DNA of 64,000 nucleotides from a virus, in the UHGV virus genome UHGV-0253196; one strand, 5' to 3'. The notes under the pieces were generated by a model, which saw only the letters and a program-made list of their open reading frames with translations, made no database searches and had not been told where the DNA came from. Positions within the stretch are counted from its first letter, which is position 1. The number at the start of each line of letters is the position of its first letter. The position numbers and the translations under genes are program-made. This document shows, piece by piece, positions 1 to 64,000 of this stretch.

Positions 1-2906
1 GGCAAGGTAGTAGTATCAAGTTAGGTGTTGGTAAGTTTAGAAACGTTGCATACACTGTACCAATGACAGCAGAAGGTTCCTATACACGTCTGATATTTAG
101 ACCTAGAAATGGCACCATGGTGTTAAATAATATCCGGGTTACTGAAAAACCTTACGTTGATGATAACAAAGTAAGTACAGGTGTTCAATTAATAAATTCG
201 GATATGTTACCTAGTGTAAATAACAACGGTGTTACGATAAATAACAACGGTGATGGTAGTTTTACAGTCAAAGGTACTGCTACAGGATATATTACCAGTA
301 TCTATAATCTATCCTTATCACCCGGAACTTACTGTGTAAGCGGAAGGAAAAATAATACTCAATTTTTTATCCGTGTTAGCAAAGACGGTCAGAATTATGT
401 CAATTATACCAATTCTTTTGAGATAAAGGGTGACGAAGCCTGGGTGAAAGCCTTTATCCAAGTAGACAATGGTAAGACAGCAAACGACACAATATGGCCC
501 ATGCTTAATACAGGTTCCGTAGCAAAGCCATGGGAACCGTTCACACATGGTATTCCAGTGAAAGGACACGTAACACCGACTGAACCATTTGAACCTTATT
601 CAAAGGGCGCACCATCACCAAGTATAGAGTTTAGACAGCCGTTTCATAATGTAGGAGACCCGGTAAATTTAATCAAGTTAAGGTTATCATCTAAATCATT
701 AAACGGTATATCATACACCAACAACGGTGACGGAACGTTCAGTATTGTTGGTACTAACACTCTTGCCGCAGAAAACACCACTTTCAGAATAGACCAGACA
801 GATGGTAATACGTCTGATATAACCACTTACGAGCCGGGTTATTATTCAATGCATTTTGAAGTGTTGGAAGGGGATAACACATCAGAAGAAATAGGTCTTG
901 CGCTGTACTCACCCGGCATGAATAAGACATACGTGAGTGAAGCAACAACACCTATGTACGTGAGGGAGACAATCAAAGATGGAACTATAGTCCTTATCGT
1001 TAAAGGTGGTAAGACTGTAAATTCCAGAATAAGAGTACAGCTACAGAAGGGGTGTTTCTGTACAGACTGGAAACCTTATTCAGAAGGTGGTGTATACGAG
1101 TTCATCACCAGTAAGGGAAGACGTAACCTGTTATCACACACCAACATGGGTTACTACGGTTTTTACGCAACACAGTATTCACGTTTGGAACGTGTGCAGA
1201 CCCCTACTGATAAAAACGCTGTAAAAGCAATATGCACTAAAGCGGGACAGAATTACGGTATAAGAAACAGGGTACCAGACTTTAAGGCAAACACCATTAA
1301 ACCAAACACTATATATCAAGTGTCTTTTGATTACTACTTAAGCACAAACAACAATGTAGAGCTAAGGTGTGATTTACAGCGTGACAAAGATTGGGTCAAA
1401 GTTGTAGAATTTAATGCTAAGGCTACAGAAGTACAGAAGTGGAATAGTGTAGAATTTAATGCTAAGGCTACAGACTTTTTACAGATAAACACTGATTTAA
1501 TATTGACCTTATATGTAAGTAGTGGCAGTAATGCTGTAGGTGATTATATCACCATTCAGAATCTACAGTTACACGAAACAGACTTACCTAACGAGTGGGT
1601 GCCAGCGTTAGAAGACCATACAGCAGGAACACCAAACAATGATGATGTACAGTTATTTGACGCGTCACAGTTACGTCCTTTACACACAGATAAAACTACT
1701 GTGACAGTGGCAAGTAATGTTATCACCATAACCACTACAGAAGCGTGGGGTGGTGCTAAGTACGAAATCACAGAGTTAGTGAGAGGCAGAGAAGTATTTA
1801 TAAGTGGTGTTAAGAAGTCTGTAACGCCCGGTAGTACAGGAGAAACCGCATTGCAAGTTAAAATCACTAAAGCAGATGGCACCAAGTCATATACCTCAGA
1901 GGGACACAGTGTTGTAGTGGAAGACGATATTAAGTCTGCTATCGTTGAATTAGTAACTAATAATACCGGGTCAGACTTAGAAGCACCTAAAACGGCTACT
2001 TTCACTGATGTAATGTTGAACTTTGGTAACAGAGCATACCCATGGAGACCTTATGACCCGTCCACTGCAATAATACCAAAACCGGAATCAGTGAGTGATT
2101 ATATCCAGCGGGCAATGATTAATTTAACAGCACCTTTAAGAAGTTGTGGACTAATCAATCCTGTACGTGATAGAATTGTAAGGACAGGTACTAAAGACGC
2201 GTACAAGTGGAAAGTGCATAGACGTGTAGGTGTTCAAGTATTAAATGGTACTGAGAGTTGGGAAGTGTCTTTCGTGCAAGGTAGTTATATCCGTTTCGCG
2301 TTGATTAACAATGACCTGTACGATATTGCGGGGCCAAGAATGTGTGATGGTCTTCCTTATGAATCAGTGTATGACAACACTATGACACATGAGTGTGTAC
2401 ACAGCAGTTTAGAGGACGGTCGGATAGGAATAACAGTCCTTTTAAGCAGATTAGCAACGTCTGATGTAGCCGGGTTTAAATCGTGGCTGACAAGTAATAA
2501 TCTGACCGTGTTATATGGTAAAGCACAGATTGACTATGAAGACCTGGACGCAACGTCACAAAGACAACTGAGTGCGATAGAAGCATATAACAGTGAACAC
2601 ACAACCTATATGTATACCATGGATAGTGTGAATCCGGAACTGCTTGTAGAATACACAGGTTTTGGACGTTATCTGTTTATTGCAATGTTAGCGGCGGATA
2701 TAGAGCAGTTAAGGAATATGGACAATAGTGTTAAACTCGTAGAGAGGTTCTTAACACAGTTCGTACCGTACTATATAACACCTGTAGTAAGTGGTGAAGT
2801 TGCACAGCAAGAAATAACAGGTACACACCATATGGGTGTTATTGTCACTGAATCAAAGATATACACACTTGTACAGTACAGGTCAGATAACCTAACACCA
2901 CAGTAA
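1..2906 (+). CDS. tail fibre / receptor-binding protein, 5'-truncated (frame open from nt 3; track ORF 63..2906)
   Basis: The reading frame has no stop from the window edge and no RBS precedes ATG 63. Motifs of the form NNGDG(S/T)F(T/S)(V/I)xGT recur. The protein is large, beta-rich and Asn/Thr-rich, and sits just upstream of other fibre-like genes. Confidence 0.5.
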   Translation, partial: QGSSIKLGVGKFRNVAYTVPMTAEGSYTRLIFRPRNGTMVLNNIRVTEKPYVDDNKVSTGVQLINSDMLPSVNNNGVTINNNGDGSFTVKGTATGYITSIYNLSLSPGTYCVSGRKNNTQFFIRVSKDGQNYVNYTNSFEIKGDEAWVKAFIQVDNGKTANDTIWPMLNTGSVAKPWEPFTHGIPVKGHVTPTEPFEPYSKGAPSPSIEFRQPFHNVGDPVNLIKLRLSSKSLNGISYTNNGDGTFSIVGTNTLAAENTTFRIDQTDGNTSDITTYEPGYYSMHFEVLEGDNTSEEIGLALYSPGMNKTYVSEATTPMYVRETIKDGTIVLIVKGGKTVNSRIRVQLQKGCFCTDWKPYSEGGVYEFITSKGRRNLLSHTNMGYYGFYATQYSRLERVQTPTDKNAVKAICTKAGQNYGIRNRVPDFKANTIKPNTIYQVSFDYYLSTNNNVELRCDLQRDKDWVKVVEFNAKATEVQKWNSVEFNAKATDFLQINTDLILTLYVSSGSNAVGDYITIQNLQLHETDLPNEWVPALEDHTAGTPNNDDVQLFDASQLRPLHTDKTTVTVASNVITITTTEAWGGAKYEITELVRGREVFISGVKKSVTPGSTGETALQVKITKADGTKSYTSEGHSVVVEDDIKSAIVELVTNNTGSDLEAPKTATFTDVMLNFGNRAYPWRPYDPSTAIIPKPESVSDYIQRAMINLTAPLRSCGLINPVRDRIVRTGTKDAYKWKVHRRVGVQVLNGTESWEVSFVQGSYIRFALINNDLYDIAGPRMCDGLPYESVYDNTMTHECVHSSLEDGRIGITVLLSRLATSDVAGFKSWLTSNNLTVLYGKAQIDYEDLDATSQRQLSAIEAYNSEHTTYMYTMDSVNPELLVEYTGFGRYLFIAMLAADIEQLRNMDNSVKLVERFLTQFVPYYITPVVSGEVAQQEITGTHHMGVIVTESKIYTLVQYRSDNLTPQ
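1404..1474 (+). repeat. in-frame 45-bp tandem duplication (26-bp identical core GTAGAATTTAATGCTAAGGCTACAGA, twice) inside the tail-fibre gene
   Basis: Read directly from the sequence. It encodes VEFNAKATEVQKWNS followed by VEFNAKATDFLQIN. Confidence 0.6.
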
Positions 2907-2925
2907 AGAAAGGAGCGGTAAAGAA

Positions 2926-3861
2926 ATGGCAACATGGAGAACAGACTGTACGTTCATTACTAATGAAGGGTTAGCTTTAATAGCAAAACTCGCGTTAGGT
3001 GACAAGCAGTTAGAATTAACAAGGTCTGCCTTTGGTAGTGGTAGAGTACCAGAAGCTATGCTGGCAAGACAGACAGCCTTAACAGACGAGGTGAAAAACC
3101 TCGTCTTCACTGATAAGAGAGTGGTAGATAACAGCACCGTGATACAGACACAGATAACCAATGAAGGTGTTACCGCACAGACAAACATCAACCAGTTAGG
3201 GTATTTTGCAAATGACCCGGATAAAGGTGAGATACTCTATCTGATAACACAGTGTGACCAGGACACAGCAGATAAGTTACCAGCGTATGCAGATACTCCT
3301 ACGGTGCTGTCCTACAGCATACAGTTATTCCACGAAAATGGTGTGCAGATAAATGCTACTGTAGACCTTGCCGGGTATGTAAATAATATGCGGTTTAATG
3401 AGTATAAAGCCGAGGTAACAGAGACACTTAATAACTACGTGTTGAAGACCGGGACGCTTAACCTTAACACCGTGGAGTTTAGTATGGCTTCAAGTAAGGT
3501 TCTGCCCGTATCCGCAGAAACGTTACCAAATATTATCGGTAAGATAACAAAATACCTCCATGATTGGGAGCGGTCATATTTAATGACCCTACCAGCCTCT
3601 GGCTGGGCCGGTTCCGCTGATTCCGGGTGGACACAGCGGATAAGGGTAAGTGGTATAGATAACACCACAGATGAATATAAATTCTACAGGACAATACCAG
3701 ATGACGTGAACACACCGGCACTTGCAAAGACCTATAAGAAGTCTGCCGGGTTTGTTGATGAAATGTACCCTGTGAACGTGAGTGGCACAGTGTATGTAGA
3801 AGCAAAGTGTTGGAACAAAGTTCCTACAGTAAACCTTGTGTTTACACTAGAAGGGAGGTAA
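2926..3861 (+). CDS. hypothetical tail-associated structural protein
   Basis: RBS AAAGGAG precedes the start. It lies between two fibre-like genes. Confidence 0.4.
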   Translation: MATWRTDCTFITNEGLALIAKLALGDKQLELTRSAFGSGRVPEAMLARQTALTDEVKNLVFTDKRVVDNSTVIQTQITNEGVTAQTNINQLGYFANDPDKGEILYLITQCDQDTADKLPAYADTPTVLSYSIQLFHENGVQINATVDLAGYVNNMRFNEYKAEVTETLNNYVLKTGTLNLNTVEFSMASSKVLPVSAETLPNIIGKITKYLHDWERSYLMTLPASGWAGSADSGWTQRIRVSGIDNTTDEYKFYRTIPDDVNTPALAKTYKKSAGFVDEMYPVNVSGTVYVEAKCWNKVPTVNLVFTLEGR

Positions 3862-3866
3862 TCATT

Positions 3867-5000
3867 ATGAAGTATATAAATGCGTCTGGCGGTGGTGGAG
3901 GTGGTACTGGTTCTGATGATGTGACAGCACTCAACAAACACGTACTGGAACCGTACACAGCAGTAACAAAAGAGAGTGATGATGACCCCGCAAAAGGAAC
4001 TATGAAGAATTTAGTAGACCGGGCCACAATAACGCACACATCAGATAATGCAACAAAGGTGTTGTTAGCAGATGAAGCCTATATAGCAGAAAACTCAGAT
4101 GGTGTTAGACGTGTTGAGTTACGTTACAACGGTGATGAAGGTTTTATAAAGCCTAACACATTAGTTGCATACCCAGAATCACAAGCAGGAGCAAAGTTTG
4201 GTATTACAGCAGACAAGATAGCAAACGGTCAAGTAGTGTTGGGAATGACCGGGACGTATAAAGGTTTAGGTAATGCTACAGCCGCACAAGTCCTTAGTGG
4301 TTATTCGTTTTCTTCTGCCGCTTTAAGTAATGCCTCTGGTTCTATGCCAGATAGAGGTGCATGGGGTGCGACACTTGCAATCAACGGCAGTGTTACAATA
4401 CCTGCCGGGTATCACAATGGTTCTGGACGAATAACACAAAGTATTGCCACAAAAGGAGCAACCACTATAACACCCATGTCTGCACAGCAGACAGCCGTAA
4501 GTGCTGGCACCTATTGTAGTGGCAATATAATCGTTGCTGGGAACGGCAACTTTGTAGCAGGAAACATTAAAAAGGGAGTAAACATCTGGGGTGTGGTAGG
4601 AACTTTTGAAGGTTGGGTACCTACACCACAGGACTGGTATTACAACGGTGTAAACACCTATGGAGTAGGATGTAATAATGCATACTTCCGATTTGAGAAT
4701 ACCCGCATATACTGTTTTTCTACTTCGTCTTCTAGGGTAAATAGTATCCAATTCAGAAGAGCCTACAACGTACAATCGTATTCAAGACTTAATTTTAATG
4801 GACATTTTATAAGTAACGCGGTGACTATTAAAGTAGACTTAGGAGGAAGTAATATAAGCACCACAGTTACTAATGTACCAAATGGAGCGGGTTCTTTTAG
4901 TATTGATATATCACAGATATCCTCTTTTTCTGGTTCAGAAGTCCTATGGATACGTGACCTTAAAGAAGGTCTGTTCTTTAATAGAATATCACTATCTTAG
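3867..5000 (+). CDS. tail fibre-like protein with N-terminal poly-Gly (SGGGGGGTGSDD)
   Basis: RBS GGGAGG lies 8 nt upstream of ATG 3867. The glycine hinge and the Gly/Thr/Asn-rich C-terminus are typical of fibres. Confidence 0.45.
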   Translation: MKYINASGGGGGGTGSDDVTALNKHVLEPYTAVTKESDDDPAKGTMKNLVDRATITHTSDNATKVLLADEAYIAENSDGVRRVELRYNGDEGFIKPNTLVAYPESQAGAKFGITADKIANGQVVLGMTGTYKGLGNATAAQVLSGYSFSSAALSNASGSMPDRGAWGATLAINGSVTIPAGYHNGSGRITQSIATKGATTITPMSAQQTAVSAGTYCSGNIIVAGNGNFVAGNIKKGVNIWGVVGTFEGWVPTPQDWYYNGVNTYGVGCNNAYFRFENTRIYCFSTSSSRVNSIQFRRAYNVQSYSRLNFNGHFISNAVTIKVDLGGSNISTTVTNVPNGAGSFSIDISQISSFSGSEVLWIRDLKEGLFFNRISLS

Positions 5001-5039
5001 ACCTTTGCTTTTGAAGGTTGTGGTATCCATTACGTAAGT

Positions 5040-5102
5040 GTTTATTAATTAATCTCCATCTGTGTTGGTATCTACCATGCAAGTGGAGATTAATTAATAA
5101 AC
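5040..5102. terminator. bidirectional terminator: near-perfect 19-bp AT-rich palindrome (GTTTATTAATTAATCTCCA / TGGAGATTAATTAATAAAC) with a 25-nt loop
   Basis: Inverted repeat read directly from the sequence. It sits between the convergent genes 3867..5000(+) and 5516..5139(-). Confidence 0.6.
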
Positions 5103-5138
5103 GTCCATATTTTAATAACACACCCCAAAAGTTATAGG

Positions 5139-5516
5139 CTATTCTACATAGATGTGGTAAATCATTAGTTGGTTATTTGGGACATACCAATTTGAGACAA
5201 TTAACTCAAAAATTGAGGTTTGATGAAATGCGGATATATCTGTAATTATAAAGGTATCATCTTTATTGATAACGAAGTTATTGTAGTTTGCTATCTCTAC
5301 ACCATTAAGTTTTTCAATAAATTTAAATTTACCGATTGTGTCGGCGGACGTACATCTTGTCCTTATACAAAGTTTATTAAATGGAGAAAAATTAAATGCA
5401 GAACTTGCAGTTAATTTTACACTCGTTTTATACGGAATATTTAGTAGGATACACCCACTCTCAAATGTCACATCTTGTCCGCTAGTTACGTGTAGACCTA
5501 CTACGTTATTACCCAT
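5139..5516 (-). CDS. hypothetical protein, the only minus-strand gene candidate
   Basis: 125-aa ORF with a weak RBS. It is convergent with the fibre genes and shares the palindromic terminator. Confidence 0.3.
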   Translation of the reverse strand: MGNNVVGLHVTSGQDVTFESGCILLNIPYKTSVKLTASSAFNFSPFNKLCIRTRCTSADTIGKFKFIEKLNGVEIANYNNFVINKDDTFIITDISAFHQTSIFELIVSNWYVPNNQLMIYHIYVE

Positions 5517-5632
5517 CTTGTATAAGTCCCAAGAGCTAGGTACCCAACCTTCAAAAGTTCCTGTAATAGGAACTAGAAATGTGACTTAGAGTGTGGTATA
5601 ATGAAAGACATATGAGAAAGGAGGTTACAGCC

Positions 5633-6046
5633 ATGGACGGTGACGATATCGTAAAAGTAGTAGAAGGTGAGCCGATAGTGACAGACCCCTTAGACATATG
5701 GGTGTTAGACGACCCCGCCAGAAACGGTCACGGTGAAATAGTGTGTTTAAGAGAAAATTCCACAGGTGATGATTCCTTGACACACTACGTCATAGACCAG
5801 TCGCAAATGTTTGCGGGAAAGTGTGATGATTATATCTTAGGTTACTGTTACGAAGTGACGAAAGACAAAGACGGGAAAGTGTTACAGACCAGTGTGTATC
5901 CCTACAAAGACTGGGAGACACTGAACACTATTCAGAGACTTTGGGAAGAATCACAGCGCAACAAAAGAAATCTGGATATGACAAGTGAAACACTCGTTGA
6001 CCTTGACTACAGACAGACAATGATGGAGTTAGGTCTTACACCATAA
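5633..6046 (+). CDS. hypothetical protein
   Basis: RBS AAGGAGG lies 9 nt upstream of ATG 5633. An extended -10 (TGGTATAAT) is at 5593-5603. Confidence 0.5.
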   Translation: MDGDDIVKVVEGEPIVTDPLDIWVLDDPARNGHGEIVCLRENSTGDDSLTHYVIDQSQMFAGKCDDYILGYCYEVTKDKDGKVLQTSVYPYKDWETLNTIQRLWEESQRNKRNLDMTSETLVDLDYRQTMMELGLTP

Positions 6047-6067
6047 TATGAGGAAGGAGGTCTAAAA

Positions 6068-6253
6068 ATGCCGAGTGAAGTTACCTACAAGAATTGCAAG
6101 ACATTGTATATCTTGCGCAAGGAGAGTGGAGGTCTTACTGCTCAGTTTGTGGAACAGCAGAGCAATATCCTTGACACATTTTTAATGGCAGGACGTATCA
6201 CTGAAGAACAGTACACAGAACTGAACGGTATTCTCGCAAATACAGCACAGTAA
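6068..6253 (+). CDS. hypothetical protein
   Basis: Good RBS GGAAGGAGG. Confidence 0.45.
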   Translation: MPSEVTYKNCKTLYILRKESGGLTAQFVEQQSNILDTFLMAGRITEEQYTELNGILANTAQ

Positions 6254-6271
6254 AGACAGGAGGAAGGAACA

Positions 6272-6505
6272 ATGAAGTTAAGACCAAATATCAACAAAGG
6301 CTATGTCAATGCGGGGCCTGGAACACCAGATAAGAAACCTGGAACTGGTGTTGATGTGAAATCAACTCACGTTGCAAAAGACCCTTACACTGGTAGTAAG
6401 AATCCCGGTAAGGGAAAAGACGAACCGAACCATATTGAAGCTGGCCCTGGGGACGAACAGAAAAGACCCGGCACAGGCAAACCGAAAAAGCCCGTAAAGA
6501 AATAA
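6272..6505 (+). CDS. hypothetical Lys/Pro/Gly-rich protein
   Basis: RBS AGGAGGAAGG precedes the start. Confidence 0.4.
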   Translation: MKLRPNINKGYVNAGPGTPDKKPGTGVDVKSTHVAKDPYTGSKNPGKGKDEPNHIEAGPGDEQKRPGTGKPKKPVKK

Positions 6506-6582
6506 AAGACGGTCTTATACAAAAGACAAAGACGTGGAGGACACGTAAACCAGTATAAAGCGAGGTGATAAAGTTGATACAA

Positions 6583-6930
6583 ATGGAAACGTTAATCACA
6601 ATTATTTCCTTGATTGTAGCTGGTGTGTCTTGTATAGGCGGCCTTTACTTTAATACTCGTAATTCCAGCAAAGCTGATACAGACCGGGTGATTGAAGAAG
6701 CAAAAAAGGACGCTAAGTTGGAAGTAAAAATGGAGGAAGTTGTAAGGAGCAATGCTCAGTTGTCCACTGACGTTAAATCGTTACTGTCTGAATTTCAGAA
6801 GACCAGCGAAAGAATGGCATTAAACGAATCGTCTATGAGGTCTTTACACAAGCGCGTTGATTACCTTTTCGATAAGATGGGTATTGACCGCCGAATAACA
6901 GACACGGTGCCGGACAATAAGACAGTTTAG
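6583..6930 (+). CDS. membrane-anchored coiled-coil protein, possibly lysis-associated
   Basis: N-terminal transmembrane segment (LITIISLIVAGVSCIGGLYF) followed by a coiled coil. It lies immediately upstream of the holin. Confidence 0.4.
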   Translation: METLITIISLIVAGVSCIGGLYFNTRNSSKADTDRVIEEAKKDAKLEVKMEEVVRSNAQLSTDVKSLLSEFQKTSERMALNESSMRSLHKRVDYLFDKMGIDRRITDTVPDNKTV

Positions 6931-6945
6931 GAGGTGTAAAGTAAA

Positions 6946-7221
6946 ATGCAGACGCAGGATTTAGGACAATTCATTGTCGAGAATAAGCAGATTATCGTTC
7001 CTGTAGTGTACGTGTTAGGTATGTTCCTTAAGAAAACACCGAAAGTCCTTGATTGGATTATTCCGTGGATTCTTTTAGCAGTGTGCATTGCGCTGTCTAT
7101 CGGAATTGACCTGTATACACCAGAACCGATTAATTTTGCGGTAGCAATCATGCAGGGTATTCTCTGTGCGGGTGAAGCTGTCCTGGTTAATCAGTTAATC
7201 AAGCAGACGAAAAACAAATAA
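6946..7221 (+). CDS. holin (two transmembrane segments, charged C-terminus)
   Basis: 91 aa with two hydrophobic segments and a KQTKNK tail. RBS AGGAGGTG precedes it. It lies directly upstream of the endolysin. Confidence 0.6.
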   Translation: MQTQDLGQFIVENKQIIVPVVYVLGMFLKKTPKVLDWIIPWILLAVCIALSIGIDLYTPEPINFAVAIMQGILCAGEAVLVNQLIKQTKNK

Positions 7222-7225
7222 GCCG

Positions 7226-7258
7226 AAAGACCTGTACAGAAATGTATGGGTCTTTTAT
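7226..7258 (+). terminator. stem-loop after the holin gene
   Basis: AAAGACCTGTACA...TGTATGGGTCTTTT imperfect hairpin followed by a T-run. Confidence 0.35.
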
Positions 7259-7441
7259 GTTATGGGTGTTGTTTATGAAAATTGTATGTAACAAGAACTG
7301 TAGAAAGTGCGGAAAATTAAACGCAAAGACAGACGATAAAGGTTATCCATGGGCGTGGGAGTGCTTGAAATTTAATGAGCGCATACCACAGGAGAGATTA
7401 GAACGTTCAAAGACATTTGTAAGATAAGGAGAGTGTGTTTA

Positions 7442-8341
7442 ATGGCGATTTATGTATCTAAGGCACCGTTAGCCTATCCAATCATTCAGAAGGTCACAGA
7501 CGAGCATTTTAAGTGGCTGGATTATTGCGAGAAAGACTACCAGAAATATTTAGGAACCTATGATAACCCAGAAGATTATCAGCAACACGCCGGGGACGGC
7601 AATATGACCGTGTTTGCTAAACTGTACAAAGAGAAGACAGGTATTGATGTACAGGGACAGCCATGGTGTGACAGTTATCAAGACACTGTACTGATTCATC
7701 TGTTTGGTGTTGATAAAGCAAAGCAGTTATTAGGTGGTTTTAGTGCTTATACACCTACCAGTGCGAATTTTTTTAAACAGATGGGAAGATGGTTCAAAGA
7801 CCCTAATGTCGGTGTACAGGTTTTCTTTAAGAACAGTACACGTATATACCATGTAGGATATGTGTACGATTGGGACGAAAAATATATTTACACCATTGAA
7901 GGTAACACGTCTTCTGCACCGGGAGTTATTGCAAATGGCGGGTGTGTTGCTAAAAAGAAGTATTTAAGAACAGACCCCAAAATTGCAGGTTACGGATTCC
8001 CAGACTATTCTATTGTGAATGTGTTTGAAGAAGGTTGGGTACGTGCCGCAGACGGTGTACGCTGGTGGTATCAGACCAGAGAGGGCAAATATCCTGCAAA
8101 CGTGTGGTGTATTATCAATCACCACTGGTATCTGTTTGACAAAGAAGGTTATATGCTCACTAACTGGCACACATGGGACGGGAAGAATTGTGATGTACCG
8201 GGTGATGAAAACTGGTACTTCCTTGAAACTTCCACTAAACACAACCTTGAAGGTGCTATGTACGGTCAAAGACCAGATAGCGCAGTTGGTCTTTTATCCC
8301 CGCTTTACGTTAGTGACAGTAACTTGATTCCTGTCCCTTAG
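7442..8341 (+). CDS. endolysin: N-terminal CHAP/NlpC-P60-like amidase-peptidase plus C-terminal choline-binding-type cell-wall-binding repeats
   Basis: Catalytic Cys (QPWCDSY) and His (HVGYVYDW...TIEGNT) arrangement of a CHAP domain. The C-terminus carries W/Y/G repeats (WWYQTREGKY, NWHTWDGKN, NWYFLE). RBS AAGGAGAG lies 9 nt upstream of ATG 7442. Confidence 0.7.
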   Translation: MAIYVSKAPLAYPIIQKVTDEHFKWLDYCEKDYQKYLGTYDNPEDYQQHAGDGNMTVFAKLYKEKTGIDVQGQPWCDSYQDTVLIHLFGVDKAKQLLGGFSAYTPTSANFFKQMGRWFKDPNVGVQVFFKNSTRIYHVGYVYDWDEKYIYTIEGNTSSAPGVIANGGCVAKKKYLRTDPKIAGYGFPDYSIVNVFEEGWVRAADGVRWWYQTREGKYPANVWCIINHHWYLFDKEGYMLTNWHTWDGKNCDVPGDENWYFLETSTKHNLEGAMYGQRPDSAVGLLSPLYVSDSNLIPVP

Positions 8342-8460
8342 AAATACCCGCTGTGCGCGGGCGTGAGGCATAATTTATATAAATATATTTAATACACATA
8401 ATTAAATGTTTTATATATATATATATTTATTCTTTTCTTTGTAACACTTTCTTTTCTTAA

Positions 8461-8486
8461 GCCCGGTCTAACCCACCGGGTTTTTG
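8461..8486 (+). terminator. rho-independent terminator (GCCCGGT...ACCGGGTTTTT)
   Basis: GC stem followed by T5. Confidence 0.55.
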
Positions 8487-8546
8487 TTTGCAATAAAATT
8501 GATTCAGTGTTACACTATATCCAAAACTAAAACGAGAGGTGACGAA

Positions 8547-11195
8547 GTGTTAAAAGTAAAACCCGTAGGAAAAGAAAGACACCTATATTTATCAGAGTGC
8601 GCGACATTAACAAACCCCACCAAGAAAGAAGTAAAATCAATTAAATCGGCAACCACCTTTACGAATCCAGCATATGAGCGGGCAAAGAAATATACTCATT
8701 ACACGTCCTATAAGATTCCCCAAACACTATGCTTTAGTAGTGTAGGTTATTTTAGAGGTGTTCCAGCTATCAGATTCCCTATAGGTCTTAGATTTGAGGT
8801 ATCAGAAGACAGACCGATACATAAGGTCATAGACTACAGGGTGTTTGAAAAACCAAAACATAGACCGCCAGAGTTTAAATTAACTTTGCGGGAAGACCAA
8901 GAAAGAGCGTTGCTACAGTACGTGAGTATAAACGCATGGCAAGAAAAACAGCCTTGTGGTCTTGTACAGTTGCCGACCGGGAAAGGAAAGACTATATTAT
9001 CTTTAGCGATAGTGAATGAGTTTAAGTTAAAGACGTTAGTCATAGTGCACACCAATGGTCTTGTTAAAGCCTGGACTGACGATATAAAGAAAGCCTTTGA
9101 TGGTAAAGTTGTGCCGGGTCTTATAAAAGCTAAAAGCAAGACTGTAGGGGACTATATAACCATAGCAACCATACAGACGCTTAATAACATACCAGAGGAC
9201 GAATTAGAGACCTTATTTGATACCTTTGGGCTTATTATACAGGACGAGTGCTTGGTTGGTGATACCTTAATCACCATGCAAGACGGTTCATATAAACCCA
9301 TTAGAGACATTAGAAACGGGGATAAAGTTGCTGTAGGCGGCACCGTTAGTAATGTGTTTAGTAGGAAGTCTGAGATATATGAATTAGTATGCAGACATTC
9401 CACTATAAAAGGTAGTCCTACACACAAGACATGGTGTGTTAAAAAGAAAAACGATAAACACAATTACTATAGTAAGGAAGACCTTGTACAACTTCCGCTA
9501 AAAGACATAACCACGGACTATTTAATACCTGTTAGAGTAGAAGAACCAATAAAGAAACCTAACACTTTAGGCAGTAATTTATGTGCTTTTATCGCACTCA
9601 TAATCTGTAGTGGACACCTAGATAAAAAAAGTAATCGGGTTGTTGTAAATGTATCAAAAAACACTGACTTCTATAGAAGTGTATTTGAAGAAGGGTGTAA
9701 GTGTTTTGGTGTTACTGCAAGTACCAGTTATGATTGCCGAGGAAACTTAAGAATGTGGACAAACAACATAGATATAAGATATTTTCTTGAAACCACTATG
9801 AATATAAACAAAGGTAAAAAGAACAATGTTGTTAGTGTCCCACGCTGGATACTTAATGCGTCAAACACAGAGGTTAAATCCTTTATAGAAACGTGTTTTA
9901 ACTGTAGCGGTGATTTACAGGAAAACAAAGCAATGCACTTTAACTGCGCGTCACAATCGTTTTCTATGGGACTTGTGTTATTACTTAAAAGGTTTGGTGT
10001 ATTAAGCACTATTCACTGTGTTAATAAACGTAAAGGTGTTAAAATTCAATACCGTGTTACTGTAGGAGGTAAGAACTTTAATAAGTTTATGGACACATTT
10101 AATCTGCTGTCATATAAAATGACCGATAGCAGAAATACAGGTAAACGCACGTTCAATAACAGATATGCGGGTAACTACTTTCTTAGTGATGTAGTGAGTT
10201 GTAAGTCTTTAGGTTACACAGAGGACGTATATGATTTCACTGTGAGTAAAGATAACCATAGTTTTATAGCAAATGGCGTTCTAACTCATAATTGCCATCA
10301 CTGCCCTAGTACAAGCTATGAGTTAGTGAATAGATTCAGAGCCACCTATAGATTAGGTCTCACAGCAACACCAGAAAGAAATGACGGTCTCACATTCTTA
10401 ATGACTTTATATTTTGGCGGGTTCTGTTATGAGTACAACAAAGAGTTACAGAAAGACCAGAAGAAAGACAAAGACATTTTACCCTTTGAGGTGATACACC
10501 GGGCCATGAAATATTCCTTTACGCCTATGTTACGTCCAGTGGGACAAAGAGGGTATAAAGTATTGCCATTTGACTATCCCGTGAATAAATATGGCCCGGA
10601 AGATATACCTATTGATTCTATACCTTATAGAGACAGACCGAAAGTAAAGTACAACGAGGTATCAGACCTTGTGATGTTAGATGAAAATAATATCAAACAG
10701 GTGTTACATGATGTGTATACAGAAGGTGTTATTAATAACCGTAGTTGTGTGGTGTTCTTTACCAGTCGTGTGCACTGTGAACACTATTTCCAGAAGTTCA
10801 AAGAAATGGTGACACGCACCACTAGGTATACGTCTGGGAATACAAAGTTTAGTAATATAGCACAGTTATACACAGGTGCCACAAAAGATGATGAAACGTG
10901 TTTAAAACGTGCAATAGACCGAGAAGTGATAGTTACCTTCACCACCTTTGGTAAGAGCACAGAGGGGACTAATATACCGTGTTTAGAAGTAGCGTTTTTA
11001 GTTACGTCTATTAATGACGGTAAAAACACCGAACAGGCCGTAGGACGTATTCGCCGCAAATGTGACACCTACCAGAAATTAGGGCGCGTAAGAGTGTATG
11101 ACTATGACTATAACAAAGTGTATATGTTGAGGTCTCACTACAGAACACGACTTGAAAGATATAAGACCTTGAAAGGTAAAATCATTGATGTATAA
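8547..11195 (+). CDS. SF2 DExH-box DNA helicase (UvsW/type III res-like) interrupted by an intein
   Basis: Motif I LPTGKGKT. Motif II IIQDE|CHH is split by the intein. Also TATPER, TTFGKSTEGTNIP and QAVGRIRR. RBS GAGAGG lies 7 nt upstream of GTG 8547. Confidence 0.75.
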   Translation: MLKVKPVGKERHLYLSECATLTNPTKKEVKSIKSATTFTNPAYERAKKYTHYTSYKIPQTLCFSSVGYFRGVPAIRFPIGLRFEVSEDRPIHKVIDYRVFEKPKHRPPEFKLTLREDQERALLQYVSINAWQEKQPCGLVQLPTGKGKTILSLAIVNEFKLKTLVIVHTNGLVKAWTDDIKKAFDGKVVPGLIKAKSKTVGDYITIATIQTLNNIPEDELETLFDTFGLIIQDECLVGDTLITMQDGSYKPIRDIRNGDKVAVGGTVSNVFSRKSEIYELVCRHSTIKGSPTHKTWCVKKKNDKHNYYSKEDLVQLPLKDITTDYLIPVRVEEPIKKPNTLGSNLCAFIALIICSGHLDKKSNRVVVNVSKNTDFYRSVFEEGCKCFGVTASTSYDCRGNLRMWTNNIDIRYFLETTMNINKGKKNNVVSVPRWILNASNTEVKSFIETCFNCSGDLQENKAMHFNCASQSFSMGLVLLLKRFGVLSTIHCVNKRKGVKIQYRVTVGGKNFNKFMDTFNLLSYKMTDSRNTGKRTFNNRYAGNYFLSDVVSCKSLGYTEDVYDFTVSKDNHSFIANGVLTHNCHHCPSTSYELVNRFRATYRLGLTATPERNDGLTFLMTLYFGGFCYEYNKELQKDQKKDKDILPFEVIHRAMKYSFTPMLRPVGQRGYKVLPFDYPVNKYGPEDIPIDSIPYRDRPKVKYNEVSDLVMLDENNIKQVLHDVYTEGVINNRSCVVFFTSRVHCEHYFQKFKEMVTRTTRYTSGNTKFSNIAQLYTGATKDDETCLKRAIDREVIVTFTTFGKSTEGTNIPCLEVAFLVTSINDGKNTEQAVGRIRRKCDTYQKLGRVRVYDYDYNKVYMLRSHYRTRLERYKTLKGKIIDV
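9249..10292 (+). mobile_element. intein (348 aa) with a degenerate LAGLIDADG homing-endonuclease core, inserted between DE and CHH of helicase motif II
   Basis: N-terminal CLVGDTLI, C-terminal VLTHN, and +1 Cys restoring DECHH. Internal LIICSGHLD and FNCSGDL motifs. Confidence 0.7.
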
Positions 11196-11266
11196 CTATG
11201 TTCATATTGACTAATACTTATAATGAAGCTATAATTAACGTTAGTATAATTTAAGGAGGTAAAATT

Positions 11267-11752
11267 GTGGCATTAAGCATAAGGGACATAAAAAGACAGA
11301 CCTTAGAAGGTAAAGTAGCACGTTACGACCAGATAAGGTCACAGATGAAAGCACTCAGCGAGGAAAAAGACGAATTGTCCAAAGAGATTAAAGAGTTTGC
11401 GTCCAAAGAGGGTGTTAAAGATTCCTCCGGGTCTTATTACTATGACAATGACGGGTTTGTGTTCGGCAGTGTTGCAAAGACCGTGAGAAAGATAAACCAG
11501 GAGAAAGCGATTGCCTTTTTTAAAGAAATGGGTTATTTAAGGTGTATCAAGAAAGTAGAAGTTGTCAATGAAGCCATGGTAGAAAGATACCTTGATGAAG
11601 GTAAGTTGACTGTAGAAGACCTGGAAGACATAACAGACAGCACAACAACCTACAGTGTTTCAGTAACACGCAAGGAAGAAATGCCAGAGGTTGAACAGAC
11701 CTCTTTCTCCATGGCGGCGTCCAGAAAACCAAAGTTAAGAGTAAGGAGGTAA
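11267..11752 (+). CDS. hypothetical protein
   Basis: RBS AAGGAGG precedes GTG. Confidence 0.5.
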   Translation: MALSIRDIKRQTLEGKVARYDQIRSQMKALSEEKDELSKEIKEFASKEGVKDSSGSYYYDNDGFVFGSVAKTVRKINQEKAIAFFKEMGYLRCIKKVEVVNEAMVERYLDEGKLTVEDLEDITDSTTTYSVSVTRKEEMPEVEQTSFSMAASRKPKLRVRR

Positions 11753-12093
11753 TGTATATGCCATTCAAAGGGCCTGTCAAAGTTAAAGTACCGTCTGGTG
11801 AAGTAGTGAATTGCTACTATTTATATGAGTTAGCAGAGAGACTAGGTAGACAGTCCCAGACAGTGAGAAAGTGGGAGATTGCAGGGACTATACCACAAAG
11901 CGGGTTCCGTGATAAATTTAATTGCCGTCTGTATTCCGAGGAACAAATGCAGATTATAATTGAAGAAGCGGAACGCGCCCATTTAAGACCGGGTAGACAC
12001 CCCGCACACACTACGTTTGCTATGCATGTAAGTAGACGCATGAAGGAGTTATCAGACCGTTACATGACACCAAAGAAAAGTGTTGCGGTATGA
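11752..12093 (+). CDS. MerR-like helix-turn-helix DNA-binding protein
   Basis: YELAERLGRQSQTVRKWEIAG resembles a MerR-type HTH. Confidence 0.4.
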   Translation: MYMPFKGPVKVKVPSGEVVNCYYLYELAERLGRQSQTVRKWEIAGTIPQSGFRDKFNCRLYSEEQMQIIIEEAERAHLRPGRHPAHTTFAMHVSRRMKELSDRYMTPKKSVAV

Positions 12094-12122
12094 AATAAAT
12101 TTGTAGAAGGGAAAGAATAAGT

Positions 12123-12254
12123 ATGAAATTTAAAGAAGCATATAGACTTATGAGAGAAGACAAGAAAGTGAAGTTGCCTAGCTGGTCTGGATTTTGGTGT
12201 TGGGATAAAACAAAGAAAGTATTATCATGCACACTAAAGAAGGAGAAGTGTTAG
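12123..12254 (+). CDS. short ORF (43 aa) with a DUF2829-like N-terminal motif, possibly a truncated or frameshifted paralogue
   Basis: MKFKEAYRLMREDKKVKLPSWSGFW fits FxEAxxxMKxxKKVxxxxWxG. RBS GGGAAAG lies upstream. It overlaps the next gene in another frame. Confidence 0.3.
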   Translation: MKFKEAYRLMREDKKVKLPSWSGFWCWDKTKKVLSCTLKKEKC

Positions 12255-12580
12255 ACATACGAGACACCAAGAACGTAGGGTATACACTTACGAATATCTT
12301 TAGTGATGAATGGGAAGAAGCAACACCAATAAACACCCCGCTGATTGGCGGTTCATTAGCAATGTCATTTGAAACGGCATTAATGTTAATGAAGTGTAAG
12401 AAACGTCCTATGAGAAGAAACACCTGGGAAGACGGGACGTATATTATTACATGGGACAGTGCAGAAGGACCGAGACTTAAAAAGACTACGGCTAAATCAT
12501 GTAGCTTTAAAGTATATACACCAACACAAGAAGATATGTTCACAGATGATTGGACATATTTTGTACACAAGGAGGACTAA
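12227..12580 (+). CDS. DUF2829-like protein (family reported as Thoeris anti-defence Tad2), tentative
   Basis: FETALMLMKCKKRPMRRNTWEDGTYI plus the C-terminal DDWTYFVH match my recollection of the FxEALxALKxGKKVxRxGWNGKGMYI...EDWEIV pattern. This is unverified. Confidence 0.35.
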   Translation: MHTKEGEVLDIRDTKNVGYTLTNIFSDEWEEATPINTPLIGGSLAMSFETALMLMKCKKRPMRRNTWEDGTYIITWDSAEGPRLKKTTAKSCSFKVYTPTQEDMFTDDWTYFVHKED

Positions 12581-12583
12581 ACA

Positions 12584-12904
12584 ATGAAAGTACCTGTTAA
12601 GAAAAAGACTGAGGATAAGGTGAAGAAAAGCATTAAGCAATTAAATGCACCAAACCTTACACCAGAGGAAACAGAAGCACTTGAAGACATGTTACAGGAG
12701 ACAGAACCCAGTGGGGTTCCTATTGACCGTCTTAATAAAGTGGTCGAGTTTGTGTTTAACCGTTTCAATCTGCAAGACAAGGACTATCAAATTGATTCTT
12801 ATGCAGAGAAGAATGGTAAGGTGAAATTGAGTGTTAGTAATCCGCAGTACACCGTGGCTGTTACAATCAATGACCGGGAAGAGCACCCAGAACTTGTGTA
12901 TTAA
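12584..12904 (+). CDS. hypothetical protein
   Basis: RBS AGGAGG. Confidence 0.5.
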   Translation: MKVPVKKKTEDKVKKSIKQLNAPNLTPEETEALEDMLQETEPSGVPIDRLNKVVEFVFNRFNLQDKDYQIDSYAEKNGKVKLSVSNPQYTVAVTINDREEHPELVY

Positions 12905-13040
12905 CAAAGAGGAATACGCATGGCTGTAAAAGTGATTGAGTATGGCATAATGATGGGGTTGCCGTGAATTATGAATACAACATTACAGAGAGAAAACTGA
13001 ATTGCTATAGAGTCAGCGAATATTAAGATTTGGAGGATTA

Positions 13041-13187
13041 TGTGGAAGAAAAATGTCTTGATTGTAAATGGTGTGAAATCATTGAGAATGGTGCATATGG
13101 ATTTTTGGGTGAATCGCTATTGACGTGTGCAATAGATGAAGAAGATACGGAAGATATTGCAGTATGCTTTGAACCGAAAGAAAATTA
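13041..13187 (+). CDS. small Cys-rich acidic protein (48 aa, GTG start), not in the ORF track
   Basis: RBS GGAGG lies 5 nt upstream of GTG. The product is EEKCLDCKWCEII...TCAIDEE...VCFEP. Confidence 0.25.
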
Positions 13188-13221
13188 AAATTTCCGAGAG
13201 AACCGGAAGAAAGGAACAGAG

Positions 13222-13503
13222 ATGAAAAAGTCTGATGCGAAATGGAAAGCGAGAATTTTTAAAGACAAGGTATTAAAACCTGCTATCAAAGACCAATTAC
13301 AAATTCTTTCTCAGGTGGTGCTTTGTAGCAAAGAATTAAAAATAGAGTATTACAAAGATGCTGTTTATGCAGATGGAAAGACAAAATTATTTGAACAATA
13401 CCCATCATGTAAACAATGGGAACATAGATATTGTCCAGCTAAAGGAAAGAAATATAGGGGTTATGTAACGCCTGGTGGGTATATGTTTTTTTGGAGACAG
13501 TGA
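13222..13503 (+). CDS. hypothetical protein
   Basis: RBS GAAAGGAACAGAG. Confidence 0.45.
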   Translation: MKKSDAKWKARIFKDKVLKPAIKDQLQILSQVVLCSKELKIEYYKDAVYADGKTKLFEQYPSCKQWEHRYCPAKGKKYRGYVTPGGYMFFWRQ

Positions 13504-13714
13504 AATAGAAATATATTGTAAAGTGATTGCGGCATTTGCTAGTGAGGAATCACCATTAATCATTCCTTTTAGCGAAACGTAAATTAGCTAAACTGACATT
13601 TTGGAGGATGCGAATGTATCAATATTATATATCGGCGGCAACCAATGTTGGTTATGTATCTTTTGTGTATAAACTTGATTTTAAGATGGATATAGTAGTG
13701 AAGGAGCGTTGAAA

Positions 13715-14056
13715 GTGAAAAGAAAGTTAAGCAACCCACAGTTAAGAACACAGACACAGAAGAATGTAAGAAAAGGTAACACCACCGTAACCAGAAAGCG
13801 TGACGGTGTAGAAGATTTAATAGAAAAAGGTGCTGTAGCAGAACTTCCTATTAAGAGACAGTCCAACACAGAACCACTTGTCGGTATGAGTAAGGGTATC
13901 ACCAAGAATATGCAGAACTATGAAAGCCTGCGACTGGACGTGTGGTATAGTGATGTTGTCAGAAAAGGTGAAACACCACAAGACGCATTACAGCGTGTAG
14001 AAGCGGTTATAGATACCGTCCTTGAAAACACTGTAGCGTACTATCTGGACGATTGA
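13715..14056 (+). CDS. hypothetical basic protein
   Basis: RBS GAAGGAG lies 10 nt upstream of GTG 13715. Confidence 0.45.
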   Translation: MKRKLSNPQLRTQTQKNVRKGNTTVTRKRDGVEDLIEKGAVAELPIKRQSNTEPLVGMSKGITKNMQNYESLRLDVWYSDVVRKGETPQDALQRVEAVIDTVLENTVAYYLDD

Positions 14057-14265
14057 GAGGTGTACCTATGAAATACTCCGATAAAGTGTTAGATGGTGTT
14101 AAAAGACTACTCTGGTGCGATTTACACACCATCAACGTTAAGAGACAGAGAGCAGAAAAGCAGGACAACAAAGAACTTGCTAAAATGTACAAAGACCAGG
14201 GAGAATTGATAGCCACACTCATTGCCAATACACCTGGGCTACAGGATAAATTAGGCCAGTCATAA
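14053..14265 (+). CDS. hypothetical protein
   Basis: Its start overlaps the upstream stop (ATGA). RBS GAGAGG. Confidence 0.45.
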   Translation: MRGVPMKYSDKVLDGVKRLLWCDLHTINVKRQRAEKQDNKELAKMYKDQGELIATLIANTPGLQDKLGQS

Positions 14266-14280
14266 GACTGGTCTTCTTTT
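14251..14280 (+). terminator. rho-independent terminator (CCAGTC ATAA GACTGG followed by TCTTCTTTT)
   Basis: Perfect 6-bp stem plus a T-run. Confidence 0.6.
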
Positions 14281-14284
14281 GACC

Positions 14285-14319
14285 TTATATGTGTTTATGT
14301 GTTAAAATGCTAATATAAT
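14285..14319 (+). promoter_or_regulatory. candidate sigma-A promoter of the replication operon (TATAAT at 14314; weak -35)
   Basis: A consensus -10 lies 30 nt upstream of the RBS of gene 14348. Confidence 0.35.
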
Positions 14320-14347
14320 AAATAAGTGTGAGAGAGGGGAATTAAAT

Positions 14348-14935
14348 ATGAACGACATTGACGGTCTTTTGAGCGAGTTTAGAAATGCCAGAGGACAGGA
14401 GTTAAAGCCGCCCCAAAAGAATGATGGTGTTGTAAACAGCGTACACGCTGAGTATGACAAGGGTAAGACACATTCCGCAAGCAAGTGGTATAATCATTTT
14501 CTTGCACTGTATGACGATATGGAAAACACCATAGACGATTGGACAGTAAGAGACTTAATGTACTACTTCCGGGAAAAATCCCGTGAGAATGGGTGTAACT
14601 ATGTTATACACAACATGAGACGTGATATGGGAATCTTCAAGACACTATGTAGTAATTTTAGTAATCGGGACATAGTGTTGATGATTGAATTTCTGTATGA
14701 GAGCGGGCAAAAGTATTTATCATTAGACACCCTACAGCCTACGGTGTTATCTAGTAATTGGGTTATTACTATACAACGTGACGCACACCTGTGGTTAGAC
14801 GATAAGTTTGACCCGGACAAGAAGAACGTTGATAAAAAGAAACCTTCCTTATATAATAAGAAAGCAACACCTTCCAGAGAGTACACAAAGCCAAACACTG
14901 GAGAGAGTAAAGTTAGAATAGGAGCGTGGAAGTAG
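14348..14935 (+). CDS. hypothetical protein, first gene of the replication operon
   Basis: RBS AGAGAGGGGA. Its position is immediately upstream of the helicase loader. Confidence 0.45.
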   Translation: MNDIDGLLSEFRNARGQELKPPQKNDGVVNSVHAEYDKGKTHSASKWYNHFLALYDDMENTIDDWTVRDLMYYFREKSRENGCNYVIHNMRRDMGIFKTLCSNFSNRDIVLMIEFLYESGQKYLSLDTLQPTVLSSNWVITIQRDAHLWLDDKFDPDKKNVDKKKPSLYNKKATPSREYTKPNTGESKVRIGAWK

Positions 14936-15558
14936 TGAGACCAAGAAGAACAAGTTACAAACAGTCAAGTCTTTTGATGGTGGGTATTCCTAAAAAATTC
15001 TGTGAGTGCACACTAAAAGACTACAACACCTTTGGGTCTACAGACTTAGTGGCATTGAAAGACTACATTAGATTTTACATTGAGAATGTAGAAGACACTT
15101 TCAAAGAGTGCCATGGTCTTTATATGTATGGTAGTAACGGTGTGGGTAAAACCATGTTAGCGTCTATTATCCTACGTGAAGCATTTATGTGTCGTTTCAC
15201 TGTCAGACGGTGCACCTTTGCTGATTATATCGCAGAGTACACCAGAGCGTGGTCTTGCACCGGGAAAGACGAAAAAGACGCAATGGAAGATAACCTGTTT
15301 ACATACTACAAGGGTGTTGAGTTCCTTGTGTTAGAAGAAGTGGGGAAAGAGATTGACACAAAGATAGCGCGACCGATATTAGAAGACCTTTTGAGGTATA
15401 GAGAAGAAAAGGGCCTTGTAACCATCATGTGTTCCAACATAACCCCGGAGGACTTCTTTGAGAGATACGGCAACAGTATAATGTCTTTAATGCAGGGTAA
15501 CATGACCCCTATCGAGATTGTGGGGAAAGACCGCCGAGAAGTTAAAGACCACTATTAA
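14926..15558 (+). CDS. DnaC/IstB-like AAA+ helicase loader
   Basis: Walker A YGSNGVGKT and Walker B LVLEEVG, with a size of about 210 aa. Confidence 0.65.
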   Translation: MEVVRPRRTSYKQSSLLMVGIPKKFCECTLKDYNTFGSTDLVALKDYIRFYIENVEDTFKECHGLYMYGSNGVGKTMLASIILREAFMCRFTVRRCTFADYIAEYTRAWSCTGKDEKDAMEDNLFTYYKGVEFLVLEEVGKEIDTKIARPILEDLLRYREEKGLVTIMCSNITPEDFFERYGNSIMSLMQGNMTPIEIVGKDRREVKDHY

Positions 15559-15569
15559 GGAGGAAAGCA

Positions 15570-15929
15570 TTGTTAAAGCTGAAAGTAAGAAAGAAGGTCT
15601 CCGAGACAAAACCGAACACGCATGACTGGGAGTTAATATCCAGTCTTGCAAGACAGATGGTAGATATTGAGCGGGAGATAAACACCCTCAAAGAGAAGTA
15701 CAACGAGGTCAGAAAGCAGTTAGCGTGTGCGAAGTACAACAACCTGCAGTTAGGCAAGAAGTACAGTTACAGGACAGACAAGAGTGTTGTAGAGGGTATA
15801 TTAAGATACCGCACCACCTACGATAATCGAAACGAATACTTTGAGTTGCAGGTAGTAAAGAAAGACGGTCTGATAGGTGAAGTAGTCCGCGTAGTGTTAA
15901 ACCCGGACGGCCTCACTTTGATAGAGTAG
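15570..15929 (+). CDS. hypothetical coiled-coil protein
   Basis: RBS AAGGAGG precedes TTG. Confidence 0.45.
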   Translation: MLKLKVRKKVSETKPNTHDWELISSLARQMVDIEREINTLKEKYNEVRKQLACAKYNNLQLGKKYSYRTDKSVVEGILRYRTTYDNRNEYFELQVVKKDGLIGEVVRVVLNPDGLTLIE

Positions 15930-16017
15930 TTTGTGGCACACAAATAAGTATGATATAATAGCGCATAGTGCAAACAACCATTATGCGCTAATTTTACATA
16001 GAGAGAAGGTGTTATAA

Positions 16018-16446
16018 TTGTTACACGGAAACATATCTAACCAGTCCGGCACAACCATAGCGTTCCGCTGTGAAGACTTCCTTATTAAGTTCCACAATGA
16101 CACATTGACTGATAGAGTTGTGTCTTTCTTTGCGGGTAAAGAGAAACGCGCGGAGGTAGATAACAAAGTGTTAAGTGTCATGGAACACTTGTACAGAAAC
16201 ACAGAGTACAACGTGGACTTAGTGATTGAGAGAAAAAACTACACTGATAAGCTAAAATCCATGGTAGAAGATATGCCATGTAGTCGTGTGGTGTTGATTG
16301 ATAGTCTCAATAACATAGGGTCACGCATTTTAATAGGTGATTTAAGCTACTATGTTGATGACGATTATGAACGTAGGCGGCAGATAAACAGTAACTATGC
16401 AGTGACGCTAAACGAACTTAGAAGTATGACAAGAATAGGACGGTAA
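16018..16446 (+). CDS. hypothetical protein
   Basis: RBS GAGAGAAGGTG precedes TTG. Confidence 0.4.
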   Translation: MLHGNISNQSGTTIAFRCEDFLIKFHNDTLTDRVVSFFAGKEKRAEVDNKVLSVMEHLYRNTEYNVDLVIERKNYTDKLKSMVEDMPCSRVVLIDSLNNIGSRILIGDLSYYVDDDYERRRQINSNYAVTLNELRSMTRIGR

Positions 16447-16451
16447 TCGTT

Positions 16452-17789
16452 TTGAGTGACAAGAACCTAGATAAACTCAATGTTGAGCGGGGTCTTATAT
16501 CAAAGCTGATAGAGACACGGGACATTGAGACCATAACTACATTAGATATAGACACCAGATTCTTTACCGGGGAACACAGACGGGTGTTCAGCTACATAAC
16601 AAAGTTTGTGTTAGAGAATGGCGAGGTGCCAACACCACGTGTTGTAAAGAAGAACTTCCCAAACTACATCATTGAACGATATTACAATGACGACCGGGGA
16701 GAAAAGATTTACGGCACAGCAGAACCACTTGACTATTGGTGTTCAGAGATACGCCGAAAGTTGAAACACAACACCCTTGCAGAAATGATAGAAAAAGCGG
16801 GAGAGACGTTAGGTGAATTTGATACTGAGGAAGCGTATAAGCAGATTAAGAAAGCTATCTCCTATGTTGATAGTGAGGTAGAAATAACTAAGTCGGTAGA
16901 CATTACAGACAGCACCGATAAGCGAAAAGAAGTTTATGAAAAGAAGAAGTTAAACCATGGTATTGTCGGTCTTGAAACAGGTATAATACCTTTAGACAGA
17001 ATCCTAAGAGGTCTTCCAGACGAAACACTGACTATGATAATAGCCACCACCGGAGTGGGAAAAACCTTTATGCAAGTTTTAATTGGTTCTTATCTTGCAT
17101 TAGAGGGTTACAAGGTACAACACTTCATAACTGAAATGTCTGATAATCAAATGCGAGACAGGTATGAAATGATGTTGTACTCAATGACCGTGGGACACAT
17201 AAGCTACAAGCAGTTTAAAGAAGGTAAACTTCCATTTAAGCAGGAGAAGTCTTACTATGAATTTTTAGACGAGATACTACCAGACATAACCCCGGTGATT
17301 CTTACACCCGCAAAGGGTGTTCTTGCAATGAGAGCAGACATAGAGAAAGAGAAACCAGACCTTGTTATGATTGACGGTGTTTACCTCATGCAAGACGACC
17401 AGGGGGCAAAAGACGATTGGTTAAGGGTAGCGCACATTACCCGTGACTTAAAGACCGCCTGTAAAGATTTACACCTACCGTTTTTAGGTAACACACAAGC
17501 AAGTCAAACTACGTCAAAGAAGACCGGGCCAGGACTTGATTCGATTATGTACACACAAGCCATAGGACAAGACTGTGATAACATCATAGCCATGTGGCGT
17601 GATGAAGTGATGTATAATGAGAAAGAAATGGGTGTTAAAGTCTTAAAACAAAGAGAAGGTGAACAAGGTCAGTTCATAATGACCTGGGACTTTGAGACAA
17701 TGACCTTTAAGCCCATTTACAGTGTAGACCAAGACGGTAATTCCAATCCAGAAGAAGATGAAGACGCAGAAGACGCTTTACTGGATTAA
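16452..17789 (+). CDS. dnaB: DnaB-family replicative DNA helicase
   Basis: GLETGIIPLDRILRGLPDETLTMIIATTGVGKTF is the DnaB C-terminal RecA-fold signature. The protein is 445 aa. Confidence 0.8.
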   Translation: MSDKNLDKLNVERGLISKLIETRDIETITTLDIDTRFFTGEHRRVFSYITKFVLENGEVPTPRVVKKNFPNYIIERYYNDDRGEKIYGTAEPLDYWCSEIRRKLKHNTLAEMIEKAGETLGEFDTEEAYKQIKKAISYVDSEVEITKSVDITDSTDKRKEVYEKKKLNHGIVGLETGIIPLDRILRGLPDETLTMIIATTGVGKTFMQVLIGSYLALEGYKVQHFITEMSDNQMRDRYEMMLYSMTVGHISYKQFKEGKLPFKQEKSYYEFLDEILPDITPVILTPAKGVLAMRADIEKEKPDLVMIDGVYLMQDDQGAKDDWLRVAHITRDLKTACKDLHLPFLGNTQASQTTSKKTGPGLDSIMYTQAIGQDCDNIIAMWRDEVMYNEKEMGVKVLKQREGEQGQFIMTWDFETMTFKPIYSVDQDGNSNPEEDEDAEDALLD

Positions 17790-17853
17790 TAGCATTAGAC
17801 GGTGTTTGAATAGCACCGTTTTTGTTGTATAATGACACATATTTGAAAGAGAG

Positions 17854-18054
17854 GTGATTGTATTGTTTACTCGTTATAGAATCATGAAGACCCTGGACAC
17901 GTTAAAAGGTGAATGTCATGTTCGGTGTGTTTCATGCGGGAAACTAATGACACCAAAAGAAGTGTATTATTTTGGAACCACCTGTGAAAAGTGTGAGCAA
18001 AAACAGTTAAAGAGGTTAGAGAATGAGCGAGTTATTGACGAAAGAACAAGTTGA
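17854..18054 (+). CDS. small zinc-ribbon protein
   Basis: CVSCGK...CEKCEQ forms a CxxC...CxxC pattern. Confidence 0.4.
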   Translation: MIVLFTRYRIMKTLDTLKGECHVRCVSCGKLMTPKEVYYFGTTCEKCEQKQLKRLENERVIDERTS

Positions 18055-19027
18055 GGACTTATTAGATTACATAAGTGTTGATAAAGTAGGGGTGTGGAAG
18101 GGTAGTAATATCCAGTTTTGTTGTCCTATACACGGTGAATCACACCCATCATGCGGAATCACTACGGAAGCTATAGACAGAGACACGGGCAGAACATTTC
18201 AAGCGTTTAACTGTCTTGCGTGTGGTGCACACGGTAACTTAGTTAAATTCCTGTGGAAAAGTATGCCAGACGATTTCAAGACATATTGGGACGCCGCTTA
18301 CTTTATGCAGGAGCGTTATAATCTGTTTTATGAGTTTGACCCGGACAGTGTTGAATCAGTTGCGCGCTATGATGAACAATACGAGGACAATGACGATTCA
18401 GAAAGAAGAATAATTAAGCCAAAGTATTTCATAGCACCATTTGAGAGCGGCAAGAAGACCTATAGATATTTCTTTGAGCGGGGATTTACAAAGTCCGAAA
18501 TGAAAGAATACATGATAGGTCTTGACCGTGAGAGTAAGACCATCACTATACCCGACTTTTGGGAAGACGGTCAGTTAGCGGGTGTTATTGGTCGTTATGT
18601 GTCACCACACAGAAGACACAATGAGCGGTATAAAATATACGACTATCCCAAGAATGATTTAATATACCCGCTGGACAAAATTAAGCCTGTCAACAACACC
18701 ATTATCATTATGGAATCCATGCTAGATACAATACGTGTTAGACGACTGGGTTATGAGAACGCCGGGTGCATTAAAGGTATGTTAATGTCTGCAAGACAAG
18801 CTAGATGGCTACGCGAGAATTGCGCGTGTGTCATAGACCTGTTTGATAATGATAGTGGTGGTATTAAAGCTCGGAAGATTGCAAAAGAACGTCTTTATGA
18901 TATAAACTATAAAACGTGTGTTTATCCAGAGTACGGGAAAGACCCGTGCGACTGGGAAGACGAGGATTTAATAGAAACTATTGAGAGTGCAAAAACTATG
19001 CACGTATTTAAAGTACCACGATTATAA
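18023..19027 (+). CDS. DNA primase (CHC2 zinc finger plus Toprim)
   Basis: CCPIHGESHPSCGI zinc finger and the DNDSGG Toprim motif. Confidence 0.75.
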   Translation: MSELLTKEQVEDLLDYISVDKVGVWKGSNIQFCCPIHGESHPSCGITTEAIDRDTGRTFQAFNCLACGAHGNLVKFLWKSMPDDFKTYWDAAYFMQERYNLFYEFDPDSVESVARYDEQYEDNDDSERRIIKPKYFIAPFESGKKTYRYFFERGFTKSEMKEYMIGLDRESKTITIPDFWEDGQLAGVIGRYVSPHRRHNERYKIYDYPKNDLIYPLDKIKPVNNTIIIMESMLDTIRVRRLGYENAGCIKGMLMSARQARWLRENCACVIDLFDNDSGGIKARKIAKERLYDINYKTCVYPEYGKDPCDWEDEDLIETIESAKTMHVFKVPRL

Positions 19028-19039
19028 GGAGGTAGTGTA

Positions 19040-19465
19040 ATGGCTGTATATGCATATGAGAAAGTAAAAACACCAAAAGAAAAAGCAGAGTTATATAAGT
19101 CACAACTTAGGTCATTCTACGGGTCTTTAGAAAATGCTGTAAACTATCGTGTGTGTTCATTGGACTATTCCGTCATAGACAAAGGTATAGTGGATTGTGT
19201 GAACACCTTCAATCAACATGGTCTGCACACCATATACTCATGTTCGGGACATAGTGAGACTGATAATGCCTTTGTGGTGTTTGCGACATATGTCACCCGC
19301 GAAAAGATAGAGCACGAGTTTGAGTTGTTAGGTATCAAGAAAGGTGTGTATGAGATAGAGAAGAAGTCCATGTTCCAAGGTGAAGTAACCACACTAAAGG
19401 TAACAATACCACCAGACAGTAAAGAGTATTTCTATATCTGTAGTTTTCCAAAACACCGGAAATAG
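19040..19465 (+). CDS. hypothetical protein
   Basis: RBS AAGGAGG. Confidence 0.5.
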   Translation: MAVYAYEKVKTPKEKAELYKSQLRSFYGSLENAVNYRVCSLDYSVIDKGIVDCVNTFNQHGLHTIYSCSGHSETDNAFVVFATYVTREKIEHEFELLGIKKGVYEIEKKSMFQGEVTTLKVTIPPDSKEYFYICSFPKHRK

Positions 19466-19474
19466 AAGGGATTG

Positions 19475-19503
19475 TTGCACTTTGTAAATTGCCATGATAT
19501 AAT
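19475..19503 (+). promoter_or_regulatory. sigma-A-type promoter TTGCAC-17-TATAAT
   Basis: Hexamers and spacer read directly from the sequence. It lies upstream of the SSB gene. Confidence 0.6.
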
Positions 19504-19547
19504 GCAATAGTCAATTCAAAACCATAAGATAAAAGGAGAGTGACACA

Positions 19548-20552
19548 ATGAGTAGAAAACTGTTTAACACGGGGTATACCGCTGTTAAAGAGGAAAAAGA
19601 ACGTCAAGAGAGAAACCGCGAGAAAGTAAAGGGTAAACTTTGGGACTTCTACCTGTCTGATGATGGTGACGAAGCACAAGTACGTTTCTTGACCGAGGAA
19701 CCTGTAAACTACTATGCACATTCTGTTCCAGAAAAAGGCGGCAGGTATCAAGAACACATATGCACCCAAGATGATGATTGTGAGTATTGCAACGAGGGTG
19801 ACAAACCGCAGTTCAAGAGTGCGTACCTTATCTGGGACAAGCGGGAGTATGAGACCACCAACGAAAAGGGTAAGAAAGTTAAGAAGTCCGGGTGCTTAAG
19901 ACTGTACACCCAGGGGACTAAAGTAACGTCACAGCTTGCCCGCATTTCATCAAAGAGTGGTATCACTGTGAAAGACCTTAATATTGTTCGTTCCGGGAAA
20001 GGGACACAAACGTCCTATATGTTTGAAAACGATTTTGAGCGGGAACCTTTAACTGCTGATGAAGTTCGTGAAATGCTGGCAGTGTTGCCAGAAGAACAGC
20101 AAGCTATGTATAAGGGTGACGTTAAGAAGGGTAACAAGTCCTTGCTTAATGTAGTCATGGCACAGCTTGAAATGCGTATGGACGATTACGAAGAAGACAA
20201 GAACACCAATTATGATGAAGACGAGGATTATGACGAATCAGACGGTGATGAAGACGAGGAAGAAACACCCAGAAGGTATTCAAAGTCCAGCACAAAAAAG
20301 ACTTCTAATAAACGTACATCATCAAACAAACGTAAGCGTTACGAAGACGAGGACGAAGAAGATGAAGACGACTATGAGGAAGATTATGACGAAGATGAAG
20401 ACGAGGACGATTACTACATTCCAGATGATGAAGACGAGGAAGACGATTTTCCAATGAACAGTCCCCGGTCTTCCAGAAAGTCCGCACCAGCAAAGAGAAC
20501 ACCCGCACCCAAGAGTAACAAGGGACGTTCAAAGGGTCTGTTCAGAAAGTAA
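19548..20552 (+). CDS. ssDNA-binding protein, T4 gp32-like, with a zinc site and a very acidic C-terminal tail
   Basis: HICTQDDDCEYC forms an H-C-C-C zinc site like gp32. The long DEDED-rich C-terminus is as in gp32. It sits in the replication module. Confidence 0.5.
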   Translation: MSRKLFNTGYTAVKEEKERQERNREKVKGKLWDFYLSDDGDEAQVRFLTEEPVNYYAHSVPEKGGRYQEHICTQDDDCEYCNEGDKPQFKSAYLIWDKREYETTNEKGKKVKKSGCLRLYTQGTKVTSQLARISSKSGITVKDLNIVRSGKGTQTSYMFENDFEREPLTADEVREMLAVLPEEQQAMYKGDVKKGNKSLLNVVMAQLEMRMDDYEEDKNTNYDEDEDYDESDGDEDEEETPRRYSKSSTKKTSNKRTSSNKRKRYEDEDEEDEDDYEEDYDEDEDEDDYYIPDDEDEEDDFPMNSPRSSRKSAPAKRTPAPKSNKGRSKGLFRK

Positions 20553-20604
20553 AACTACACACTGTATAGTGTAGAAATAAAACACACATAAGGAGAAAAA
20601 AGAC

Positions 20605-20883
20605 ATGAGTAAATTAGGAATCAAGGAAGTAGCTGAGAGAGTTGCAGAGAAGACCGGGAAAAGTGTGAAACTGTCCAAAGACGTTATCAATGCCACACTT
20701 GAAACAATCCAGGAGGAACTTGCCGAGGGCAATGACGTTGCGTTTGTGGGCTATGTGTCCTTTAACGTTGAAGAAGTTGCCGCACGTTCCGGCAGTTGTG
20801 CAGGACGGAAATGGTCTAAACCCGCACACTCTGTAGTGAAAGCAAAGCTGGGAGCAAAACTGAAAAACGCTGTAGAGGAATAA
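20605..20883 (+). CDS. HU/IHF-family histone-like DNA-binding protein
   Basis: Full-length HU signature: KEVAERVAEKTG...NDVAFVGYVSFNVEEVAARSG...KPAHSVVKAKLGAKLKNAV. Confidence 0.8.
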   Translation: MSKLGIKEVAERVAEKTGKSVKLSKDVINATLETIQEELAEGNDVAFVGYVSFNVEEVAARSGSCAGRKWSKPAHSVVKAKLGAKLKNAVEE

Positions 20884-20894
20884 GTCTTTCGTGT

Positions 20895-20923
20895 TTGACT
20901 GATTGTAGGTGTTATGCTATGAT
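20895..20923 (+). promoter_or_regulatory. sigma-A-type promoter TTGACT-17-TATGAT upstream of the DNA polymerase, overlapping the HU terminator hairpin
   Basis: Read directly from the sequence. Confidence 0.55.
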
Positions 20924-20969
20924 AACAACGTAGTGTAGCACCTATTTTTATTGTAGAGAAGGTGAGAGA

Positions 20970-23168
20970 ATGAAAGACGAAAGACTTAGAATGATGAAGC
21001 CCGTGGTCTACAATTCGTTATTCTCCAAGTGGTATCCTGTAAGACCGCGAATAGAAAAATACACCATTGTAGACACCATTCCAAAACTTAGGAAGTTGGC
21101 GAAAAAAGCAAAGAAACAGACTGAATTTTCTTTTGATACAGAGACCAACGGGTTAAGAGCATACGGGCCAGACAAGAATTTCAGATGTGTGTGTATCACA
21201 ATGAGCTGGGGGCCTAGAAATAACTATTATATCCCGCTTGCACACTTGCGTGACGAGGACATAGATAGAAACCTTGATTTAAGTGTTGCACGTCCTTTGT
21301 TAAATAAGATACTGGGCCGCAAAGACGTAAGATTGATAGGACATAACATAAAATTTGATATGCACGTATTAGCGCGTATTGGCGTTTATGTAAAGACAAG
21401 AGACTTATTCGACACAATGGTAGGTGTTTGGCTATGTGATGAAAACACACCTAACGGTTTGAAAGAATCTTCAAAGATTAAGATGGATATAGACCAGACC
21501 CATTTTGCAGACGCAGTGGCTACAGTTCCAAAAGAAGTTAAAAAGCGTTTTGGTCTTAAGCCTAACAGTAAAGCCACGTATGACCTTGTGCTGATAGACG
21601 AAGGTGCACCATACGCGTTAGATGATAGTTACTTTACCTGGGAACTGTACTTAGGTTTGTTAGAAGAACTTGAACATGAAGAAATGGATAAGATTTTCTA
21701 CAAACACTATATGCCGTTCATATGGACACTGTATCATATGGAAGAACGAGGTATCACCGTTGATGTAGACAAGCTTAGACACATGGGTGTTGATATGGAC
21801 AAAGACCTTGAAGACCTCATGTATCAGATGGTAGAGATTGCAGGTATACAGTTTAATCCGTCTTCACAGCAGTTAGGTGAATTATTGTTTGGTTATGTTA
21901 AAGAAGACAAGCTGAACGAAAAGACAGGTAAGATAACCAAAGCAAACCCAAACTGGGACATTATCAAGCGTTCCTTTAAGTTCCGTATCATAAGCACCAC
22001 ACCAAAAGGTGCACCACAAGTTAATAATGACGTGTTGTGGAAATTATCGCGCTTAGAATATAAAAAGAATAAGCGCAAACAGCAAGGTGTAGAATTTGTA
22101 AAGCTGTTAATGTCCTACAACAAAATCAAAAAGTTAAAGAGTGCTTTTGTTGACGGTCTGTTAGACCAGATATATGATGATGGGAAAGCACACCCTTCCT
22201 ATAACATCATAGGGACAGACACGGGACGTTTAAGCTGTACAAGCCCTAACCTACAGCAGTTGCCGAAAGCAGAGGAAGAAGACCAGTACCAGATTAGAAG
22301 TGTGTTTATCGGTAGCTTAGATAAGTTCACGGGTAAACGTAAAAAGTTAATCGCGTGTGATTATGCTAACCTGGAAATGCGTGTTCTTGCACACTTCTCA
22401 AAAGACAAGAATTTGATAGATATGTTCTTGTCCGGGGCAGATACACATGGTGCCACTGCTGTTAATATGTTCAATCTTGACTGTGAACCGAATGAGGTAA
22501 AGAAGAAGTATCACCATTTGAGACAAGCCGCGAAAACCATTAACTTTATGTTGATGTATGGCGGCGGTAGATTCAGACTATATACTGCACTTAAGGACGA
22601 CCAATCTTCACCTATTGATTTAGGTAGTGAGGAATACACCACACTGTATGCTAAACAGATAGCAGAGTTCAAGCGCAATTTCCGGGGACGTAAAGTACCT
22701 AGTGACGGGGAGATAGTAGCACAGATTTACATTGACCGTTACTTTGATTCATACAAGGGTGTTGCTGAGTTCATTAAAAGAGAAAAACGCTATGCACATA
22801 GACATGGGTATGTGTACACCTTAAAACGCCGTAAAAGACGTATCCCAGACATTAACAGTGATAACTTTGGTACTGTAGGGTATTGTGAACGTGTTAGTGT
22901 TAATGCACCTATCCAAGGTAGCGCGGCAGACATAACGTCCAGTGCACAGAACCGTGTTGACCTTGACGAGTTTTTTGTAGAACACGGTGCACTGTTATTA
23001 CTCCAAGTGCATGATGAACTTGTCATGGAATGTCCAGAAGAACACGTAGAGGTAGTCACTAAACGTCTGCAAGAGTTAATGGCACACCCATTCGGTGATA
23101 ACATTGAACTGAACCTACCACTTAGAGCAGACGCAGATTCAGGGGATTCCTACCAGGATGCCAAGTAA
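20970..23168 (+). CDS. family-A (Pol I-type) DNA polymerase with a 3'-5' exonuclease domain
   Basis: Exo I FSFDTETNGL. Motif A DYANLEMRVLAH. Motif B RQAAKTINFMLMYG. Motif C QVHDELVMEC. Confidence 0.85.
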   Translation: MKDERLRMMKPVVYNSLFSKWYPVRPRIEKYTIVDTIPKLRKLAKKAKKQTEFSFDTETNGLRAYGPDKNFRCVCITMSWGPRNNYYIPLAHLRDEDIDRNLDLSVARPLLNKILGRKDVRLIGHNIKFDMHVLARIGVYVKTRDLFDTMVGVWLCDENTPNGLKESSKIKMDIDQTHFADAVATVPKEVKKRFGLKPNSKATYDLVLIDEGAPYALDDSYFTWELYLGLLEELEHEEMDKIFYKHYMPFIWTLYHMEERGITVDVDKLRHMGVDMDKDLEDLMYQMVEIAGIQFNPSSQQLGELLFGYVKEDKLNEKTGKITKANPNWDIIKRSFKFRIISTTPKGAPQVNNDVLWKLSRLEYKKNKRKQQGVEFVKLLMSYNKIKKLKSAFVDGLLDQIYDDGKAHPSYNIIGTDTGRLSCTSPNLQQLPKAEEEDQYQIRSVFIGSLDKFTGKRKKLIACDYANLEMRVLAHFSKDKNLIDMFLSGADTHGATAVNMFNLDCEPNEVKKKYHHLRQAAKTINFMLMYGGGRFRLYTALKDDQSSPIDLGSEEYTTLYAKQIAEFKRNFRGRKVPSDGEIVAQIYIDRYFDSYKGVAEFIKREKRYAHRHGYVYTLKRRKRRIPDINSDNFGTVGYCERVSVNAPIQGSAADITSSAQNRVDLDEFFVEHGALLLLQVHDELVMECPEEHVEVVTKRLQELMAHPFGDNIELNLPLRADADSGDSYQDAK

Positions 23169-23207
23169 AATCTGACAGTTATCAAGACGCAAAGTAAGAG
23201 GTGTTAT

Positions 23208-23381
23208 ATGAAAGACCAAAAATGGGTTGACCTGTGTGGTAATTGTGCTAATATTAATATGTGTGAATCTTATTGTTATGGTTCCATGTACAGAAGGAGC
23301 ACGGTTAAGTATTTGCGCTTTAAGTTTAGTGTTTGGTTACAACACCAGATTGACAAGGTGTTTGCAATAAGGTAATTTGAC
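23208..23381 (+). CDS. small Cys-rich protein (57 aa), not in the track
   Basis: RBS AAGAGGTG. CGNC...CESYC cysteine pattern. Confidence 0.25.
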
Positions 23382-23405
23382 AAGTTTCTTTGTTGATGTT
23401 ATATT
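23377..23405 (+). promoter_or_regulatory. sigma-A-type promoter TTGACA-17-TATATT
   Basis: Read directly from the sequence. Confidence 0.55.
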
Positions 23406-23463
23406 TCACCTATCAGCAAATAAGCTGTCACAAAATACAAAAGTAGAAAAGGAGATTGAAAAC

Positions 23464-23892
23464 ATGGCAACAACGACAAGTAAGTTATCAGGAAACGCAG
23501 TAAAGAAGAATGTAGGTGCACAGGCACCGAAAGCAACACCAGCACCCGCACCACAGGCGACACCCGCACCCGTCCAGGATAAGACTTCCAGTGTTGACCC
23601 TAAAGGTGTATCAAAGTTCCTTGAAAGTGTTCGCACGAATAATGTAGAGGACATTGTGTGGGCGATTGTGACCGCCGGGGAATTTGACACCCTCACCAAT
23701 GAAGCTATTGAGGAAGCTGTACAGAACGTAAGTAATGCTTTAGGTGTTGTCGATATGGAACACCGTACAGAGATTGACAACCTTTCTAAAGAACTGGACG
23801 CTATGCGTGAGCAGTTAGAAGGTGCACTTGCAGAACGTGACAAAGCAAATGACCGTGTAAAAATGCTGTGCGGTATTATTGCTGATATGTAA
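23464..23892 (+). CDS. hypothetical protein with a PAPAPQATPAP linker
   Basis: RBS AAGGAGATTG precedes ATG 23464. Confidence 0.5.
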   Translation: MATTTSKLSGNAVKKNVGAQAPKATPAPAPQATPAPVQDKTSSVDPKGVSKFLESVRTNNVEDIVWAIVTAGEFDTLTNEAIEEAVQNVSNALGVVDMEHRTEIDNLSKELDAMREQLEGALAERDKANDRVKMLCGIIADM

Positions 23893-24004
23893 GACGTATT
23901 ACAATTTACATGAAGTAGGGTATTGACCTCCTAGTGTGTTTATGCTAATATGTACGTGTGATTAACACACTCGTACAACGCTAAACATATTAGGAGGTTT
24001 TCAT

Positions 24005-24724
24005 ATGAAAGACAAGAAAGAGAAGTCGATGTTTAGTGACGAGAGGACAAAGTTTATTTATTTCGACTTTGTTATAATTAGTGCGATACTTGCTTTTATC
24101 AGTATACGAGGTGAGTATGTACACGCTGTATTGTGGGCCGTTGTTGAATTGATTGTGACCCCGTTCATTGTGAGAAAAGGTGTTCGTTTACAGCTTATGT
24201 TGTTCACCATAATAGCGTTTTTCGCTCTCACAGTAGCGGGCGTGTCAGTCAACAAAATGTTTAAGACAGCCCAAGCTAGTTCAAGTGCTGTAATATCTGA
24301 GAGTGTAGCGGCAGAAATGTCCTCCATGAACGCCGAACTTGAAAGACTAAAGAAAGAGTCCGAAAAGCAGAGCGAGCGCGAGAGCGTCCGAGAATCATTA
24401 GACGCATATTATACCGCCGAATACCCCGGAGAAACGCCTACAGACACCGTAGAAGACGCTACAGATACCACAGCGAACCAGCAAACAGAAACACCAGAAA
24501 CAACCACAAAAGAGTTTGATGGCAAGATACCTACAAGCAGAATGATTTACACAGGTTCCGACTTGTTCTGGACAGCCACAAACGACTACTACGGTCACGT
24601 ACTTAAAACAACATTGAATGAAATAACCATTGAGTTAGCAAACGGTGATGTTGTAGTACAGCCTAGAAAGTCAATCATGCAAGCTGATTTATATGGGTAT
24701 AACCCAAACAATGTAGACCAGTAA
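24005..24724 (+). CDS. membrane protein (three N-terminal transmembrane segments) with an acidic linker
   Basis: RBS AGGAGG. Hydrophobic N-terminal segments. Confidence 0.5.
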   Translation: MKDKKEKSMFSDERTKFIYFDFVIISAILAFISIRGEYVHAVLWAVVELIVTPFIVRKGVRLQLMLFTIIAFFALTVAGVSVNKMFKTAQASSSAVISESVAAEMSSMNAELERLKKESEKQSERESVRESLDAYYTAEYPGETPTDTVEDATDTTANQQTETPETTTKEFDGKIPTSRMIYTGSDLFWTATNDYYGHVLKTTLNEITIELANGDVVVQPRKSIMQADLYGYNPNNVDQ

Positions 24725-24766
24725 GCACACAAAAGAAATAAGCGTTGTATAGGTGTTAATCACATT

Positions 24767-24794
24767 GGGCGGGACTTAATTGTCCCGTCTTTTT
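24767..24794 (+). terminator. rho-independent terminator (GGGCGGGAC..GTCCCGTC followed by TTTTT)
   Basis: Read directly from the sequence. Confidence 0.55.
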
Positions 24795-24802
24795 ACGTGA
24801 AA

Positions 24803-24831
24803 TTGACTTATATTTTGAAAAATGTTATGAT
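24803..24831 (+). promoter_or_regulatory. sigma-A-type promoter TTGACT-17-TATGAT
   Basis: Read directly from the sequence. Confidence 0.5.
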
Positions 24832-24870
24832 TGTATTACTAAATTACAATACATAAGGAGGAAGTGTTAA

Positions 24871-25062
24871 ATGGCTAATGAAAGATACACCATCCTGGTA
24901 GAACCATGTCTTACAGACCGGGCCGCACAGACCTACAAGAAAAGATATAACACACTGTCTGAGTTCTACACCACAGCGATTTTAAATCAGCTTGAAAATG
25001 ATGGGGACTTTGATATTCGTGATGAATACCAGGAGGTGTTAGAACGTGCCGAAGAAAATTAG
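24871..25062 (+). CDS. hypothetical small acidic protein
   Basis: RBS AAGGAGGAAG. Confidence 0.4.
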   Translation: MANERYTILVEPCLTDRAAQTYKKRYNTLSEFYTTAILNQLENDGDFDIRDEYQEVLERAEEN

Positions 25063-26185
25063 TTTAAAGACAAAAGGTAGTGTTGGTGTTTCCAGAAACC
25101 AGCAGACAGAAAAGAGTACACCAAAACCACAGAACAAAGCAATAACCCCGGCTCAAAAGAAGTTGTTAGACGAACTGTCAAAGAAGTTCGGAGAGAATGT
25201 AGTATTATTAGGTGTTCCAGAAAAGCGCATAGTGATACAGAGAATAAGAACAGGGTCATTATCACTTGACATAGACTTAGGTGGTGGTATACCTTGCGGT
25301 AGATATACAGAGATTGCAGGGCCGTTGTCTTCTACTAAAACTACAACGTCCTTGCATATTTTGCGCAACGCGCAGAGAATGGGTAAAGTGTGTGTTTTAG
25401 TAGACGCAGAGGGAACTACAGACCCAGAGTATTTAGAGCGTTTAGGTATTAACCCTAATATGCTTTACTATTCCCGTCCAGACAGTTTAGAGGAAGCGGC
25501 ACAGTTGTTGTTAGACCTACAAAAAAGTGGTCTTGTACAAGTTGGTCTTTTAGACAGTATCGCCGCTTTAGGTGCCAACAAAGAGAATGAGAGTGAAATG
25601 CAAGACACCACCCAATTAGGTGTTACACAGAAGTTGTGGGGAGAGTTTTTCCGTAAATACCAGATGAACAACAATCGTTTAGAACGAATGGGTAATGAAG
25701 CGTTCACCTTAATCGGTCTTAACCAGTTGCGTGAGAAGATAGGTGTTATGCACGGAGACCCGGAATACAGTCCAGGAGGACGTGCAAAAGGTTTTACTGC
25801 AAGTGTTGAACTTAGATTCCGCACAGGTGATTGGATTTATGAAGGTAAGGGACAAGACAAGAAACCAGTAGGTCAAGTAGTCAAGTATAAGATAACCAAG
25901 AACAAGACCTACGCGAGAATGAGAAGTGGGGAGTTTGACTTTTACTTTGAAGAAAATGAAGCGGGTGTTCCTAAAAGTTATGTTGATAACCAGAAAGAAA
26001 TAGTTGTGTTAGGATACAAGTATAACGTCATTGAAAGAAGTGGCGGGTGGTTCAAATATAACGGTGAGAAGTACCAGGGACTTGATTCTATTATTTCCGC
26101 GCTGAAAGAGCAACCACACCTGTTAGAAGAAATCAGGGAGAAGATTTACAAAGTTGCTATTGTAGGTAACCATTATGAAGCATGA
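25046..26185 (+). CDS. RecA/UvsX-family recombinase
   Basis: RecA-fold core (GGGIPCGRYTEIAGPLSSTKTT...VCVLVDAEG) and RecA-like length. RBS AGGAGGTG precedes GTG. Confidence 0.6.
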   Translation: MPKKISLKTKGSVGVSRNQQTEKSTPKPQNKAITPAQKKLLDELSKKFGENVVLLGVPEKRIVIQRIRTGSLSLDIDLGGGIPCGRYTEIAGPLSSTKTTTSLHILRNAQRMGKVCVLVDAEGTTDPEYLERLGINPNMLYYSRPDSLEEAAQLLLDLQKSGLVQVGLLDSIAALGANKENESEMQDTTQLGVTQKLWGEFFRKYQMNNNRLERMGNEAFTLIGLNQLREKIGVMHGDPEYSPGGRAKGFTASVELRFRTGDWIYEGKGQDKKPVGQVVKYKITKNKTYARMRSGEFDFYFEENEAGVPKSYVDNQKEIVVLGYKYNVIERSGGWFKYNGEKYQGLDSIISALKEQPHLLEEIREKIYKVAIVGNHYEA

Positions 26186-26420
26186 GTTTAATATAGGTTA
26201 TGACGCAATAATAGACCGTCTGGAAAAGAGTAGTCAGTATTTAATGTCGTGTTATAATTGTAGATACTTTCAGAAGTGTAAAGGTGATACTGAGGAAGTA
26301 TGTCAGAATGAAGACGTGCTAGAGTATGACATGATGATGAACGGTAACAACATTTGTTGTCTTAGGTGGAAACCACCAGAAAGAGCAAACAAGAAACGTT
26401 ACAAGCTGTTAGGAAGGTAG
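26175..26420 (+). CDS. Cys-rich small protein
   Basis: CYNCRYFQKCKGDTEEVCQ...CCLRW cysteine pattern. Confidence 0.4.
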   Translation: MKHEFNIGYDAIIDRLEKSSQYLMSCYNCRYFQKCKGDTEEVCQNEDVLEYDMMMNGNNICCLRWKPPERANKKRYKLLGR

Positions 26421-26422
26421 TT

Positions 26423-26614
26423 ATGAAATACGTAAAGGTAGAAAAGACCTGTGCTGTATGCAAGTGTGTTAGATGTGAGCACAACAGTCTTATAAACAGG
26501 GACTGTTTTAATTGCATTAAGTGTTACGGGTTTGCCAATTATGTTGATAAACATGGTGAGGGGTGTACCTATGATAAGAACAAAGAAAGAACGTTCAAAG
26601 AGACAGGAGAGTAG
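26423..26614 (+). CDS. Cys-rich small protein (8 Cys)
   Basis: CAVCKCVRCEH...CFNCIKCYG cysteine pattern. ATG 26423 follows RBS GGAAGG. Confidence 0.35.
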   Translation: MKYVKVEKTCAVCKCVRCEHNSLINRDCFNCIKCYGFANYVDKHGEGCTYDKNKERTFKETGE

Positions 26615-27092
26615 AGTTGCAAGAGAAGTAAACGGGCGTGTTACACTTGCCAGCGGCGCATTGTGGATGGCAAAAGGTGATGTGCGCAGTAGTGATTACT
26701 TAGTAGAGTGTAAGACCACAGAAAAGAAAGTATACCCGTTAAGTATTAAGACGTGGTTAAAGATAACAGATGAAGCTACAAGTGATGGGTTCCGTATTCC
26801 TGTTATGTGTATTGACCTTGAAGACGGGGTGCACAAGAAAGCAGTGTTTAAGTGTTCAGACTTCTTTGAGGACAAACCGCGTAGGGTAGTAAGAAGTTCT
26901 GGTCTATTCTACGAGGAAGATGATACCATAGAATCAGAACGTTATTTGACCGCAAAACAAGTACCTGTCACTGAAAAGGATAAGGTGTTTTATGTGTCCG
27001 GGAAAATAGAACACGTTACCATGTCTTTTGAATTATGTGTTGTAGACTGGGACGTGTTTGTAAGACGAGTTATAGAGAAGGAGGTATCATAA
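26571..27092 (+). CDS. PD-(D/E)xK nuclease, Holliday-junction-resolvase-like (RecU/Hjc type)
   Basis: E..(D)..ECK arrangement: ESRVAREVNG...AKGDVRSSDYLVECK. It is a paralogue of 29319..29795. Confidence 0.5.
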   Translation: MIRTKKERSKRQESRVAREVNGRVTLASGALWMAKGDVRSSDYLVECKTTEKKVYPLSIKTWLKITDEATSDGFRIPVMCIDLEDGVHKKAVFKCSDFFEDKPRRVVRSSGLFYEEDDTIESERYLTAKQVPVTEKDKVFYVSGKIEHVTMSFELCVVDWDVFVRRVIEKEVS

Positions 27093-27472
27093 TGAATGTT
27101 AAGCACTTGAACATTGCGGTCGTGTGTAATGGGCGCAGAGAGTTAAACGCCGCTATGTTTGATATAATAGAGGCTGAAAATTCAAAAGGTGCTATCGTCC
27201 AGAAATATATTAAAGGACAGGAATTGCGTGTTATGTACCCAGAACTTATAGTCATCTTTAAAGCAATACTCGTAGGTGATTACAGAAACGCACACGGTAT
27301 GCGTTATGATGGTGTATTGTACGAGACAGGCAGTTTCTACGCCAGAGAGTTTGCATTAGAGGTGGTGGAGTGTTGCACACTGAAAAGCAAGATAGCAGAG
27401 GCGTTTCATTTAATGGAAATATCACAGTATTTGAGAAGTAAACACATTTACAGGTGTGTAAAAGGAGACTAG
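27092..27472 (+). CDS. hypothetical protein
   Basis: RBS AAGGAGG precedes ATG 27092. Confidence 0.45.
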   Translation: MNVKHLNIAVVCNGRRELNAAMFDIIEAENSKGAIVQKYIKGQELRVMYPELIVIFKAILVGDYRNAHGMRYDGVLYETGSFYAREFALEVVECCTLKSKIAEAFHLMEISQYLRSKHIYRCVKGD

Positions 27473-27475
27473 CAG

Positions 27476-28372
27476 ATGGCTTTAAAAGACTACTATTCGG
27501 CAATGAATAAGACAGACAGTTTTGTCATTAAACCGCTGGACATTTACCTTATGTCCTTGAATAAAGAAGACAATGACAGGGCTATTGATGTTAATGCACC
27601 TTCACAGATTGGGACGTGTATGCGCGCTAGATACTATGCGCGTACCAAGACCGAGAAAGACGGGTGTGCAGTGAGCGCAAGAGCAAGACGAATATTTGAT
27701 AACGGGAGCGGTATGCATGAAAGAATACAGCACTACCTCACAGAACAAGGTATGCTGGTGTTAGACGAGATACCCGTTGTTAATGACAAGTACAACATAC
27801 AGGGACACACAGACGGTCTTCTTGACTGTGTAGACGCGCACCGTGTGTTAGAGTTAAAGTCCATGAATGACCGGGAATTTAATAATCTTAAGAAACCAAA
27901 AGACGAACACGTTATGCAGGGTCTTGTGTACGTGTTCTGTATTGAAACCCGGAGGAAATATTTACACCAGAGATACAAGACCTATGAGCAGTTTTTAATC
28001 TGTAAAGCGGCACGTATGAGAAGTTACGCTAAATACTATCAGCATTTGAAAGGAGGTAGAAAACACACCCGTGAAGAAAAGATTAGGTTCCAGTGTGAGT
28101 TACACAATAAGATGGACAGAATCTTAATGAAAGTGAACAAGCCTATCACTGATGTGGTGTTTCTTTATGAGAACAAGAACAACCAGGACTTGAAAGAGTT
28201 CCTTGTAAGCACCAAAGAGGCCCAATCAAAGGTCATTCTCAAAAACATACTTGATGATTGTGTTTATCTCAATGAGTGTGTGCGGCGTAAGAAAGTACCA
28301 CAGAGAGAATTTGAAAGCAGGTCAAGTCAAGGGTGTAAGTATTGTAACTACAAGACAGAGTGTTGGCTATAA
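27476..28372 (+). CDS. Cas4/RecB-family PD-(D/E)xK exonuclease with a C-terminal Fe-S cysteine cluster
   Basis: N-terminal Cys (GTCMRARYY). D/E...ELK core (HTDGLLD...LELKSMN). C-terminal CKYCNYKTEC. Confidence 0.6.
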   Translation: MALKDYYSAMNKTDSFVIKPLDIYLMSLNKEDNDRAIDVNAPSQIGTCMRARYYARTKTEKDGCAVSARARRIFDNGSGMHERIQHYLTEQGMLVLDEIPVVNDKYNIQGHTDGLLDCVDAHRVLELKSMNDREFNNLKKPKDEHVMQGLVYVFCIETRRKYLHQRYKTYEQFLICKAARMRSYAKYYQHLKGGRKHTREEKIRFQCELHNKMDRILMKVNKPITDVVFLYENKNNQDLKEFLVSTKEAQSKVILKNILDDCVYLNECVRRKKVPQREFESRSSQGCKYCNYKTECWL

Positions 28373-28389
28373 GAAAGGAGAATTAAGTT

Positions 28390-28665
28390 ATGACAAGAGA
28401 ATTAAAGGCGGCAATAGAAGACCTCAAAGAAGGTATTAATTTAATGTCAGAAGCCATTATCACTATAGTTACAGAGGTAGCAAAAGTGATTGACGAGGAA
28501 GACATAGATATTGACAGTGAAGAAGACCTTGAAGGATTTGTAGAAAGATTTTTAGAGACACCAGAAGAAGACCTTCCAGAGTTAGAGGAAATCACGGACG
28601 AAAACCCTGTAAACTCACGCGAAACACTGATAATTGAAGACGAGGATATAAGAGCATGGGACTAA
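28390..28665 (+). CDS. hypothetical acidic protein
   Basis: RBS AAGGAGAA. Confidence 0.45.
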   Translation: MTRELKAAIEDLKEGINLMSEAIITIVTEVAKVIDEEDIDIDSEEDLEGFVERFLETPEEDLPELEEITDENPVNSRETLIIEDEDIRAWD

Positions 28666-29213
28666 AGCCGAAACAGAAACAGCCACCTAACACCCCTACC
28701 AAAAAAGTTAATCCCCACCAGCTACACAAAAACTACATGGCAAACATGGAAGAACAGCTTAACAAAGAAGACATAGTGTTGTTTGACGAGGAACTACTAA
28801 ACGTAGACCAGGACTTTTTAAGTCTTCCATCACGTATCACAGAAGTACACCCAAAAGAACTAGGTGAATACTTAAGTGCATTTACACAGTACAAAATGTA
28901 CGTGAGGACTATACTGTCCCGCACTGAATTGTGTATCGAGGAAAAGAAAAGGGTATATACAGACGTGAGTAATCCTTACTACCGGGAATACACACAGTCC
29001 AGGTTATCAGAACGCGCAAAAGACCAGCTTGTGCAGAGTGAGCCGGAGGTGCAAGAAAGCTACTATGAATTGGTAGACTACATCAATAAGTCTAACACCC
29101 TAAAGAGTGTGTTAGAAAACATAGAGGACGCTATCTTTTTAATAAGTCGTGAAATATCCCGCAGAACAGGTGATATGAAGGACGAGAATAGACAGCACAA
29201 TGTAGGTAGATAG
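28656..29213 (+). CDS. hypothetical protein
   Basis: Overlaps the upstream stop. Confidence 0.45.
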   Translation: MGLKPKQKQPPNTPTKKVNPHQLHKNYMANMEEQLNKEDIVLFDEELLNVDQDFLSLPSRITEVHPKELGEYLSAFTQYKMYVRTILSRTELCIEEKKRVYTDVSNPYYREYTQSRLSERAKDQLVQSEPEVQESYYELVDYINKSNTLKSVLENIEDAIFLISREISRRTGDMKDENRQHNVGR

Positions 29214-29223
29214 TCAGTGTTTT

Positions 29224-29251
29224 AGTGCGTCTGAAATATGACGCACTTTTC
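29224..29251 (+). terminator. rho-independent terminator (AGTGCGTC..GACGCACT followed by TTTT)
   Basis: Perfect 8-bp stem. Confidence 0.65.
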
Positions 29252-29253
29252 AT

Positions 29254-29282
29254 TTGCTTAAATACATATAATGCGGTATAAT
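29254..29282 (+). promoter_or_regulatory. sigma-A-type promoter TTGCTT-17-TATAAT
   Basis: Read directly from the sequence. The track ATG at 29271 lies inside this promoter, so the real start is moved to TTG 29319. Confidence 0.55.
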
Positions 29283-29318
29283 GATAACCACAATAAAGTG
29301 CAGAAAGGAGTTAAGAAA

Positions 29319-29795
29319 TTGCCAAAGTTAAAGATTAACAGTAAGGGTGCAGAGAACAAAGAAAAAGTGCACAGAGAAGCCCAGAGAAGGGGAAAGAGAA
29401 ACAAAGTCAAAGGTGGTGAGTATGAACGCAAAGTTGCTGAAATACTCAAAGGTATGTTAGGTGTTGAGTTTGTGAGAACACCGCAGAGCGGAGGGTTTGC
29501 AAAGAAATCGGACGCAAACACCAAAGACTTTAGAGGTGACATTATACCGCTTGACGCAGACGTTGAGACGGTCTTGCATATAGAGTGCAAGAACTATAAG
29601 AACTGGGCCATGCCAAAGTGGGTAGCACAGGCTGAGAGTGATTGTCCCAAAGGTAAGATTCCTTGTATTATCTTCCACAAGTACGGAACCTCACGGGACT
29701 ATATCGTGTTAGACCTCAAACACTTCTTAAAACTTATCCATATCCCGGAGGTTATCATAAAGACCGTGACAAAGAAAAGGGGTGCTAGTAAATGA
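29319..29795 (+). CDS. PD-(D/E)xK nuclease (RecU/Hjc-like), paralogue of 26571..27092
   Basis: EYERKVAEILKG...FRGDIIPLDADVETVLHIECK. RBS GAAAGGAG lies 8 nt upstream of TTG. Confidence 0.5.
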   Translation: MPKLKINSKGAENKEKVHREAQRRGKRNKVKGGEYERKVAEILKGMLGVEFVRTPQSGGFAKKSDANTKDFRGDIIPLDADVETVLHIECKNYKNWAMPKWVAQAESDCPKGKIPCIIFHKYGTSRDYIVLDLKHFLKLIHIPEVIIKTVTKKRGASK

Positions 29796-30166
29796 TGGTG
29801 TTGTTAAATGTAAGCTGGGCTATTGTAGCGTGTGTGATTGCGCGATACCTTTACAAACACCCAATTTTAAGAATACATGGTCGTTCAATGTACCCCACAT
29901 ACAAAGATGGTGATGTTGTGCTGGGCTTAAGATACAACTACAAACACTGTGACATAAGACAAGGTTCTGTAGTTGTAGTGAATAGTCCGAATGGTGTTAA
30001 AGCCATAAAGAGAGCCACAGCGTTTAAGTACAAAGAAGGTATTATGTATGTGTGGGTTGAGGGTGATAACCCCAGTGAAAGTTATGACAGCAGAAACTAC
30101 GGGTGGTTGACTACAAAAGACATTGTAGCGATTGACCCTAAACCAAGAGTAAAGGAGAAAGTATAA
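29792..30166 (+). CDS. type I signal peptidase (S26 family, SipW-like)
   Basis: N-terminal transmembrane segment. GRSMYPT matches the catalytic Ser box. GDNPSESYDSRNYG matches SPase box E. Confidence 0.7.
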   Translation: MMVLLNVSWAIVACVIARYLYKHPILRIHGRSMYPTYKDGDVVLGLRYNYKHCDIRQGSVVVVNSPNGVKAIKRATAFKYKEGIMYVWVEGDNPSESYDSRNYGWLTTKDIVAIDPKPRVKEKV

Positions 30167-30168
30167 CC

Positions 30169-30468
30169 ATGGGTAAGACAGAAAACACCAACACCGAAGG
30201 AGTTACCATTGTCCATGTTTCCTCAGACACCAACGTGCAGAAGTTGGCAGGTAGTCTTTTAACTGCCATTGAAAATAGCACCGCTGTAGAGGTGAGAGCG
30301 ATTGGTGCCGGGGCAGTGAACCAGATGTATAAAGCTATCGCAAGTGCGAGAGGTTATGTTGCGCGTAAAGGACGTGACCTGTATATAAGACCCGGCTTTG
30401 ATGAAGTCATTGAAGAAGGTTCTGAAAAGACAAAGACCGTCATGGTCGCAAGACTTATTGTGATGTAA
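30169..30468 (+). CDS. SpoVS-like (stage V sporulation protein S) homologue
   Basis: AIGAGAVNQMYKAIASARGYVARKGRDLYIRPGF...TKTVMVARLIV aligns along the whole bacterial SpoVS. Confidence 0.7.
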   Translation: MGKTENTNTEGVTIVHVSSDTNVQKLAGSLLTAIENSTAVEVRAIGAGAVNQMYKAIASARGYVARKGRDLYIRPGFDEVIEEGSEKTKTVMVARLIVM

Positions 30469-30488
30469 GACCGAAAGGAGAAGTCATA

Positions 30489-30698
30489 ATGAGCAAGATA
30501 TTGGGGTATTTCACAGAAGACGAGATTTATTACCACGGAAAGAAACAACCACCTAGAAAGACCAAAATAATAGCCATAGGGTGTAACCCAATGTTTAGTA
30601 TTGAAGACTACGCCGAAGATGAAGATATACAGGTGTTAAGTGAAGACGAAAATTGGTACACCATAAAGAAGAAAGACATAATATTAGGGGAGTGTTAA
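30489..30698 (+). CDS. hypothetical protein
   Basis: RBS AAAGGAGAAG. Confidence 0.45.
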   Translation: MSKILGYFTEDEIYYHGKKQPPRKTKIIAIGCNPMFSIEDYAEDEDIQVLSEDENWYTIKKKDIILGEC

Positions 30699-30699
30699 T

Positions 30700-31086
30700 A
30701 TGAAAACGAGTATTACAAAAATGTTCACCTTTGAAGCGGCACACAGATTACCTAACTATGTAGGTGCGTGCGCTAATCTTCACGGTCATTCTTATAAACT
30801 TGCCGTGACTGTCACCACAGATAAGCCTTTAAATAAAGACCGCAACGCAACGGGTATGATAATGGATTTTAAAGTCCTCAAAGACATTGTGAACCGAAAG
30901 GTTGTCGGCCCGTTAGACCATTCACTGTTAAATGACTTTTACTACAACCCCACCGCCGAGATTATGGTAGAAGACTTTGCCGCGAATATACAGGCAGGAC
31001 TTGATGATTTTGATGAAAGTGTGTACGTTTCAAACATTAAGTTGTGGGAGACCGAAGACAGCTATGCAGAGTGGTCGAGAGACTAG
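30700..31086 (+). CDS. queD: 6-carboxy-5,6,7,8-tetrahydropterin synthase QueD
   Basis: PTPS-fold signature FTFEAAHRLPNY...CANLHGHSY. 128 aa. Confidence 0.8.
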   Translation: MKTSITKMFTFEAAHRLPNYVGACANLHGHSYKLAVTVTTDKPLNKDRNATGMIMDFKVLKDIVNRKVVGPLDHSLLNDFYYNPTAEIMVEDFAANIQAGLDDFDESVYVSNIKLWETEDSYAEWSRD

Positions 31087-31103
31087 AGAAAGAGGTGTTG
31101 TAT

Positions 31104-31745
31104 ATGATGTTCTATCATGAGATATTTTTATCTATACAGGGTGAATCCAGTGACGCAGGACGCCCTTGTATATTTGTAAGAATGTACGGCTGTCCGATTG
31201 GGTGTTCATATTGCGACCAGCCCCAGGAAAAGAGTGACAGAAAGCGTATTGGTGTTGACACCATGTTATCAAAGATATACGCATTGAAGTGTAAGAACGT
31301 GTGCTTCACAGGTGGAGAACCTATGATTTACGCGCAGGAACTTATACCCGTGTTTATCGAACTTACCGACCGGGGCTACACCGTGTCCGTAGAGACCAGC
31401 GGGTGTGTAGAGTTAGAGTCTTACCCCGTGAGAAGGTCATTTAAGTACGTGATGGATATTAAATGCCCCAGTAGTGAGGTGTCAGAGAAGAACATTTACA
31501 GAAACCTTGCGTACTTACAGCCACATGACGAGGTGAAGTTTGTCGTGGCAGACGAGAAGGACTACCAATTTGCCCGTAACGTGTTAAAGCGTTATAATAC
31601 CAGTGCGCAAATTTTATTTAGTCCCATGTTTGACACAGACGGCAAAGCAGTGATAGGACAAGAACTTGTGAACTGGATTTTGAGAGACAAGCTGTTTAAT
31701 GCCCGGGTTCAGATTCAGTTACACAAAATTCTGTCAGTGAGGTAA
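31104..31745 (+). CDS. queE: 7-carboxy-7-deazaguanine synthase QueE (radical SAM)
   Basis: IFLSIQGESSDAGRPCIFVRMYGCPIGCSYCD is a QueE-type N-terminus with a CxxxCxxC cluster. GGEP motif. RBS AGAGGTG. Confidence 0.8.
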   Translation: MMFYHEIFLSIQGESSDAGRPCIFVRMYGCPIGCSYCDQPQEKSDRKRIGVDTMLSKIYALKCKNVCFTGGEPMIYAQELIPVFIELTDRGYTVSVETSGCVELESYPVRRSFKYVMDIKCPSSEVSEKNIYRNLAYLQPHDEVKFVVADEKDYQFARNVLKRYNTSAQILFSPMFDTDGKAVIGQELVNWILRDKLFNARVQIQLHKILSVR

Positions 31746-31749
31746 ACAC

Positions 31750-32472
31750 ATGATTGGAAAACGTAACCCAGAAAAAGACCAAGACTATTACAATGGTCTG
31801 ATTGAGAGTATATGGTATAATCTAGTAGAGGTTAAATCAGAACTTACAGGTATTAAAGAGGAAGTAAACAAAGACCATCCATTTAAAGAAGACCCAGGAC
31901 ACCTTAGTGCTGAAAGATTACCCGTAAAGAAAAATACTATTAGGGAGCACTTAAAGGAGGGTTATCTTCCTAAAAGACCCGTTAAGGTGTTCAGTAACCG
32001 GGACGAAGCATATGATTGTTTATACTACTGGTTAGAGAAGTTATATCTTACCGATTGGGCCATAAAACTTAAATTCGTGCGGATAAATGAAGAACCACTT
32101 AATGACGAACAGTCTGGCGACGTACGCAGAGTATTTGAGCAGAAAGCGGCGATAATCACCCTTCCATTGCCAGACGATAACTTTCTTGACGCTTGCAAAA
32201 GCAGTGTTGCGAGAGTGGGCCACGAACAGTCTTTGGTGCATGAGTTATTGCACTTAAAGGAAGACCCTGTACAGTTTGTAGAAGATGGTGATTATACCGC
32301 CGGGTTCTATAACATACACAAACACAATGAAGTTGAAATGATGGCAAGAACACTGTTAATGGTGAAGTACAACTTATCGCCGTCTTACTTCAATAACGTA
32401 GACAGAAAGGAGAACGACAATGGCTTGTGGCACAAAGAAACCGAAGACACCGAAGAAACCCAAAAAGAATAA
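31750..32472 (+). CDS. hypothetical protein with an HExxH motif (HELLH)
   Basis: SLVHELLHL. It lies inside the deazaguanine cluster. Confidence 0.4.
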   Translation: MIGKRNPEKDQDYYNGLIESIWYNLVEVKSELTGIKEEVNKDHPFKEDPGHLSAERLPVKKNTIREHLKEGYLPKRPVKVFSNRDEAYDCLYYWLEKLYLTDWAIKLKFVRINEEPLNDEQSGDVRRVFEQKAAIITLPLPDDNFLDACKSSVARVGHEQSLVHELLHLKEDPVQFVEDGDYTAGFYNIHKHNEVEMMARTLLMVKYNLSPSYFNNVDRKENDNGLWHKETEDTEETQKE

Positions 32473-32487
32473 GAAGTAGGACAACCG

Positions 32488-32518
32488 AAGACCTGTGCTA
32501 ATAAAGACAGGTCTTTTC
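32488..32518 (+). terminator. stem-loop (AAGACCTGT..ACAGGTCTT followed by TT)
   Basis: Perfect 9-bp stem. Confidence 0.5.
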
Positions 32519-32520
32519 GT

Positions 32521-32847
32521 ATGAAAGGAATACATGACATGGGACAGATATCAAAATTAGCTGAAAATGCGTATGAAACCGCAGTTGCGCACGGTTGGTA
32601 TGACACACCAGTTTCGTTTGGTGAGGAAGTTGTGTTGTGTCACAGTGAGTTATCCGAAGCACTACAGGAGTTTAGAGTAGGAGGGTTTGGAACACGTAAA
32701 GACAAGATAACTGAGGAACTAGCAGACACAGTTATAAGGATTTTTACTCTAAGTTCAAGACACCAGCTTGACATTGAAGCGGCAATATTAAAGAAGATGG
32801 AAAAGAACAAAGACAGACCATACAGACATGGAGGAAAGTTACTATGA
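32521..32847 (+). CDS. MazG-like nucleoside triphosphate pyrophosphohydrolase (start may be ATG 32539)
   Basis: EExxE...EELAD motifs: CHSELSEALQEFR, EELADTVIRIF. Confidence 0.6.
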   Translation: MKGIHDMGQISKLAENAYETAVAHGWYDTPVSFGEEVVLCHSELSEALQEFRVGGFGTRKDKITEELADTVIRIFTLSSRHQLDIEAAILKKMEKNKDRPYRHGGKLL

Positions 32848-34559
32848 GTAAACCAGTTGTAGTATTAAATAGTGGAGGTTTTGACAGCACCGTATTGTTA
32901 CATTATGTAAAAGAGGTTGAAGAAGACAGTCTTGTATACTCACTGTTTTTTGAATACGGTCAGCGTTCCATGGAACAAGAAAGACGCTGTGCGCGTAAAA
33001 ACTCTGTAGACCTTGACGCGCAGTATATAGGTGTCAGTCTTCCAAAGATATACTGGACTGGCAGTGACTTCTATAATGAGGGAGGGTTTAAGGTAGACAA
33101 GCAGTATCTTGAAATGAGAAATTTAATTTTTCTGTCATATGCTCTTTCCTTTGCAGAGAGTGTAGGTGCAGAAAAGGTTTATCTTGCAGTGCTGAAATCA
33201 CACCACGGGTATCCAGACACATCACCTAGATTTATTAGTGCTATGAATGAGGTATCGAATATAATAGGTGTTAGTATTGAAGCACCATTTATAGAGAGTG
33301 ACAAATACAACCTTGTTGGTCTTGCTTACAAGTACGGCATTACTGAAAACGACTTTCACAGTTGTGATAAACCTACTACAGACGGGAAACCGTGTGGCGT
33401 GTGTGATGATTGTGAGGTAGTAAAAGAAATCATGTCCCAGTTAGAGTTAAAACACCCACGGGACGTAAAGTTTAGTCCAAGAGGAACACATGAACAGTAT
33501 GAGACCGTCTATAAAGAGTACCCGGTGAGTGAGTTAAGATTCACCATAAATAACAGGTGCCAGTTTAGTTGCGCTCATTGTTACTACGGATATGAGACTT
33601 CACACCGGGAAGACCTATCAGAGAAGGAACTTACTGAATTTGCTATCAGACTTCACAAGCAGTTTGGGTTTAAGAGTATTCACTATTGCGGCAAAGAACC
33701 TATGATTGATAGCGCGATATTTGATTCCATAAGGACACTTAGGAAGGTGTTACCCGTTGACATTGAATACAGTGTTGTAACAAACGGCTTAACTGTGACT
33801 GAATACTATGAGCAGTTAGTGAATGAAAGGTTGTTAGACAAGGTGTTCCTGTCCGTTGATGATATTGAGACAGTGACGGATAAAGAACAGAAGTTACGAA
33901 ACACCAGTAGGCATATATTAAATGCTATAGACTTCCTGGTTACGAATAAAGTTCCGTTACAAGTGTTTATTGACCTTCACAAAGGTAACTACAACTACAT
34001 CAATGAAATGTTGTATCAGTTAGTGAAGTTAGGTGTTAGAGAGTTTTTCGTCCGGGCAATAATGCCAATAGGTAACGCCGAAGACCTTGAACCTCTGTCC
34101 ATAGCAGAGATAGCGGAAGTGTACAGTAAACTTAAGAGGTTGACAAACTATTACCACACCACCGTTAAAGACTTTAAAGTACTTCTTACTTTAGGTAAAG
34201 ACGTTATAGTCCGTATGCAGGAGCGTGACATTGACGATATGACAAAAGACGAGGAAGACTTAATAGAAATGGTTGCAAAGTCTTTAGAGTATAACACAGA
34301 CGTTGTTGTGCCGGGAATGAGTATATACCCGGAGGAAGTTTGCACACAGTTTCTTGATACTCTTACCCTTACATCAGACGGGTATGTGTTAGGCTGTACT
34401 TCCGCTGTAAGCTGTAGTGAGTACTGGAAACACAGCGCGTTTGATATAAATACACCAGACGAGGACTTCAAGAATCGTTTGATTGAAGCAAGAAGTAAGG
34501 TGTTAGAGTATGACGGTGAAAATTGTCCATTTTCTTGTCCCAAAAGTATTGACATTTAA
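32844..34559 (+). CDS. queC: fusion protein: QueC (7-cyano-7-deazaguanine synthase) N-terminal domain plus a radical SAM domain with a SPASM/twitch-like C-terminal Cys cluster
   Basis: N-terminus has VVLNSGGFDST (PP-loop) and the QueC zinc motif CDKPTTDGKPCGVCDDC. Residues from about 225 onwards have CQFSCAHCYYG (Cx3Cx2C), GKEPM, and C-terminal GCTSAVSC...CPFSC. Confidence 0.7.
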   Translation: MSKPVVVLNSGGFDSTVLLHYVKEVEEDSLVYSLFFEYGQRSMEQERRCARKNSVDLDAQYIGVSLPKIYWTGSDFYNEGGFKVDKQYLEMRNLIFLSYALSFAESVGAEKVYLAVLKSHHGYPDTSPRFISAMNEVSNIIGVSIEAPFIESDKYNLVGLAYKYGITENDFHSCDKPTTDGKPCGVCDDCEVVKEIMSQLELKHPRDVKFSPRGTHEQYETVYKEYPVSELRFTINNRCQFSCAHCYYGYETSHREDLSEKELTEFAIRLHKQFGFKSIHYCGKEPMIDSAIFDSIRTLRKVLPVDIEYSVVTNGLTVTEYYEQLVNERLLDKVFLSVDDIETVTDKEQKLRNTSRHILNAIDFLVTNKVPLQVFIDLHKGNYNYINEMLYQLVKLGVREFFVRAIMPIGNAEDLEPLSIAEIAEVYSKLKRLTNYYHTTVKDFKVLLTLGKDVIVRMQERDIDDMTKDEEDLIEMVAKSLEYNTDVVVPGMSIYPEEVCTQFLDTLTLTSDGYVLGCTSAVSCSEYWKHSAFDINTPDEDFKNRLIEARSKVLEYDGENCPFSCPKSIDI

Positions 34560-34576
34560 TACTCATGGTGTATAAT
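34549..34576 (+). promoter_or_regulatory. sigma-A-type promoter TTGACA-16-TATAAT embedded in the 3' end of the queC-fusion gene
   Basis: Read directly from the sequence. A 6-bp hairpin (GTAGGT..ACCTAC) lies in the leader. Confidence 0.55.
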
Positions 34577-34665
34577 TGTATTCAGAGATTTAGGAATGGC
34601 GTAGGTCTTCCGTATTTACCTACAGCCTAGTCCCTTGCTCACAATACGATAAGGAGGTAAACACC

Positions 34666-34842
34666 ATGATGAATGTTTACGCAGAATCCCCCAAAGGTGG
34701 CGGGCGTGCCGCTGGTGGTAATGCACAGCAGACTGCACCCGCACCGACCAGAGGTGGAGTAAGAGCCACACTGGGTAGAGCGGCTACAGGTGCAAGAAAC
34801 GCGCTGAACAGGATTATTCGTCCCAGAGGACGTAACCGTTAA
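34666..34842 (+). CDS. small Gly/Ala/Arg-rich basic protein (58 aa), markedly GC-rich, not in the track
   Basis: Strong RBS AAGGAGGT lies 8 nt upstream of ATGATG. It has its own promoter and terminator. Confidence 0.4.
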   Translation: MMNVYAESPKGGGRAAGGNAQQTAPAPTRGGVRATLGRAATGARNALNRIIRPRGRNR

Positions 34843-34864
34843 TCAGTCCCGCACCAAGAAAGAG

Positions 34865-34898
34865 AGAAGTCCTAATAAACTGGGACTTCTTTTCTTTT
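34865..34898 (+). terminator. rho-independent terminator (AGAAGTCC..GGACTTCT followed by TTTCTTTT)
   Basis: Read directly from the sequence. Confidence 0.65.
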
Positions 34899-34944
34899 AC
34901 CCGGATTTATGTTATACTGTCTTAAAAAGAAAGGAGACAACACA

Positions 34945-35199
34945 ATGTATATTGAATCACCAAGAGACAAAGAAGGAGTTAGAGACTGGGAAGCAGAAGA
35001 AGACGCACAGGCTTTATTAAAAGCCCGCCAAATTAACTCAGACCCCGTGAGAAAAGCGAAAGCACAGGCGGTTATAAGGAGTACCCAGGCCACGTTACAA
35101 GGTGCGTTGACTGGGACACCTCCTGTAAACACACCGAGTTCAAGAAATAACCCCGCCACTATCGGACAGTTAAACATTCCCGGCAGAAACAAAAGATAA
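34945..35199 (+). CDS. hypothetical protein
   Basis: RBS AAAGGAGACA precedes ATG 34945. Confidence 0.4.
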   Translation: MYIESPRDKEGVRDWEAEEDAQALLKARQINSDPVRKAKAQAVIRSTQATLQGALTGTPPVNTPSSRNNPATIGQLNIPGRNKR

Positions 35200-35254
35200 C
35201 ACCAGAACACCACAAACACATTATATACTTACAGAAGACAGAAAGGAATCGCGC

Positions 35255-35806
35255 ATGAACGATAAATACAATTTGAGTTCAAAAGAGCAGGAGATAGCCA
35301 GCCATATAAAAGGTATAATGAGTTTGCTAGGTATTGAGGAAACACCATCAAACATAGACACCCCAAAGCGGATAGCGAAAATGTATAGCCGCGAAGTGTT
35401 TAGCAGTGAAGGTAAAGACCTAGCCGAACTTGACGCACAAATGACTACTTTCATTAACACGGATTTAAGTTCAATGCCCGTGACAATGACCGGGATTAAG
35501 TTTAGTTCCATGTGTGCACACCACTGGCTACCATTTTTCGGTGAAGTAGAGATAAGCTACACACCGTTTACCAAAGTGATTGGGTTGTCAAAACTGCCGC
35601 GAGTTGTGAAGTGGTTCAGTAAAAAGCCACAGACCCAGGAAGAAATGACGAAAGAGATAGGGAACTACTTAGCAGTGTTCCTTAATCCCCGTAAACTGTC
35701 CGTGAAGGTAACAGCATTGCATACTTGCGTAGCGTGTAGGGGAATTGAGAGCGTAGGGACAGAGACCATAACTGAATACAGATATAACAGAGGGGAAGAC
35801 GCTTAA
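35255..35806 (+). CDS. folE: GTP cyclohydrolase I FolE
   Basis: MCAHHWLPFFGEVEISYTP matches CEHHLVPF. GLSKLPRVVKWFSKKPQTQEEMT matches GLSKLxR...QERLT. Confidence 0.8.
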   Translation: MNDKYNLSSKEQEIASHIKGIMSLLGIEETPSNIDTPKRIAKMYSREVFSSEGKDLAELDAQMTTFINTDLSSMPVTMTGIKFSSMCAHHWLPFFGEVEISYTPFTKVIGLSKLPRVVKWFSKKPQTQEEMTKEIGNYLAVFLNPRKLSVKVTALHTCVACRGIESVGTETITEYRYNRGEDA

Positions 35807-35870
35807 CGGCGTCTTTTCTTTTGCGCGCAATATGATATAATAAGTACATAACTTATGAAAGAGGTGAACC

Positions 35871-36452
35871 ATGAAGGTAGCAATATTTAATGGCAGTTCA
35901 AGACAGCATAGTAACAGTGAACTAATCTCAGGTGAATTAAGACGTATATTTGAGCGTCTAGGGTATGACACCGTAGTGCTCAATGCAAGTGACATGACAG
36001 GCTGTAGACCATGTAATCAATGTGGATTCTGTAGTTCAGTAGGTAGCTGTATATATGAAAGAGATACTCTGGGACAACACCATATTAAATGTATATGGGC
36101 TAGTGACATATGGGTGATTGTAACACCTGTGTATTGCTTTTCCATGTCCCCGCCGACCTTGACGTTACTGTCCCGGTTTTATTCTTATGGCCCAGAAGTG
36201 TTGCAAGATAAAGTTGTGTCTTCTGTGATAGTAAGTGGCAGTAGCGGTAGATATGGTGGAAAGAGCCTTGTAAATGAATCCTTTAAGCGATACTTTGAAT
36301 ATACAGGTGCTAACTATACAAACAAGCCCATAGGTATCACTACAAACGACACCGTGTTAGAAGACCTGCATACACTTACACCACGGTTAAGACTATTTTG
36401 TAAAGACTTGATAAGGAGAGCGAAAAATGCTGAAAATAGTACCAAGGACTAA
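35871..36452 (+). CDS. iron-sulfur flavoprotein (NADPH-dependent FMN reductase fold with a compact Cx2Cx2Cx2C..C motif)
   Basis: MKVAIFNGSSRQHSNSE flavodoxin-like start. CRPCNQCGFCSSVGSC cluster. Confidence 0.55.
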   Translation: MKVAIFNGSSRQHSNSELISGELRRIFERLGYDTVVLNASDMTGCRPCNQCGFCSSVGSCIYERDTLGQHHIKCIWASDIWVIVTPVYCFSMSPPTLTLLSRFYSYGPEVLQDKVVSSVIVSGSSGRYGGKSLVNESFKRYFEYTGANYTNKPIGITTNDTVLEDLHTLTPRLRLFCKDLIRRAKNAENSTKD

Positions 36453-38595
36453 AAAGAAACCCGTACCAAAGAAAAAGGTTCCACCAAAAAAGAAGACCAC
36501 CACGCCCGTAGAGATAGACGAGACCCCGGAAGTAGAGGAAGAACCAAAAAAGAACTATAGTTCTCTGCATGATGTAATGGACACTAACAGACCTTTTAAG
36601 TTAGTGTTTTCTGGCGTTGAGAATGAAAGCTACTATGACATACTTTTTGATTGCGGCGTGCGTAGCTTTCTAATGTCCTATCACTATATCCAGAGCAAGC
36701 ACATTAAAATGCGTGATAGGTTTGATGGGACGGGTGTTAAACTGTTTATTGATAGTGGCGCGCATACATACCAGAATGACCCTAAATATCTGGAACTTCC
36801 GTTAGAGTATTGGGAGAAGCACTTGCAGAAGTACCTTAACTGGGTTGAGCGGAATAGAAAGTATATATTTGCCATAGCAAGTTTTGACTTTGAGAACATT
36901 GTAGGTGCAGACACAGTAGATAGGTGGAACCGAGAATACTTAGAACCGTTCATGTTGCGCACAGGTATACCAGTGTGTTTCGTGTGGCACCAAAATTCAA
37001 AGTATGACTGGGAGTTCTATTGCAAGCGTTATCCCTATGTGGGATTTTCGTCTGTCAATACAGAAGGTGAAGCCATAGAACTATCAGAGTATAAACAAAG
37101 ACTGAAAGTGGCAGAGAAGAACGAAGCACTTGTACACGGGTTCGGTATGACGCGTACAGGTATGTTGACTGAACTTCCCTTCTACACCTCAGATAGTACG
37201 ACATGGCTTGTGGGTTTGCAGTATGGGGAAATGAACTACTGGAATGGCACCAAAATGAACCGCCTTAAGAAAGACAAGTGGAAATCACCTGCTGTACTAT
37301 CAGAGTTTGAGAGAAGGTATAACTCAGACCAAACACTGTTAGAGCAGGAAGACATAACCGAGGTGATAAAAGTCAATGTGTTTGCTTTCCTTGACGCAGA
37401 GGATTATATCGTCACCAAGCTACGTTCTCAAATGTACTGGTTAAAAGCAAAGACAACTAAACGGGACGTGAATAACTTACCGCCAGACTTCTTTCCAGAC
37501 CCTGACATGGTGATGGTGTGTTTAGACGAAGGTGATAAAAGTGTAGTGTCATATGCTCAGAAATTTAATATCAACCCGGAATATGCTGACGCTGACTTTT
37601 TAGTGTGTTGTGCTACATTGTTCCTTAACTGGGATAACTCAATATACAGTGACTGTAAGGACATACTCATTGAGGACGAAGCAGTGATTAAATCCCTCCA
37701 TGACACACTGATAAACAGGATAGTCCCAGGTGTTGATGAAATGGTCGAAGACCTAACGCAGTTATTCAAAGAGTGCATAAGCGGCGAGAATGACAAGCTA
37801 TTACAGATAGGCACCAACTTTGACCGCGCACAGAAAGAGCGTGAACACTATATAGAGGAAGAAGACGAGTATGAGGAAGTAGAAGTATCAGAAGGTGAGA
37901 TAAGGGCCGCTGTGTATAACAACATTCCTAAAGACCGTCTTCTTACCGCAGGTGAAGATTCCGCGCCAGAGATTACGGAACTTGACGCAGAAATATTTAA
38001 CGGCACAGGTATAACACCACGTTTTGATGATAGAGGTAAATTCCTTAAAGGTGTTAGACAAGTAAAGAAACCAAAGTCCGTGTACAGTAAGAAGTTCCCT
38101 AAACTGGCGTGTGCTACGTGTTTCGCGGCAAGTACGTGTCCAGAATACAAAGACGGCTATGTGTGTGCTTATAATAAGCTGTTCAGCAACTATGACACAC
38201 GTAACATGGGTGACATTGTAGAAGCTATGCAATCCATGGCAAGTGTGAACATGGGCCGCCTACAGAAAGCAATGCTGTTTGAGACACTAGGTGGTGCATT
38301 AGACCCACAGGTATCACAGCTTATTAATCAGAACGTCACTTTGCTGAACAACCTTAAGTCAATGTATGAGAACACCAACGCAATGGTGCTTAAACAGACC
38401 CGCAATATAAGACAGGACGGAAGTGTAGAAGAATCTGTGCAAGTAACCAATCCTCAGAGCATGGGTATTATGGAACAGTTACTATCAAAGATAATGCCTA
38501 GTAGTGATAAAGAAGACGAGGTTATAGTTGAATCAGAGGACGTAACACCCAAAAAGAAAAGCAGTGCATATGCAGACCTGGAAGAAGACGATTAA
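36427..38595 (+). CDS. dpdA: DpdA-like tRNA-guanine-transglycosylase-fold protein (putative DNA 7-deazaguanine transglycosylase) with a lysine-rich N-terminus and a roughly 400-aa C-terminal extension
   Basis: LFIDSGAHTYQ is compatible with the TGT DSGGFQ Asp motif. HGFGMTRTGMLTELPFYTSDSTTW fits GxGxT...DxFDC. It is co-located with folE, queDEC. A late Cys cluster CATCFAASTC...C is present. Confidence 0.5.
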   Translation: MLKIVPRTKKKPVPKKKVPPKKKTTTPVEIDETPEVEEEPKKNYSSLHDVMDTNRPFKLVFSGVENESYYDILFDCGVRSFLMSYHYIQSKHIKMRDRFDGTGVKLFIDSGAHTYQNDPKYLELPLEYWEKHLQKYLNWVERNRKYIFAIASFDFENIVGADTVDRWNREYLEPFMLRTGIPVCFVWHQNSKYDWEFYCKRYPYVGFSSVNTEGEAIELSEYKQRLKVAEKNEALVHGFGMTRTGMLTELPFYTSDSTTWLVGLQYGEMNYWNGTKMNRLKKDKWKSPAVLSEFERRYNSDQTLLEQEDITEVIKVNVFAFLDAEDYIVTKLRSQMYWLKAKTTKRDVNNLPPDFFPDPDMVMVCLDEGDKSVVSYAQKFNINPEYADADFLVCCATLFLNWDNSIYSDCKDILIEDEAVIKSLHDTLINRIVPGVDEMVEDLTQLFKECISGENDKLLQIGTNFDRAQKEREHYIEEEDEYEEVEVSEGEIRAAVYNNIPKDRLLTAGEDSAPEITELDAEIFNGTGITPRFDDRGKFLKGVRQVKKPKSVYSKKFPKLACATCFAASTCPEYKDGYVCAYNKLFSNYDTRNMGDIVEAMQSMASVNMGRLQKAMLFETLGGALDPQVSQLINQNVTLLNNLKSMYENTNAMVLKQTRNIRQDGSVEESVQVTNPQSMGIMEQLLSKIMPSSDKEDEVIVESEDVTPKKKSSAYADLEEDD

Positions 38596-38610
38596 ACCCG
38601 TCTTCTTTTC
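38584..38610 (+). terminator. rho-independent terminator (GAAGACG..CGTCTTC followed by TTTT)
   Basis: Read directly from the sequence. Confidence 0.6.
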
Positions 38611-38626
38611 CATTTTACAGGATTAC

Positions 38627-38654
38627 TTGACAGTTTCCTTATTAAAGCTATAAT
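38627..38654 (+). promoter_or_regulatory. sigma-A-type promoter TTGACA-16-TATAAT
   Basis: Read directly from the sequence. Confidence 0.6.
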
Positions 38655-38692
38655 AATGCCATTAAACACCCAATACGAAAGCGAGGAACACC

Positions 38693-39436
38693 ATGAAGAA
38701 ATCAACTCTATTTAAAATGACAAGGCCGCACCCAATTAAAGCATTTTTAGACCGCATAACCCGCAAGTTTATGGACTGGGTAAATAACCTGCTTTTAGCC
38801 ATGACTAAACACCCGCTCTTTGGGAAGTTCGTAAAACTGCATGAGAAAAGAACTGTACACCCCTTTAGAAATCTGTCTGATGGCATAATGCACTTAGGGA
38901 CTGTTAGTGATTCATATATGACCTGGACAGCCACAGGTATTCTTGAGTGTGTAGAAACCAGCATTAAATCACACATAACCATATTTGACCGGGGCCGTTT
39001 CTTTGAACATGAGCAGTGCTGGGTAGACAAGAACGTGCGTTGCAAGTTAGGTATAACAAGACTTACCGTGTTGTTGAACGGCGAAATTAAAGAGATAGAA
39101 GCGCGAGGTAAAAGACAATGGTTTAATATCTATAACACCCATACTACATTAGCACCATTTGACCTTCATGATGGCAATACTAAAGAGGTGCGAGAAGAAA
39201 GAGTGGTCGTTAATTTCAGTGAGGTGATGGGATATAACTTTAGAATACCCGTAACAATAGGTAGTATGTGTAACATGACCGAGGATGATATTATAGTCGA
39301 GACAATGATGTGTATTAGACATTTCGCAGAAAACAACTATGAGTTATACCGGGAAGTGTTTGATAAGTGTGTTATACCCAATGACTTAACATGGATAACA
39401 CCCATTCCAGAAATTAGGCCACTGAGAAAGGAATAA
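38693..39436 (+). CDS. hypothetical protein
   Basis: RBS AGCGAGGAACACC. Confidence 0.5.
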   Translation: MKKSTLFKMTRPHPIKAFLDRITRKFMDWVNNLLLAMTKHPLFGKFVKLHEKRTVHPFRNLSDGIMHLGTVSDSYMTWTATGILECVETSIKSHITIFDRGRFFEHEQCWVDKNVRCKLGITRLTVLLNGEIKEIEARGKRQWFNIYNTHTTLAPFDLHDGNTKEVREERVVVNFSEVMGYNFRIPVTIGSMCNMTEDDIIVETMMCIRHFAENNYELYREVFDKCVIPNDLTWITPIPEIRPLRKE

Positions 39437-39438
39437 CT

Positions 39439-39467
39439 TTGACAGCATTTACCATATGTGCTACACT
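39439..39467 (+). promoter_or_regulatory. sigma-A-type promoter TTGACA-17-TACACT
   Basis: Read directly from the sequence. Confidence 0.5.
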
Positions 39468-39514
39468 GTACCAGTATCACTATTAAACAACCACATACAA
39501 AAGGAGGAAAAGAA

Positions 39515-40195
39515 ATGGCAGTAATCAGAACAAGTACAGGTGAGAAGCCCAAGAGAGGAGAGCTGTACTACGTCTATCCGCAGATGGCGTGGGACAATGA
39601 TGATTCTGAGAAAGGGACAAGCAGAACTGATGTAAAGAGTGGGAGACCCGCTATCATTATTGGTAATGACGCTGGGAATGGTGCTTCTGATATGTGTGTT
39701 ATTGCGTGGCTTACACGTCAAGACAAAGCACCTTTACCAGAACACGTTACAGTACCTTCCGGCCCCGCCAAAGAATCAACTATGTTGCTGGAACACCCCA
39801 TCACCGTGTCTCAATCGCGTTTAGGTGAAAAGATTAGCACCTGTTCCACACCATTAATGAAGAAAGTTGATTCTGCATTGCTGGTATCTATAGGTATATG
39901 TGATACCTTACAAGACGCTGAATATCTGTTAAAATGTCGTGCTATGGTGTATGACTTGCAAGCGCAGGTAGATACATATAAGCACGAACTTAAAGAGAAA
40001 GACGCGGAAATTAAATCATTAAAAGATAAACTTGAAGTTAGTGACACCAATATAAGGGATTTAAGTAACAGGTTAGAGTGTGCAGAAAATCAGAACACCT
40101 ATAACCCAAGTGATTTAAAACTTGAATTGGTGTTAAATGAGCGGGATTATTTGAGGGACCTTGTTAAGCTGTCAATGACAGGAGGTATTATCTAA
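39515..40195 (+). CDS. MazF/PemK-like (CcdB/MazF fold) domain protein with a C-terminal coiled coil
   Basis: GELYYVYP, KSGRPAIIIGND, MCVIAWLTRQ, PEHVTVP and ESTMLLEHPITVSQSRLGEKI parallel the MazF/PemK motifs GDIVxVDF, RPAVVLS, VVVPLTS, HVxL and IDKxRL. Confidence 0.45.
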   Translation: MAVIRTSTGEKPKRGELYYVYPQMAWDNDDSEKGTSRTDVKSGRPAIIIGNDAGNGASDMCVIAWLTRQDKAPLPEHVTVPSGPAKESTMLLEHPITVSQSRLGEKISTCSTPLMKKVDSALLVSIGICDTLQDAEYLLKCRAMVYDLQAQVDTYKHELKEKDAEIKSLKDKLEVSDTNIRDLSNRLECAENQNTYNPSDLKLELVLNERDYLRDLVKLSMTGGII

Positions 40196-40256
40196 TGAGT
40201 GTGAGAAGGGACGTATATTTAAGTAGACACGTTATACAGTGAAAGGGGGCATACAT

Positions 40257-40562
40257 ATGACAAATAAACAGCGAGAGGATTATGCCCGTTATATTTCACG
40301 ATTGACAATACAAGAATTGGGCGAAGAATGGGACAGCGTAACAGAAGACATTTTAAGAAAGGCACACAAGAAGCGCAAGACCAATGATAAAATTGTAATT
40401 GAATACCCATGGGTAAAGAAGCAGGAAGAAACACCATCTAAAAAGGTGTTGAAAGTCAGAAAAAAGAAAAAACATAAACCTTCTTTGTGTGCGAAAAAGA
40501 AGGGAAAGAAGAAATGCAAAAGATTTATACCCCCCGTACCAGGGAGAAAGCGCAACAATTAA
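40257..40562 (+). CDS. hypothetical protein with a highly basic Lys-rich C-terminus
   Basis: RBS AAAGGGGG precedes ATG 40257. Confidence 0.45.
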   Translation: MTNKQREDYARYISRLTIQELGEEWDSVTEDILRKAHKKRKTNDKIVIEYPWVKKQEETPSKKVLKVRKKKKHKPSLCAKKKGKKKCKRFIPPVPGRKRNN

Positions 40563-40759
40563 TATCGTATTACATTTCAAAGTGGGAACAGTCTAATCAC
40601 CCGGTAGTCATTAAAGACGCAGACTTAGAAGACCTTGTAAAAGCTATTTACAGACGGGCCGCGAACACAAAGACTACAGAACGTGAAGCAGTATGGGACT
40701 ATTTGACAGAGTTCTACACAGATACACCAGAAGATGATGATTGGTTCATTGAAGATTAA
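40514..40759 (+). CDS. hypothetical acidic protein (overlaps the upstream gene in another frame)
   Basis: ATG 40514. The overlap makes this one uncertain. Confidence 0.35.
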   Translation: MQKIYTPRTREKAQQLISYYISKWEQSNHPVVIKDADLEDLVKAIYRRAANTKTTEREAVWDYLTEFYTDTPEDDDWFIED

Positions 40760-40897
40760 GTAGTTCATGTAGGATATGCACAGATGGAAGTTTGTGTGTA
40801 TCCTATTTTTGTGTTACAATACTTTGTAGAAACACCACACCGTTACATTAAGGGTCATTAGTGACCCACCATGAAATACATATAAGGAGGCCATATA

Positions 40898-41077
40898 ATG
40901 AGTAAGAAAGACGGAAACGCCCACGTAGTCCCTAACTGCACGATAACAAGGATGTTAAGTGCGAATGAGAGCAAAACACCTTTACCTACACTTGATAGTA
41001 AAGGAGTGTGCTCAGGTGTTATGAAAGGTAAAACACCATACGCGCTGTGTCAGCAGTGCCGAGTATTTAAGAAGTAA
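40898..41077 (+). CDS. small zinc-ribbon protein (59 aa), not in the track
   Basis: Strong RBS TAAGGAGG. Four Cys (NCT...C...CQQC). It is followed by a perfect 11-bp terminator hairpin. Confidence 0.45.
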   Translation: MSKKDGNAHVVPNCTITRMLSANESKTPLPTLDSKGVCSGVMKGKTPYALCQQCRVFKK

Positions 41078-41079
41078 GA

Positions 41080-41112
41080 AACAACGCCCTATATTGTACA
41101 GGGCGTTGTTTA
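41080..41112 (+). terminator. perfect 11-bp hairpin AACAACGCCCT..AGGGCGTTGTT
   Basis: Read directly from the sequence. Confidence 0.6.
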
Positions 41113-41132
41113 TCAAAGGAGGAAATAAATGT

Positions 41133-41660
41133 ATGCCAATGACATACGAACAAGAATGGTGTGCCGATAAAGAAACACTTAACAAAGTAGAGGCGTTAAG
41201 AATAACCTTTGATATTGAAGTAGGTAATAGTAATGTTAAAGGTGTGATGTGCACCAATGAACCAGAGTGTTTAGGTATACAGTCCAGTGTTACCTCTGAG
41301 TTCATAGAGAGATTAACACTAGGTATGATTTATTATGTAGCCGACAAATTAGACGCTAAAGGAGACATACACATAAACTGTGCTACTATGGGTGTTAAGC
41401 GTAACAACCACTCTAAATACCATCACTACAGCATTGAAGCGTGTTGGGATAATGTACTGTGCAAAAACACGCCGCCGTATAATAGGAGTGCAACCATAAA
41501 TGTAAAAGACAGCTATATCTATGAGGTAGAACCGCTACAGTTTAAAGAGACTGTGCGGGAGTATATTGCAGATAACCTTGTAACCATAACAGCAACAACA
41601 CAGGAGGATAATAATGACAGCAGACCAGATAATCCAGCAGTTGGAGTTAGTGAAACTTAA
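41133..41660 (+). CDS. hypothetical protein
   Basis: RBS AAGGAGG lies 10 nt upstream of ATG 41133. Confidence 0.5.
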   Translation: MPMTYEQEWCADKETLNKVEALRITFDIEVGNSNVKGVMCTNEPECLGIQSSVTSEFIERLTLGMIYYVADKLDAKGDIHINCATMGVKRNNHSKYHHYSIEACWDNVLCKNTPPYNRSATINVKDSYIYEVEPLQFKETVREYIADNLVTITATTQEDNNDSRPDNPAVGVSET

Positions 41661-42621
41661 GCACAAAGATAAGTGCGTAGGTGTAGGTGAATTAAGTATA
41701 TACCATATGTGTGACGATTGCGCGTAAGTTAAAAGAGACTACACAGTTTAAGCTGGAAAGTAGCGATAATACAGATATGACATTAGAATGTAAGAATGGT
41801 ATCTATACAGTGTATGATAAACATGGTGCCGTAGTAGCTGAGTTTTTAGCTTACCACTAACACCTCACAAATTTTAAAATCGAGCCGGGTTAAAAGTAAA
41901 AGACCTTACACAATAAAAAGGAGATAGAGAAGACTATCATAGACCTTTAAATGTGTAGGGTCTTTCTTTGTGCAAATAACCGCGCATTTAATGAATAACC
42001 CTATTAAAATTTAAAAATGGGCCGGGTAAAGATTAATTAGTGAACTAAAATGAATAAAGAGAGTATCTATATAAGCCATACAAGCTCATTTAACACATAT
42101 TCTCATGACCTCTTTGAGGTCTATCATACCATTACCGCGGACGGAAGTTCCGCAATTTTGGTGTTTTGAGACCATTTTTGAGGACATTTAAGGTGTGTTT
42201 GTCCGTACAGGAAAGACGTGTCTATTTTTCACCTATTCAATTTTCAAAAAAAGACCAAAAGTTTACATCTATTGTTATCTCACCCCGGGAATTTTCGACA
42301 CTTTTATCAAAAAATAACAGTAATACTAAACTTTACATAGGACTGGGTTATAAGTGTTTCTAACACCATGAGGAAACACCAAAGTGTGTTAGAATGGTGT
42401 TTTTGTACGCCAGAGAAAGACACAGGTGTAAACACCAAACCAACACCAAAACGAGGACACCTAACACAGTCATTGATTGGGTTGGTGTTGTCCTAACACT
42501 GTGTTGACACACTAAAAGACCAACACGAAAATACTAGACAAACACCAAAAAGGATGATACACTAAACACTATATAGTACCTTTACAACCACACATCTACT
42601 ATTGAAAGAGAGGGTCTAGTT

Positions 42622-42951
42622 ATGAAAATTAAATCACCCGGCACACTTTTACACACAAACACCGAAACACCTGTAAAACCTAGTGTTATAACACCAGATA
42701 ACACACCGCCAGACACTATTGAGTGGTGTCAATGTCGTTGTTACGAACGTGTTATGAGGTGTTGTGATTGTCACCAAAAGATAGACACTGCTTTTCATTA
42801 TAATCACTACTTGTCCAAACACAGTGACGACCAGGGTTATTGGTGGCGTTTCTTTTGTCCCGCGTGTTATGAAAAACACAAAGATGATACAGACCTAGAG
42901 ACACTGTATAGGACACACGAAAGTTGTTGTTTACCAGATGAATTTGAGTAA
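42622..42951 (+). CDS. Cys/His-rich zinc-binding protein
   Basis: CQCRCYERVMRCCDCHQK...CPACYEKH. RBS GAGAGGG. Confidence 0.45.
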   Translation: MKIKSPGTLLHTNTETPVKPSVITPDNTPPDTIEWCQCRCYERVMRCCDCHQKIDTAFHYNHYLSKHSDDQGYWWRFFCPACYEKHKDDTDLETLYRTHESCCLPDEFE

Positions 42952-43067
42952 TACCATTAAAGCGGCGCACATTTAATTTAGTGTGACCGCTTTTCTTATG
43001 CCCGCCAGACGCACTAGAACGTCCATAAAGACCGGGAACAGCAGTGTTTAACACAATGTACGTGGGT

Positions 43068-43096
43068 TTGCATAATGTGTGTATTTGTGCTATACT
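43068..43096 (+). promoter_or_regulatory. sigma-A-type promoter TTGCAT-17-TATACT
   Basis: Read directly from the sequence. Confidence 0.55.
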
Positions 43097-43136
43097 ATGT
43101 GTAGTTGATAGAGACGTAGAAAAGGAGAGCGATACA

Positions 43137-43832
43137 ATGAAAAAGACACTTAAACCTAGAGAGACCAGCACAGACTTTACAGACACATGGGTCATAATTA
43201 AAGGACAATATAGCAACCTAAAAGGTGTTGATTCCTTTGACCCAGAAGACCCAGATACACATGAGTGGTATCAAGCACTAGACAGAAACACCTATCACAC
43301 AGTGGCGTGTGGGTCTAACTTTGAAAATGTTATTCGTGGCCTAATGAATAATGTGAAGGGATTTAAGACACAAGAGGCGTACTATAAGTTCCTGGGTGAG
43401 ACCACCACTGAGGACTACTACCGTGTACACTTTTTAGGTATGCCACCATACAGTGTGAGAGAGAAAGAGGTGATGGCGAAGGAAGGTGTTTCGTGTGCTG
43501 TGTCAACACCCATGAAAGACCTGTACAAGCAGGTGGTGGACGCGTATGGTGATTACTACTACGAAGAAGTAGAAGACGCTGTGGCGAGGGCTTACCGTGA
43601 GTTATACGCAAGTACACGAAAGACCGCCAGGGGCAGTGTTAAGAAGACCAAACTGGTGGCAAAGAAAACACCCAAGCCTACACCAACACCACAGAGGAAC
43701 GGAGCGGCTAAGAAGACTGTGTTAAAGCCAAAGAAGGAGCCGGAGTATTTAATATTAGAAGAACCTGCAACACCAAAGGTAACACTTAAAAAGAATAAGA
43801 TTAAGTTGTCCTTGAAACACAGGAGGACATAA
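43137..43832 (+). CDS. hypothetical protein with a basic Lys/Pro/Thr tail
   Basis: RBS AAAAGGAGAG precedes ATG 43137. Confidence 0.5.
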   Translation: MKKTLKPRETSTDFTDTWVIIKGQYSNLKGVDSFDPEDPDTHEWYQALDRNTYHTVACGSNFENVIRGLMNNVKGFKTQEAYYKFLGETTTEDYYRVHFLGMPPYSVREKEVMAKEGVSCAVSTPMKDLYKQVVDAYGDYYYEEVEDAVARAYRELYASTRKTARGSVKKTKLVAKKTPKPTPTPQRNGAAKKTVLKPKKEPEYLILEEPATPKVTLKKNKIKLSLKHRRT

Positions 43833-43990
43833 CACCACAAGACCATCTTACTGTATAGGTAGGGTGGTCTTTCTTATTATATACGCGCACACGCGTATAC
43901 GCGTGTTTAGTGTGTTTTGTGCAATGTGTCCAGTGTTTGTGAGTGTGTTTGTGCACTTGTACTAAAAGCGATAAAACACCAAAAAACACA

Positions 43991-44019
43991 TTGACAAACA
44001 CCAAAATGGTCTATATACT
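43991..44019 (+). promoter_or_regulatory. sigma-A-type promoter TTGACA-17-TATACT, flanked by AACACCAAA motifs
   Basis: Read directly from the sequence. Confidence 0.6.
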
Positions 44020-44087
44020 TGACGTAGAAACACCAAACAACACAACACAAAGAGCGTGAGAAACGCTAGAAAGAGAGAGAGAAGACC

Positions 44088-44321
44088 ATGGCTGAATTTT
44101 GTGAGTACACAACACCTTTAACAGCTGATGAAATGACCGCACTCGCTGAGATTATCGCCTCCGTGAAAGCGCGTGTCGAAAAAGAAGTAAAAGAACTTTA
44201 TCCGCAGAACATGACAGACCCGGTTAAGTCAAAGTATTTTGTTCGTTCTTTTACCATTGATTCTATTCATCAGCAGACCATGACGCTGTACAAGTTTCTT
44301 GATAATAACAAATTGATTTAA
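44088..44321 (+). CDS. hypothetical protein
   Basis: Conserved leader GAAAGAGAGAGAGAAGACCATG. Confidence 0.45.
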   Translation: MAEFCEYTTPLTADEMTALAEIIASVKARVEKEVKELYPQNMTDPVKSKYFVRSFTIDSIHQQTMTLYKFLDNNKLI

Positions 44322-44382
44322 CACCAAAAGACCGGGCGGGTTGAAACACACCCGCTCAAACACCAGAAAAGGAGATTAGATT

Positions 44383-44859
44383 ATGCAAGACTTTGGAATG
44401 TTAGCACATTGTGTTAGAAACAACAAGACCAGTGACAAGACCGCAAGCGGTTCCGTTATGAACACCACCATGTATGCGAAGGTAGGTAAAGAGAAACGTT
44501 CCGTGTGCGAAGTGAACCAGTTTTCAAGTGGCAATGAGCATGTGTCACAGTTCTCATTTAGTGACCGGGCAGGTATTAGTTCCGCACTCACTGTCATTGT
44601 GAATGATGAAACAGGTATCACCACCTGTAAACACCCTCATGTTGTGTGTGAGGACAGATGGGTGTTAAAGAACCTCGACATATTCCAGAAGGTGTATCTA
44701 GTGACAGACCCCGCAGATGTACCCAAGTGGTTTAATGATATGTTCCTTGAAATTATGGACAGATTACTGTATGATTGTGAGTGTGACGATTTACCGGAAA
44801 TTCTTGTGAACGTCCGTGACTATATCAGTGGGTTATCAAGACCCGTAGGAAAGGAGTAG
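44383..44859 (+). CDS. hypothetical protein
   Basis: RBS AAAAGGAGAT. Confidence 0.5.
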   Translation: MQDFGMLAHCVRNNKTSDKTASGSVMNTTMYAKVGKEKRSVCEVNQFSSGNEHVSQFSFSDRAGISSALTVIVNDETGITTCKHPHVVCEDRWVLKNLDIFQKVYLVTDPADVPKWFNDMFLEIMDRLLYDCECDDLPEILVNVRDYISGLSRPVGKE

Positions 44860-44861
44860 TT

Positions 44862-45281
44862 ATGAGTAAAGACTACATTAAAATCTCACCCCAACATGGT
44901 GTGAATCCCTCAATGATTATTTGCCCGTATTGCAGAGAGCCGAAAGGTATTGCACTCATGGGAAGACTACCACAAGACCGTGAAGCACCAAAAGAGGTCA
45001 TTGCAGACTATGAACCGTGTGACAACTGCAAGAAGTTGTTTGCCGGAGGTGTGTTGTGTTTGGACGTTGTAGAAACACCAACGTTTGAAAACCAGCAACC
45101 CGTGTTTGAGGACAAGAATATTAAACTCTATCCGACATTCCGTTTCATGGTGTTAAATAGAGAGTTTGCGCGGGAGAATTTTAATCTGAGTGAAGACCAA
45201 GACACCATGGTTATGGCGCATAGTGCTTTTGACCATTTATATAGTCAGATACAGTCTTTCATGGAACCCGCCGAAAATTAA
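44862..45281 (+). CDS. zinc-ribbon protein (CPYCRE...CDNCKK)
   Basis: RBS GGAAAGGAG. Confidence 0.5.
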   Translation: MSKDYIKISPQHGVNPSMIICPYCREPKGIALMGRLPQDREAPKEVIADYEPCDNCKKLFAGGVLCLDVVETPTFENQQPVFEDKNIKLYPTFRFMVLNREFARENFNLSEDQDTMVMAHSAFDHLYSQIQSFMEPAEN

Positions 45282-45301
45282 GCGTTTTAACGTGCACACT
45301 A

Positions 45302-45331
45302 TTGACAGTGTTTTAGGACGTGTGTTATAGT
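45302..45331 (+). promoter_or_regulatory. sigma-A-type promoter TTGACA-17/18-TTATAGT
   Basis: Read directly from the sequence. Confidence 0.45.
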
Positions 45332-45415
45332 GTGTACTGTAAAGCACTTAACGAGTGCTAGGTAACACAACCACATATTATATAGTGCGCAAGAGTGCGC
45401 AGAAAGGACAAGACT

Positions 45416-45826
45416 ATGTTAAAATCAAAGAAATTGAAACCGAGGTTAAATGTAAAGAGAGCGTTAGACGTGGAAAAAGAAACACCAAAAGCAGAGCCTA
45501 AGAAAAAGACCAAGTTTGAGGATAAGTACACACCAGAGTTTGACCCGGTAGAGGTAGTCATGAGTGATAAGTACAAACTTATCTTAACTGTCCAGCGTGA
45601 CAACGAAAATGGTCTTTTAGAGTTAGACATTCGCACATACCAGACCACAGACTTGTACACCGGGTTCACCAAGAAGGGTGTTCGTGTCCCGTTAGAGAAA
45701 GTGGCTAACCTTGAATCCGCATTATATGACATATTAGAGAAGTGCGAGGAACATGACCTCATGGAAGAGGCATTTGAGTATGAAGAATGTGGTGCCAGAG
45801 AGTATGCGGAATCAGACGAGGAATAA
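45416..45826 (+). CDS. hypothetical protein
   Basis: Conserved leader (hairpin plus GAAAGGACAAGACTATG). Confidence 0.5.
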   Translation: MLKSKKLKPRLNVKRALDVEKETPKAEPKKKTKFEDKYTPEFDPVEVVMSDKYKLILTVQRDNENGLLELDIRTYQTTDLYTGFTKKGVRVPLEKVANLESALYDILEKCEEHDLMEEAFEYEECGAREYAESDEE

Positions 45827-46247
45827 TTGAATAAAGTACCTATAACAGACACGCTATGAGCACAAGAAAGACCGCCATAGCGTGTCTTTTTGTTGTCTTG
45901 CTACACCATAGCCCACACAACGCATTACAAGTCATTTCCAGCCCTTTTGTGTGTCTTACCCTAACCATATATCACCTAACACGCCTAAATGCCGTTTACG
46001 TGCCTTGTAGTGCGTCACAGACCATAAACACCACATACACACATACACATACGCGCACATATACGCGCGTGTGACGCATTGTACGCCACATAGACACGTC
46101 TTATTTAATCCACCTGCACTTATTCCCGCAACACCAAAACAAGACAACAGAAGCAAATTTTAAACACTAAAAACACCCGCAAACCCTTGTAAATACGTTG
46201 TTTTATTGATTTTGTCTGAATGTCCACAAATTTATTGCAAAAAAGTG

Positions 46248-46276
46248 TTGACAAGTGTTTGCGGGTGTGCTAGACT
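46248..46276 (+). promoter_or_regulatory. sigma-A-type promoter TTGACA-17-TAGACT
   Basis: Read directly from the sequence. Confidence 0.55.
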
Positions 46277-46357
46277 GTAGTCAGAAGCACAAACAACCAC
46301 ACACAAGCAACACCAAAATTCACAGTGCGCTATAGCGCAAGAAAGAGAGAAAAGACT

Positions 46358-47167
46358 ATGACAAAGACAAACACAACCAACAACGCAACCGTAAACACAA
46401 ACACCAACGCAAGCGCAAAGAAAGCAACTATCCCCGTCATGAGCAAAGAGACCATGCAGAGCAAGACCAACAAAGACTTGCGCGATTATATCGACAACTA
46501 CTTTACCGACAAGTTACTTGCCCACTACAACATGACGCGCCCCAACGATAAAGCCAAAAAAGCTGATTTGATTGACTTTATCACTAGTGTGTATGACGCA
46601 ATTCGTAACAAAAATGCACAGACCGCCCCGGTAGCCGCAAGTGTGAAACCTGCACCTGCTAAAAAGCCCGTTCCCGCGAAAAAGACCACAACACCCGCAA
46701 AGACCGAAAAGAAAGACCCGGTTGAGCCTGTAGAAACTCAAACGAGAACCAGCCGCAAAGAACGCGAACTTGCTACTAAGTTCCCGGACTTCATTGAGAG
46801 ACAGGTAGACGACACCATGGTGAAGTACACCAAGTGTGATGATATGTACCACACGATTGATGATATTCACAAAGCGTCAGACGACGGTTATACACTCCTG
46901 TTCGCTTGTTTCTGGTCTCCGCGTCTGCTTAAGCAGTTCGATTACAAAGCACAGTTTGATGTTGACAGTGTTCCTAAAGCGTTCCCTGATAACCTGGACG
47001 TGGCAGAGTTGTTGCTCACCTGTGACACAATGCCTAAACTGTTCGCCCTGTCACTTGAGACCGAAGCCATGTATGCGTTCCGGGAAGAAGACTTAGAACC
47101 TGTAGACGGTATCAGAGTGTCCGCCGGGTTAGAGTTTGAGATTTACCAGCACAAAGACGCCGAGTAG
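46358..47167 (+). CDS. hypothetical protein with a Thr/Asn-rich N-terminus and an HeH/SAP-like segment
   Basis: Conserved leader GAAAGAGAGAAAAGACTATG. KDLRDYIDNYF...ADLIDFI segment. Confidence 0.5.
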   Translation: MTKTNTTNNATVNTNTNASAKKATIPVMSKETMQSKTNKDLRDYIDNYFTDKLLAHYNMTRPNDKAKKADLIDFITSVYDAIRNKNAQTAPVAASVKPAPAKKPVPAKKTTTPAKTEKKDPVEPVETQTRTSRKERELATKFPDFIERQVDDTMVKYTKCDDMYHTIDDIHKASDDGYTLLFACFWSPRLLKQFDYKAQFDVDSVPKAFPDNLDVAELLLTCDTMPKLFALSLETEAMYAFREEDLEPVDGIRVSAGLEFEIYQHKDAE

Positions 47168-47246
47168 TTAGAGCGTAAACCGGGAGGGTGAAATTCCCTC
47201 CCACCTAAACCAAAAGACCAACACACATAGAGAGGGAGGACTTCTA

Positions 47247-47690
47247 ATGAAAACCACAAACACTACTTTGCTTGACGCATTAAAGACCATCAACACCGTG
47301 ACCGAGGACTACAGCGTGGCTATCTACGTTGAGGAAGGCTACAGGCATTATGATTTAACAGACCAGCGCGATATGTGGTTCTGTGTGAGAATCATTGAAA
47401 CCGCCGACCAGCAGGAAATCTCCATTGCCGAGGCCGCAGAGCAGTACATGAACTATGTTGAAATTGAAGGATGTGCACACCGCTGTACACAATGCGCACA
47501 TTGCTACAAGGGCAAGTGCATGATGTACAAACACAATAACCAGACATGGGACGAATATCTGAAAGACATTGAACCTAAGACCGTTCTGTCAAAAGAAATC
47601 ATTAAGTTGGCGAACTCCGTAGAAGGTGAGCAAGACGATAAGTTGCTTGTAACCGATTTAATCGCACTTGCAGAAAAGGAGGGAGCATGA
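47247..47690 (+). CDS. Cys-rich protein (CAHRCTQCAHCYKGKC)
   Basis: RBS GAGGGAGGA. Confidence 0.5.
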   Translation: MKTTNTTLLDALKTINTVTEDYSVAIYVEEGYRHYDLTDQRDMWFCVRIIETADQQEISIAEAAEQYMNYVEIEGCAHRCTQCAHCYKGKCMMYKHNNQTWDEYLKDIEPKTVLSKEIIKLANSVEGEQDDKLLVTDLIALAEKEGA

Positions 47691-47878
47691 CAAAATGGTT
47701 AAATGTTAAATTAGAGAAAGACCTTGCCGATAAGTTAAGAACTTATTTAAAGGAACAGGAAATCACTTTTGAGACTTCACAAGCTGGCGACCTTACTCAC
47801 TTTGAAATCCTTGTAACAAGCCGGGATATGAAAATCGCAATAAACCGCGCATTACTAAAATTTGAGATAGACCAGTAA
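47687..47878 (+). CDS. hypothetical protein
   Basis: ATGA overlap with the upstream gene. Confidence 0.45.
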   Translation: MTKWLNVKLEKDLADKLRTYLKEQEITFETSQAGDLTHFEILVTSRDMKIAINRALLKFEIDQ

Positions 47879-47887
47879 AAACAATAT

Positions 47888-47940
47888 AGACACCTATATG
47901 GGCGGTACTTATAATAGACCACTATATAAGGTGTCTTTTA
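47888..47940 (+). terminator. long hairpin terminator (AGACACCTATAT ... ATATAAGGTGTCT followed by TTTA)
   Basis: Roughly 12-bp stem, read directly from the sequence. Confidence 0.55.
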
Positions 47941-48838
47941 TATGGTGCCCCATATGTGATTTGCGCTGAAAGTTTCGGCCTACAAAAGAAGGTATTTAAC
48001 ACCCATATATTAAACACAATATACACCCTATTAGTCCTTTAATATAAGCTCCTATATAAAGCTCCACAATGCACATATACAGCCCCTATATACATAGTGT
48101 GTATAAGTGTGCGCCGAAATTTTAAACACGCCCTACGTGCCGTGTGTGCGTCCTGTCATGTGTGTGTGTTGTGTTTGCATAACATTTGTAATTGTTCAAT
48201 TAGTTTTAAGTGTTGCATTAAGTCCAGCAATTCCAGACGCAAGACCACCCTTAAGTCACCCCGTACACCACCCTACACGCTACCTAGTGTCACAGACTAG
48301 GACAGACTAGGAAATGAAAATGTAGGATAGGTAGATAGTGTGTTCCCATAGTGTATAGACCCCACCCATTAAGTCCAACTCACACAAGGTAATGTTAAGT
48401 CCTGCCATGTAAAATTCCTGCCATATTCCCTTCTATATAACACCCTCTGTAGCGTCCTGCAAGCGTGTTTCCTGCCATTCTACCCCTATGCCCTATACAA
48501 TGTTCCATAACACCCATAAACACCCGTAAGACGCCGGATAAATGATACTCATATCATAATGTGTACATTAATACAAAACACAAGAACATACACACCACTA
48601 AGACACAGCGTTAAACACCAGATACGAGGAAATGAGCGCGATATTTAATAACACTAAAACGTCTGAAAGCTGTGATAGGTGCGTAATGCTGAAATATGTA
48701 CCTAAAGACTGATTTAATCTAGTGTTTAGTGTGTTTTTAATTACCCGGAATCGAGTGAGAGAAGGTTGCGACAGCACCTTCCTCGATACTCGTCCGCTCG
48801 TGCGCCTACGCACGTAGGTGCGCGTGTGCGGATAAATC

Positions 48839-48960
48839 TTTTTCTTTTTTTCTAATTAATCTTTTATTTATTATCTTTTCTTTTGTGTTACTTTTCTTTT
48901 CGTTTCTTGTTTTTCTATTAAACCTCTTTTCTTTCTTTTTCTGTGCCACTTTTTCCAGAT
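48839..48960. repeat. polypyrimidine (C/T) tract of about 120 nt on the + strand
   Basis: Compositional bias read directly from the sequence. It lies inside the 1.2-kb ORF-free region. Confidence 0.6.
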
Positions 48961-49069
48961 AGTAAACAATTATTTACCATTTTGGAGAGTGCAATTTGAC
49001 AGGTTGTTTGTTTGATGTTAAAATGTGTCTTACGTTAAAGTTTTGTTTGTGAAAGCGAGGTGGTGAAAG

Positions 49070-49495
49070 TTGTTTGACATTCCGAAATACGAACCTGTCC
49101 AGGAGGACGAGTTGGTGTTGTTTGAAATGAGTGAAGCAGAGAAAGAGTGTTCCAAGTTAATGCAAGTGCATTTGTGGTTATCAGAACTGCGGGACAAATA
49201 TGATTTTAGTGTTCCGAAAAGCATTACATATCCAGAAGGTGTTTGTGTTGATGAAGGTGTTTCACTGTTCAACTCAAAAGTGTGTTCATTTGTCAGTGTT
49301 GAAGACTGGTCTAGTGAACGACTTGAAAAAGAGGGAGTGTTCCCGGATTGTGTCTGTGTTGACTTAGACCAGTATGGGAATTTACCTTTAGTGATGTATG
49401 AGGTGTTAAAGAAAGTTAGTGTTGCAGAGTGTAAAGACGTGTTAGTAGGATTACCCGTTTGGGTCATGGAGGAAAATGATGAAGATAAAAATTAG
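49070..49495 (+). CDS. hypothetical acidic protein (TTG start)
   Basis: RBS GAGGTGG lies 7 nt upstream of TTG. Confidence 0.45.
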   Translation: MFDIPKYEPVQEDELVLFEMSEAEKECSKLMQVHLWLSELRDKYDFSVPKSITYPEGVCVDEGVSLFNSKVCSFVSVEDWSSERLEKEGVFPDCVCVDLDQYGNLPLVMYEVLKKVSVAECKDVLVGLPVWVMEENDEDKN

Positions 49496-49715
49496 TGAGA
49501 GGGACATTATATCAACTAATCCCATTACAAACCTTGAATTAATTAAGTGCGGCGAAGATTTTATAAACGCAGTTAAGGATAGAAATATTGTTGTGGACAA
49601 AGTTATTTCTACCGGGTGTGTTTTGTTTACGAAGGTGTGTTATTTTGCCTTTGTTTTAGGAAGGAAGAAGTTTCTTAAATCACACTTTGACACCCAGAAG
49701 GACAGCAAGTTTTAA
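49476..49715 (+). CDS. hypothetical protein
   Basis: Overlapping start. Confidence 0.4.
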   Translation: MMKIKISERDIISTNPITNLELIKCGEDFINAVKDRNIVVDKVISTGCVLFTKVCYFAFVLGRKKFLKSHFDTQKDSKF

Positions 49716-49733
49716 GGAGAAGGTTAAATACAA

Positions 49734-50093
49734 ATGACGTTGAGAGAATTATATATTAAGTGGGGACCGATTGAGTTTTCGTCTTGTACTGAAAATGGTG
49801 AAGACATGAAACAGTTTTTCCGGGAGTTTAGAGTTGCGTTGTTTAGTGAGTGTCTTAAAAAACACTTGATTAGTAAGTGTAGTTTGGGACATTATTATAT
49901 TTCCGGTGAAATTTTAGATAAGCATGGTAACAGTGTTTACTACTGCATATCTGATGTGCGCACACATACAAGACTATACCCGTTTAAGGTCATGTACCGC
50001 AAAGACAATAAGTCACCTAACCAGTGGTGTTGTCTTGCAGACCTCCCCAGTAAAGCGGGAGAGTACATAAAGAAGGAGTATGTCTCATGTTGA
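49734..50093 (+). CDS. hypothetical protein
   Basis: RBS AAGGAGAAGG. Confidence 0.45.
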   Translation: MTLRELYIKWGPIEFSSCTENGEDMKQFFREFRVALFSECLKKHLISKCSLGHYYISGEILDKHGNSVYYCISDVRTHTRLYPFKVMYRKDNKSPNQWCCLADLPSKAGEYIKKEYVSC

Positions 50094-50317
50094 TAGGTAT
50101 ACTTCCGTATGTTAGGATATTCACCATTGTGGTAGCTGTAGCCTTGTATTTATTTGTGTGGTGGTATCTGTACGAACATTTTGATGAATTTGTCCGCACA
50201 AGTTATGGTTATCCGTGTTTTGAAAGATTCATGGGTTATTTTTATTTTGTGTGGATAATGATTCATGCGTTAGCTGTGTTTGGTGTTTGTGTCTATGCGT
50301 GGTTAGTAGTTCTATAA
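50087..50317 (+). CDS. small membrane protein (two transmembrane segments)
   Basis: Hydrophobic segments. Confidence 0.4.
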   Translation: MLIGILPYVRIFTIVVAVALYLFVWWYLYEHFDEFVRTSYGYPCFERFMGYFYFVWIMIHALAVFGVCVYAWLVVL

Positions 50318-50337
50318 ATTACAAAAGGAGAATAGTT

Positions 50338-50958
50338 ATGTTAAACAGAAGTAGAAGAAGGGAAATTGAAGAAAGACTTAAAAAAGGAACCATGAATCCC
50401 GGACATTTGAATAGTCTGTCCGTAAATGACCTAGCGTCATTATGTCATGCGTTAGGTGTTGAGACTACACACAAGCGCACAGATATGGTAAACGCCTTAT
50501 TGCGTCTGAATGGTAAGAGTGTCAAGGTTCCTTCTGCGCCGACCTATAACGTGTCCCGTGACGGTCTTAATGAAATGATTCTTGAATGTCTCAGTGACCC
50601 TACCAACCCGGCAACCGCTAAAATGCGGGAGGAAATATCAGAGACACTTGTGGTTGCAATGCTGTTTGTGTTGCGCAATAAGTATGGTTTTGCACAGAAA
50701 CGTATTGACGGCTTTCTGAAAGAATTTAATGACGTGACAGACGGTATCACCAGCGGACAGTTAAGTCTTTCCGAAATGCACAAGGAGATTGCGAAGCCAT
50801 ATAAAGACGGTAAGTGTAACCTTAAGATTAGGTACGAGAGTGGCCCAGTCAATAATTGGATAAGGAATGAAGTGTCTGAGACTATTGCAGGTATGAAGAC
50901 ATTAGGTTGTATATCCTGTCCATTTAAAGAAACCAGGAATAGTGGTGTTGACAACTGA
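50338..50958 (+). CDS. hypothetical protein with an N-terminal HeH/SAP-like motif
   Basis: LSVNDLASLCHALGVETTHKRTDMVNALL. RBS AAAGGAGAATAG. Confidence 0.5.
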   Translation: MLNRSRRREIEERLKKGTMNPGHLNSLSVNDLASLCHALGVETTHKRTDMVNALLRLNGKSVKVPSAPTYNVSRDGLNEMILECLSDPTNPATAKMREEISETLVVAMLFVLRNKYGFAQKRIDGFLKEFNDVTDGITSGQLSLSEMHKEIAKPYKDGKCNLKIRYESGPVNNWIRNEVSETIAGMKTLGCISCPFKETRNSGVDN

Positions 50959-51124
50959 TTTTTAATGTGATATACTGTGTTCAAGCTAAGAAATTAGCTT
51001 ACACAGTTCCCATTGAGGAATACCCCCAATTCAAAGGTCACGGTGTTGCAGATTAATCCTCCCGTGTTTGACATGTTATCACCACTGTAAACGGTTCATA
51101 ACCCACCGTGGCTTTTTCCACTCC

Positions 51125-51154
51125 TTGCCAGAGTGTGAGACACCTTTCTATAAT
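51125..51154 (+). promoter_or_regulatory. sigma-A-type promoter TTGCCA-18-TATAAT driving the tRNA-like gene
   Basis: Read directly from the sequence. The predicted transcription start falls about 8 nt before the tRNA-like 5' end. Confidence 0.55.
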
Positions 51155-51169
51155 GGATATGTATTGGGA

Positions 51170-51249
51170 GCAAGTGTCGTGTCGGACGACCTACAAGGTT
51201 TAGTATTCTCCTTTCCTAGTATGAATGGGTTCGATTCCCGTTACTTGCA
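51170..51249 (+). tRNA. tRNA-like gene (80 nt, class-II-like): 7-bp acceptor stem, canonical T-arm GGGTTCGATTCCC, 3-bp D-stem with GG in the loop, long variable region, GTA at anticodon positions 34-36, but a defective anticodon stem and non-canonical residues 33 and 37
   Basis: Acceptor GCAAGTG pairs with TACTTGC. T-stem ATGGG pairs with CCCGT around loop TTCGATT. It has its own promoter. It overlaps a spurious track ORF (51068..51253). Confidence 0.4.
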
Positions 51250-51361
51250 TTGACACCGTATGGTGGTTGATGGTTCGTGGTTGTACCTAGATACTACCTG
51301 TGTGAAGCGGTGTTACAATGTCTTGTCAACTTAATAACTAACTTCTCTTTCAGTAAGTATA

Positions 51362-51390
51362 AGTGGTTTTACCACTGGTTTTCTTACAAC
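51362..51390 (+). terminator. hairpin AGTGGT TTTA CCACT followed by GGTTTTCTT
   Basis: Read directly from the sequence. Confidence 0.45.
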
Positions 51391-51396
51391 GGAATT

Positions 51397-51450
51397 AAGA
51401 CCTATGCCTATAGAACACGTTAGCGTGTTGCGGGTGTAGGTCTTTTTCTT
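51397..51450 (+). terminator. hairpin AAGACCTA...TAGGTCTT followed by TTTCTTT
   Basis: 8-bp stem with a long loop. Confidence 0.45.
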
Positions 51451-51533
51451 TGTGTTTGCTTTATACGTGTGGTATGTGTTATACTGTTCCACGTAACAAA
51501 TTTGTAACAAATGAAAAATGGAGGTTATACAGA

Positions 51534-52118
51534 ATGAAGAAAGCAGTAATACTAACACTGTGGTTAATAATCTTAATGTGTGTTTCATTTACCGCAGGAG
51601 CAGAAGAAAAGGAACCCGTAAACGTGATAACACTTGCAAGTGTCCCGGCAACAATACCATATGATTTAACTAATGGTGTTAAAGAAAGTGTAGAAAATAG
51701 CGTTGCTTCTATTATAGAAGAAACACCAGCACCACAAGCCGAGATAGTTCCTAGAGAGGAACCAGTGCAAGAGTTTGTTCCTGTGATACCTCACACAGAG
51801 GAAGACGTGTATTTGCTGGCACAGTTGATTAACAGCGAAGCCGGGATAGAAAGTCCACAATGTCAAGCGTATGTGGCAAGTGTTGTTATTAATAGGTTGA
51901 ATAGTCCAGAGTTCCCAAACACCATAGATGGTGTGATATTTGATAGAAAGTTTGGAGTTCAATTCAGTGTAACGTTGCGGAACAAAAAAGGACACAGACC
52001 CATTGATAATACCCCGTCTGAACAGCAGATACAGATAGCGCGGCATTGCCTTAATAACGGAAGTGTGTTACCATCTGATGTGTTAGTATTTTATTCTACC
52101 AGTTGTGATTCTGGGTAG
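51534..52118 (+). CDS. secreted SleB/CwlJ-family cell-wall hydrolase
   Basis: Signal peptide MKKAVILTLWLIILMCVSFTAGA. LLAQLINSEAGIESPQCQAYVASVVINRLNSPEFPNTIDGVIF...QFS matches the SleB-type hydrolase domain. Confidence 0.7.
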   Translation: MKKAVILTLWLIILMCVSFTAGAEEKEPVNVITLASVPATIPYDLTNGVKESVENSVASIIEETPAPQAEIVPREEPVQEFVPVIPHTEEDVYLLAQLINSEAGIESPQCQAYVASVVINRLNSPEFPNTIDGVIFDRKFGVQFSVTLRNKKGHRPIDNTPSEQQIQIARHCLNNGSVLPSDVLVFYSTSCDSG

Positions 52119-52197
52119 GTAACAAGCCGAAAGAGATACACACAGGTAGACCACACAATATTTTCATACAGCCACAAATGACAAGGAGGATTTAGTT

Positions 52198-52746
52198 ATG
52201 ATTATGCCGAAACCCTATGAACTGTATTCACATTTTGGCACCAAAGAGGTGTACGTTGTAGTGTGTACCGGGTACTGCAAGAACATGGGTTACATGGTTA
52301 CTTTAAGAGAAGTAAACTCTGAACTTGCAGACGATATTGTGGTTCCTGTTAAAGACTTCAATGAGGAATTAGAAGACAAGTACGACCAGCGTTATCCGTA
52401 CAGCCGAGTTACTTTATCACACATTACACATAATCCCCGGCAGACACTTAGTGTCATTCCTACGTGTGAACTTGTCGCAGAACTTAATTCCCGTGGTGAA
52501 AGTTTCTATGGTATTGACCGTAGCATGATAGTAGACCACTACTATGATTTAGGCGTTAATATCCCTACTTTTGAGGACGGAGACTTTACGTTTATTAAAC
52601 GGAAGGAGGCGCAGACAAAAGACCAGATGTTACAGACGTTACAGTCTATGGAGATTGAAGCACAGAATTGCGGTGGTAAACCAATAGCTGTAAGACACCA
52701 TATTGTGATAGAGGTGAGAGACCCGGAGAGCGAAAGACCAATTTAA
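52198..52746 (+). CDS. hypothetical protein
   Basis: RBS AAGGAGGATT. Confidence 0.5.
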   Translation: MIMPKPYELYSHFGTKEVYVVVCTGYCKNMGYMVTLREVNSELADDIVVPVKDFNEELEDKYDQRYPYSRVTLSHITHNPRQTLSVIPTCELVAELNSRGESFYGIDRSMIVDHYYDLGVNIPTFEDGDFTFIKRKEAQTKDQMLQTLQSMEIEAQNCGGKPIAVRHHIVIEVRDPESERPI

Positions 52747-52805
52747 CATTATGTGCGCTACGTGCTATAATACACGTATCGTTAAATATAGAAAGGAGTT
52801 ATACA

Positions 52806-53912
52806 ATGGCAGTAAAGTTTAGAGTTAGACCAGAAAATAGTGTTAGTAATATTCCGGTTCCGTTTGAGACTGAAAGACAGCGGGAGATATTGATTCCAAA
52901 CAAAGATAAACTTACTCTTGAGGACTTGTATAATAAGTCACGGGACATACAGAGTAAGTGCCAGGACGCAAGTGTGATACTCACCACACCAGACACGGTG
53001 CACTACGATAGTGACCGGGACGAGTTTAGTTTCGTGACTGATGAAGGTGTTTTCCACACACTTGTGACAGACCATTCAAAATCACAAATGTGTAATAGAC
53101 TAGGAATACCTGTACGTTTCTTGCAGAGATTACAAGGTGCTGGTCTTCATGAATTAGCGTCTGAAAACATCAACACCCTGTTTACTACGGGTGATATGAA
53201 ACCTTTGTTCCTGCGTATGTACACAGATTCAGACAGACGTTATTTAAGAGGTATGCTTACACCGTCATACAGTCCAATGGACACTGGCGTAGTGTTAGAT
53301 AGTGTTATGGAATCTGTATCCGGGACAGACATTGAGAACTATAAGGTGAAATCATTCACACTGACACCAGAGCGTTTTCACACACGACTGACCGGGCCAA
53401 AGTTAAACATTCCCGGTGAAGACTTATACTCCGGTATTCAGATTGATTCCTCAGACGTAGGTAAGTCCAGTCTGTCCGTGAAGTATTTGATATACAAGTT
53501 AGTGTGTAAGAACGGTCTCATGGTGGCAAAGAAAGACTTCACCTTGTTTGAGAGAGTACACAAAGGTATGTCACCGTTAGAGTTTAGGGACAAGTTTGTT
53601 TCCTCTATAGAAAGACTACCAGAGTTGGTTGCTGTAGCTGAACACTTAATAACGTCCACCATGACTAAAGGCGAAACCTACGACTTTGAGAATATGGAAG
53701 AAGATGTTATGACGCATTTTATTAAGAGTGTCAAACACAAGACCGCACTTTCAGATAAAAGTATGGATAAAGTAATTGAACTTATGCAGATAAGGTATAC
53801 CCCTACACGCTGGGGACTTATCAATAGCATAACAGAAGTTGCGCAGGACTTCACTTTATCCAGACGGTTAGAGTTAGAGAAGATTGCGGGAGATATGTTG
53901 CTTGTTGCGTAA
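52806..53912 (+). CDS. hypothetical protein (368 aa)
   Basis: RBS AAAGGAG. Confidence 0.5.
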   Translation: MAVKFRVRPENSVSNIPVPFETERQREILIPNKDKLTLEDLYNKSRDIQSKCQDASVILTTPDTVHYDSDRDEFSFVTDEGVFHTLVTDHSKSQMCNRLGIPVRFLQRLQGAGLHELASENINTLFTTGDMKPLFLRMYTDSDRRYLRGMLTPSYSPMDTGVVLDSVMESVSGTDIENYKVKSFTLTPERFHTRLTGPKLNIPGEDLYSGIQIDSSDVGKSSLSVKYLIYKLVCKNGLMVAKKDFTLFERVHKGMSPLEFRDKFVSSIERLPELVAVAEHLITSTMTKGETYDFENMEEDVMTHFIKSVKHKTALSDKSMDKVIELMQIRYTPTRWGLINSITEVAQDFTLSRRLELEKIAGDMLLVA

Positions 53913-54297
53913 GCTAGAGTGTACAATAGAAGAAGACCTTAAGACGTTGGGTATTGTGCTTAATAGTACCCAACTGGTCTTCAAGCCTTACAGTAAGTCC
54001 ATGTATGCGTGTTACAGGGCCAAAACTGATAAAGTCTACCTGTATTTGTATCAAGACGCGGGAAAGACCAAAATTTACGATTATAAACACTATCTCACAC
54101 AGGTAGTACATGAAATGTGTCACGTCATTCAGTATTATGACCCGTTGTGGGTGCGCAAGAAAAATGTAATGCACGATAATAAGTTCTGGGAAATGTTAGA
54201 CCACTACTTATTAGAAGCAGAGCAGTTTTATCTATTTGATAAGGAGGTAATAACTAAAGATGACAGGTTCTTTACGTGCAAAAAGAACGAAGGTTGA
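53884..54297 (+). CDS. SprT-like zinc metallopeptidase domain protein (HExxH)
   Basis: YRAKTDKVYLYLYQ...VVHEMCHVIQY. Confidence 0.4.
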   Translation: MREICCLLRKLECTIEEDLKTLGIVLNSTQLVFKPYSKSMYACYRAKTDKVYLYLYQDAGKTKIYDYKHYLTQVVHEMCHVIQYYDPLWVRKKNVMHDNKFWEMLDHYLLEAEQFYLFDKEVITKDDRFFTCKKNEG

Positions 54298-54541
54298 ATT
54301 GAAAGACCTTCCTATTAAAGATAAGTTAGAGACAGTAATCAGCAGAACACTTTTAAATGCGTTTGAGTGGCTGTTTGTGCTTATCACGGTAGTGTCCCTA
54401 CTCAGCGCGTGTGCATTGCTGGTTTTAGTCATGTACAAAGTCTATTGTGGACAGTACACGGACGCTGTTAAACTATGTGTAGTGTTAGTTACTATGGTGT
54501 TAATCAACATTGTCGTTGAACCACCAGAGAGAAAGGTTTAA
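54260..54541 (+). CDS. small membrane protein
   Basis: Two hydrophobic segments. Confidence 0.4.
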   Translation: MTGSLRAKRTKVELKDLPIKDKLETVISRTLLNAFEWLFVLITVVSLLSACALLVLVMYKVYCGQYTDAVKLCVVLVTMVLINIVVEPPERKV

Positions 54542-54556
54542 AAAGGTGTTTGCAAA

Positions 54557-54895
54557 ATGACCGATAATGTGTTAGAATCTAACAGTAATCAGAAAACGTC
54601 CACAAACGAGGACACAACATTTGCCCAAGTGGTAGATATGTCCCGCGAAGATTTTAAAAAATATTGCGAGGGTATGAACGCAACGTTACTTTTAGGTCTT
54701 AGAAATTTACTGGCCTCCACCTACGTCAATGTAGAAAGTGCAAAAGACAAAGTTGTTGATATGATGGTGAAAGACGCTAAGGTGAAAGAAGACCCTGTAT
54801 ACCAGAAACACTTACAGGACTTATACTTATTGTTACAAGACCTAGAAGACAAGGCGGCCTACATACGTGCGTTATTAACTGCCCCGCTTAATTAA
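54557..54895 (+). CDS. hypothetical protein
   Basis: ORF with ATG start. Confidence 0.45.
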   Translation: MTDNVLESNSNQKTSTNEDTTFAQVVDMSREDFKKYCEGMNATLLLGLRNLLASTYVNVESAKDKVVDMMVKDAKVKEDPVYQKHLQDLYLLLQDLEDKAAYIRALLTAPLN

Positions 54896-55004
54896 TAGAT
54901 TAGGACGCAGACGAGAAAGTGAAATGTGGTGTTGACACGCTGAATCTAGTGTGTTATAGTAACACCACAACAACAAAAACACACCACGAAAAGGAGAAAA
55001 GAAA

Positions 55005-56069
55005 ATGAACAAAAAGTTACTGGGAGCAATCGAAGAAGCAATTAAGGGACTGAACATGGTTGCAGAGGCAATCAAAGCAGAAGGTGCAGACGTAGACGAG
55101 ACCAGCGCACCCGCAAAGAAGACACCTGCGGGAAGAAAAGCAAGTGATAAGAAAGCACCTGTAAAGTCCTCCCCAGCGAGGAAGACCGCAGACGAGGACG
55201 AAGATGATTCTGCTGGTGAGTACACCTATGAAGAACTCATGGATATGCCGTACAACGACATGAAGAAGTACGCCAAGTCCGTTGGTGTTACTGCAATGGG
55301 TTCCCGTGAGAAGATTGTCAATGACATTCTTAAGACCTATGGTGTTGAAGCCCCGGACGAAGAAGATGAAGACGAGGACGAAGCACCCAAGAAGAAAGCA
55401 CCTGCCAGCAAAAAGGCACCTGCTGGGAAGAAGACCCCCGCAAGCAAGAATTCTGCACCCGTTGAAGAAGAAGACGAGGAAGACGAAGAAGAAGATGAAG
55501 TGACCGCACAGGTCAACGAAGCTGTAAAAGACATGGAAGACAGCGAGATTGCAGAACTGCTTAAACAGGCGGGTCTTCCGTCCAAGGGTAAGAGAACTGC
55601 TTTGATTGCCCGTGTTATCAAAGGTGTTAAAGACGAAGTGATTGACCTGGACGGCGAAGAAGATGAAGACGAGGACGAGGAAAGTATCTACGATTCTCTG
55701 AATGACTACGAGAACAATGAGGAAATCCCGGAGGAAAGAGCCGCCGCTATCAAGAAGTTTGAAGCCGCGACCAACAAGAAGGTAAAAGCAAAGACCTTGA
55801 AGATGGCTATGATTAAGAAAGCACTCACCGCGTACTATGGTGATGAAGCTGACCTGTCCGAAGCAGGTGACGAAGAACTGGTTGAAGCCTATATCGACAT
55901 GAAGTGTCGCTTCATTGATGATGAAGGTGATAACTATGATGGCACAGACGACGCTTACTATGTGAATGGTATGCTTGCTTGCCACGGATATATCTGCGAA
56001 GAATCCGAAGACGGTTCCTCTCTTGTTTGCCCGGTGTGCGGTGCCGAGTACGAGAACGAAGCCGAGTAA
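55005..56069 (+). CDS. highly acidic protein with two SAP/HeH-type motifs and a C-terminal zinc ribbon
   Basis: ELLKQAGLPSKGKRTALIARVI is a SAP motif. Poly-D/E tracts. CPVCGAEY. RBS AAAGGAGAAAAG. Confidence 0.55.
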   Translation: MNKKLLGAIEEAIKGLNMVAEAIKAEGADVDETSAPAKKTPAGRKASDKKAPVKSSPARKTADEDEDDSAGEYTYEELMDMPYNDMKKYAKSVGVTAMGSREKIVNDILKTYGVEAPDEEDEDEDEAPKKKAPASKKAPAGKKTPASKNSAPVEEEDEEDEEEDEVTAQVNEAVKDMEDSEIAELLKQAGLPSKGKRTALIARVIKGVKDEVIDLDGEEDEDEDEESIYDSLNDYENNEEIPEERAAAIKKFEAATNKKVKAKTLKMAMIKKALTAYYGDEADLSEAGDEELVEAYIDMKCRFIDDEGDNYDGTDDAYYVNGMLACHGYICEESEDGSSLVCPVCGAEYENEAE

Positions 56070-56180
56070 TAAGACAGCCTGGGAAAGACCTAATCTATAA
56101 TTTAATTTGTGCGCACATTTAAAACAAAGGGAAACGCTGACGAGTGTTTCCCTTTTGTAATATAGAAAGGAAATACACAT

Positions 56181-56921
56181 ATGATGGAGTATAGAAGAAT
56201 ACCCAAAGGTGGTCTTTTCATAGACACCAAAGACGTTGACGACAATCTTATGACGTACACCAAACTGTACAAGGACAGACACAACCAGAGTGAATCCCTG
56301 TGCGGCGAAGAAACTATCCGCAATCATAGACCGGGTGTTGTGAATGAGCCGTTATTTAATGTGATACGCGATAAGTTCCAGCGGGCCAAAGAAGACATCC
56401 CTATAACCTTCTATCGGAAACCGATTAAGCTGTACACGTCTATCCGGGAGACAGAACACACCAATTTGATTGTGTATGATAAGTGTATTCTGAAAGGTGA
56501 ATATCCTGCATATCCACAAGGGTTCCTGTATGATGGCAGTACAACGATAGAATCATATGACCGTGAGAATTTCTATGACCTTATCATGTTGTCGGCGTTT
56601 GAAACACTCAATACTGTAGTAAATAAGGAGTTAGTTCGTGTTGCGGATATAAGAAAAGACTATGTATCTCATTCAACACCACTTCCAATAGGTGCGTGTT
56701 ATCTCAATGACTGTTACGTGGTAGTAACCACGCTTGCCATACATATGCCTTATTTTGCGCGGTTATCGGTGTCTTTAAATGAAAAGTATGATATAATGCC
56801 ATTGCATGAAATAAAGGATATGTTGCTTAATAACAGTGTTTGTTATCCTAACATGGGTGCGTTGTATGAGTTGTTCGCGTCCATGAATGAAATCAAAGGA
56901 GGAAAAGACCATGAGAGTTAA
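56181..56921 (+). CDS. hypothetical protein
   Basis: RBS GAAAGGAAAT. Confidence 0.5.
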   Translation: MMEYRRIPKGGLFIDTKDVDDNLMTYTKLYKDRHNQSESLCGEETIRNHRPGVVNEPLFNVIRDKFQRAKEDIPITFYRKPIKLYTSIRETEHTNLIVYDKCILKGEYPAYPQGFLYDGSTTIESYDRENFYDLIMLSAFETLNTVVNKELVRVADIRKDYVSHSTPLPIGACYLNDCYVVVTTLAIHMPYFARLSVSLNEKYDIMPLHEIKDMLLNNSVCYPNMGALYELFASMNEIKGGKDHES

Positions 56922-57309
56922 TAACGTAACTACCGTGTCTGGAATGACCCGTAACGTGGAGAACATTTCCCACAAGCCGAGAAGGTTCCAGCACCAGATT
57001 GAAGAAGACATAAAAGCAGAGAAAGAGTTATATGGTGAGTCTGTAGCATACGAGGAACCGCGCACCATTGAAACACCTTTGAATTACACAGGTGCAGTAC
57101 CTAAGTTTATCACCAAAGAGAAAGCAATACACTACTTTGAACAGAACGCGAAGGGTGAAGTTGCGGAGTTATATATTAAGACCGCAATGTGGTTAAGACA
57201 GAGTTTGTCCAATAAGAAAGACTACCAGGAAGTGTTGAAAGCTGTGCAGAGTAAAGACCTGTCTTCAAGTAATGTAGAAGACTTAGCGGAGGAAGAAGGT
57301 ACTGTATGA
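56911..57309 (+). CDS. hypothetical protein
   Basis: RBS AAAGGAGG precedes ATG 56911. Confidence 0.45.
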   Translation: MRVNNVTTVSGMTRNVENISHKPRRFQHQIEEDIKAEKELYGESVAYEEPRTIETPLNYTGAVPKFITKEKAIHYFEQNAKGEVAELYIKTAMWLRQSLSNKKDYQEVLKAVQSKDLSSSNVEDLAEEEGTV

Positions 57310-58718
57310 TTTTCCATAAGTTGAAACCGCGCGGGTATTATGATTTAACACAGTACCGGGCCACGTCACCTATGTTCTCTGACTATACCACACCTAAAAT
57401 GTATGAAGCAGACGAGGTAATGTATTTAGTCCCAATGACCGCAAAGGAAGTGTTAGAAGACACAGAGAACCAGCACTTTAAAGACGCACTGGAACTGATT
57501 GAAGAAAAGCTGGACGGTAAGCGGGCCACGCTTCATATGTATTATGACGAGTTTTCATATTCCCGTGTGTTTGGGCGCAGTAAGAGTGTAGTCACTGAAT
57601 GGCTATCAGAAGACACAGACCGTTTGCCACATTTGCGTGACCTAATATTTGATGAAGAATGGGCCGGGACGATAATTGACGGTGAGTTGAGAATACCCGG
57701 TTACGAGTTTAAAGAAGTGTCCAGTACCTTAAACTGTTTAGTAGAGGAAGCGATAAGCAGACAGCTTGAATATGGTCACGTTGTATTGAACGCTTTTGAC
57801 ATTATGTATTATAAAGGTGAGTGTGTGGAGAACTTACCACTTATCAAGCGAAAAGAGTTGCTTCATGAGGTTATAGAAATGCTACAGTCACCCTACGTCA
57901 TAGAACACCCATACTACGAGGGAATATGTGAAGTGCAAGAACTGACCGATAAAGACGGTCAAAGACTGTTAAAAGACATTACAGAGCGTTCAGAGCATAG
58001 TCAATATGTGACGTTGTTCCGTGAGATAAACGCACAGCGAAAACACACAGAAGAAAGCGGCACCTACAATTTAACACGCAAAGCATTTTACGAGTATATT
58101 GTACTTACAGGTGGGGAAGGTGTTATGATTAAAGACCGCAACGGTGTGTATGAAGAAGATAAGCGCACAAGGGCTTATCAGAAGATTAAAAAGACTATGA
58201 CAGTTGACGCTTTCATAATGGGATTCACACCACCTACCAAAGAGTACAAAGGTAAATTCCAAGACCCGCAAATTTGGCGTTATTGGGAAGACGAAGACGA
58301 AGTGTTGTGGGACACCTCCATTGAGGAAGACCTTAAGTATGTAGAAGACAATGTGGTCAACTGTAAGCCCGTGTCCAAGTATTTTGCTGAAAACTGGGTA
58401 GGCACTATGCGTTTTGGTGTTATCATCACTAAAGACGAGATAAAGAAACTGCCTAAGAAAAAGAAGTTTGTGGTGGAAGACTTTGTGTTTAATGGTGTTG
58501 ATGTTAAAGTAGTTGAAATAGGTGAGTGTTCCGGGTATGACGAAGACGTTAGAAAATACCTATCTGATAATCCAGATTCACACATAGGTGAGACTGTAGA
58601 AATCAAGTGCAACGGTATATTTGATGATACAGGTAAGTTAAGACATCCCCGTTTTGTGAGATTCAGACCAGACAAGTTAAACACTGATTGTACATGGAGG
58701 GAACACATTGACAGGTAG
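57306..58718 (+). CDS. ATP-dependent DNA ligase (could instead be an RNA ligase)
   Basis: Motif I EEKLDGKRATL (KxDG). EGVMIKDRNGVYEEDKR resembles motif IV/V. 470 aa. Confidence 0.7.
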   Translation: MIFHKLKPRGYYDLTQYRATSPMFSDYTTPKMYEADEVMYLVPMTAKEVLEDTENQHFKDALELIEEKLDGKRATLHMYYDEFSYSRVFGRSKSVVTEWLSEDTDRLPHLRDLIFDEEWAGTIIDGELRIPGYEFKEVSSTLNCLVEEAISRQLEYGHVVLNAFDIMYYKGECVENLPLIKRKELLHEVIEMLQSPYVIEHPYYEGICEVQELTDKDGQRLLKDITERSEHSQYVTLFREINAQRKHTEESGTYNLTRKAFYEYIVLTGGEGVMIKDRNGVYEEDKRTRAYQKIKKTMTVDAFIMGFTPPTKEYKGKFQDPQIWRYWEDEDEVLWDTSIEEDLKYVEDNVVNCKPVSKYFAENWVGTMRFGVIITKDEIKKLPKKKKFVVEDFVFNGVDVKVVEIGECSGYDEDVRKYLSDNPDSHIGETVEIKCNGIFDDTGKLRHPRFVRFRPDKLNTDCTWREHIDR

Positions 58719-58736
58719 TGTAAATCGTGATAGACT
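58708..58736 (+). promoter_or_regulatory. sigma-A-type promoter TTGACA-17-TAGACT inside the 3' end of the ligase gene
   Basis: Read directly from the sequence. Confidence 0.5.
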
Positions 58737-58829
58737 TCTTGTGTTGTTATATAGAAGCGGCTAAACCTAAGTCTGAAATGACAAAAGTTTACCGTGACTT
58801 ATGCAGACTGTACACAGGAGGACGACACC

Positions 58830-59186
58830 ATGAATGTAATTGCAATCAGAAGGAATAAGACCTACAAATACCCATTAAGACTAAACACCAAGTATGCCAC
58901 TTGTGAAGGTGGTAAGCACCTAACCCGTTGGGACGTATTTAAAATGTGGGTGCGCAGAAGAATATATTTGCCAATACTATATGACCACATTCTGTATGGA
59001 GGTAAGCCAGAGTATGGAGATACTTGTTGTCCATTATGCGGTTGGGATACCTGTGATTTAGATTCCCATTGGTGGGTAGAAGGTTCATCAAACCACTACA
59101 GCAATCCAGATGGGCATGAGAGTTGGACTACACACTATCTTTGTCCCAAGTGTGGCATACAGTTTCAGACCTTTGACAGCAATTAA
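58830..59186 (+). CDS. zinc-binding protein immediately upstream of the terminase (possible small terminase or HNH-like accessory; unresolved)
   Basis: RBS ACAGGAGGAC precedes ATG 58830. CCPLCGW...CPKCG. Confidence 0.4.
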   Translation: MNVIAIRRNKTYKYPLRLNTKYATCEGGKHLTRWDVFKMWVRRRIYLPILYDHILYGGKPEYGDTCCPLCGWDTCDLDSHWWVEGSSNHYSNPDGHESWTTHYLCPKCGIQFQTFDSN

Positions 59187-59220
59187 GTGCTGGAAATAAA
59201 CTTAATAGTAGTGTATAATA

Positions 59221-59258
59221 AAGCCACGGTGATTAAAGCCGCTGGCTTTATTTTTATG
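59221..59258 (+). terminator. hairpin AAAGCC GCT GGCTTT followed by ATTTTTAT
   Basis: Read directly from the sequence. Confidence 0.5.
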
Positions 59259-59277
59259 TAAGAAAGGGTGTGATTGT

Positions 59278-62200
59278 GTGTCTCATAAATTGGGACGTTT
59301 TATTTTGTGGTGGAAAATAACACTGTGTTTTCTGCTGTCATGGGTGTTAGACCTTTGTGATTGTACACTTGTTAGAGTTATAGAGGTCACAGTGTTTGCC
59401 GGGAGAGTGAAGACTACAGACCTAGTGAACATGATATTTAATTTCTGTGAGCTATATTCTGGCAAGACTATGTTCCCGTACCAAGCACAGTTCTCAAAGA
59501 GGGTTATCCGTTCAATACTGTTAAATGACGGTGAAGAAATAACAGCCCTGTTTGCGCGACAATCTGGTAAGTCAGAGACCATAGCAATAACAGTTGGTGG
59601 TCTTATGATTATGTTGCCACAGCTTGCCAATATGCCAATGTTCGCGGGAGACACAAGACTTGAAATGTTCAAAGACGGTCTCTGGGTTGGTATATTCGCG
59701 CCCGGTAAACGACAAGCAGAGATTACCTATAACCGTGTAAGACAGCGGTTGCAGTGTAAGACCGCATTAGCAGTAATGCAAGACCCGGAATTTAATCTAT
59801 ACTTCCACACGTCCAACGGGCAAACGTGTTCACTGTCTAACGGTTCTTTCGTTACGTGTATATCAGCGTCCGACCAGTCCAACATTGAGGGTGAATCTTT
59901 CAAACTTATTATATGTGAGGAATGTCAAGACATATCCAACTATAAGATTAGAAAGTGTTTGACTGGTGACACACTTGTGCTGACTGATAGTGGTAAGTAT
60001 AAAAGGCTTGATGAAATAGTAAAAGACCAAACAGATAGTGTTGTGTGCTATGACAGTACAATGTCTTATTTGCAGGTGAGAAAGCCCAAAGAGTATTTAG
60101 ATAATGGCGTTCAAGACGTATATGAGATAACACTAGATAACGGGGAGACTATAAAAGCTACAGAAAACCATCAGTTTTACACGTATAACCAAAAGACCCA
60201 CGGCGAGAAGTGTGCATTTAGGACTGTAAATCAAATAAAGGACAGTATGTGTAATGACCGTCCTTTAAGAATAGGTGTACCTGCGAGATTGCCTTACTTT
60301 TCAGATGAAAAGCAGAATGACTACGAAGAAGGGTTAATTTTAGGTTATTTCTTAGGTGACGGGTGCACAGTATCGACACCTAAGTTTATAGGTGATATAC
60401 CTACGTGTAATAGACTTTATGATACTATTCGTAGATGTATAGACCCGGATATAAAAATGACAGAAACACACTACAATGAACAGAATGGTATGTTAGAGGT
60501 GTGTTTTTCTACTGAAACGAATAAGAAGTATTCTAACTCACTTAGGAACTTCTTTATGTGGTATGGTTTAGCCGATAAAACGGGTGTTGATAAAAAGTTG
60601 CCAGAAAACACGCTGTACTCAAAACAGTTCTATAGAGGTCTTATAGAAGGACTTATAGAGACAGACGGCAGTATAGAGTGTTGTTGTACTAAACCTGTTA
60701 TATCCTTTGCGGGAATATCAAAACACCTTGTAGAACAAGTAAAAGAAATACTTAATCGTTTTGGTGTTCATTCTACAATACACAGTGTTGATAACACAGG
60801 AGGTTTATCTAAAAACTCAAAGACCTTGTGGTTACTTCACATTAAGTCAGTTCATGACATAAGGTTGTTTGCGGAGGAATTTGTGTTATTTAGAAAGCAA
60901 GTGTATTTGAATGAAGCACTTGAAACAGTCAAGGACAAAGAAGATAGGGAGGTGTCTAAATACTATTCCGAAGAAATGCGTTTCTGTGCGGTAAAGAGTA
61001 TTGAGTATGTAGGTAAGGAACACACCTACTGTTTAAGTGTTGAAGGTAGAAACTTTATAGCAAATGGTATGATAAGTTCAAATAGCATACACCCAATGGG
61101 CGCCGCTTATAATGCTACCATAGTTAAGATTGGTACTGCTACCACCTTTAAGGGTGATTTTTATGACGCTATACAGCGTAACAAGACCAACTACGAGCAT
61201 AAGAAAAAAGAGTACCGCAAGCGTGGCAGTAATATATCTACACTTGTTCGGAACCATTTTGAGTATGACTATAAAGTGGCCGCTAAGTATAACCCTAAGT
61301 ACGCCAAGTATGTTGAACAGGAAATGAAGCGTTTAGGCGAAAACTCAGACGAGTTTAGAATGGCGTACTGTGTTACACCAGAAACGCGTATACTTACAGC
61401 AGACCTACGACACGTAAGGGCAGACCAAATTAAACCGGGAGATAAGTTGATAGGTTTTGATGAAAATGTACCAAGTAAGTATGGACAAAGAAGATTCAGA
61501 GAGTCTATTGTTGAAGATGTGGGTGTGATACAAAGACCTTGTTATAAGTTGACACTTGAAGATGGAACCAGTGTAACAAGTTCATCTGAACATATGTGGT
61601 TAGTGTTTACCGCAGGAAGTAGAACACAGTGGAAGAAGACAGAAGATTTAATGCTTACTGACCGGATATATAAAGTAAGTGACGTGTGGGATACCCCAGA
61701 TGAACTTAATTATAAGATAGGATACTTATCCGCCGCATTTGACGGGGAAGGTTGTGTGTGCCAGTTAAAAGGTAAAATCAGTCAAGTGTCATTTTCACAG
61801 CGTAACAATGCTATGCTTAAAAAAGTAAAACAGTATCTAACAGATTTAGGGTTTACTTATGGTGAACGGGTAGAGCATAGAGAAGGTTACGATTCTGTTC
61901 ATCATTTGTACTTAACAGGTGGTAAATATGAATTGTATAGATTTTTAGGTACAGTAAGACCACAAAGATTGCTGAATAATTTTGATGTTAATAGATTAGG
62001 TACTCTCAGATGTGTAAATTATGCTAGTAGAGGTTTTACACATCCATGTGTTATAAAAAAGCAGTTTATAGGTGTTCAGACAGTTATACCTATAAGGACT
62101 TCTACACGAACCTTTGTCGCTAATGGTTTTGCTAGCCATAACTGCTTAGAGTGGATTATCGAACGTGGTATGTTCGTTGATATAGATAAGTTTGAGGTTG

Positions 62201-62934
62201 CAAATGGTGAACCAATGCTTGAACGTGTTTCTTATGACAAGAAAGCTAAACACGTTGCTGGTATAGACGTAGGTGGTAAGAATGACGATACCATTATCAC
62301 CATAGTAGAGGTAGACTGGTCTATGCCTGTTATCATGGAGGAACGTACAGAAGATTCCGGGCAAAGAATCATGTATGAAGCGTATAACACCTTTATTGTA
62401 GACTGGTGTTGTATAGCAAATGAGCCGGATTATGAAATTCAGTACAACATGATAATACACTACTTAAACAATTTCTGGGTAGTCCGTGTTGTGTGTGACG
62501 CAACCAGAGAGGCAAGTTTGGCCCATAGACTAAGAGCAAATTTAAGGTGTGAAGTCATACCATACATTTTCACCACGGTGTCTAAGTCCGAACTGTACAA
62601 GCTGTTAGACACAGAAATATCTTCCGGGCGCGCAAGAGTTCCATGCGGTGAAGCTACGAAAGAGACCAAAGAGTATAAGTCATTCATGAAGCAGTTAGGT
62701 GATTTACAAAAAGGCTGGTCTGGTGCGCACATGGTATGTTGCCACGGTTCCGGGAAAGACGACCATGATGATTACTGTGACAGTTGGGCTTTAGCTGTGT
62801 GGGGTGCTAGTAGTAAGGGAGAAGAAAATAACACAGAGACACGGGAAAATAAGTTCATGAAGAAGACACCAAACGAAAAGACCGCAAACAACAGACGTAA
62901 TTGTTTGACGGCGCGAAGAATGAGAAGGAGGTAA
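59278..62934 (+). CDS. terL: terminase large subunit interrupted by two inteins; the extein is about 584 aa. The start is uncertain: GTG 59278 gives a hydrophobic N-terminus, and the real start may be ATG near 59431 or 59473
   Basis: Walker A ARQSGKSE, Walker B-like LIICEE, and a C-terminal nuclease-like acidic region. The portal gene follows. Confidence 0.7.
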   Translation: MSHKLGRFILWWKITLCFLLSWVLDLCDCTLVRVIEVTVFAGRVKTTDLVNMIFNFCELYSGKTMFPYQAQFSKRVIRSILLNDGEEITALFARQSGKSETIAITVGGLMIMLPQLANMPMFAGDTRLEMFKDGLWVGIFAPGKRQAEITYNRVRQRLQCKTALAVMQDPEFNLYFHTSNGQTCSLSNGSFVTCISASDQSNIEGESFKLIICEECQDISNYKIRKCLTGDTLVLTDSGKYKRLDEIVKDQTDSVVCYDSTMSYLQVRKPKEYLDNGVQDVYEITLDNGETIKATENHQFYTYNQKTHGEKCAFRTVNQIKDSMCNDRPLRIGVPARLPYFSDEKQNDYEEGLILGYFLGDGCTVSTPKFIGDIPTCNRLYDTIRRCIDPDIKMTETHYNEQNGMLEVCFSTETNKKYSNSLRNFFMWYGLADKTGVDKKLPENTLYSKQFYRGLIEGLIETDGSIECCCTKPVISFAGISKHLVEQVKEILNRFGVHSTIHSVDNTGGLSKNSKTLWLLHIKSVHDIRLFAEEFVLFRKQVYLNEALETVKDKEDREVSKYYSEEMRFCAVKSIEYVGKEHTYCLSVEGRNFIANGMISSNSIHPMGAAYNATIVKIGTATTFKGDFYDAIQRNKTNYEHKKKEYRKRGSNISTLVRNHFEYDYKVAAKYNPKYAKYVEQEMKRLGENSDEFRMAYCVTPETRILTADLRHVRADQIKPGDKLIGFDENVPSKYGQRRFRESIVEDVGVIQRPCYKLTLEDGTSVTSSSEHMWLVFTAGSRTQWKKTEDLMLTDRIYKVSDVWDTPDELNYKIGYLSAAFDGEGCVCQLKGKISQVSFSQRNNAMLKKVKQYLTDLGFTYGERVEHREGYDSVHHLYLTGGKYELYRFLGTVRPQRLLNNFDVNRLGTLRCVNYASRGFTHPCVIKKQFIGVQTVIPIRTSTRTFVANGFASHNCLEWIIERGMFVDIDKFEVANGEPMLERVSYDKKAKHVAGIDVGGKNDDTIITIVEVDWSMPVIMEERTEDSGQRIMYEAYNTFIVDWCCIANEPDYEIQYNMIIHYLNNFWVVRVVCDATREASLAHRLRANLRCEVIPYIFTTVSKSELYKLLDTEISSGRARVPCGEATKETKEYKSFMKQLGDLQKGWSGAHMVCCHGSGKDDHDDYCDSWALAVWGASSKGEENNTETRENKFMKKTPNEKTANNRRNCLTARRMRRR
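59956..61083 (+). mobile_element. intein 1 (376 aa) with a LAGLIDADG homing-endonuclease domain, inserted after YKIRK in the terminase ATPase domain
   Basis: CLTGDTLVLTDSG start and NFIANGMISSN end, with +1 Ser. Internal LILGYFLGDGC and GLIEGLIETDGS. Confidence 0.65.
61369..62142 (+). mobile_element. intein 2 (258 aa, LAGLIDADG-type) in the terminase nuclease domain
   Basis: CVTPETRILTADL start and TFVANGFASHN end, with +1 Cys. Internal IGYLSAAFDGEGCV. Confidence 0.65.
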
Positions 62935-62937
62935 CAA

Positions 62938-64000
62938 ATGAATAGTTTCAGCAGGACACTTGATAGTACACCGTCTTACTTATTAGACCCGGTGTTAAGC
63001 AGTGGTGAGTTGTCCACCAAACAGAAAGAAGACCTTGAAAACCAGATAAGAGCGTGGAACTTCTATAAGGGGTATCACTGGGAAGAACTGCCAGAGCAGG
63101 ACAAACCAGAGATTACCGTGAACTACTGTAGAAAGTTCGTGGATAAGTATGTAGCGTTTGAGTTAGGTAATTCATTCACCATCACAGTGAACAAGAAGTT
63201 AGACGAAGAAGTGTTGACAGAAGATGGTGAAACACTGTTAGACTACCTTAACAACGTGTGGGTGAATAATAATCAATATGACCTAACCGTTGAGATAGGT
63301 CAGATGAAAGCAATCACCGCCAGAGCGTGGGTTCAAGTCCGTTTTGAAGAACCGGGAGAGTTTGAAGACCCATTCGGTTTTTATCCGAAGGGCCGCATAA
63401 GGTTGTTACTTCATAACAGTAAGACAGTGTTTGCGGATTATGATGAACACGATAAGACAAAGCTGGTGAAACTTACTTTAATGTACTACTATGACACCTA
63501 CACCTCAGTAGGTTTAACACGTAGACCCACACTGACTAAAGTCCAGTATAAGCAAGTATGGACTAAGGATAGTTGTGTTGTTACAGACAATGGTGTATCA
63601 AAGACCTACCCTAATAGATATGGTATCATACCGTTTGTGCAGATAAAGAATTTAAGTGACGCAGACACCACCTGGGGACGTGGAGACCTTGATGATATTA
63701 TTCCTCTTAATATGGAAGTGAATCTTAAAAAGAGTGATATATCGGAAATCATTGAGTATCATTCCGCACCCATCACGATTGTGTATGGTGCAAAGATTGG
63801 TAGTCTTGAAAAGGGCGCGAATAAAATGTGGGGTGGTATACCCAAAGACGCGAAAGTACAGAACCTTGAAATGCAGAGTGAGTTAGGCGCGTCAAGGGCA
63901 TATGTAGACGATACCAAAGAGGAAATGTGCCAGATAGCAAGTGTACCTAGTCAGTCTTTAGGTGGTGCTACAGCTATCAGTAATACCAGTGGTGTTGCAC
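62938..64000 (+). CDS. portal protein, 3'-truncated at the window edge (not in the ORF track)
   Basis: RBS AAGGAGG lies 7 nt upstream of ATG 62938. The frame is open to the window end. It lies immediately downstream of terL. Confidence 0.55.
   Translation, partial: MNSFSRTLDSTPSYLLDPVLSSGELSTKQKEDLENQIRAWNFYKGYHWEELPEQDKPEITVNYCRKFVDKYVAFELGNSFTITVNKKLDEEVLTEDGETLLDYLNNVWVNNNQYDLTVEIGQMKAITARAWVQVRFEEPGEFEDPFGFYPKGRIRLLLHNSKTVFADYDEHDKTKLVKLTLMYYYDTYTSVGLTRRPTLTKVQYKQVWTKDSCVVTDNGVSKTYPNRYGIIPFVQIKNLSDADTTWGRGDLDDIIPLNMEVNLKKSDISEIIEYHSAPITIVYGAKIGSLEKGANKMWGGIPKDAKVQNLEMQSELGASRAYVDDTKEEMCQIASVPSQSLGGATAISNTSGVA

Follow-up and report, generated by a model that had tools for sequence, protein, structure and literature searches.

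The window, a 64,000-nt stretch of the virus genome UHGV-0253196, carries a gene for a peptidase of family S26 (29792..30166, + strand, 124 aa) and a gene for a homologue of the stage V sporulation protein SpoVS (30169..30468, + strand, 99 aa). The preliminary description of this DNA had placed a signal peptidase I gene immediately before a full-length spoVS gene on a phage genome. The phage origin of the window was borne out, as were the coordinates, the shared orientation and the tight spacing of the pair; the stop of the peptidase gene lies 2 nt from the start of the SpoVS ORF, which is preceded by a strong Shine-Dalgarno sequence, AAGGAG. The start of the S26 gene in turn overlaps, within the letters ATGA, the stop of a gene encoding a PDDEXK_15 phage endonuclease (29271..29795, + strand; Pfam 1e-22, phrog_244 3e-24). 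The name attached to phrog_244 is 'RusA-like Holliday junction resolvase', and on identical contigs gene callers use a shorter 158-aa form of this protein that begins near 29319. A terminator-like hairpin (29224..29247, + strand) found by a consensus scan lies just before the endonuclease gene, and the same type of scan revealed no terminator-like sites between S26, SpoVS and QueD. Thus PDDEXK_15, S26, SpoVS and the genes that follow are probably co-transcribed.

Further upstream on the + strand are genes for a predicted second Holliday junction resolvase (26532..27092; phrog_2002, 2e-22), a Cas4-like PD-(D/E)XK exonuclease (27476..28372; phrog_1706, 1.4e-38; PADLOC Cas4, 6.6e-8) and a 185-aa protein with no assigned function (28656..29213), for which Pfam and PHROG returned no match. 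Immediately downstream of SpoVS is a 7-deazaguanine DNA-modification cluster (30700..38595), also on the + strand, which includes QueD (30700-31086), QueE (about 31104-31745), a QueC-radical-SAM fusion (32844-34559), FolE (35255-35806), an FMN reductase (35871-36452) and a DpdA-like transglycosylase (36427-38595). The S26 and SpoVS genes therefore sit inside a block devoted to replication, recombination and DNA modification rather than among morons or host-takeover genes. The PADLOC defence models did not match S26, SpoVS, PDDEXK_15 or the 185-aa protein. No tRNAs and no close cellular matches were found in the window; strong Shine-Dalgarno sites, anaerobic NrdD/G genes in relatives and an endolysin related to those of Monoglobales and Blautia phages are weak hints to the host.

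Profile searches supported the S26 assignment made earlier. The ORF matches the Pfam Peptidase_S26 model (PF10502) with E=7.4e-14 and 52.5 bits (cutoff 22.9), and the NCBIfam model for bacterial signal peptidase I (TIGR02227) with 51.7 bits (cutoff 47), a model that every phage member also passes and on which relatives reach 54-74 bits. The characteristic boxes are found as GRSMYPT (residues 30-36), IKR and GDNPSESYDSRNYG (residues 91-104); box E, G-D-N-x(3)-S-x-D-S-R, reads GDNPSESYDSR (residues 91-101) and is invariant among family members. The catalytic residues are invariant in the family alignments (11-13 members), Ser32 in the 11-sequence alignment and Lys73, together with Arg74, Met33, Pro35 and Thr36, in both. 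In an alignment to SpsB and 4nv4, Ser32 falls on the catalytic Ser of SpsB, which is Ala in the 4wvg mutant, and Lys73 falls on its catalytic Lys, the Lys of VKR. A hydrophobic N-terminal helix is predicted at residues 2-22 and is kept in all family members; it has no positive charges before it and several after it, leaving its membrane orientation ambiguous. The AlphaFold2 (AF2) model of the protein (pLDDT 74) found SEC11A/C and SpsB as its best Foldseek matches. Judged by these residues and profiles, the protein is a minimal bacterial P-type (Ser32/Lys73) peptidase S26 core, and it is most likely a catalytically intact, membrane-anchored mini type I signal peptidase.

The phage enzyme resembles SipS, SpsB and LepB, type I signal peptidases of bacteria (MEROPS S26A), in its Ser/Lys dyad, in boxes B, D and E and in its predicted N-terminal hydrophobic anchor. 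It differs from them in the spacing between the KR and GDN boxes, just 18 residues compared with ~60 in 4nv4 and SpsB, indicating that the non-catalytic beta-hairpin region is missing. Unlike these enzymes, it also has no positively charged cytoplasmic tail and is encoded in a phage replication operon. Type I signal peptidases are rare in phages; Bacillus phage BCD7 was the sole match among 50,697 phage records.

The peptidase had been described as SipW-like, a label that did not hold. SipW, which matures TasA and TapA in Bacillus, is a signal peptidase of the ER/archaeal type, and SipW-type (S26B family) enzymes use a His at the position of the Lys that is invariant in the phage family. The window peptidase has Lys73 at this position, scores 28.8 bits on the archaeal/ER model TIGR02228, well short of the 51.85 required, and gave no match to the SipW model NF046067, which reached only 24.8 bits against a cutoff of 190 in one relative. 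The likenesses that do exist between SipW and the phage enzyme are their common peptidase clan, comparable small size and single N-terminal anchor, as well as the compact eukaryotic SEC11 subunits at the top of the Foldseek matches. As the enzyme is not of the SipW type, the proposed link to matrix-protein (TasA) processing falls away.

A second small relative of the phage enzyme is SodX, the nickel superoxide dismutase maturation protease, a leader peptidase encoded beside its substrate, with which it shares a minimal core of ~90 residues. The window S26 aligns to positions 2-84 of the 90 in the SodX model TIGR02754 (E=4.7e-10), although its 39.8 bits lie below the cutoff of 63.25, as do the scores of every phage member (36-56 bits). 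One of the closest cellular relatives (L098, 39% identity), which has a similarly short hydrophobic N-terminus, reaches 75.6 bits on this model and is encoded directly after a SodN gene (TIGR02753, 159.7 bits), thus providing a positive control for both SodX criteria. The nickel superoxide dismutase (NiSOD) motif HC[DE]xPCG is absent from all frames of the window, which contains no sodN gene.

The SpoVS assignment was likewise confirmed over the full length of the family. The ORF covers positions 2-78 of 83 in the Pfam SpoVS model (PF04232; E=8e-23, 80.4 bits, cutoff 24) and matches phrog_35646 (E=9e-25) and, by sequence, PDB 2eh1 (E=1e-11). Its AF2 model (pLDDT 87.8) was overlaid by Foldseek on the Thermus structures 2ek0/2eh1 with a TM-score of 0.79 and an rmsd of 1.3-1.4 Å, followed by archaeal Alba and Pop6/7; the predicted fold is thus the Alba-like beta-alpha-beta-alpha-beta-beta arrangement. 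The protein has a pI of ~8.0 (most phage SpoVS proteins, 8-10) and an extra N-terminal 13 aa that are variable and non-conserved across the family. Members of the SpoVS family have been predicted to adopt an Alba fold and to bind DNA, and they are widespread beyond spore formers, including in non-sporulating phyla (PMC2732212, PMC11621453). Family and fold match the cellular proteins of B. subtilis and T. thermophilus (2EH1, 2EK0; Alba superfamily) over the full length, whereas the neighbours differ, with nucleases beside the phage genes and a ymdB-like gene beside cellular spoVS (L011). We also considered recent capture of a host spoVS gene as an auxiliary 'moron' and rejected it, since the identity to cellular SpoVS is 35-40% and the position in the replication operon is fixed, remaining constant across relatives as far apart as BCD7 and the phage-like contig L097. 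The phage protein belongs to an old viral clade. Separately, a B. subtilis YunD-SpoVS model (PDB 9a7h), which is based on a single crosslink observed in cells and scores ~0.45, provides a lead only.

A near-identity DNA search of positions 27000-33000 against cultured phages gave no match, so relatives were sought by protein search. Among cultured phages, Bacillus phage BCD7 (NC_019515 / JN712910) is the nearest to the window by DNA polymerase; its gp032 is annotated 'putative signal peptidase I' and gp031 'sporulation protein' or 'putative stage V sporulation protein S'. The two are adjacent and oriented as in the window, and the overall genome layout is shared. The pair is hence not new, having been annotated before in BCD7; we found no published discussion of gp032 or gp031. 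Both genomes have the order Cas4-like (gp037 occupies the equivalent position in BCD7), PDDEXK_15/'RusA-like resolvase', S26, SpoVS, QueD/E/C, FolE and DpdA, at identities of 38% for PolA, 43-53% for SpoVS and 29-30% for S26; of the two, BCD7 has an additional gene, of 65 aa, between PDDEXK_15 and S26.

The conserved block, with the Cas4-like gene as its upstream member and the 185-aa protein between that gene and PDDEXK_15, is found in order in BCD7 and in metagenomic relatives whose peptidases are only 32-47% identical. It recurs in nine IMG/VR contigs and in an 83.8-kb contig of 27% GC that is binned with Thermosipho. In metagenomic relatives PDDEXK_15 is kept directly upstream of S26, and the place of the 185-aa gene is conserved among the BCD7-like phages. 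The pair is real and far beyond chance, with both genes conserved across diverged relatives, and S26 and SpoVS are members of a conserved DNA-metabolism operon of a BCD7-like (Becedseptimavirus-related) family with genomes of ~82 kb. A search of 185,579 cellular species genomes yielded 55 S26 loci, one of which, on L097, also contained SpoVS. The pairing is not obligatory. In two loci (L023, L025) glutaredoxin-like, NrdD and NrdG genes are inserted between S26 and SpoVS, and in two others (L032, L034) PDDEXK_15 is followed directly by SpoVS and S26 is absent; the peptidase therefore looks like a lineage-specific add-on.

We next surveyed the directly preceding same-strand gene in 68 other viral SpoVS loci, none of which contains S26. 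A RuvC-like resolvase occupies this position in 60 of them (phrog_159, 4.6e-22), all from one lineage with 49-100% identity, so that the independent observations amount to about three lineages; PDDEXK_15 is found there in two (Pfam 1e-21 and 1e-19). A second sample was skewed towards host-like SpoVS; 23 of its loci again have the RuvC-like gene upstream, and in a further fifteen a RecT-like recombinase is encoded 1-2 genes downstream. The RuvC-like neighbours had no Pfam match, and their assignment is based on phrog_159 and on the GenBank annotations of the cultured Streptomyces phages BRock and LuckySocke, both of which encode a RuvC-like protein followed by SpoVS. In BRock (gp52/gp51), LuckySocke (173/174) and many IMG/VR contigs, SpoVS thus lies directly downstream of a nuclease of the junction-resolving type, as in the window, although the fold of that nuclease is RNase-H-like in the former and PD-(D/E)XK in the latter. 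The RuvC-linked lineage also differs in having neither the S26 peptidase nor the deazaguanine cluster. It does carry, 2-3 genes upstream of SpoVS, a homologue of the 185-aa protein of the window (BLASTP E=1e-6, 130 aa), and visual inspection of L097, L034 and L072 showed stretches resembling the N-terminal 'LPxDITE' and C-terminal 'SREISRR' of that protein. These swaps indicate that unrelated recombination enzymes replace one another beside SpoVS. The INPHARED record MT835471, initially taken as a faecal phage with SpoVS, proved to be bacterial chromosome in that region (L011) and was excluded. A small, putative nuclease-looking protein lies upstream of SpoVS in L072.

Because the pair is located inside a DNA replication and recombination block, a role of the phage SpoVS as a small helper that binds DNA is more likely than one in the hijacking of spore or biofilm formation. 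We propose that this mildly basic Alba-fold protein binds nucleic acid and would support the junction-resolving and recombination machinery of the phage in an accessory or architectural role, in recombination-dependent replication, in the removal of branches before packaging or in the handling of modified DNA; it is probably not a dedicated regulator of sporulation. The peptidase would have been inserted between PDDEXK_15 and SpoVS in the BCD7-like lineage only, and it most likely removes leaders of the A-x-A type, the site after which type I signal peptidases cut signal peptides, from a few exported or membrane-proximal substrates. We hold the joint reading, of SpoVS as a nucleic-acid-binding accessory to recombination and S26 as a membrane-anchored mini signal peptidase, with moderate confidence; genes may lie side by side in a phage replication module because they are expressed at the same time and not because their products cooperate physically. 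That viral SpoVS proteins in general are dedicated partners of junction-resolving and recombination enzymes (PD-(D/E)XK, RuvC-like and RecT modules) is a more tentative idea.

As to possible peptidase substrates, a heuristic scan identified a single protein with a clear Sec signal peptide in the window, a SleB/CwlJ-type Hydrolase_2 protein (51534..52118, + strand; Pfam 1.3e-13) whose signal-peptide region reads MKKAVILTLWLIILMCVSFTAGA|EEKE, with a candidate cleavage site at ...TAGA|EE. This putative secreted hydrolase is, speculatively, the one candidate substrate of S26 in the window. It has no homologue in BCD7, where a crude heuristic scan detected no signal-peptide proteins, and an IMG/VR scan for its relatives gave no matches; we therefore dropped it as a conserved substrate and keep it as a candidate only. 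Phage fOg44, with its Sec-exported endolysin, offers an analogy for a phage signal peptidase, and the window encodes a holin of the Hol44 family. An exported endolysin was nevertheless rejected as the conserved reason for S26, as the endolysins of the window and both of those of BCD7 are without signal peptides. SpoVS itself was set aside as the leading substrate idea, its N-terminal extensions being variable and devoid of an A-x-A site.

The preliminary description had proposed that the phage uses the pair to manipulate sporulation or biofilm formation, and the host of the window phage may indeed be a spore-forming gut Firmicute. In this alternative SpoVS, with or without S26, would mimic or titrate the host protein, either keeping the cell vegetative or promoting entrapment in spores. 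BCD7 infects the spore former B. cereus, and relatives of the endolysin and hydrolase of the window come from phages of gut Clostridia, many of which sporulate. In B. subtilis, spoVS mutations arrest sporulation at stage V and change the expression that depends on sigma-K and sigma-D, as summarized in PMC2732212 from Resnekov 1995 and Perez 2006, and sporulation-type sigma factors encoded by phages lower spore yield (PMC9429907). Against these points stand the low identity of the phage protein to cellular SpoVS and its membership of an old viral clade, its embedding in a DNA-metabolism operon and the resolvases and recombinases that adjoin viral SpoVS genes. Moreover, a SpoVS homologue is found in a Stenotrophomonas phage and the S26-SpoVS pair in the Thermosipho-binned relative, and the peptidase is not of the SipW type. 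The SleB/CwlJ-family hydrolase encoded in the window might also seem to speak for an effect on spores, but Hydrolase_2 is an ordinary endolysin module that occurs in phages of Gram-negative hosts as well. We consider manipulation of sporulation or biofilms unlikely.

We regard as similarly improbable a role for SpoVS as a transcription-level regulator of host takeover or phage expression, unrelated to the nucleases, with S26 as an unrelated accessory gene. Rigden and Galperin predicted SpoVS to be a transcriptional regulator, RNA binding is also known for Alba-superfamily proteins, and the ymdB-like genes beside cellular spoVS (L011) are linked to RNA metabolism. Such a role, however, leaves the recurrence of unrelated resolvase and recombinase neighbours across viral lineages unexplained, and a consensus scan identified no promoter-like or operator-like features. 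Finally, the SodX-sized core of S26, the SodN-linked cellular relative and the tight packing of PDDEXK_15, S26 and SpoVS, with their overlapping or near-overlapping stops and starts, could suggest an enzyme-substrate module in which S26 is a dedicated SodX-like maturation protease for one protein encoded nearby, such as SpoVS or PDDEXK_15, a very unlikely arrangement given that all phage members fail the SodX cutoff and pass the general signal peptidase I model, that the NiSOD motif is missing, that the N-termini of S26-paired SpoVS proteins vary, lack A-x-A and in some cases have almost no extension, that S26-free relatives have SpoVS and PDDEXK_15 proteins with comparable N-termini, and that the NrdD/NrdG insertions break the adjacency of S26 and SpoVS.

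Virome studies routinely list viral spoVS among auxiliary genes related to sporulation (e.g. PMC8940887). That the gene travels with recombination nucleases and not with host-manipulation genes suggests that this label is misleading; if so, annotation pipelines should no longer take viral spoVS as evidence of dormancy control. The rarity of phage type I signal peptidases makes the substrate of the minimal S26 a question of interest, and the conserved nuclease-SpoVS pairs lend themselves to finding out what this widespread Alba-fold family does biochemically. Were SpoVS indeed a partner of the recombination enzymes, a membrane-tethered S26 would link the BCD7-like module with the membrane, or else with one particular protein that undergoes processing. 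The pairs would also give a first molecular handle on the role of the SpoVS family, a question dating from 1995, and the cellular protein may in that case serve as a cofactor in nucleic-acid processing and not as a sporulation-specific factor.

All genes in the window, a segment of a phage genome with a GC content of ~41% and no tRNA genes, lie on the + strand. They run from the tail fibres (63-5000) and a lysis cassette (6565-8341) encoding a Hol44-family holin and an endolysin that lacks a signal peptide, through an extended block for replication and recombination that encodes an intein-containing helicase, DnaB, primase, SSB, HU, PolA, RecA and three nucleases, to the S26 and SpoVS genes, a 7-deazaguanine cluster, a MazF-like gene, ligase and the large terminase. 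The three nucleases, predicted to be structure-specific or recombination enzymes, are packed in 3.3 kb downstream of RecA and comprise a phrog_2002 resolvase (26532-27092), a Cas4-like exonuclease (27476-28372) and a PDDEXK_15 nuclease (29271-29795). The S26 peptidase (29792-30166, 124 aa) and the SpoVS homologue (30169-30468, 99 aa) are adjacent, exactly where the preliminary description had placed them, with a gap of 2 nt.

Profile searches confirmed that the second gene encodes a full-length SpoVS homologue. It covers essentially the whole Pfam SpoVS model (E=8e-23), also matches phrog_35646 and aligns with the sequence of the Thermus thermophilus SpoVS crystal structure at E=1e-11. Its AlphaFold model (pLDDT 87.8) overlays with 2EK0 and 2EH1 at TM 0.79 and 1.3-1.4 Å, and the next-best structural matches are archaeal Alba proteins and the RNase P/MRP subunits Pop6/7 and Rpp20/25. 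The SpoVS family has an Alba fold and is predicted to bind DNA (PMC2732212; PMC11621453). Members occur in non-sporulating phyla, and a Stenotrophomonas phage encodes a homologue. The PDB integrative model 9a7h, which pairs B. subtilis SpoVS with YunD from a single in-cell crosslink and has a modest model score, is a lead only.

Viral SpoVS homologues occur in at least 569 IMG/VR stretches. Our first sample comprised the 80 loci with the highest similarity to the window SpoVS; the 11 closest carry S26, and 68 of the 69 others were analysed. In 60 of these 68, the gene directly upstream of SpoVS on the same strand encodes a ~200-aa protein of one family that matches phrog_159, a RuvC-like Holliday junction resolvase (4.6e-22), and the GenBank annotation of the Streptomyces phages BRock and LuckySocke gives the same order, RuvC-like resolvase then SpoVS. 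Two others (L032 and L034) have PDDEXK_15 upstream and QueD and QueE downstream, with no S26. The second sample, the 79 loci nearest canonical cellular SpoVS, contained 23 loci with a RuvC-like gene upstream and 15 others with a RecT-like recombinase 1-2 genes downstream and a large SMC/AAA-like ATPase upstream; neither S26 nor a ymdB-like gene was found in any of the 79. Together, the RuvC-like, PDDEXK_15 and RecT-like neighbours place SpoVS within a recombination module, beside non-homologous enzymes, in at least three viral lineages. The module predates either nuclease type, because a 185-aa window protein (28656-29213; no Pfam or PHROG match), encoded upstream of the nuclease and SpoVS in phages like Bacillus phage BCD7, has a homologue (BLASTP 1e-6) encoded 2-3 genes before SpoVS in the RuvC lineage. 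By eye, these homologues resemble each other in an LPxDITE stretch and, at the C-terminus, in SREISRR.

A 295-aa protein encoded three genes upstream of SpoVS in 22 loci of the RuvC-SpoVS lineage (L028-L096; e.g. L064 1940-2827) combines a signal peptide with subtilase-like motifs (IDSGI, HGD, GTSNA) but has no match in Pfam or PHROGs. This putative protease is, curiously, a second secreted-peptidase-like gene product near viral SpoVS. One INPHARED entry was rejected as a phage SpoVS: around its SpoVS gene, L011 (MT835471.1, 28177-44401; 'UNVERIFIED: Bacteriophage sp.', human faeces) looks like a bacterial chromosome, with a canonical 86-aa spoVS among neighbours that, from ORF translations read by eye, are purA-like, ymdB-like phosphoesterase, asp23-like, nusB, xseA and ispA-like.

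The closest cultured relative of the window phage is BCD7 (PolA 38% identical), which is a myovirus and carries no integrase annotation. In BCD7 the pair is represented by gp032, labelled 'putative signal peptidase I', and gp031, labelled 'sporulation protein', within the same block: a Cas4-like gene and two small genes precede PDDEXK_15/'RusA-like resolvase', after which come S26, SpoVS, QueD, QueE, QueC, FolE and DpdA. We found no published literature discussing either protein. As the pair is already annotated in BCD7 it is not new as such, and the window adds a new, diverged member of a pair annotated before but uncharacterised. The PDDEXK_15-S26-SpoVS triad is kept in diverged relatives, namely metagenomic contigs at 32-47% peptidase identity and nine IMG/VR contigs with adjacent S26 and SpoVS genes, of which one is the BCD7 genome and two match the window exactly. 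It is also kept in an 83.8-kb contig (27% GC; L097) binned with a Thermosipho MAG, the only one with SpoVS among 55 S26 loci from 185,579 species genomes; none of these loci holds the pair in a cellular genome. The phage is found commonly in metagenome assemblies, and the exact window SpoVS sequence is indexed in 389 collection blocks, on 78-85 kb contigs.

Next to viral SpoVS, S26 is confined to the BCD7-like clade. The S26 start codon overlaps the PDDEXK_15 stop in the window and in the relatives L025 and L026, and lies within 1 nt of it in L012 and L014. In L023 (899-3951) and L025 (1432-3970), S26 is separated from SpoVS by genes that, from sequence and length, are putatively glutaredoxin-like, NrdD and, in L023, NrdG; these imply anaerobic hosts and show that the S26-SpoVS junction tolerates inserted genes. 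Since S26 is separable in these loci and absent from L032 and L034, which have the nuclease and SpoVS alone, it looks like a lineage-specific insertion into an older nuclease-SpoVS pair rather than an obligate partner of SpoVS.

The S26 assignment was upheld by Pfam Peptidase_S26 (E=7.4e-14, 52.5 bits) and by NCBIfam TIGR02227, bacterial signal peptidase I (51.7 bits, cutoff 47). The SipW-like sub-type proposed in the preliminary description was not. SipW belongs to the ER/archaeal S26 type, which uses His, whereas a HMMER alignment with SpsB places S32 and K73 of the phage protein at the catalytic Ser and Lys positions. The ER/archaeal model TIGR02228 scores 28.8 bits, far under its cutoff of 51.85, and the SipW equivalog model reaches at best 24.8 bits against a cutoff of 190, in one relative only. 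The phage enzyme is of the bacterial Ser/Lys type. S32 is invariant in an 11-sequence alignment, as are M33, P35, T36, K73, R74, G91, D92, N93, S97, D99, S100 and R101 in alignments of 11-13 members, and because the catalytic residues are invariant the peptidase is presumably active. Its AlphaFold model (pLDDT 74) consists of a helix at the N-terminus (residues 2-22) and then a beta core, and best matches the signal peptidases SEC11A/C and SpsB, with TM ~0.53-0.55 and weak E-values. The hydrophobic helix is kept in all family members, and none of them carries the positively charged tail that normally marks N-in anchors. Between the KR and GDN boxes there are only 18 residues, versus ~60 in SpsB and 4nv4.

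SodX, the leader peptidase of nickel-SOD, falls into the same unusually small size class. Among the nearest cellular relatives of the window S26 is a bona fide 111-aa SodX (39% identity) that directly follows SodN in the cellular locus L098 (3459-4294; SodN leader ...ERIAYA|HCDVPCGIYDP). It too is hydrophobic at its N-terminus, so the phage enzyme has its minimal S26 core with an N-terminal hydrophobic segment in common with dedicated leader peptidases. None of the phage members reaches the SodX cutoff, and the window contains no NiSOD motif. The N-termini of SpoVS vary too much for a conserved leader. Only one window protein has a clear Sec-type signal peptide, with a cleavage-site-like TAGA|EE: a SleB/CwlJ-type (Hydrolase_2) cell-wall hydrolase (51534-52118), a speculative candidate substrate of S26, whose gene lies well away from the lysis cassette. 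Phages of Enterocloster, Brevibacillus, Bacillus and Stenotrophomonas encode relatives; no homologue was found in BCD7, where a crude scan detected no signal-peptide proteins.

The 7-deazaguanine cluster (QueD, QueE, FolE, FMN reductase, a 722-aa DpdA-like protein and QueC) contains a 571-aa QueC fusion with a C-terminal radical-SAM domain (32844-34559), an unusual architecture for such a cluster that is kept in L012 and L097 and absent from BCD7, L014 and L016, where QueC is ~206 aa. LAGLIDADG homing-endonuclease inteins split the ResIII/DEAD helicase (8484-11195) and the large terminase (59278-62934). Some otherwise near-identical contigs (L004/L006/L007 1-2999) carry a PolA intein (1092 aa versus 732 aa in the window), so strains of the phage differ in intein content. 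The PemK/MazF-like toxin-domain protein (39458-40195; phrog_1936, 8.8e-19) has no obvious antitoxin in the window.

The preliminary description, correct on both families, had proposed that the phage uses the pair to manipulate host sporulation or biofilm programmes. The host of BCD7 forms spores, and that of the window phage is possibly a gut Firmicute, but this explanation gained no support from the analysis and is less parsimonious. The recombination-module context, the Alba fold with its predicted DNA binding, and the presence of SpoVS in non-sporulating phyla and a Stenotrophomonas phage best support a role for viral SpoVS as a nucleic-acid-binding accessory of phage recombination and DNA processing. 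That viral SpoVS is found so consistently beside recombination enzymes is of more interest than the S26-SpoVS pair itself.

Follow-up and report, generated by a model that had tools for sequence, protein, structure and literature searches.

The closest cultured relative of the phage described here is Bacillus phage BCD7, which was listed under 'DpdA + preQ0 pathway' with FolE, QueD, QueE and QueC and whose 757-aa protein was catalogued as DpdA (Hutinet et al. 2019). DpdA1 of phage 9g inserts preQ0 into DNA and phage DpdA2 accepts preQ1, preQ0 and 7-carboxy-7-deazaguanine (CDG). In phage 9g and archaea, Gat-QueC fusions produce the archaeosine base G+, and RaSEA is the sole described radical-SAM enzyme downstream of preQ0 in the 7-deazaguanine pathway. 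Cap9 and QatC illustrate that ammonia is not the sole amine open to QueC-type enzymes.

The window, a stretch of 64,000 nucleotides from virus genome UHGV-0253196, belongs to an uncultured, roughly 80-kb relative of BCD7, whose host is probably an anaerobic member of the Bacillota. Profile and fold searches assigned QueD, QueE, a QueC–radical-SAM fusion, FolE, an FMN/Cys4 flavoprotein and a 722-aa DpdA-type transglycosylase to its interval 30700-38595, all on the + strand. Judged from these genes, the interval is a phage gene set for replacing guanine in phage DNA by a 7-deazaguanine base. Its features are as follows.

30700-31086, + strand: QueD (6-carboxytetrahydropterin synthase), 128 aa; Pfam PTPS 2.9e-29
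31104-31745, + strand: QueE (7-carboxy-7-deazaguanine synthase, radical SAM), 213 aa; phrog_2076 3.4e-38
31750-32472, + strand: 240-aa protein; invariant zincin-like motif HELLH…H…E
32521-32847, + strand: MazG-like nucleotide pyrophosphatase, 108 aa; phrog_3301 'pyrophosphatase' 2.3e-26
32844-33455, + strand: QueC domain of the fusion, residues 1-204; Pfam QueC 1.9e-33
33456-34559, + strand: radical-SAM/twitch domain of the fusion, residues 205-571; invariant motifs, AF2 model, structure and profile matches
34549-34576, + strand: consensus sigma-70 promoter, TTGACA-16-TATAAT, 12/12 positions, ahead of the 58-aa gene
34666-34842, + strand: 58-aa Gly/Arg-rich basic protein, RBS AAGGAGG
34945-35199, + strand: small 'NPATIG' protein, with a conserved C-terminal NPATIG motif
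35255-35806, + strand: FolE (GTP cyclohydrolase I), 183 aa; Pfam 3.4e-44
35871-36452, + strand: iron-sulfur-flavoprotein-like FMN reductase-fold protein, 193 aa; Pfam FMN_red 7.2e-16
36598-37446, + strand: catalytic TIM-barrel domain of DpdA, residues 58-340
37447-38595, + strand: C-terminal extension of DpdA specific to the clade, with a helical domain, an invariant Cys4 (C562/C565/C571/C580) and long helices

The initial annotation had placed its genes correctly, all of them being found as open reading frames on the + strand, and its FolE, QueD, QueE and QueC calls were upheld by Pfam, NCBIfam/TIGR and PHROG profiles. The type of cluster it had proposed, phage 7-deazaguanine DNA modification, agreed with synteny to the BCD7 cluster (DpdA + preQ0 pathway, Hutinet et al. 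2019). Both phages display, in order, a PD-(D/E)XK nuclease, an S26-like peptidase, SpoVS, QueD, QueE, QueC, small Gly/Arg-rich proteins, FolE and a long DpdA, and their DpdA proteins are 41.7% identical. BCD7 differs by its unfused QueC (~215 aa) and by a cluster devoid of the flavoprotein, whereas the window additionally has a radical-SAM/twitch domain of 367 aa, the Fe-S flavoprotein, the MazG-like gene and the HExxH protein.

QueD scored 91.5 bits against TIGR03367, above the cut-off of 89.25, and displayed the CxxxHGH motif as CANLHGH at residue 24. A DpdL identity was rejected for this ORF, its motif not being the DpdL variant LxxxHRH. QueE matched TIGR04349 at 2.1e-57, under the equivalog cut-off, with its CxxxCxxC motif as CPIGCSYC at residue 30. 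FolE (phrog_2197, 6e-49) carried both zinc-ligand motifs, CAHH and HTCVAC.

The new element of the cluster is the QueC–radical-SAM fusion, a single unbroken ORF of 571 aa (32844-34559, + strand) with full-length counterparts of 98% identity in independent assemblies. Pfam located QueC at residues 5-193 (1.9e-33) and Radical_SAM at residues 235-381 (9.2e-14), and detected no Gat domain in the fusion. Profile matches of the QueC domain included the solved QueC structures 3bl5 and 2pg3 (~2e-20 and 5e-20, respectively), and its SGGFDS and Cx9CxxCxxC zinc motifs were invariant. Four of its residues, His39, Glu42, Cys134 and Tyr189, depart from the canonical signature defined by experiment, and the unfused QueCs of the same phage clade also depart from it at four positions; because of these departures, even the baseline product of QueC may be either preQ0 or the amide. 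The radical-SAM domain looks catalytically intact, with invariant C239x3C243x2C246, SGKEP, TNG and SxD motifs, and displayed three invariant auxiliary cysteines (C500, C518, C561) with a Cx17(Gx4)C hairpin. An AF2 model of the fusion reached a pLDDT of 91.5 and a pTM of 0.88, the latter implying that both domains would be held in a fixed arrangement. The nearest solved structures of the radical-SAM half were MoaA (1.3e-16), then SkfB, BlsE and viperins, and PADLOC pVip was matched at 1.1e-13.

In Gat-QueC too, QueC is joined with another catalytic domain that alters the final 7-substituent, within a phage DpdA cluster; yet Gat is a glutamine amidotransferase on the N-terminal side, whereas the partner in the window is a C-terminal radical-SAM/twitch domain of different chemistry. 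ArcS–RaSEA likewise employs a radical-SAM enzyme after preQ0, in tight complex with a partner enzyme. As described, however, RaSEA needs ArcS and has the preQ0-lysine adduct of tRNA as its substrate, while the module is devoid of an ArcS homologue and QueC is here the radical-SAM partner. Among solved structures and profiles alike, the radical-SAM half comes closest to MoaA and the viperins. MoaA holds a C-terminal auxiliary [4Fe-4S] cluster on three cysteines, the free iron of which binds the guanine of GTP, and the fusion family also displays three invariant auxiliary cysteines. Yet the fusion scored far under the family cut-offs (e.g. 62.6 bits versus 325 for archaeal MoaA), its cysteine spacing is unlike theirs, a molybdopterin or antiviral context is missing and its substrate is likely a free deazapurine base. 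Cap9 and QatC share the QueC fold and P-loop, but they serve in host anti-phage defence, with Cap10 or with QatA, QatB and QatD as partners, whereas the fusion lies among phage genes for biosynthesis and DpdA, alongside FolE, QueD and QueE.

Three features had initially been put forward as differences from described clusters. The first, the fusion, proved recurrent, and no description of it was found in the searchable deazaguanine and QueC-family literature. At least 120 metagenomic protein clusters contained it over its full length (33-40% identity), an exhaustive HMMER scan yielded 46 fusion representatives at E<=1e-30, and every locus examined placed it within a deazaguanine phage module. 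According to the DpdA phylogeny, close relatives gained or lost the fusion repeatedly, several times, which marks it as dispensable. Phages otherwise nearly identical were set apart solely by having plain QueC or the fusion with the flavoprotein. In one pair of loci, L012 with fusion and flavoprotein and L029 with plain QueC, QueD, QueE, FolE and SpoVS were 88%, 87%, 90% and 98% identical, respectively, versus only 42% for the QueC domains. The pair is a natural experiment, in which fusion and flavoprotein are an add-on pair. In loci L025-L028, QueC carries a second, unrelated C-terminal domain, which suggests that the position C-terminal to QueC is a slot for tailoring domains.

The second difference, a dedicated Fe-S flavoprotein, was confirmed, since among the loci compared it adjoined the fusion only and was the sole gene family exclusive to fusion loci. 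Of 16 dereplicated fusion loci, 8 carried it, versus none of the 15-19 loci lacking the radical-SAM domain (Fisher p 0.0024 to 0.0005, related phages being counted as independent). As half of the fusion loci are devoid of it, it would be helpful rather than essential to the fusion. The protein displayed an invariant C48-x2-C51-x2-C54-x3-5-C60 motif and its best profile match was the FMN flavodoxin-like protein 1rli (1.5e-11); sequence searches with it retrieved no solved Isf. It resembles the Isf/FMN_red family by its FMN-reductase fold and compact N-terminal CxxCxxCx3-5C motif, but this putative flavoprotein is phage-encoded and genetically tied to one radical-SAM fusion. Isf binds FMN and a [4Fe-4S] cluster, and in eukaryotic TYW1 an own flavodoxin domain feeds a guanine-modifying radical-SAM enzyme. 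We propose that the flavoprotein is the electron donor to the radical-SAM domain.

The third, the 722-aa TGT-like protein (ORF 36427-38595, + strand), did not stand as a novelty, ~670-760 aa being usual for its clade (657 protein clusters, including the 757-aa DpdA of BCD7). Its TGT fold had nonetheless been recognized correctly, and profile-profile comparison revealed homology to phage DpdA1 proteins (E 2.9e-24); a Pfam TGT match was absent. The C-terminal extension was kept across 38 and 17 homologues and weakly matched phrog_6902 'terminase small subunit' (6.6e-7), the structure model being of low confidence beyond residue 470. The DpdA phylogeny tracked the phage backbone, not QueC type, and no alignment column separated fusion from non-fusion phages. 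If the inserted base differs, the DpdA pocket shows no visible adaptation to it.

Following the family assignments, FolE would convert GTP to dihydroneopterin triphosphate, QueD would produce 6-carboxytetrahydropterin and the radical-SAM enzyme QueE would yield CDG, which the QueC domain would convert with ATP and ammonia to the amide and then to the nitrile, preQ0. The twitch-type radical-SAM domain would harbour a [4Fe-4S] site for SAM and, in addition, an auxiliary cluster; since only three invariant cysteines would hold the latter, one iron may be free for substrate binding, as in MoaA. The putative FMN/[4Fe-4S] flavoprotein, as a dedicated reductant, would supply the electron for SAM cleavage. 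The radical-SAM domain would accept a free base, either the product of QueC or an intermediate still bound to it, for radical tailoring at the 7-substituent or C8. The DpdA1-like transglycosylase would act after replication, swapping guanine for the deazaguanine base in double-stranded phage DNA, and, being substrate-tolerant, would insert a base other than plain preQ0; deazaguanine in phage DNA would blunt host restriction.

In the likeliest reading, the module produces preQ0 for insertion into DNA, and a radical tailoring step, driven by the flavoprotein, is optional. That the fused domain and flavoprotein of this deazaguanine DNA-modification module tailor the base before DpdA insertion is, in our opinion, somewhat probable, and the new pathway derivative initially proposed is plausible. 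The radical-SAM domain with its own iron-sulfur flavoprotein may make a DNA base not yet catalogued. Tailoring is favoured by the small-molecule or nucleotide substrates of the nearest solved radical-SAM enzymes (MoaA, BlsE, viperin), while the lack of co-variation between DpdA sequence and QueC type argues against an altered product.

This lack of co-variation, and the tolerance of DpdA2 for preQ1, preQ0 and CDG, would also suit a rather unlikely alternative, namely that radical-SAM domain and flavoprotein reach a known base by another route, or only assist QueC, the end product being a catalogued DNA modification. Candidates are preQ1 (in place of QueF), G+ (in place of Gat-QueC, QueF-L or ArcS-RaSEA) and 7-deazaguanine. 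Profile searches and locus comparison revealed no QueF, Gat, ArcS, DpdL, DpdM or DpdN homologue in the module, RaSEA shows that a radical-SAM step can follow preQ0, and a putative FMN and Fe-S flavoprotein suits multi-electron reduction. Yet the flavoprotein is missing from half of the fusion loci, an ArcS-like lysine-transfer partner is absent from the module, and the nearest relatives of the domain, MoaA, viperin and BlsE, are not reductases; to our knowledge, nitrile reduction by a radical-SAM enzyme is without precedent.

It is doubtful that the radical-SAM domain acts on a nucleoside triphosphate like MoaA or viperin, where GTP or another NTP might be remodelled for anti-defence or nucleotide-pool control and fusion to QueC would reflect co-expression instead of consecutive chemistry. 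The best matches (MoaA, 3e-17 and 1.3e-16; prokaryotic viperins, 1.1e-13 and 1.3e-11) point in this direction, as does an Arg seven residues before the first cluster Cys, presumably at the same offset as R17 of MoaA. The similarity extends however no further than the core shared by radical-SAM enzymes, a pTM this high suggests that both domains form one integrated enzyme, and the domain is QueC-fused and within a deazaguanine module at every locus examined, bar rare standalone forms. The MazG-like pyrophosphatase directly upstream of the fusion would fit NTP chemistry as well. It was present as initially annotated (Pfam MazG and MazG-like at 22.5 and 21.9 bits, under cut-offs), but lies outside the conserved module and was absent from all other loci compared.

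Tailoring of the base also appears preferable to a protein or peptide target, a very unlikely reading by which QueC ligates CDG to a protein amine, as Cap9 and QatC, and the radical-SAM domain is a RiPP-type maturase. Peptide maturases SkfB, SuiB and CteB led the Foldseek list for the radical-SAM half, Cap9 was among the structural and profile matches of the QueC half, and QueC-like enzymes are known from the literature to deazaguanylate proteins. The candidate target would be the small Gly/Arg-rich protein directly downstream of the fusion, a family member of which follows QueC in every clade locus inspected. Since unfused loci have one too, BCD7 included, it is not radical-SAM-specific. Moreover, the gene has its own promoter, predicted to split the cluster into separate transcription units, and a terminator-like hairpin on its 3' side (34864-34898). 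With its three Cys, the auxiliary cluster is like those of small-molecule enzymes, and the full FolE/QueD/QueE/DpdA set points to DNA base exchange. Modification of host or phage tRNA (queuosine/archaeosine-type) instead of DNA is highly improbable, given the homology to phage DpdA1 (E 2.9e-24), whose 9g member puts preQ0 in DNA, the absence of tRNA genes within the window and of a Pfam TGT match, and the listing of the BCD7 homologue as DpdA.

The HExxH protein, the 58-aa gene, the 'NPATIG' protein and the promoter had not been listed initially. The 240-aa HExxH protein had no match in Pfam, NCBIfam, PHROG or PADLOC; homologues of 136-160 aa occurred at fused and unfused loci alike, its gene being a variable slot with no tie to the fusion. 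Homologues of the 'NPATIG' protein were recorded in loci L002, L006, L010 and L019. Rare standalone radical-SAM forms without QueC, e.g. P0276 and P0279, were also encountered.

The genes between 30700 and 38595 of the window formed a single run, all on one strand. The assignments of QueD, QueE, QueC and FolE made in the initial annotation, which had called for profile searches, were upheld by them, and its reading of the cluster as a 7-deazaguanine DNA-modification module was right as to the pathway. QueD scored 91.5 bits against TIGR03367, above the equivalog cut-off of 89.25, and matched Pfam PTPS (2.9e-29) of the T-fold PTPS family. At residue 24 it displayed CANLHGH, that is the CxxxHGH motif with catalytic Cys and zinc His, as opposed to the LxxxHRHxF of DpdL (both motifs as defined by Cui 2023). 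The top matches of QueE were all QueE models (TIGR04349 at 2.1e-57, the next at 2.5e-45), although each stayed below its equivalog cut-off (194 vs 300); a QueE-like PHROG (3.4e-38) and the radical-SAM motif CPIGCSYC (CxxxCxxC) were also found. FolE matched Pfam GTP_cyclohydroI at 3.4e-44 (150.9 bits vs a cut-off of 27) and contained the zinc-ligand motifs CAHH and HTCVAC, with NCBIfam equivalog scores under their cut-offs. The mazG-like gene proposed earlier was clear in PHROGs (phrog_3301 'pyrophosphatase', 2.3e-26) but weak in Pfam, where MazG and MazG-like profiles remained under the gathering score (22.5 vs 27 and 21.9 vs 22 bits); on these scores it is treated as MazG-like only and not assigned to MazG proper. 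The remainder of the window was that of a phage genome (tail fibres, endolysin, helicases, primase, PolA, UvsX-like recombinase, ligase and terminase), and no tRNA genes were found in it. Four features of the cluster had gone unmentioned in the initial annotation:

31750-32472, + strand: 240-aa protein with an invariant HELLH motif
34549-34898, + strand: Gly/Arg-rich gene (58 aa) under a separate, perfect promoter
Promoter of this 58-aa gene: splits the cluster into separate transcription units
34945-35199, + strand: small 'NPATIG' protein

One component was a continuous ORF of 571 aa, in which QueC (1.9e-33, residues 5-193) was followed by Radical_SAM (9.2e-14, residues 235-381; 52.4 bits vs a cut-off of 29.5). 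This fusion had been put forward as a difference from described clusters, and it stands as such: it is a single ORF, it is recurrent, and no description of it was found in the deazaguanine papers or the 2026 QueC-family survey. A search for PDB code 9DFN also gave nothing. Protein clusters with the same architecture numbered at least 120 (545-575 aa, 33-40% identity). With the radical-SAM half as query, an exhaustive HMMER scan recovered 46 representatives at E ≤ 1e-30, nearly all fused; standalone forms were rare, e.g. the protein representative P0276, which lacks genomic context. A k-mer search for homologues of this half returned fused proteins only.

Both halves displayed extensive conservation among 48 family members. 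In the QueC half, the SGGFDS P-loop and the zinc cysteines were invariant, the zinc motif being C174-x9-C184-x2-C187-x2-C190, with a first spacer one residue longer than in the published C(x)8CxxCxxC. Canonical QueC has an experimentally defined, refined signature composed of YxQxHxxE, VPxRN, YPDC and Tyr189 (Libby et al. 2026). Compared with it, the QueC half retained the Tyr, Gln, Arg-Asn and Tyr-x-Asp positions but carried His39->Ser, Glu42->Gln, Cys134->Thr and Tyr189->Asp (YGQRSMEQ, LEMRN, YPDT, SCD). Unfused QueCs of the same clade departed from the signature in a similar way, and the TIGR00364 score of the QueC half (98.8) was under the cut-off of 150.3. In the radical-SAM half, C239, C243 and C246 (CxxxCxxC), G283, E285 and P286 (SGKEP), N314 and G315 (TNG) and S337 (SxD) were invariant, and K284, T313 and D339 nearly so. 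Auxiliary-cluster cysteines were likewise invariant (C500…G513-x4-C518 and C561), with the Cx17(Gx4)C hairpin typical of twitch/SPASM; because just three of these cysteines are invariant, this half is twitch-like and not a full 7-Cys SPASM. Its fold matched SkfB, MoaA, anSME and BlsE, its nearest solved relatives being MoaA (1.3e-16), SkfB, BlsE and viperins, and prokaryotic viperin models matched it as well. MoaA (GTP 3',8-cyclase) was thus the closest relative, yet the domain is not a member of it, all three MoaA equivalog scores being under their cut-offs (62.6 vs 325, 58.4 vs 231 and 56.1 vs 284 bits). Since the family scores were all far below threshold, the radical-SAM half forms a separate family. 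The AlphaFold model of the whole protein was confident (pLDDT 91.5, pTM 0.88), which suggests a fixed arrangement of the two domains.

The neighbouring flavoprotein matched FMN_red (PF03358) at 7.2e-16 (58.6 bits vs a cut-off of 24), had an FMN-reductase fold and displayed a compact CxxCxxCx3-5C near its N-terminus, invariant in five homologues. Judged from its sequence, it is an iron-sulfur flavoprotein of the Isf/FMN_red type, with FMN and an Fe-S cluster predicted. Of 16 dereplicated fusion loci, 8 encoded it and the other half did without, and it was in none of the 15-19 loci lacking the fusion (Fisher p 0.0024-0.0005, with no correction for phylogeny). Among the loci compared, it was the sole gene family exclusive to fusion loci. 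The dedicated flavoprotein also stands as a difference from described clusters.

About 45 related loci, drawn from IMG/VR, Logan, ENA and GTDB MAGs, were compared. All shared one module consisting of a PD-(D/E)XK nuclease, an S26-like peptidase, SpoVS, QueD, QueE, a variable slot, QueC, one or more small Gly/Arg-rich proteins, FolE and a long DpdA. QueC itself took three forms, one unfused (about 200-270 aa), one with the radical-SAM domain attached and one with an unrelated domain of 245 aa attached (L025:9998-11338, and also loci L026-L028). Proteins of the third form are 446 aa long and matched only QueC in Pfam; the idea that they are decayed radical-SAM fusions was rejected, as HMM and hhalign comparisons gave no signal. 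Their C-terminal domain may be another tailoring domain. Fused and unfused phages were interspersed in gene trees, and the add-on, i.e. radical-SAM domain and flavoprotein, has therefore been gained or lost several times. Between loci L012 (fusion and flavoprotein) and L029 (plain QueC), the QueD, QueE, FolE, SpoVS and nuclease were 87-98% identical vs 42% for the QueC domains and 68% for the DpdAs. Such near-identical phages with and without the add-on offer a ready-made comparison, as in the L012-type and L029-type contigs of IMG 3300045988. Two other candidates for membership in the add-on were rejected: the family of the 240-aa HExxH protein was found in unfused loci too, and MazG was present in this phage only among the loci compared.

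Relatives were found at the protein level only, a nucleotide search of GenBank phages giving no match. The GTDB scan returned no isolate genome, only MAG contigs of about 84-86 kb; these resemble phage genomes that were grouped into the MAGs of Clostridia, Eubacteriales and Thermosipho. On a 137-kb contig of a Mogibacterium MAG (L037/L038), QueE, the QueC–radical-SAM gene, FolE and DpdA were each in fragments, which could reflect decay or assembly errors. Distant standalone radical-SAM relatives (355 aa, identity about 23%, with apparent loss of the twitch Cys) occurred in Prevotellaceae and Azobacteroides (Bacteroidales) MAGs (L044:7956-9023 and L045:7902-8969), each adjoining a membrane protein of about 300 aa. 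The L044 copy lay near genes for a DNA cytosine methyltransferase and an integrase-like protein and may belong to a defence island; the proximity of these distant relatives to methyltransferase genes was uninformative on function.

The last gene product, of 722 aa, matched phrog_887 'queuine tRNA-ribosyltransferase' (1.1e-72). It had no match in Pfam, was not identified by a sequence search of PDB chains and gave only generic TIM barrels in Foldseek; the fold is a TIM barrel of the TGT type. A profile of 38 homologues aligned by hhalign (99.6%, E 2.9e-24) with phage DpdA proteins, the validated 9g type among them (9g-like coliphage, Streptomyces phage BRock, Mycobacterium phage Typha and Arthrobacter phage Sonali). 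The DSGA and DS(T/S)(T/S)W aspartate motifs and the VHGFG histidine coincided in this alignment (FIDSGAHTY/FLDSGAFSA, VHGFGMT/VHGFGIT, DSTTW/DSSSW). That histidine, His196, discriminates DpdA1 from DpdA2, which lacks it (Hutinet 2019). In the window and in the roughly 45 related loci, the gene adjoined FolE, QueC, QueE and QueD. On these motifs and this context, the 722-aa protein is a predicted DNA-guanine transglycosylase of the DpdA1 type. Its C-terminal extension of about 380 aa, kept across the clade, combined an invariant Cys4 motif with a helical domain and matched weakly a 'terminase small subunit' PHROG. The length of this protein had been counted among the distinguishing features of the cluster, which it is not: 657 clusters of long-form DpdA were found in the metagenomic protein database, and a 757-aa protein of Bacillus phage BCD7 is already listed as DpdA, together with the FolE, QueD, QueE and QueC of that phage (Hutinet 2019 Supplementary Data). 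BCD7 was the nearest GenBank phage; its DpdA was 41.7% identical and its gene order the same as in the window. Co-variation of DpdA with the fusion was unsupported: the trees tracked the phage backbone, and none of the alignment columns separated fusion from non-fusion phages.

In their behaviour, the flavoprotein and the radical-SAM domain are a functional pair, optional and grafted on a standard preQ0/DpdA module. In the simplest case, the flavoprotein would be a dedicated reductant of the radical-SAM cluster; since QueE is present in every locus and does without it, the flavoprotein is tied to the extra domain. A small-molecule substrate passed on from QueC is favoured by the three-Cys auxiliary cluster as well as by the fusion itself and its fixed domain arrangement; the radical-SAM domain would then tailor the deazaguanine base. 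Phage DNA is known to carry eight 7-deazaguanine bases and, to our knowledge, none of the enzymes responsible is classed as radical-SAM except QueE, DpdM sharing the CxxxCxxC motif only. We consider, tentatively and as somewhat less than an even prospect, that the fusion and its own iron-sulfur flavoprotein produce a ninth, uncatalogued base through radical chemistry on the QueC product, and that DpdA installs it in the DNA of uncultured Bacillota phages forming a large clade. RaSEA is the sole precedent for a radical-SAM enzyme acting after preQ0. That sister phages carry an unrelated domain at the C-terminus of QueC is consistent with restriction pressure diversifying a tailoring slot. If the inserted base does differ, the lack of DpdA co-variation implies that DpdA is tolerant, as shown for the DpdA2 of VH7D, or else that the modification occurs after insertion.

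In a first rival to a ninth base, the add-on would be a non-orthologous route to an already known base. A second, nucleotide-directed chemistry, is suggested by the similarity to MoaA and viperins. In a third, the add-on may take part in a Cap9-like modification of a protein or peptide.

Should a ninth base be made, the fusion would be the first enzyme of the radical-SAM class to tailor a DNA deazapurine, and the alternative C-terminal domain of L025-L028 would stand for yet another derivative. A new product would enlarge the chemical repertoire of natural DNA, add a radical-SAM reaction on a purine analogue and provide a new anti-restriction mark that could affect sequencing, cloning and phage-host prediction. 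With 657 DpdA clusters and no fewer than 120 fusion clusters, the clade is common in metagenomes. A conserved fusion accompanied by a putative dedicated electron donor hints at a tailoring step so far unexplored. Fusion and flavoprotein are a concrete, testable lead to a new DNA base or new enzymology. Even if the product is plain preQ0, a BCD7-like long DpdA family is defined and the notion of an unusual DpdA length is corrected.

Several small proteins accompanied the module. One or two basic Gly/Arg-rich proteins (52-80 aa) directly followed QueC in every inspected locus of the clade (L001:6869-7346, L002:9825-10007, L004:9819-9986, L012:11711-11869, L019:10675-10887, L029:10677-11095). The gene in the window combined a perfect TTGACA-16-TATAAT promoter with a strong RBS and a terminator-like hairpin. 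N-termini of this family shared [VA]-[FYHL]-A-[ETSG], 4-9 residues past Met (NVYA|ES, NVFA|TP, KVFA|EG), which may resemble either a -3/-1 signal-peptidase site or the N-terminal propeptide that Prp cleaves from ribosomal protein L27 in Firmicutes. The 'NPATIG' family, without database annotation, displayed a conserved helix (W.R.DA.TLA.AE.IKADKERY) and a variable position in the module (L006:10305-10523, L002:7641-7952, L010:9604-9930, L019:9671-9997); most members end in NPATIG[RQ][LF], that of L006 in NPATIKRL, and that of L019 lacks the motif.

Between QueE and QueC, about one third of the loci, fused and unfused, encoded a zincin-like small protein with invariant HELLH followed by His and Glu (the 240-aa protein in the window; L006:7314-7724, L008:8917-9345, L060:4966-5445). 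Other phages differed in this slot, which was occupied by an HNH endonuclease in L002 and by a HAD-like protein in L004. A protein of 197 aa, bearing the motifs 'SIDFDYF' and 'NIDFHHDMY', lay between the small basic protein and FolE (L002:10097-10690, L010:12101-12694). It had no Pfam match and could be a metal-dependent hydrolase; its homologue cluster comprised one fusion-plus-flavoprotein, two fusion and one unfused phage, and it is therefore not limited to fusion phages.

Two genes were conserved immediately upstream of QueD throughout the clade, BCD7 included: one for a short peptidase of 124 aa resembling S26/S24, the other for a SpoVS homologue (8e-23), at 29792-30468 of the window. Directly after DpdA came a second perfect consensus promoter (38627-38654) and, two genes downstream, a 245-aa protein with a PemK/MazF-like toxin domain (1.5e-14) and a C-terminal coiled coil (39458-40195). 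Finally, a 1218-aa ORF (59278-62934) matched the terminase large subunit at residues 64-228 only (6e-13); such a length is unusual in a terminase, and the ORF may contain an insertion or be a fusion.

Follow-up and report, generated by a model that had tools for sequence, protein, structure and literature searches.

Modified 7-deazaguanine bases in phage DNA block restriction enzymes and Cas9, and to our knowledge each derivative so far has brought with it a new tailoring enzyme (Gat-QueC, QueF, DpdL, DpdM, DpdN). The finished base is exchanged into the phage DNA by the transglycosylase DpdA. A stretch of 64,000 nucleotides (the window) from the virus genome UHGV-0253196 carries genes of a tailed phage (tail fibres, endolysin, PolA, primase, terminase) and, next to genes for 7-deazaguanine synthesis, a queC reading frame that continues into a radical-SAM enzyme. 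The automatic annotation '7-cyano-7-deazaguanine synthase' masks 350 residues of unexplained enzyme. The locus therefore raises the question of whether the fusion is real and, if so, what a radical-SAM domain attached to QueC contributes to the base that is placed in the DNA.

The fusion gene and its homologues

The gene (32844–34559, plus strand, as are all features given below) starts with ATG and translates into a single continuous protein of 571 amino acids, matched by the Pfam models QueC and Radical_SAM, in which a QueC PP-loop/zinc domain (residues 1–200) is followed by a radical-SAM domain (residues 228–571). Among the homologue matches listed, at least 120 clusters had both domains in one ORF (545–575 aa, 33–41% identity), and more than 200 clusters of full-length homologues from independent assemblies, at 30–40% identity, have the same undivided ORF. 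AF2 modelled the protein as one compact rigid body (pLDDT 94, pTM 0.90), with a continuous and confidently predicted helical linker between the domains (33444–33524, aa 201–227; helices at 205–210 and 216–225, pLDDT 96–98), in which residue F219 was nearly invariant among 117 homologues. The identical sequence is present in three public sources in all, among them the IMG/VR contig L018 and the UniProt/BFVD entry A0A8S5QS09, which is labelled '7-cyano-7-deazaguanine synthase [Myoviridae sp. ctgXL3]', i.e. with the QueC name only.

The preliminary description had named a sequencing frameshift that merged two separate genes as one way in which the fusion could be spurious. An assembly or frameshift artefact was ruled out, its probability being negligible in view of the single ORF conserved across independent assemblies, the identical database copies, the continuous linker and the composition of the gene, which contains no homopolymer of seven or more A or T, or of six or more G or C. 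Because the cofactor-binding residues were invariant in the 117 homologues at 30–40% identity, both domains are intact and under constraint, and we are confident that the protein is a real fused enzyme of this 7-deazaguanine pathway.

No description of a QueC–radical-SAM fusion was found in the literature searched, in agreement with the earlier view that the architecture is undescribed; the sequence itself was already deposited in UniProt (as QueC), and nr holds a homologue from a MAG. In GTDB MAGs the fusion occurred only on contigs of 84–86 kb, which represent phage genomes. None of the isolates carried it, the closest one being Bacillus phage BCD7, which lacks the radical-SAM domain. The fusion-bearing phages, which number in the hundreds, are uncultured, have genomes of about 85 kb and are abundant in human and animal gut metagenomes.

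A divergent QueC joined to a twitch-type radical-SAM domain

The N-terminal domain (32844–33443, aa 1–200) belongs to the QueC family: PF06508 matched residues 5–193 (E = 1.9e-33, 116 bits vs a cut-off of 22), PADLOC assigned its QueC model (1.4e-19), and the PP-loop SGGFDS (aa 10–15, 32871–32888) and the cysteines of the zinc site (C174-x9-C184-x2-C187-x2-C190, 33363–33413) were invariant in the 117 homologues, the spacer of the zinc site being one residue longer than in the canonical C(x)8CxxCxxC. This bears out the initial claim of a complete QueC with SGGxDS and zinc cysteines. The NCBIfam equivalog of canonical QueC, TIGR00364, gave 98.8 bits, below its cut-off of 150.3. Among the four experimentally essential residues of canonical QueC ('Cluster 1' of PMC13329287; Y35, R99, Y131 and Y189 in E. 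coli numbering), the first three have equivalents in the fusion (Y38, R92 and Y123), and Tyr189, the Ala mutant of which is inactive in E. coli QueC (PMC13329287), is replaced by Asp or Asn (SCD/SCN, not SCY) in the fusion family and in BCD7. The motifs YxQxHxxE, VPxRN and YPDC read YGQRSMEQE (with the His missing and one residue extra), LEMRN and YPDT in the window protein; the family consensus resembles these, and a few members retain the VP or the Cys.

A GATase domain was found with neither Pfam nor NCBIfam models and the PP-loop lies already at residue 10, so that the protein is not a Gat-QueC, the fusion of a glutamine amidotransferase with QueC that acts in the dG+ pathway of phages 9g and PaMx25 (PMC10516641). 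Both have a second catalytic domain on QueC that alters, or here would alter, the C7 substituent, and neither has the YxQxH His or the YPDC Cys, but the partner of Gat-QueC is an N-terminal class-II glutaminase and not a C-terminal radical-SAM domain, and Gat-QueC retains VPxRN and the SCY tyrosine, which the fusion QueC does not. Nor is the domain a QatC/Cap9, as the QatC models of PADLOC gave no match (the QueC model was assigned, with pVip for the radical-SAM half) and no Qat or CBASS genes were found near the fusion loci. QatC/Cap9 (protein deazaguanylation) and RoyL (CDG-amino-acid amide synthetase) are QueC paralogues that use amines other than ammonia and share the PP-loop scaffold adenylating CDG; the fusion, however, keeps the canonical Cx8-9CxxCxxC zinc motif where QatC is described with a variant pattern, and its context is DpdA and DNA modification rather than defence or secondary metabolism.

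In the QueC domain, the absence of the His and of the Tyr189 equivalent and the change of YPDC to YxDT are common to the fusion and to BCD7, and partly to Gat-QueC. As BCD7 shows these deviations without a radical-SAM domain, they are no evidence of adaptation to a radical step. Together with the score below the equivalog cut-off they could instead mean that the pathway still ends in preQ0 or ADG and that the radical domain supplies a step or a nitrogen donor missing from the divergent QueC, as an anaerobe-adapted route; related loci encode NrdD/NrdG, indicating anaerobic hosts. BCD7, however, has the same divergent QueC in an otherwise identical cluster, so that this subtype evidently works alone, and we know of no radical route from an amide to a nitrile, which makes preQ0 or ADG an unlikely end product of the fusion.

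The radical-SAM core (33525–34178, aa 228–445) was assigned to the superfamily by PF04055 (residues 235–381, E = 9e-14, 52 bits vs a cut-off of 29.5) and showed a partial TIM-barrel pattern of strands and helices in the AF2 model. It contains the CX3CX2C motif as CQFSCAHC (aa 239–246, 33558–33581) and a GKEP motif (aa 283–286, 33690–33701); C239/C243/C246, H245, G283/E285/P286, N314 and S337 were invariant in the 117 homologues. The C-terminal region (34179–34556, aa 446–571) aligned to the auxiliary-cluster segment of MoaA and contains C500-x12-G-x4-C518 (34341–34397) and CPFSC (aa 561–565, 34524–34538). C500, C518 and one C-terminal Cys were invariant, and all 117 homologues had C-x16-19-C including G-x4-C plus at least one later Cys, which by sequence is the signature of a twitch domain (a CX9-15GX4C hairpin and a further Cys for one auxiliary Fe-S cluster). 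Many homologues have two to five other tail cysteines at variable spacing and four members had weak precomputed matches to SPASM (PF13186), yet the full SPASM half-motif CX2CX5CX3C was found in none of the 117. The Cx3Cx2C and GxEP motifs and the extra cysteines of the preliminary description were thus all recovered, and its SPASM/twitch-like cysteine cluster stands as a twitch (half-SPASM) signature but not as a full SPASM domain.

The radical-SAM half scored below every curated NCBIfam cut-off. The C-terminal half did not show the compact fold and the profile of a QueE-type radical-SAM enzyme, and no RaSEA entry appeared among the 25 listed of the 46 matching NCBIfam families, a collection in which a RaSEA model is not assured. 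A routine, unrelated phage radical-SAM family, which would have undermined the initial claim, was ruled out: matches in INPHARED covered at most two-thirds of the C-terminal half, the best (E = 3e-5) being to MoaA-like genes, and the close homologues were all QueC fusions or lay within the same cluster type.

The best sequence matches of this half were MoaA (NCBIfam 3e-17, PDB 1e-6) and viperins (PADLOC pVip 1e-13). In the HMMER alignment R232 coincided with the triphosphate-binding R17 of MoaA, and a gene for a MazG-like protein precedes the fusion in the window, as might be expected if the domain acted on a nucleotide apart from the 7-substituent (on GTP or another NTP, like MoaA or viperin); it might also be a mere redox or structural accessory to QueE or QueC. 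We regard such a role as very unlikely, since the scores were far under the curated cut-offs (e.g. 62.6 vs 325 bits for MoaA, TIGR02668), no Arg matches MoaA R266/R268 in the window protein (compared by eye, with a register of ±1 residue) or in the family consensus, the MazG-like gene is not conserved, and an accessory role would leave the invariance of the SAM-binding motifs over more than 200 clusters unexplained.

Structure comparison placed the domain among SPASM/twitch-like folds, closest to SkfB, anSME, SuiB, MoaA and BlsE. Its identity to SkfB, anSME, SuiB, CteB, MoaA, BlsE, PqqE and BtrN was 11–21%, and, in contrast to these twitch/SPASM enzymes, the domain is joined to QueC and occurs in phage deazaguanine clusters only. 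The top structural neighbours were the RiPP maturases SkfB, SuiB, ChlB and CteB, and QatC/Cap9 show that QueC paralogues can deazaguanylate proteins; moreover, the fusion is directly followed by small ORFs rich in Gly and Arg that have a consensus promoter of their own. A peptide-directed enzyme, whose QueC-like domain ligates CDG to a small protein that the SPASM/twitch domain then modifies, could be built from these observations, but is most unlikely: BCD7 has the small ORFs as well, without a radical-SAM domain, which ruled them out as RiPP precursors tied to that domain, PADLOC matched QueC and not QatC, no RRE or leader-binding domain was found, it is DpdA and the base-synthesis genes with which the fusion is strictly associated, and MoaA, BlsE and anSME scored nearly as high as the peptide maturases.

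The gene cluster, its relatives and a split form

The window encodes QueD (6-carboxytetrahydropterin synthase, 30700–31086; PF01242, E = 2.9e-29), QueE (7-carboxy-7-deazaguanine synthase, itself a radical-SAM enzyme, 31104–31745; NCBIfam QueE models, E = 2e-57), the fusion, FolE (GTP cyclohydrolase I, 35255–35806; PF01227, E = 3.4e-44) and a DpdA-like DNA 7-deazaguanine transglycosylase (36427–38595; 722 aa with a long C-terminal extension). With FolE, QueD, QueE, QueC and DpdA all within 30700–38595, it holds a phage 7-deazaguanine DNA-modification cluster. The DpdA-like protein had no Pfam or PADLOC match, and its identity is based on the PHROG profile phrog_887 ('queuine tRNA-ribosyltransferase', E = 1e-72) and on its homology to DpdA of BCD7 (gp021, 41.7% identity). 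Related loci, about a dozen distinct ones, were examined in assemblies of ENA, Logan and IMG/VR and in MAG contigs of GTDB, and every one of them showed the order QueD–QueE–(variable ORF)–QueC_rSAM–(small ORFs)–FolE–(flavoprotein)–DpdA, QueD, QueE and FolE being syntenic throughout.

The flavoprotein of this order, present in about half of the loci with a radical-SAM domain and absent from BCD7, is an iron-sulfur-flavoprotein (Isf)-like FMN reductase (35871–36452; PF03358, E = 7e-16) with a C48-x2-C51-x2-C54-x5-C60 motif that was invariant in seven homologues, and may donate electrons to the radical-SAM clusters. Between QueE and the fusion lies a slot that in the window holds an ORF of 240 aa with an HELLH motif (31750–32472), for which Pfam, NCBIfam, PHROG and PADLOC gave no family match; it is homologous in some loci only, unrelated ORFs occupying the slot elsewhere, so that a conserved partner in this position was ruled out. 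It is followed by the gene for the MazG-like pyrophosphohydrolase (32521–32847; weak matches to PF12643/PF03819, below the cut-off), the stop of which overlaps the start of the fusion (ATGA), and which, of the loci compared, only the window and L018 carry. The consensus promoter is followed by a 90-nt leader, in which no riboswitch (preQ1 or other) was found, the only Rfam match being a chance one to Histone3 (E = 0.81).

Phage BCD7 (NC_019515) is listed among the phages with DpdA plus FolE/QueD/QueE/QueC (preQ0-type), with gp021 as DpdA (Hutinet et al. 2019, Supplementary Data). It shares with the window not only the divergent QueC subtype and the related DpdA but also the order Cas4-like exonuclease, RusA, S26 peptidase, SpoVS, QueD, QueE, QueC, small basic ORFs, FolE and large DpdA; its QueC, however, is a stand-alone protein of 215 aa, with neither the radical-SAM domain nor the flavoprotein. 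The same neighbourhood thus exists in a preQ0-type form, which makes the radical-SAM domain an add-on to a preQ0 pathway.

In a rare split form the gene order is FolE–rSAM–flavoprotein–DpdA, with a stand-alone radical-SAM protein (P0156) directly followed by the flavoprotein gene (L012/L013). P0156 was the only close stand-alone homologue with the complete motif set, its own homologues are all fusions, and no relatives of it were found in IMG/VR. The occurrence of the split radical-SAM gene in a FolE–rSAM–FMN_red–DpdA locus (a Rosetta stone arrangement) confirms the functional link. Two further proteins considered as split genes were rejected, one because the twitch cysteines are missing (P0159) and one because of its unrelated bacterial context (P0182).

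A putative radical step on the deazaguanine base

We somewhat favour a bifunctional enzyme, in which QueC would make a product that the radical domain modifies ahead of the insertion of the base into DNA by DpdA. The QueC domain would activate the carboxyl group of CDG with ATP and carry it to the amide or nitrile stage (ADG/preQ0); the C-terminal domain would use a [4Fe-4S] cluster to cleave SAM, would hold at least one auxiliary cluster of the twitch type on the three universally conserved cysteines, and would perform an additional radical step, either on the product of QueC or on an intermediate still bound to QueC. Where the Isf-like flavoprotein is present, it may supply low-potential electrons. 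Given such an extra step, the base passed to DpdA would not be plain preQ0. The SPASM/twitch-type fold, and the alignment of the auxiliary-cluster segment to that of MoaA, whose auxiliary cluster binds a guanine nucleotide, fit this reading. Other tailoring enzymes (QueF, Gat, ArcS, QueF-L) were not found in the window or within ±10 kb of the related loci; for QueF, FolE alone gave the weak T-fold similarity expected. Against tailoring, the flavoprotein is absent from about half of the loci, and among the nearest folds are those of peptide maturases in addition to those of enzymes acting on small molecules.

Free CDG, ADG and preQ0 lack an sp3 C-H bond from which a 5'-deoxyadenosyl radical could abstract hydrogen, so that for the free bases a co-substrate or an unusual radical addition must be assumed. 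The nucleotide embedded in DNA does have sp3 C-H bonds, and the radical-SAM domain is always found together with DpdA; DpdA might therefore insert preQ0 first and the radical domain alter the base or deoxyribose of dPreQ0, with QueC serving partly as a recognition module. Two known systems are compatible with this order: RaSEA and ArcS have the polymer or nucleoside as their substrate rather than the free base (PMC11298593), and the bacterial Dpd system is reported to turn preQ0 into ADG after insertion (PMC10164549). Yet QueC is a free-base enzyme, so that its fusion points to consecutive steps on a small molecule, no nucleic-acid-binding domain was found in the fusion protein with Pfam, NCBIfam or PHROG, and the split radical-SAM gene lies between those for FolE and the flavoprotein and is not joined to DpdA. 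On balance, action after insertion appears improbable, and it is somewhat more likely than not that the domain acts before insertion, on the deazaguanine base or on an intermediate.

The sole precedent known to us for radical tailoring of a 7-deazaguanine side chain is the ArcS–RaSEA system of Euryarchaeota, which makes archaeosine. In a complex of ArcS with RaSEA, a radical-SAM enzyme, preQ0 is converted to G+ via preQ0-Lys (PMC11298593). The likeness to the fusion, an enzyme acting on the C7 nitrile carbon that is physically coupled to a radical-SAM finisher, is a functional analogy alone: ArcS and RaSEA are two separate proteins, ArcS is a TGT paralogue and not a QueC, their substrate is preQ0 already in tRNA, and no ArcS-like gene was annotated in the fusion neighbourhoods. 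With low confidence, the chemistry could be a remodelling of the C7 substituent on this logic, in which the activated C7 carbon would take up an amine and a radical cleavage of the C-N bond would then leave a G+-type amidine; by analogy with RaSEA, amidine formation in particular is conceivable but doubtful. The earlier proposal of a modified preQ0 derivative is retained as the best reading, whereas the product itself, amidino, alkylated or other, we infer entirely.

That the enzyme makes a 7-deazaguanine derivative outside the eight known DNA forms, inserted by DpdA in a widespread lineage of uncultured gut-Clostridia phages of about 85 kb, we put forward tentatively; at C7 or C8 the derivative might bear, for instance, an alkyl, adenosyl or substituted-amidine group put there by radical chemistry. 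A new product would add to the known DNA bases and would imply radical chemistry on a substrate without an obvious abstractable hydrogen; if the base were confirmed, this would be a radical-SAM reaction of a new class, with a purine analogue as substrate. Should the product be a known one, such as G+ or preQ1, the fusion would represent a new anaerobic route to it that does not depend on Gat, QueF or ArcS. With a conserved twitch-type radical-SAM domain on QueC in more than 200 clusters and BCD7 as a natural control, the hypothesis is precise and testable.

Domain architecture of the fusion protein

The gene at 32844–34559 (+ strand) is a single ORF with an ATG start coding for a 571-aa protein, in which Pfam placed QueC (PF06508) at residues 5–193 (E = 1.9e-33) and Radical_SAM (PF04055) at residues 235–381 (E = 9e-14), both above the gathering score. 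Direct translation confirmed the QueC–radical-SAM (rSAM) fusion and every motif named in the preliminary description: the PP-loop SGGFDS (aa 10–15), the zinc site C174-x9-C184-x2-C187-x2-C190, the radical-SAM motif CQFSCAHC (aa 239–246), GKEP (aa 283–286) and the C-terminal cysteines 500, 518, 524, 561 and 565. The concern raised there, that a frameshift had merged two genes, was not borne out: the same single ORF was present in many clusters, and the identical protein was found in independent sources, on the IMG/VR contig UViG_3300006487_000005 and as UniProt A0A8S5QS09 ('7-cyano-7-deazaguanine synthase [Myoviridae sp. ctgXL3]'). Among 5.8 billion proteins searched, 202 clusters matched; at least 120 consisted of proteins 545–575 aa long that contained both Pfam domains and shared 33–41% identity with the query. 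HMMER, run exhaustively over 1.84 billion representatives with the C-terminal half alone as query, gave 46 matches below 1e-30; nearly all of the best ~55 were proteins of ~550 aa in which the match started near residue 215, which makes them fusions. The gene lacks homopolymer runs (≥7 A/T or ≥6 G/C), and AlphaFold2 (117 homologues) modelled the whole protein with pLDDT 94 and pTM 0.90, including a confident helical linker (aa 201–227), so that the two domains behave as one rigid body. Homologous clusters, identical database copies, absence of homopolymer runs and the confident linker together rule out an artefact, to which we assign a negligible probability.

Family-invariant residues comprised L8, S10-G11-G12, D14-S15, R92-N93, D125, K154 and the four zinc cysteines in the QueC half, E230, C239, Q240, C243, H245, C246, H280, G283, E285-P286, N314 and S337 in the rSAM core, and C500, D512-G513, G517-C518, Y527 and one C-terminal Cys in the C-terminal region. 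In BFVD, a 446-aa viral '7-cyano-7-deazaguanine synthase' (A0A8S5LXK5, Myoviridae sp. ctZgq1) aligned with the full-length fusion model over 525 columns (19% identity, E = 1e-23) and may be another QueC fusion variant.

The surrounding deazaguanine cluster

The window is a tailed-phage genome encoding tail fibres, endolysin, helicases, DnaB, primase, SSB, PolA, a UvsX-like recombinase, a Cas4-like exonuclease, RusA, ligase and a terminase. The large terminase ORF (59278–62934) owes its length of 1218 aa to an intein, located between the Terminase_6N and Terminase_6C parts, that contains a LAGLIDADG homing endonuclease (Intein_splicing, Hint and LAGLIDADG_3 at ~aa 222–602). The fusion gene is accompanied on the + strand by QueD (30700–31086), QueE (31104–31745), FolE (35255–35806), an FMN_red-family protein (35871–36452) and a DpdA homologue (36427–38595; 722 aa; phrog_887, E = 1e-72). 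Related loci were collected from ENA/Logan (four), IMG/VR (twelve stretches, several repeating one another, giving about eight distinct loci) and GTDB MAG contigs (three, 8–86 kb), and in all those examined the order was RusA, S26 peptidase, SpoVS, QueD, QueE, (x), QueC-rSAM, (small ORFs), FolE, (FMN_red), DpdA. QueF (approximate query), Gat, ArcS and QueF-L were found neither in the window nor in the related loci. In Bacillus phage BCD7, as in all related loci, QueD is immediately preceded by an S26/S24-type signal-peptidase-like gene and a SpoVS homologue (29792–30468 in the window), a conserved pairing that hints at spore-forming Bacillota hosts.

The comparisons carrying most of the evidential weight are those with BCD7 and with a split form. 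BCD7 (93.8 kb), the closest isolate, is among the phages listed with DpdA, FolE, QueD, QueE and QueC (Hutinet et al. 2019); its gene neighbourhood is the same and its DpdA is 41.7% identical, but its QueC (215 aa) stands alone, with neither rSAM domain nor flavoprotein, so that the rSAM domain is an addition to a preQ0-type pathway. Conversely, the only close stand-alone rSAM homologue whose motifs are intact (P0156, 369 aa), all of whose homologues were fusions, is encoded in the order FolE-rSAM-FMN_red-DpdA, and this rare fission next to the flavoprotein and DpdA shows that the rSAM enzyme belongs functionally to the deazaguanine pathway. Of the more distant stand-alone relatives, P0159 lacks the twitch cysteines, and P0182 sits in an unrelated bacterial context. 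In L012, the one contig with the split rSAM gene, the place just before FolE that one would expect QueD/QueE/QueC to fill is taken by a serine-resolvase and OrfB/TnpB (IS607-like) element (536–2351); the fission may have arisen through its insertion or a rearrangement.

Two small basic ORFs separate the fusion gene from FolE in the window: a Gly/Arg-rich ORF of 58 aa (34666–34842) with a strong RBS, and a related, longer one (34909/34936–35199). The first is preceded by a perfect sigma-70 consensus promoter (TTGACA-16-TATAAT, 12/12) that overlaps the 3' end codons of the fusion gene; promoter and ORF together span 34549–34842. Each related locus has homologues in this place, with a VYAxP-like N-terminal start and an RxRGR C-terminal tail, and BCD7 has two (gp023/gp024); the small ORFs are kept inside the cluster independently of rSAM. 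Their presence in BCD7, together with the lack of a QatC match in PADLOC, makes a peptide-directed reaction very improbable.

The variable slot between QueE and the fusion holds a 240-aa ORF with an HExxH-like HELLH motif (31750–32472, +) that had no family match in Pfam, NCBIfam, PHROGs or PADLOC; homologues of 97–143 aa occur in L004, L020 and L026–L028, and other loci carry unrelated ORFs in this slot. A MazG-like pyrophosphohydrolase ORF (32521–32847, +), whose stop overlaps the fusion start (ATGA), was found only in the window phage and its near-identical relative; the related locus L004 has instead a dGTP diphosphohydrolase-like gene (5851–6432, PF18909) near ThyX and dCMP deaminase, a sign that phages of this group may manipulate the nucleotide pool. 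At 722 aa (650–757 aa in relatives), the DpdA homologue is of unusual length, with a transglycosylase-like part at ~aa 50–330 and a C-terminal half containing a Cys-rich stretch and a weak small-terminase-like match (phrog_6902, aa 554–703); it matched neither Pfam TGT nor PADLOC DpdA. A second perfect 12/12 sigma-70 promoter follows it (38627–38654), and a PemK/MazF-like protein (39458–40195, 245 aa) is kept downstream of DpdA in related loci.

Sequence features of the two halves

The QueC half fitted QueC profiles but did not reach the NCBIfam equivalog cut-off (98.8 vs 150.3 bits). An alignment set it beside E. coli QueC, QueCs from phages whose product is known (a Rosebush-type phage, preQ0; CPt10, ADG) and Gat-QueCs (9g, PaMx25). 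The fusion family kept the equivalents of Y35, R99 and Y131, lost the His of YxQxHxxE (reading YGQ[RK][SN] plus one inserted residue), changed VPxRN mostly to [LI][EH]MRN and YPDC to YxD[TG], and had Asp or Asn in place of Tyr after the first zinc Cys; the Y189A mutant of E. coli QueC is inactive (PMC13329287). As BCD7 QueC shows the same deviations and Gat-QueC shares the loss of His and Cys, these changes predate the fusion and cannot reveal its product. BCD7 likewise argues against the rSAM domain compensating for a crippled QueC with preQ0 or ADG still the product, a reading we regard as improbable.

In the rSAM half, C-x16-19-C (mostly x17) enclosing G-x4-C was present in all 117 members; CX9-15GX4C is the signature of twitch/SPASM domains. 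At least one further Cys followed 45–55 residues later in 117/117, the second SPASM half CX2CX5CX3C occurred in none of the 117, and many had 2–5 extra tail cysteines. The minimum conserved set, three cysteines for one auxiliary cluster, would allow for an open iron site of the kind found in the auxiliary cluster of MoaA. The half scored below every curated NCBIfam cut-off, its best matches being archaeal MoaA (3e-17, 62.6 vs 325 bits), tungsten-cofactor maturase, NirJ/AhbD, PqqE and prokaryotic viperin; the best PDB sequences were MoaA (1e-6), viperin-like enzymes and SkfB, and PADLOC returned pVip (1e-13). These matches mark it as a distinct member of the SPASM/twitch clade, roughly equidistant from peptide maturases and small-molecule enzymes; it is not a second copy of QueE. 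Matches in isolated phages never covered more than two-thirds of this half (best E-value 3e-5).

Candidate reaction and electron donor

FolE, QueD and QueE produce CDG, whose carboxyl group QueC-type PP-loop enzymes adenylate and convert first to the amide and then to the nitrile; DpdA puts the finished base into DNA in place of guanine. The fused radical domain would carry out an additional reaction, on the QueC product or a bound intermediate, and we favour, as somewhat more likely than not, the reading that it tailors the C7 substituent before insertion into DNA. Because an sp3 C-H is missing from CDG, ADG and preQ0 alike, several routes may be considered: an amine could serve as co-substrate, with radical C-N scission to follow; a radical could add to C8 or to the nitrile; the clusters could mediate a reduction to preQ1; or the enzyme could act on the nucleotide once it is part of DNA. 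The model for the amine route is ArcS-RaSEA, in which a radical-SAM enzyme in complex with ArcS converts preQ0-Lys to G+ (PMC11298593), and the use of amino acids or protein N-termini as nucleophiles by the QueC paralogues RoyL and QatC/Cap9 makes it chemically plausible; a RaSEA-like amidine route as such seems unlikely. Action on DNA after DpdA insertion appears rather unlikely, and an NTP-directed or accessory role has a slight chance. The DNA-modification cluster is of a known phage type and the fusion within it appears to be new: databases name the protein only '7-cyano-7-deazaguanine synthase', and no description of a QueC–radical SAM fusion was found in the literature searched, which included the two phage deazaguanine surveys and, both from 2026, an SSN paper on the QueC family and a genome-mining preprint on deazapurines. 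There is a realistic, though less than even, chance that the system encodes a base not described before together with a novel radical reaction.

The FMN_red protein was encoded in about half of the related loci, only in rSAM-bearing clusters; in L012/L013 it is the gene next after the split rSAM. It had no PDB sequence homologue at E ≤ 1e-3, and its CX2CX2CX5-11C motif, the compact motif of iron-sulfur flavoproteins, was invariant. Its motif and occurrence fit a dedicated low-potential electron donor, for which it is a candidate; flavin-mediated activation of multi-cluster radical-SAM enzymes has experimental precedent (PMC10470005).
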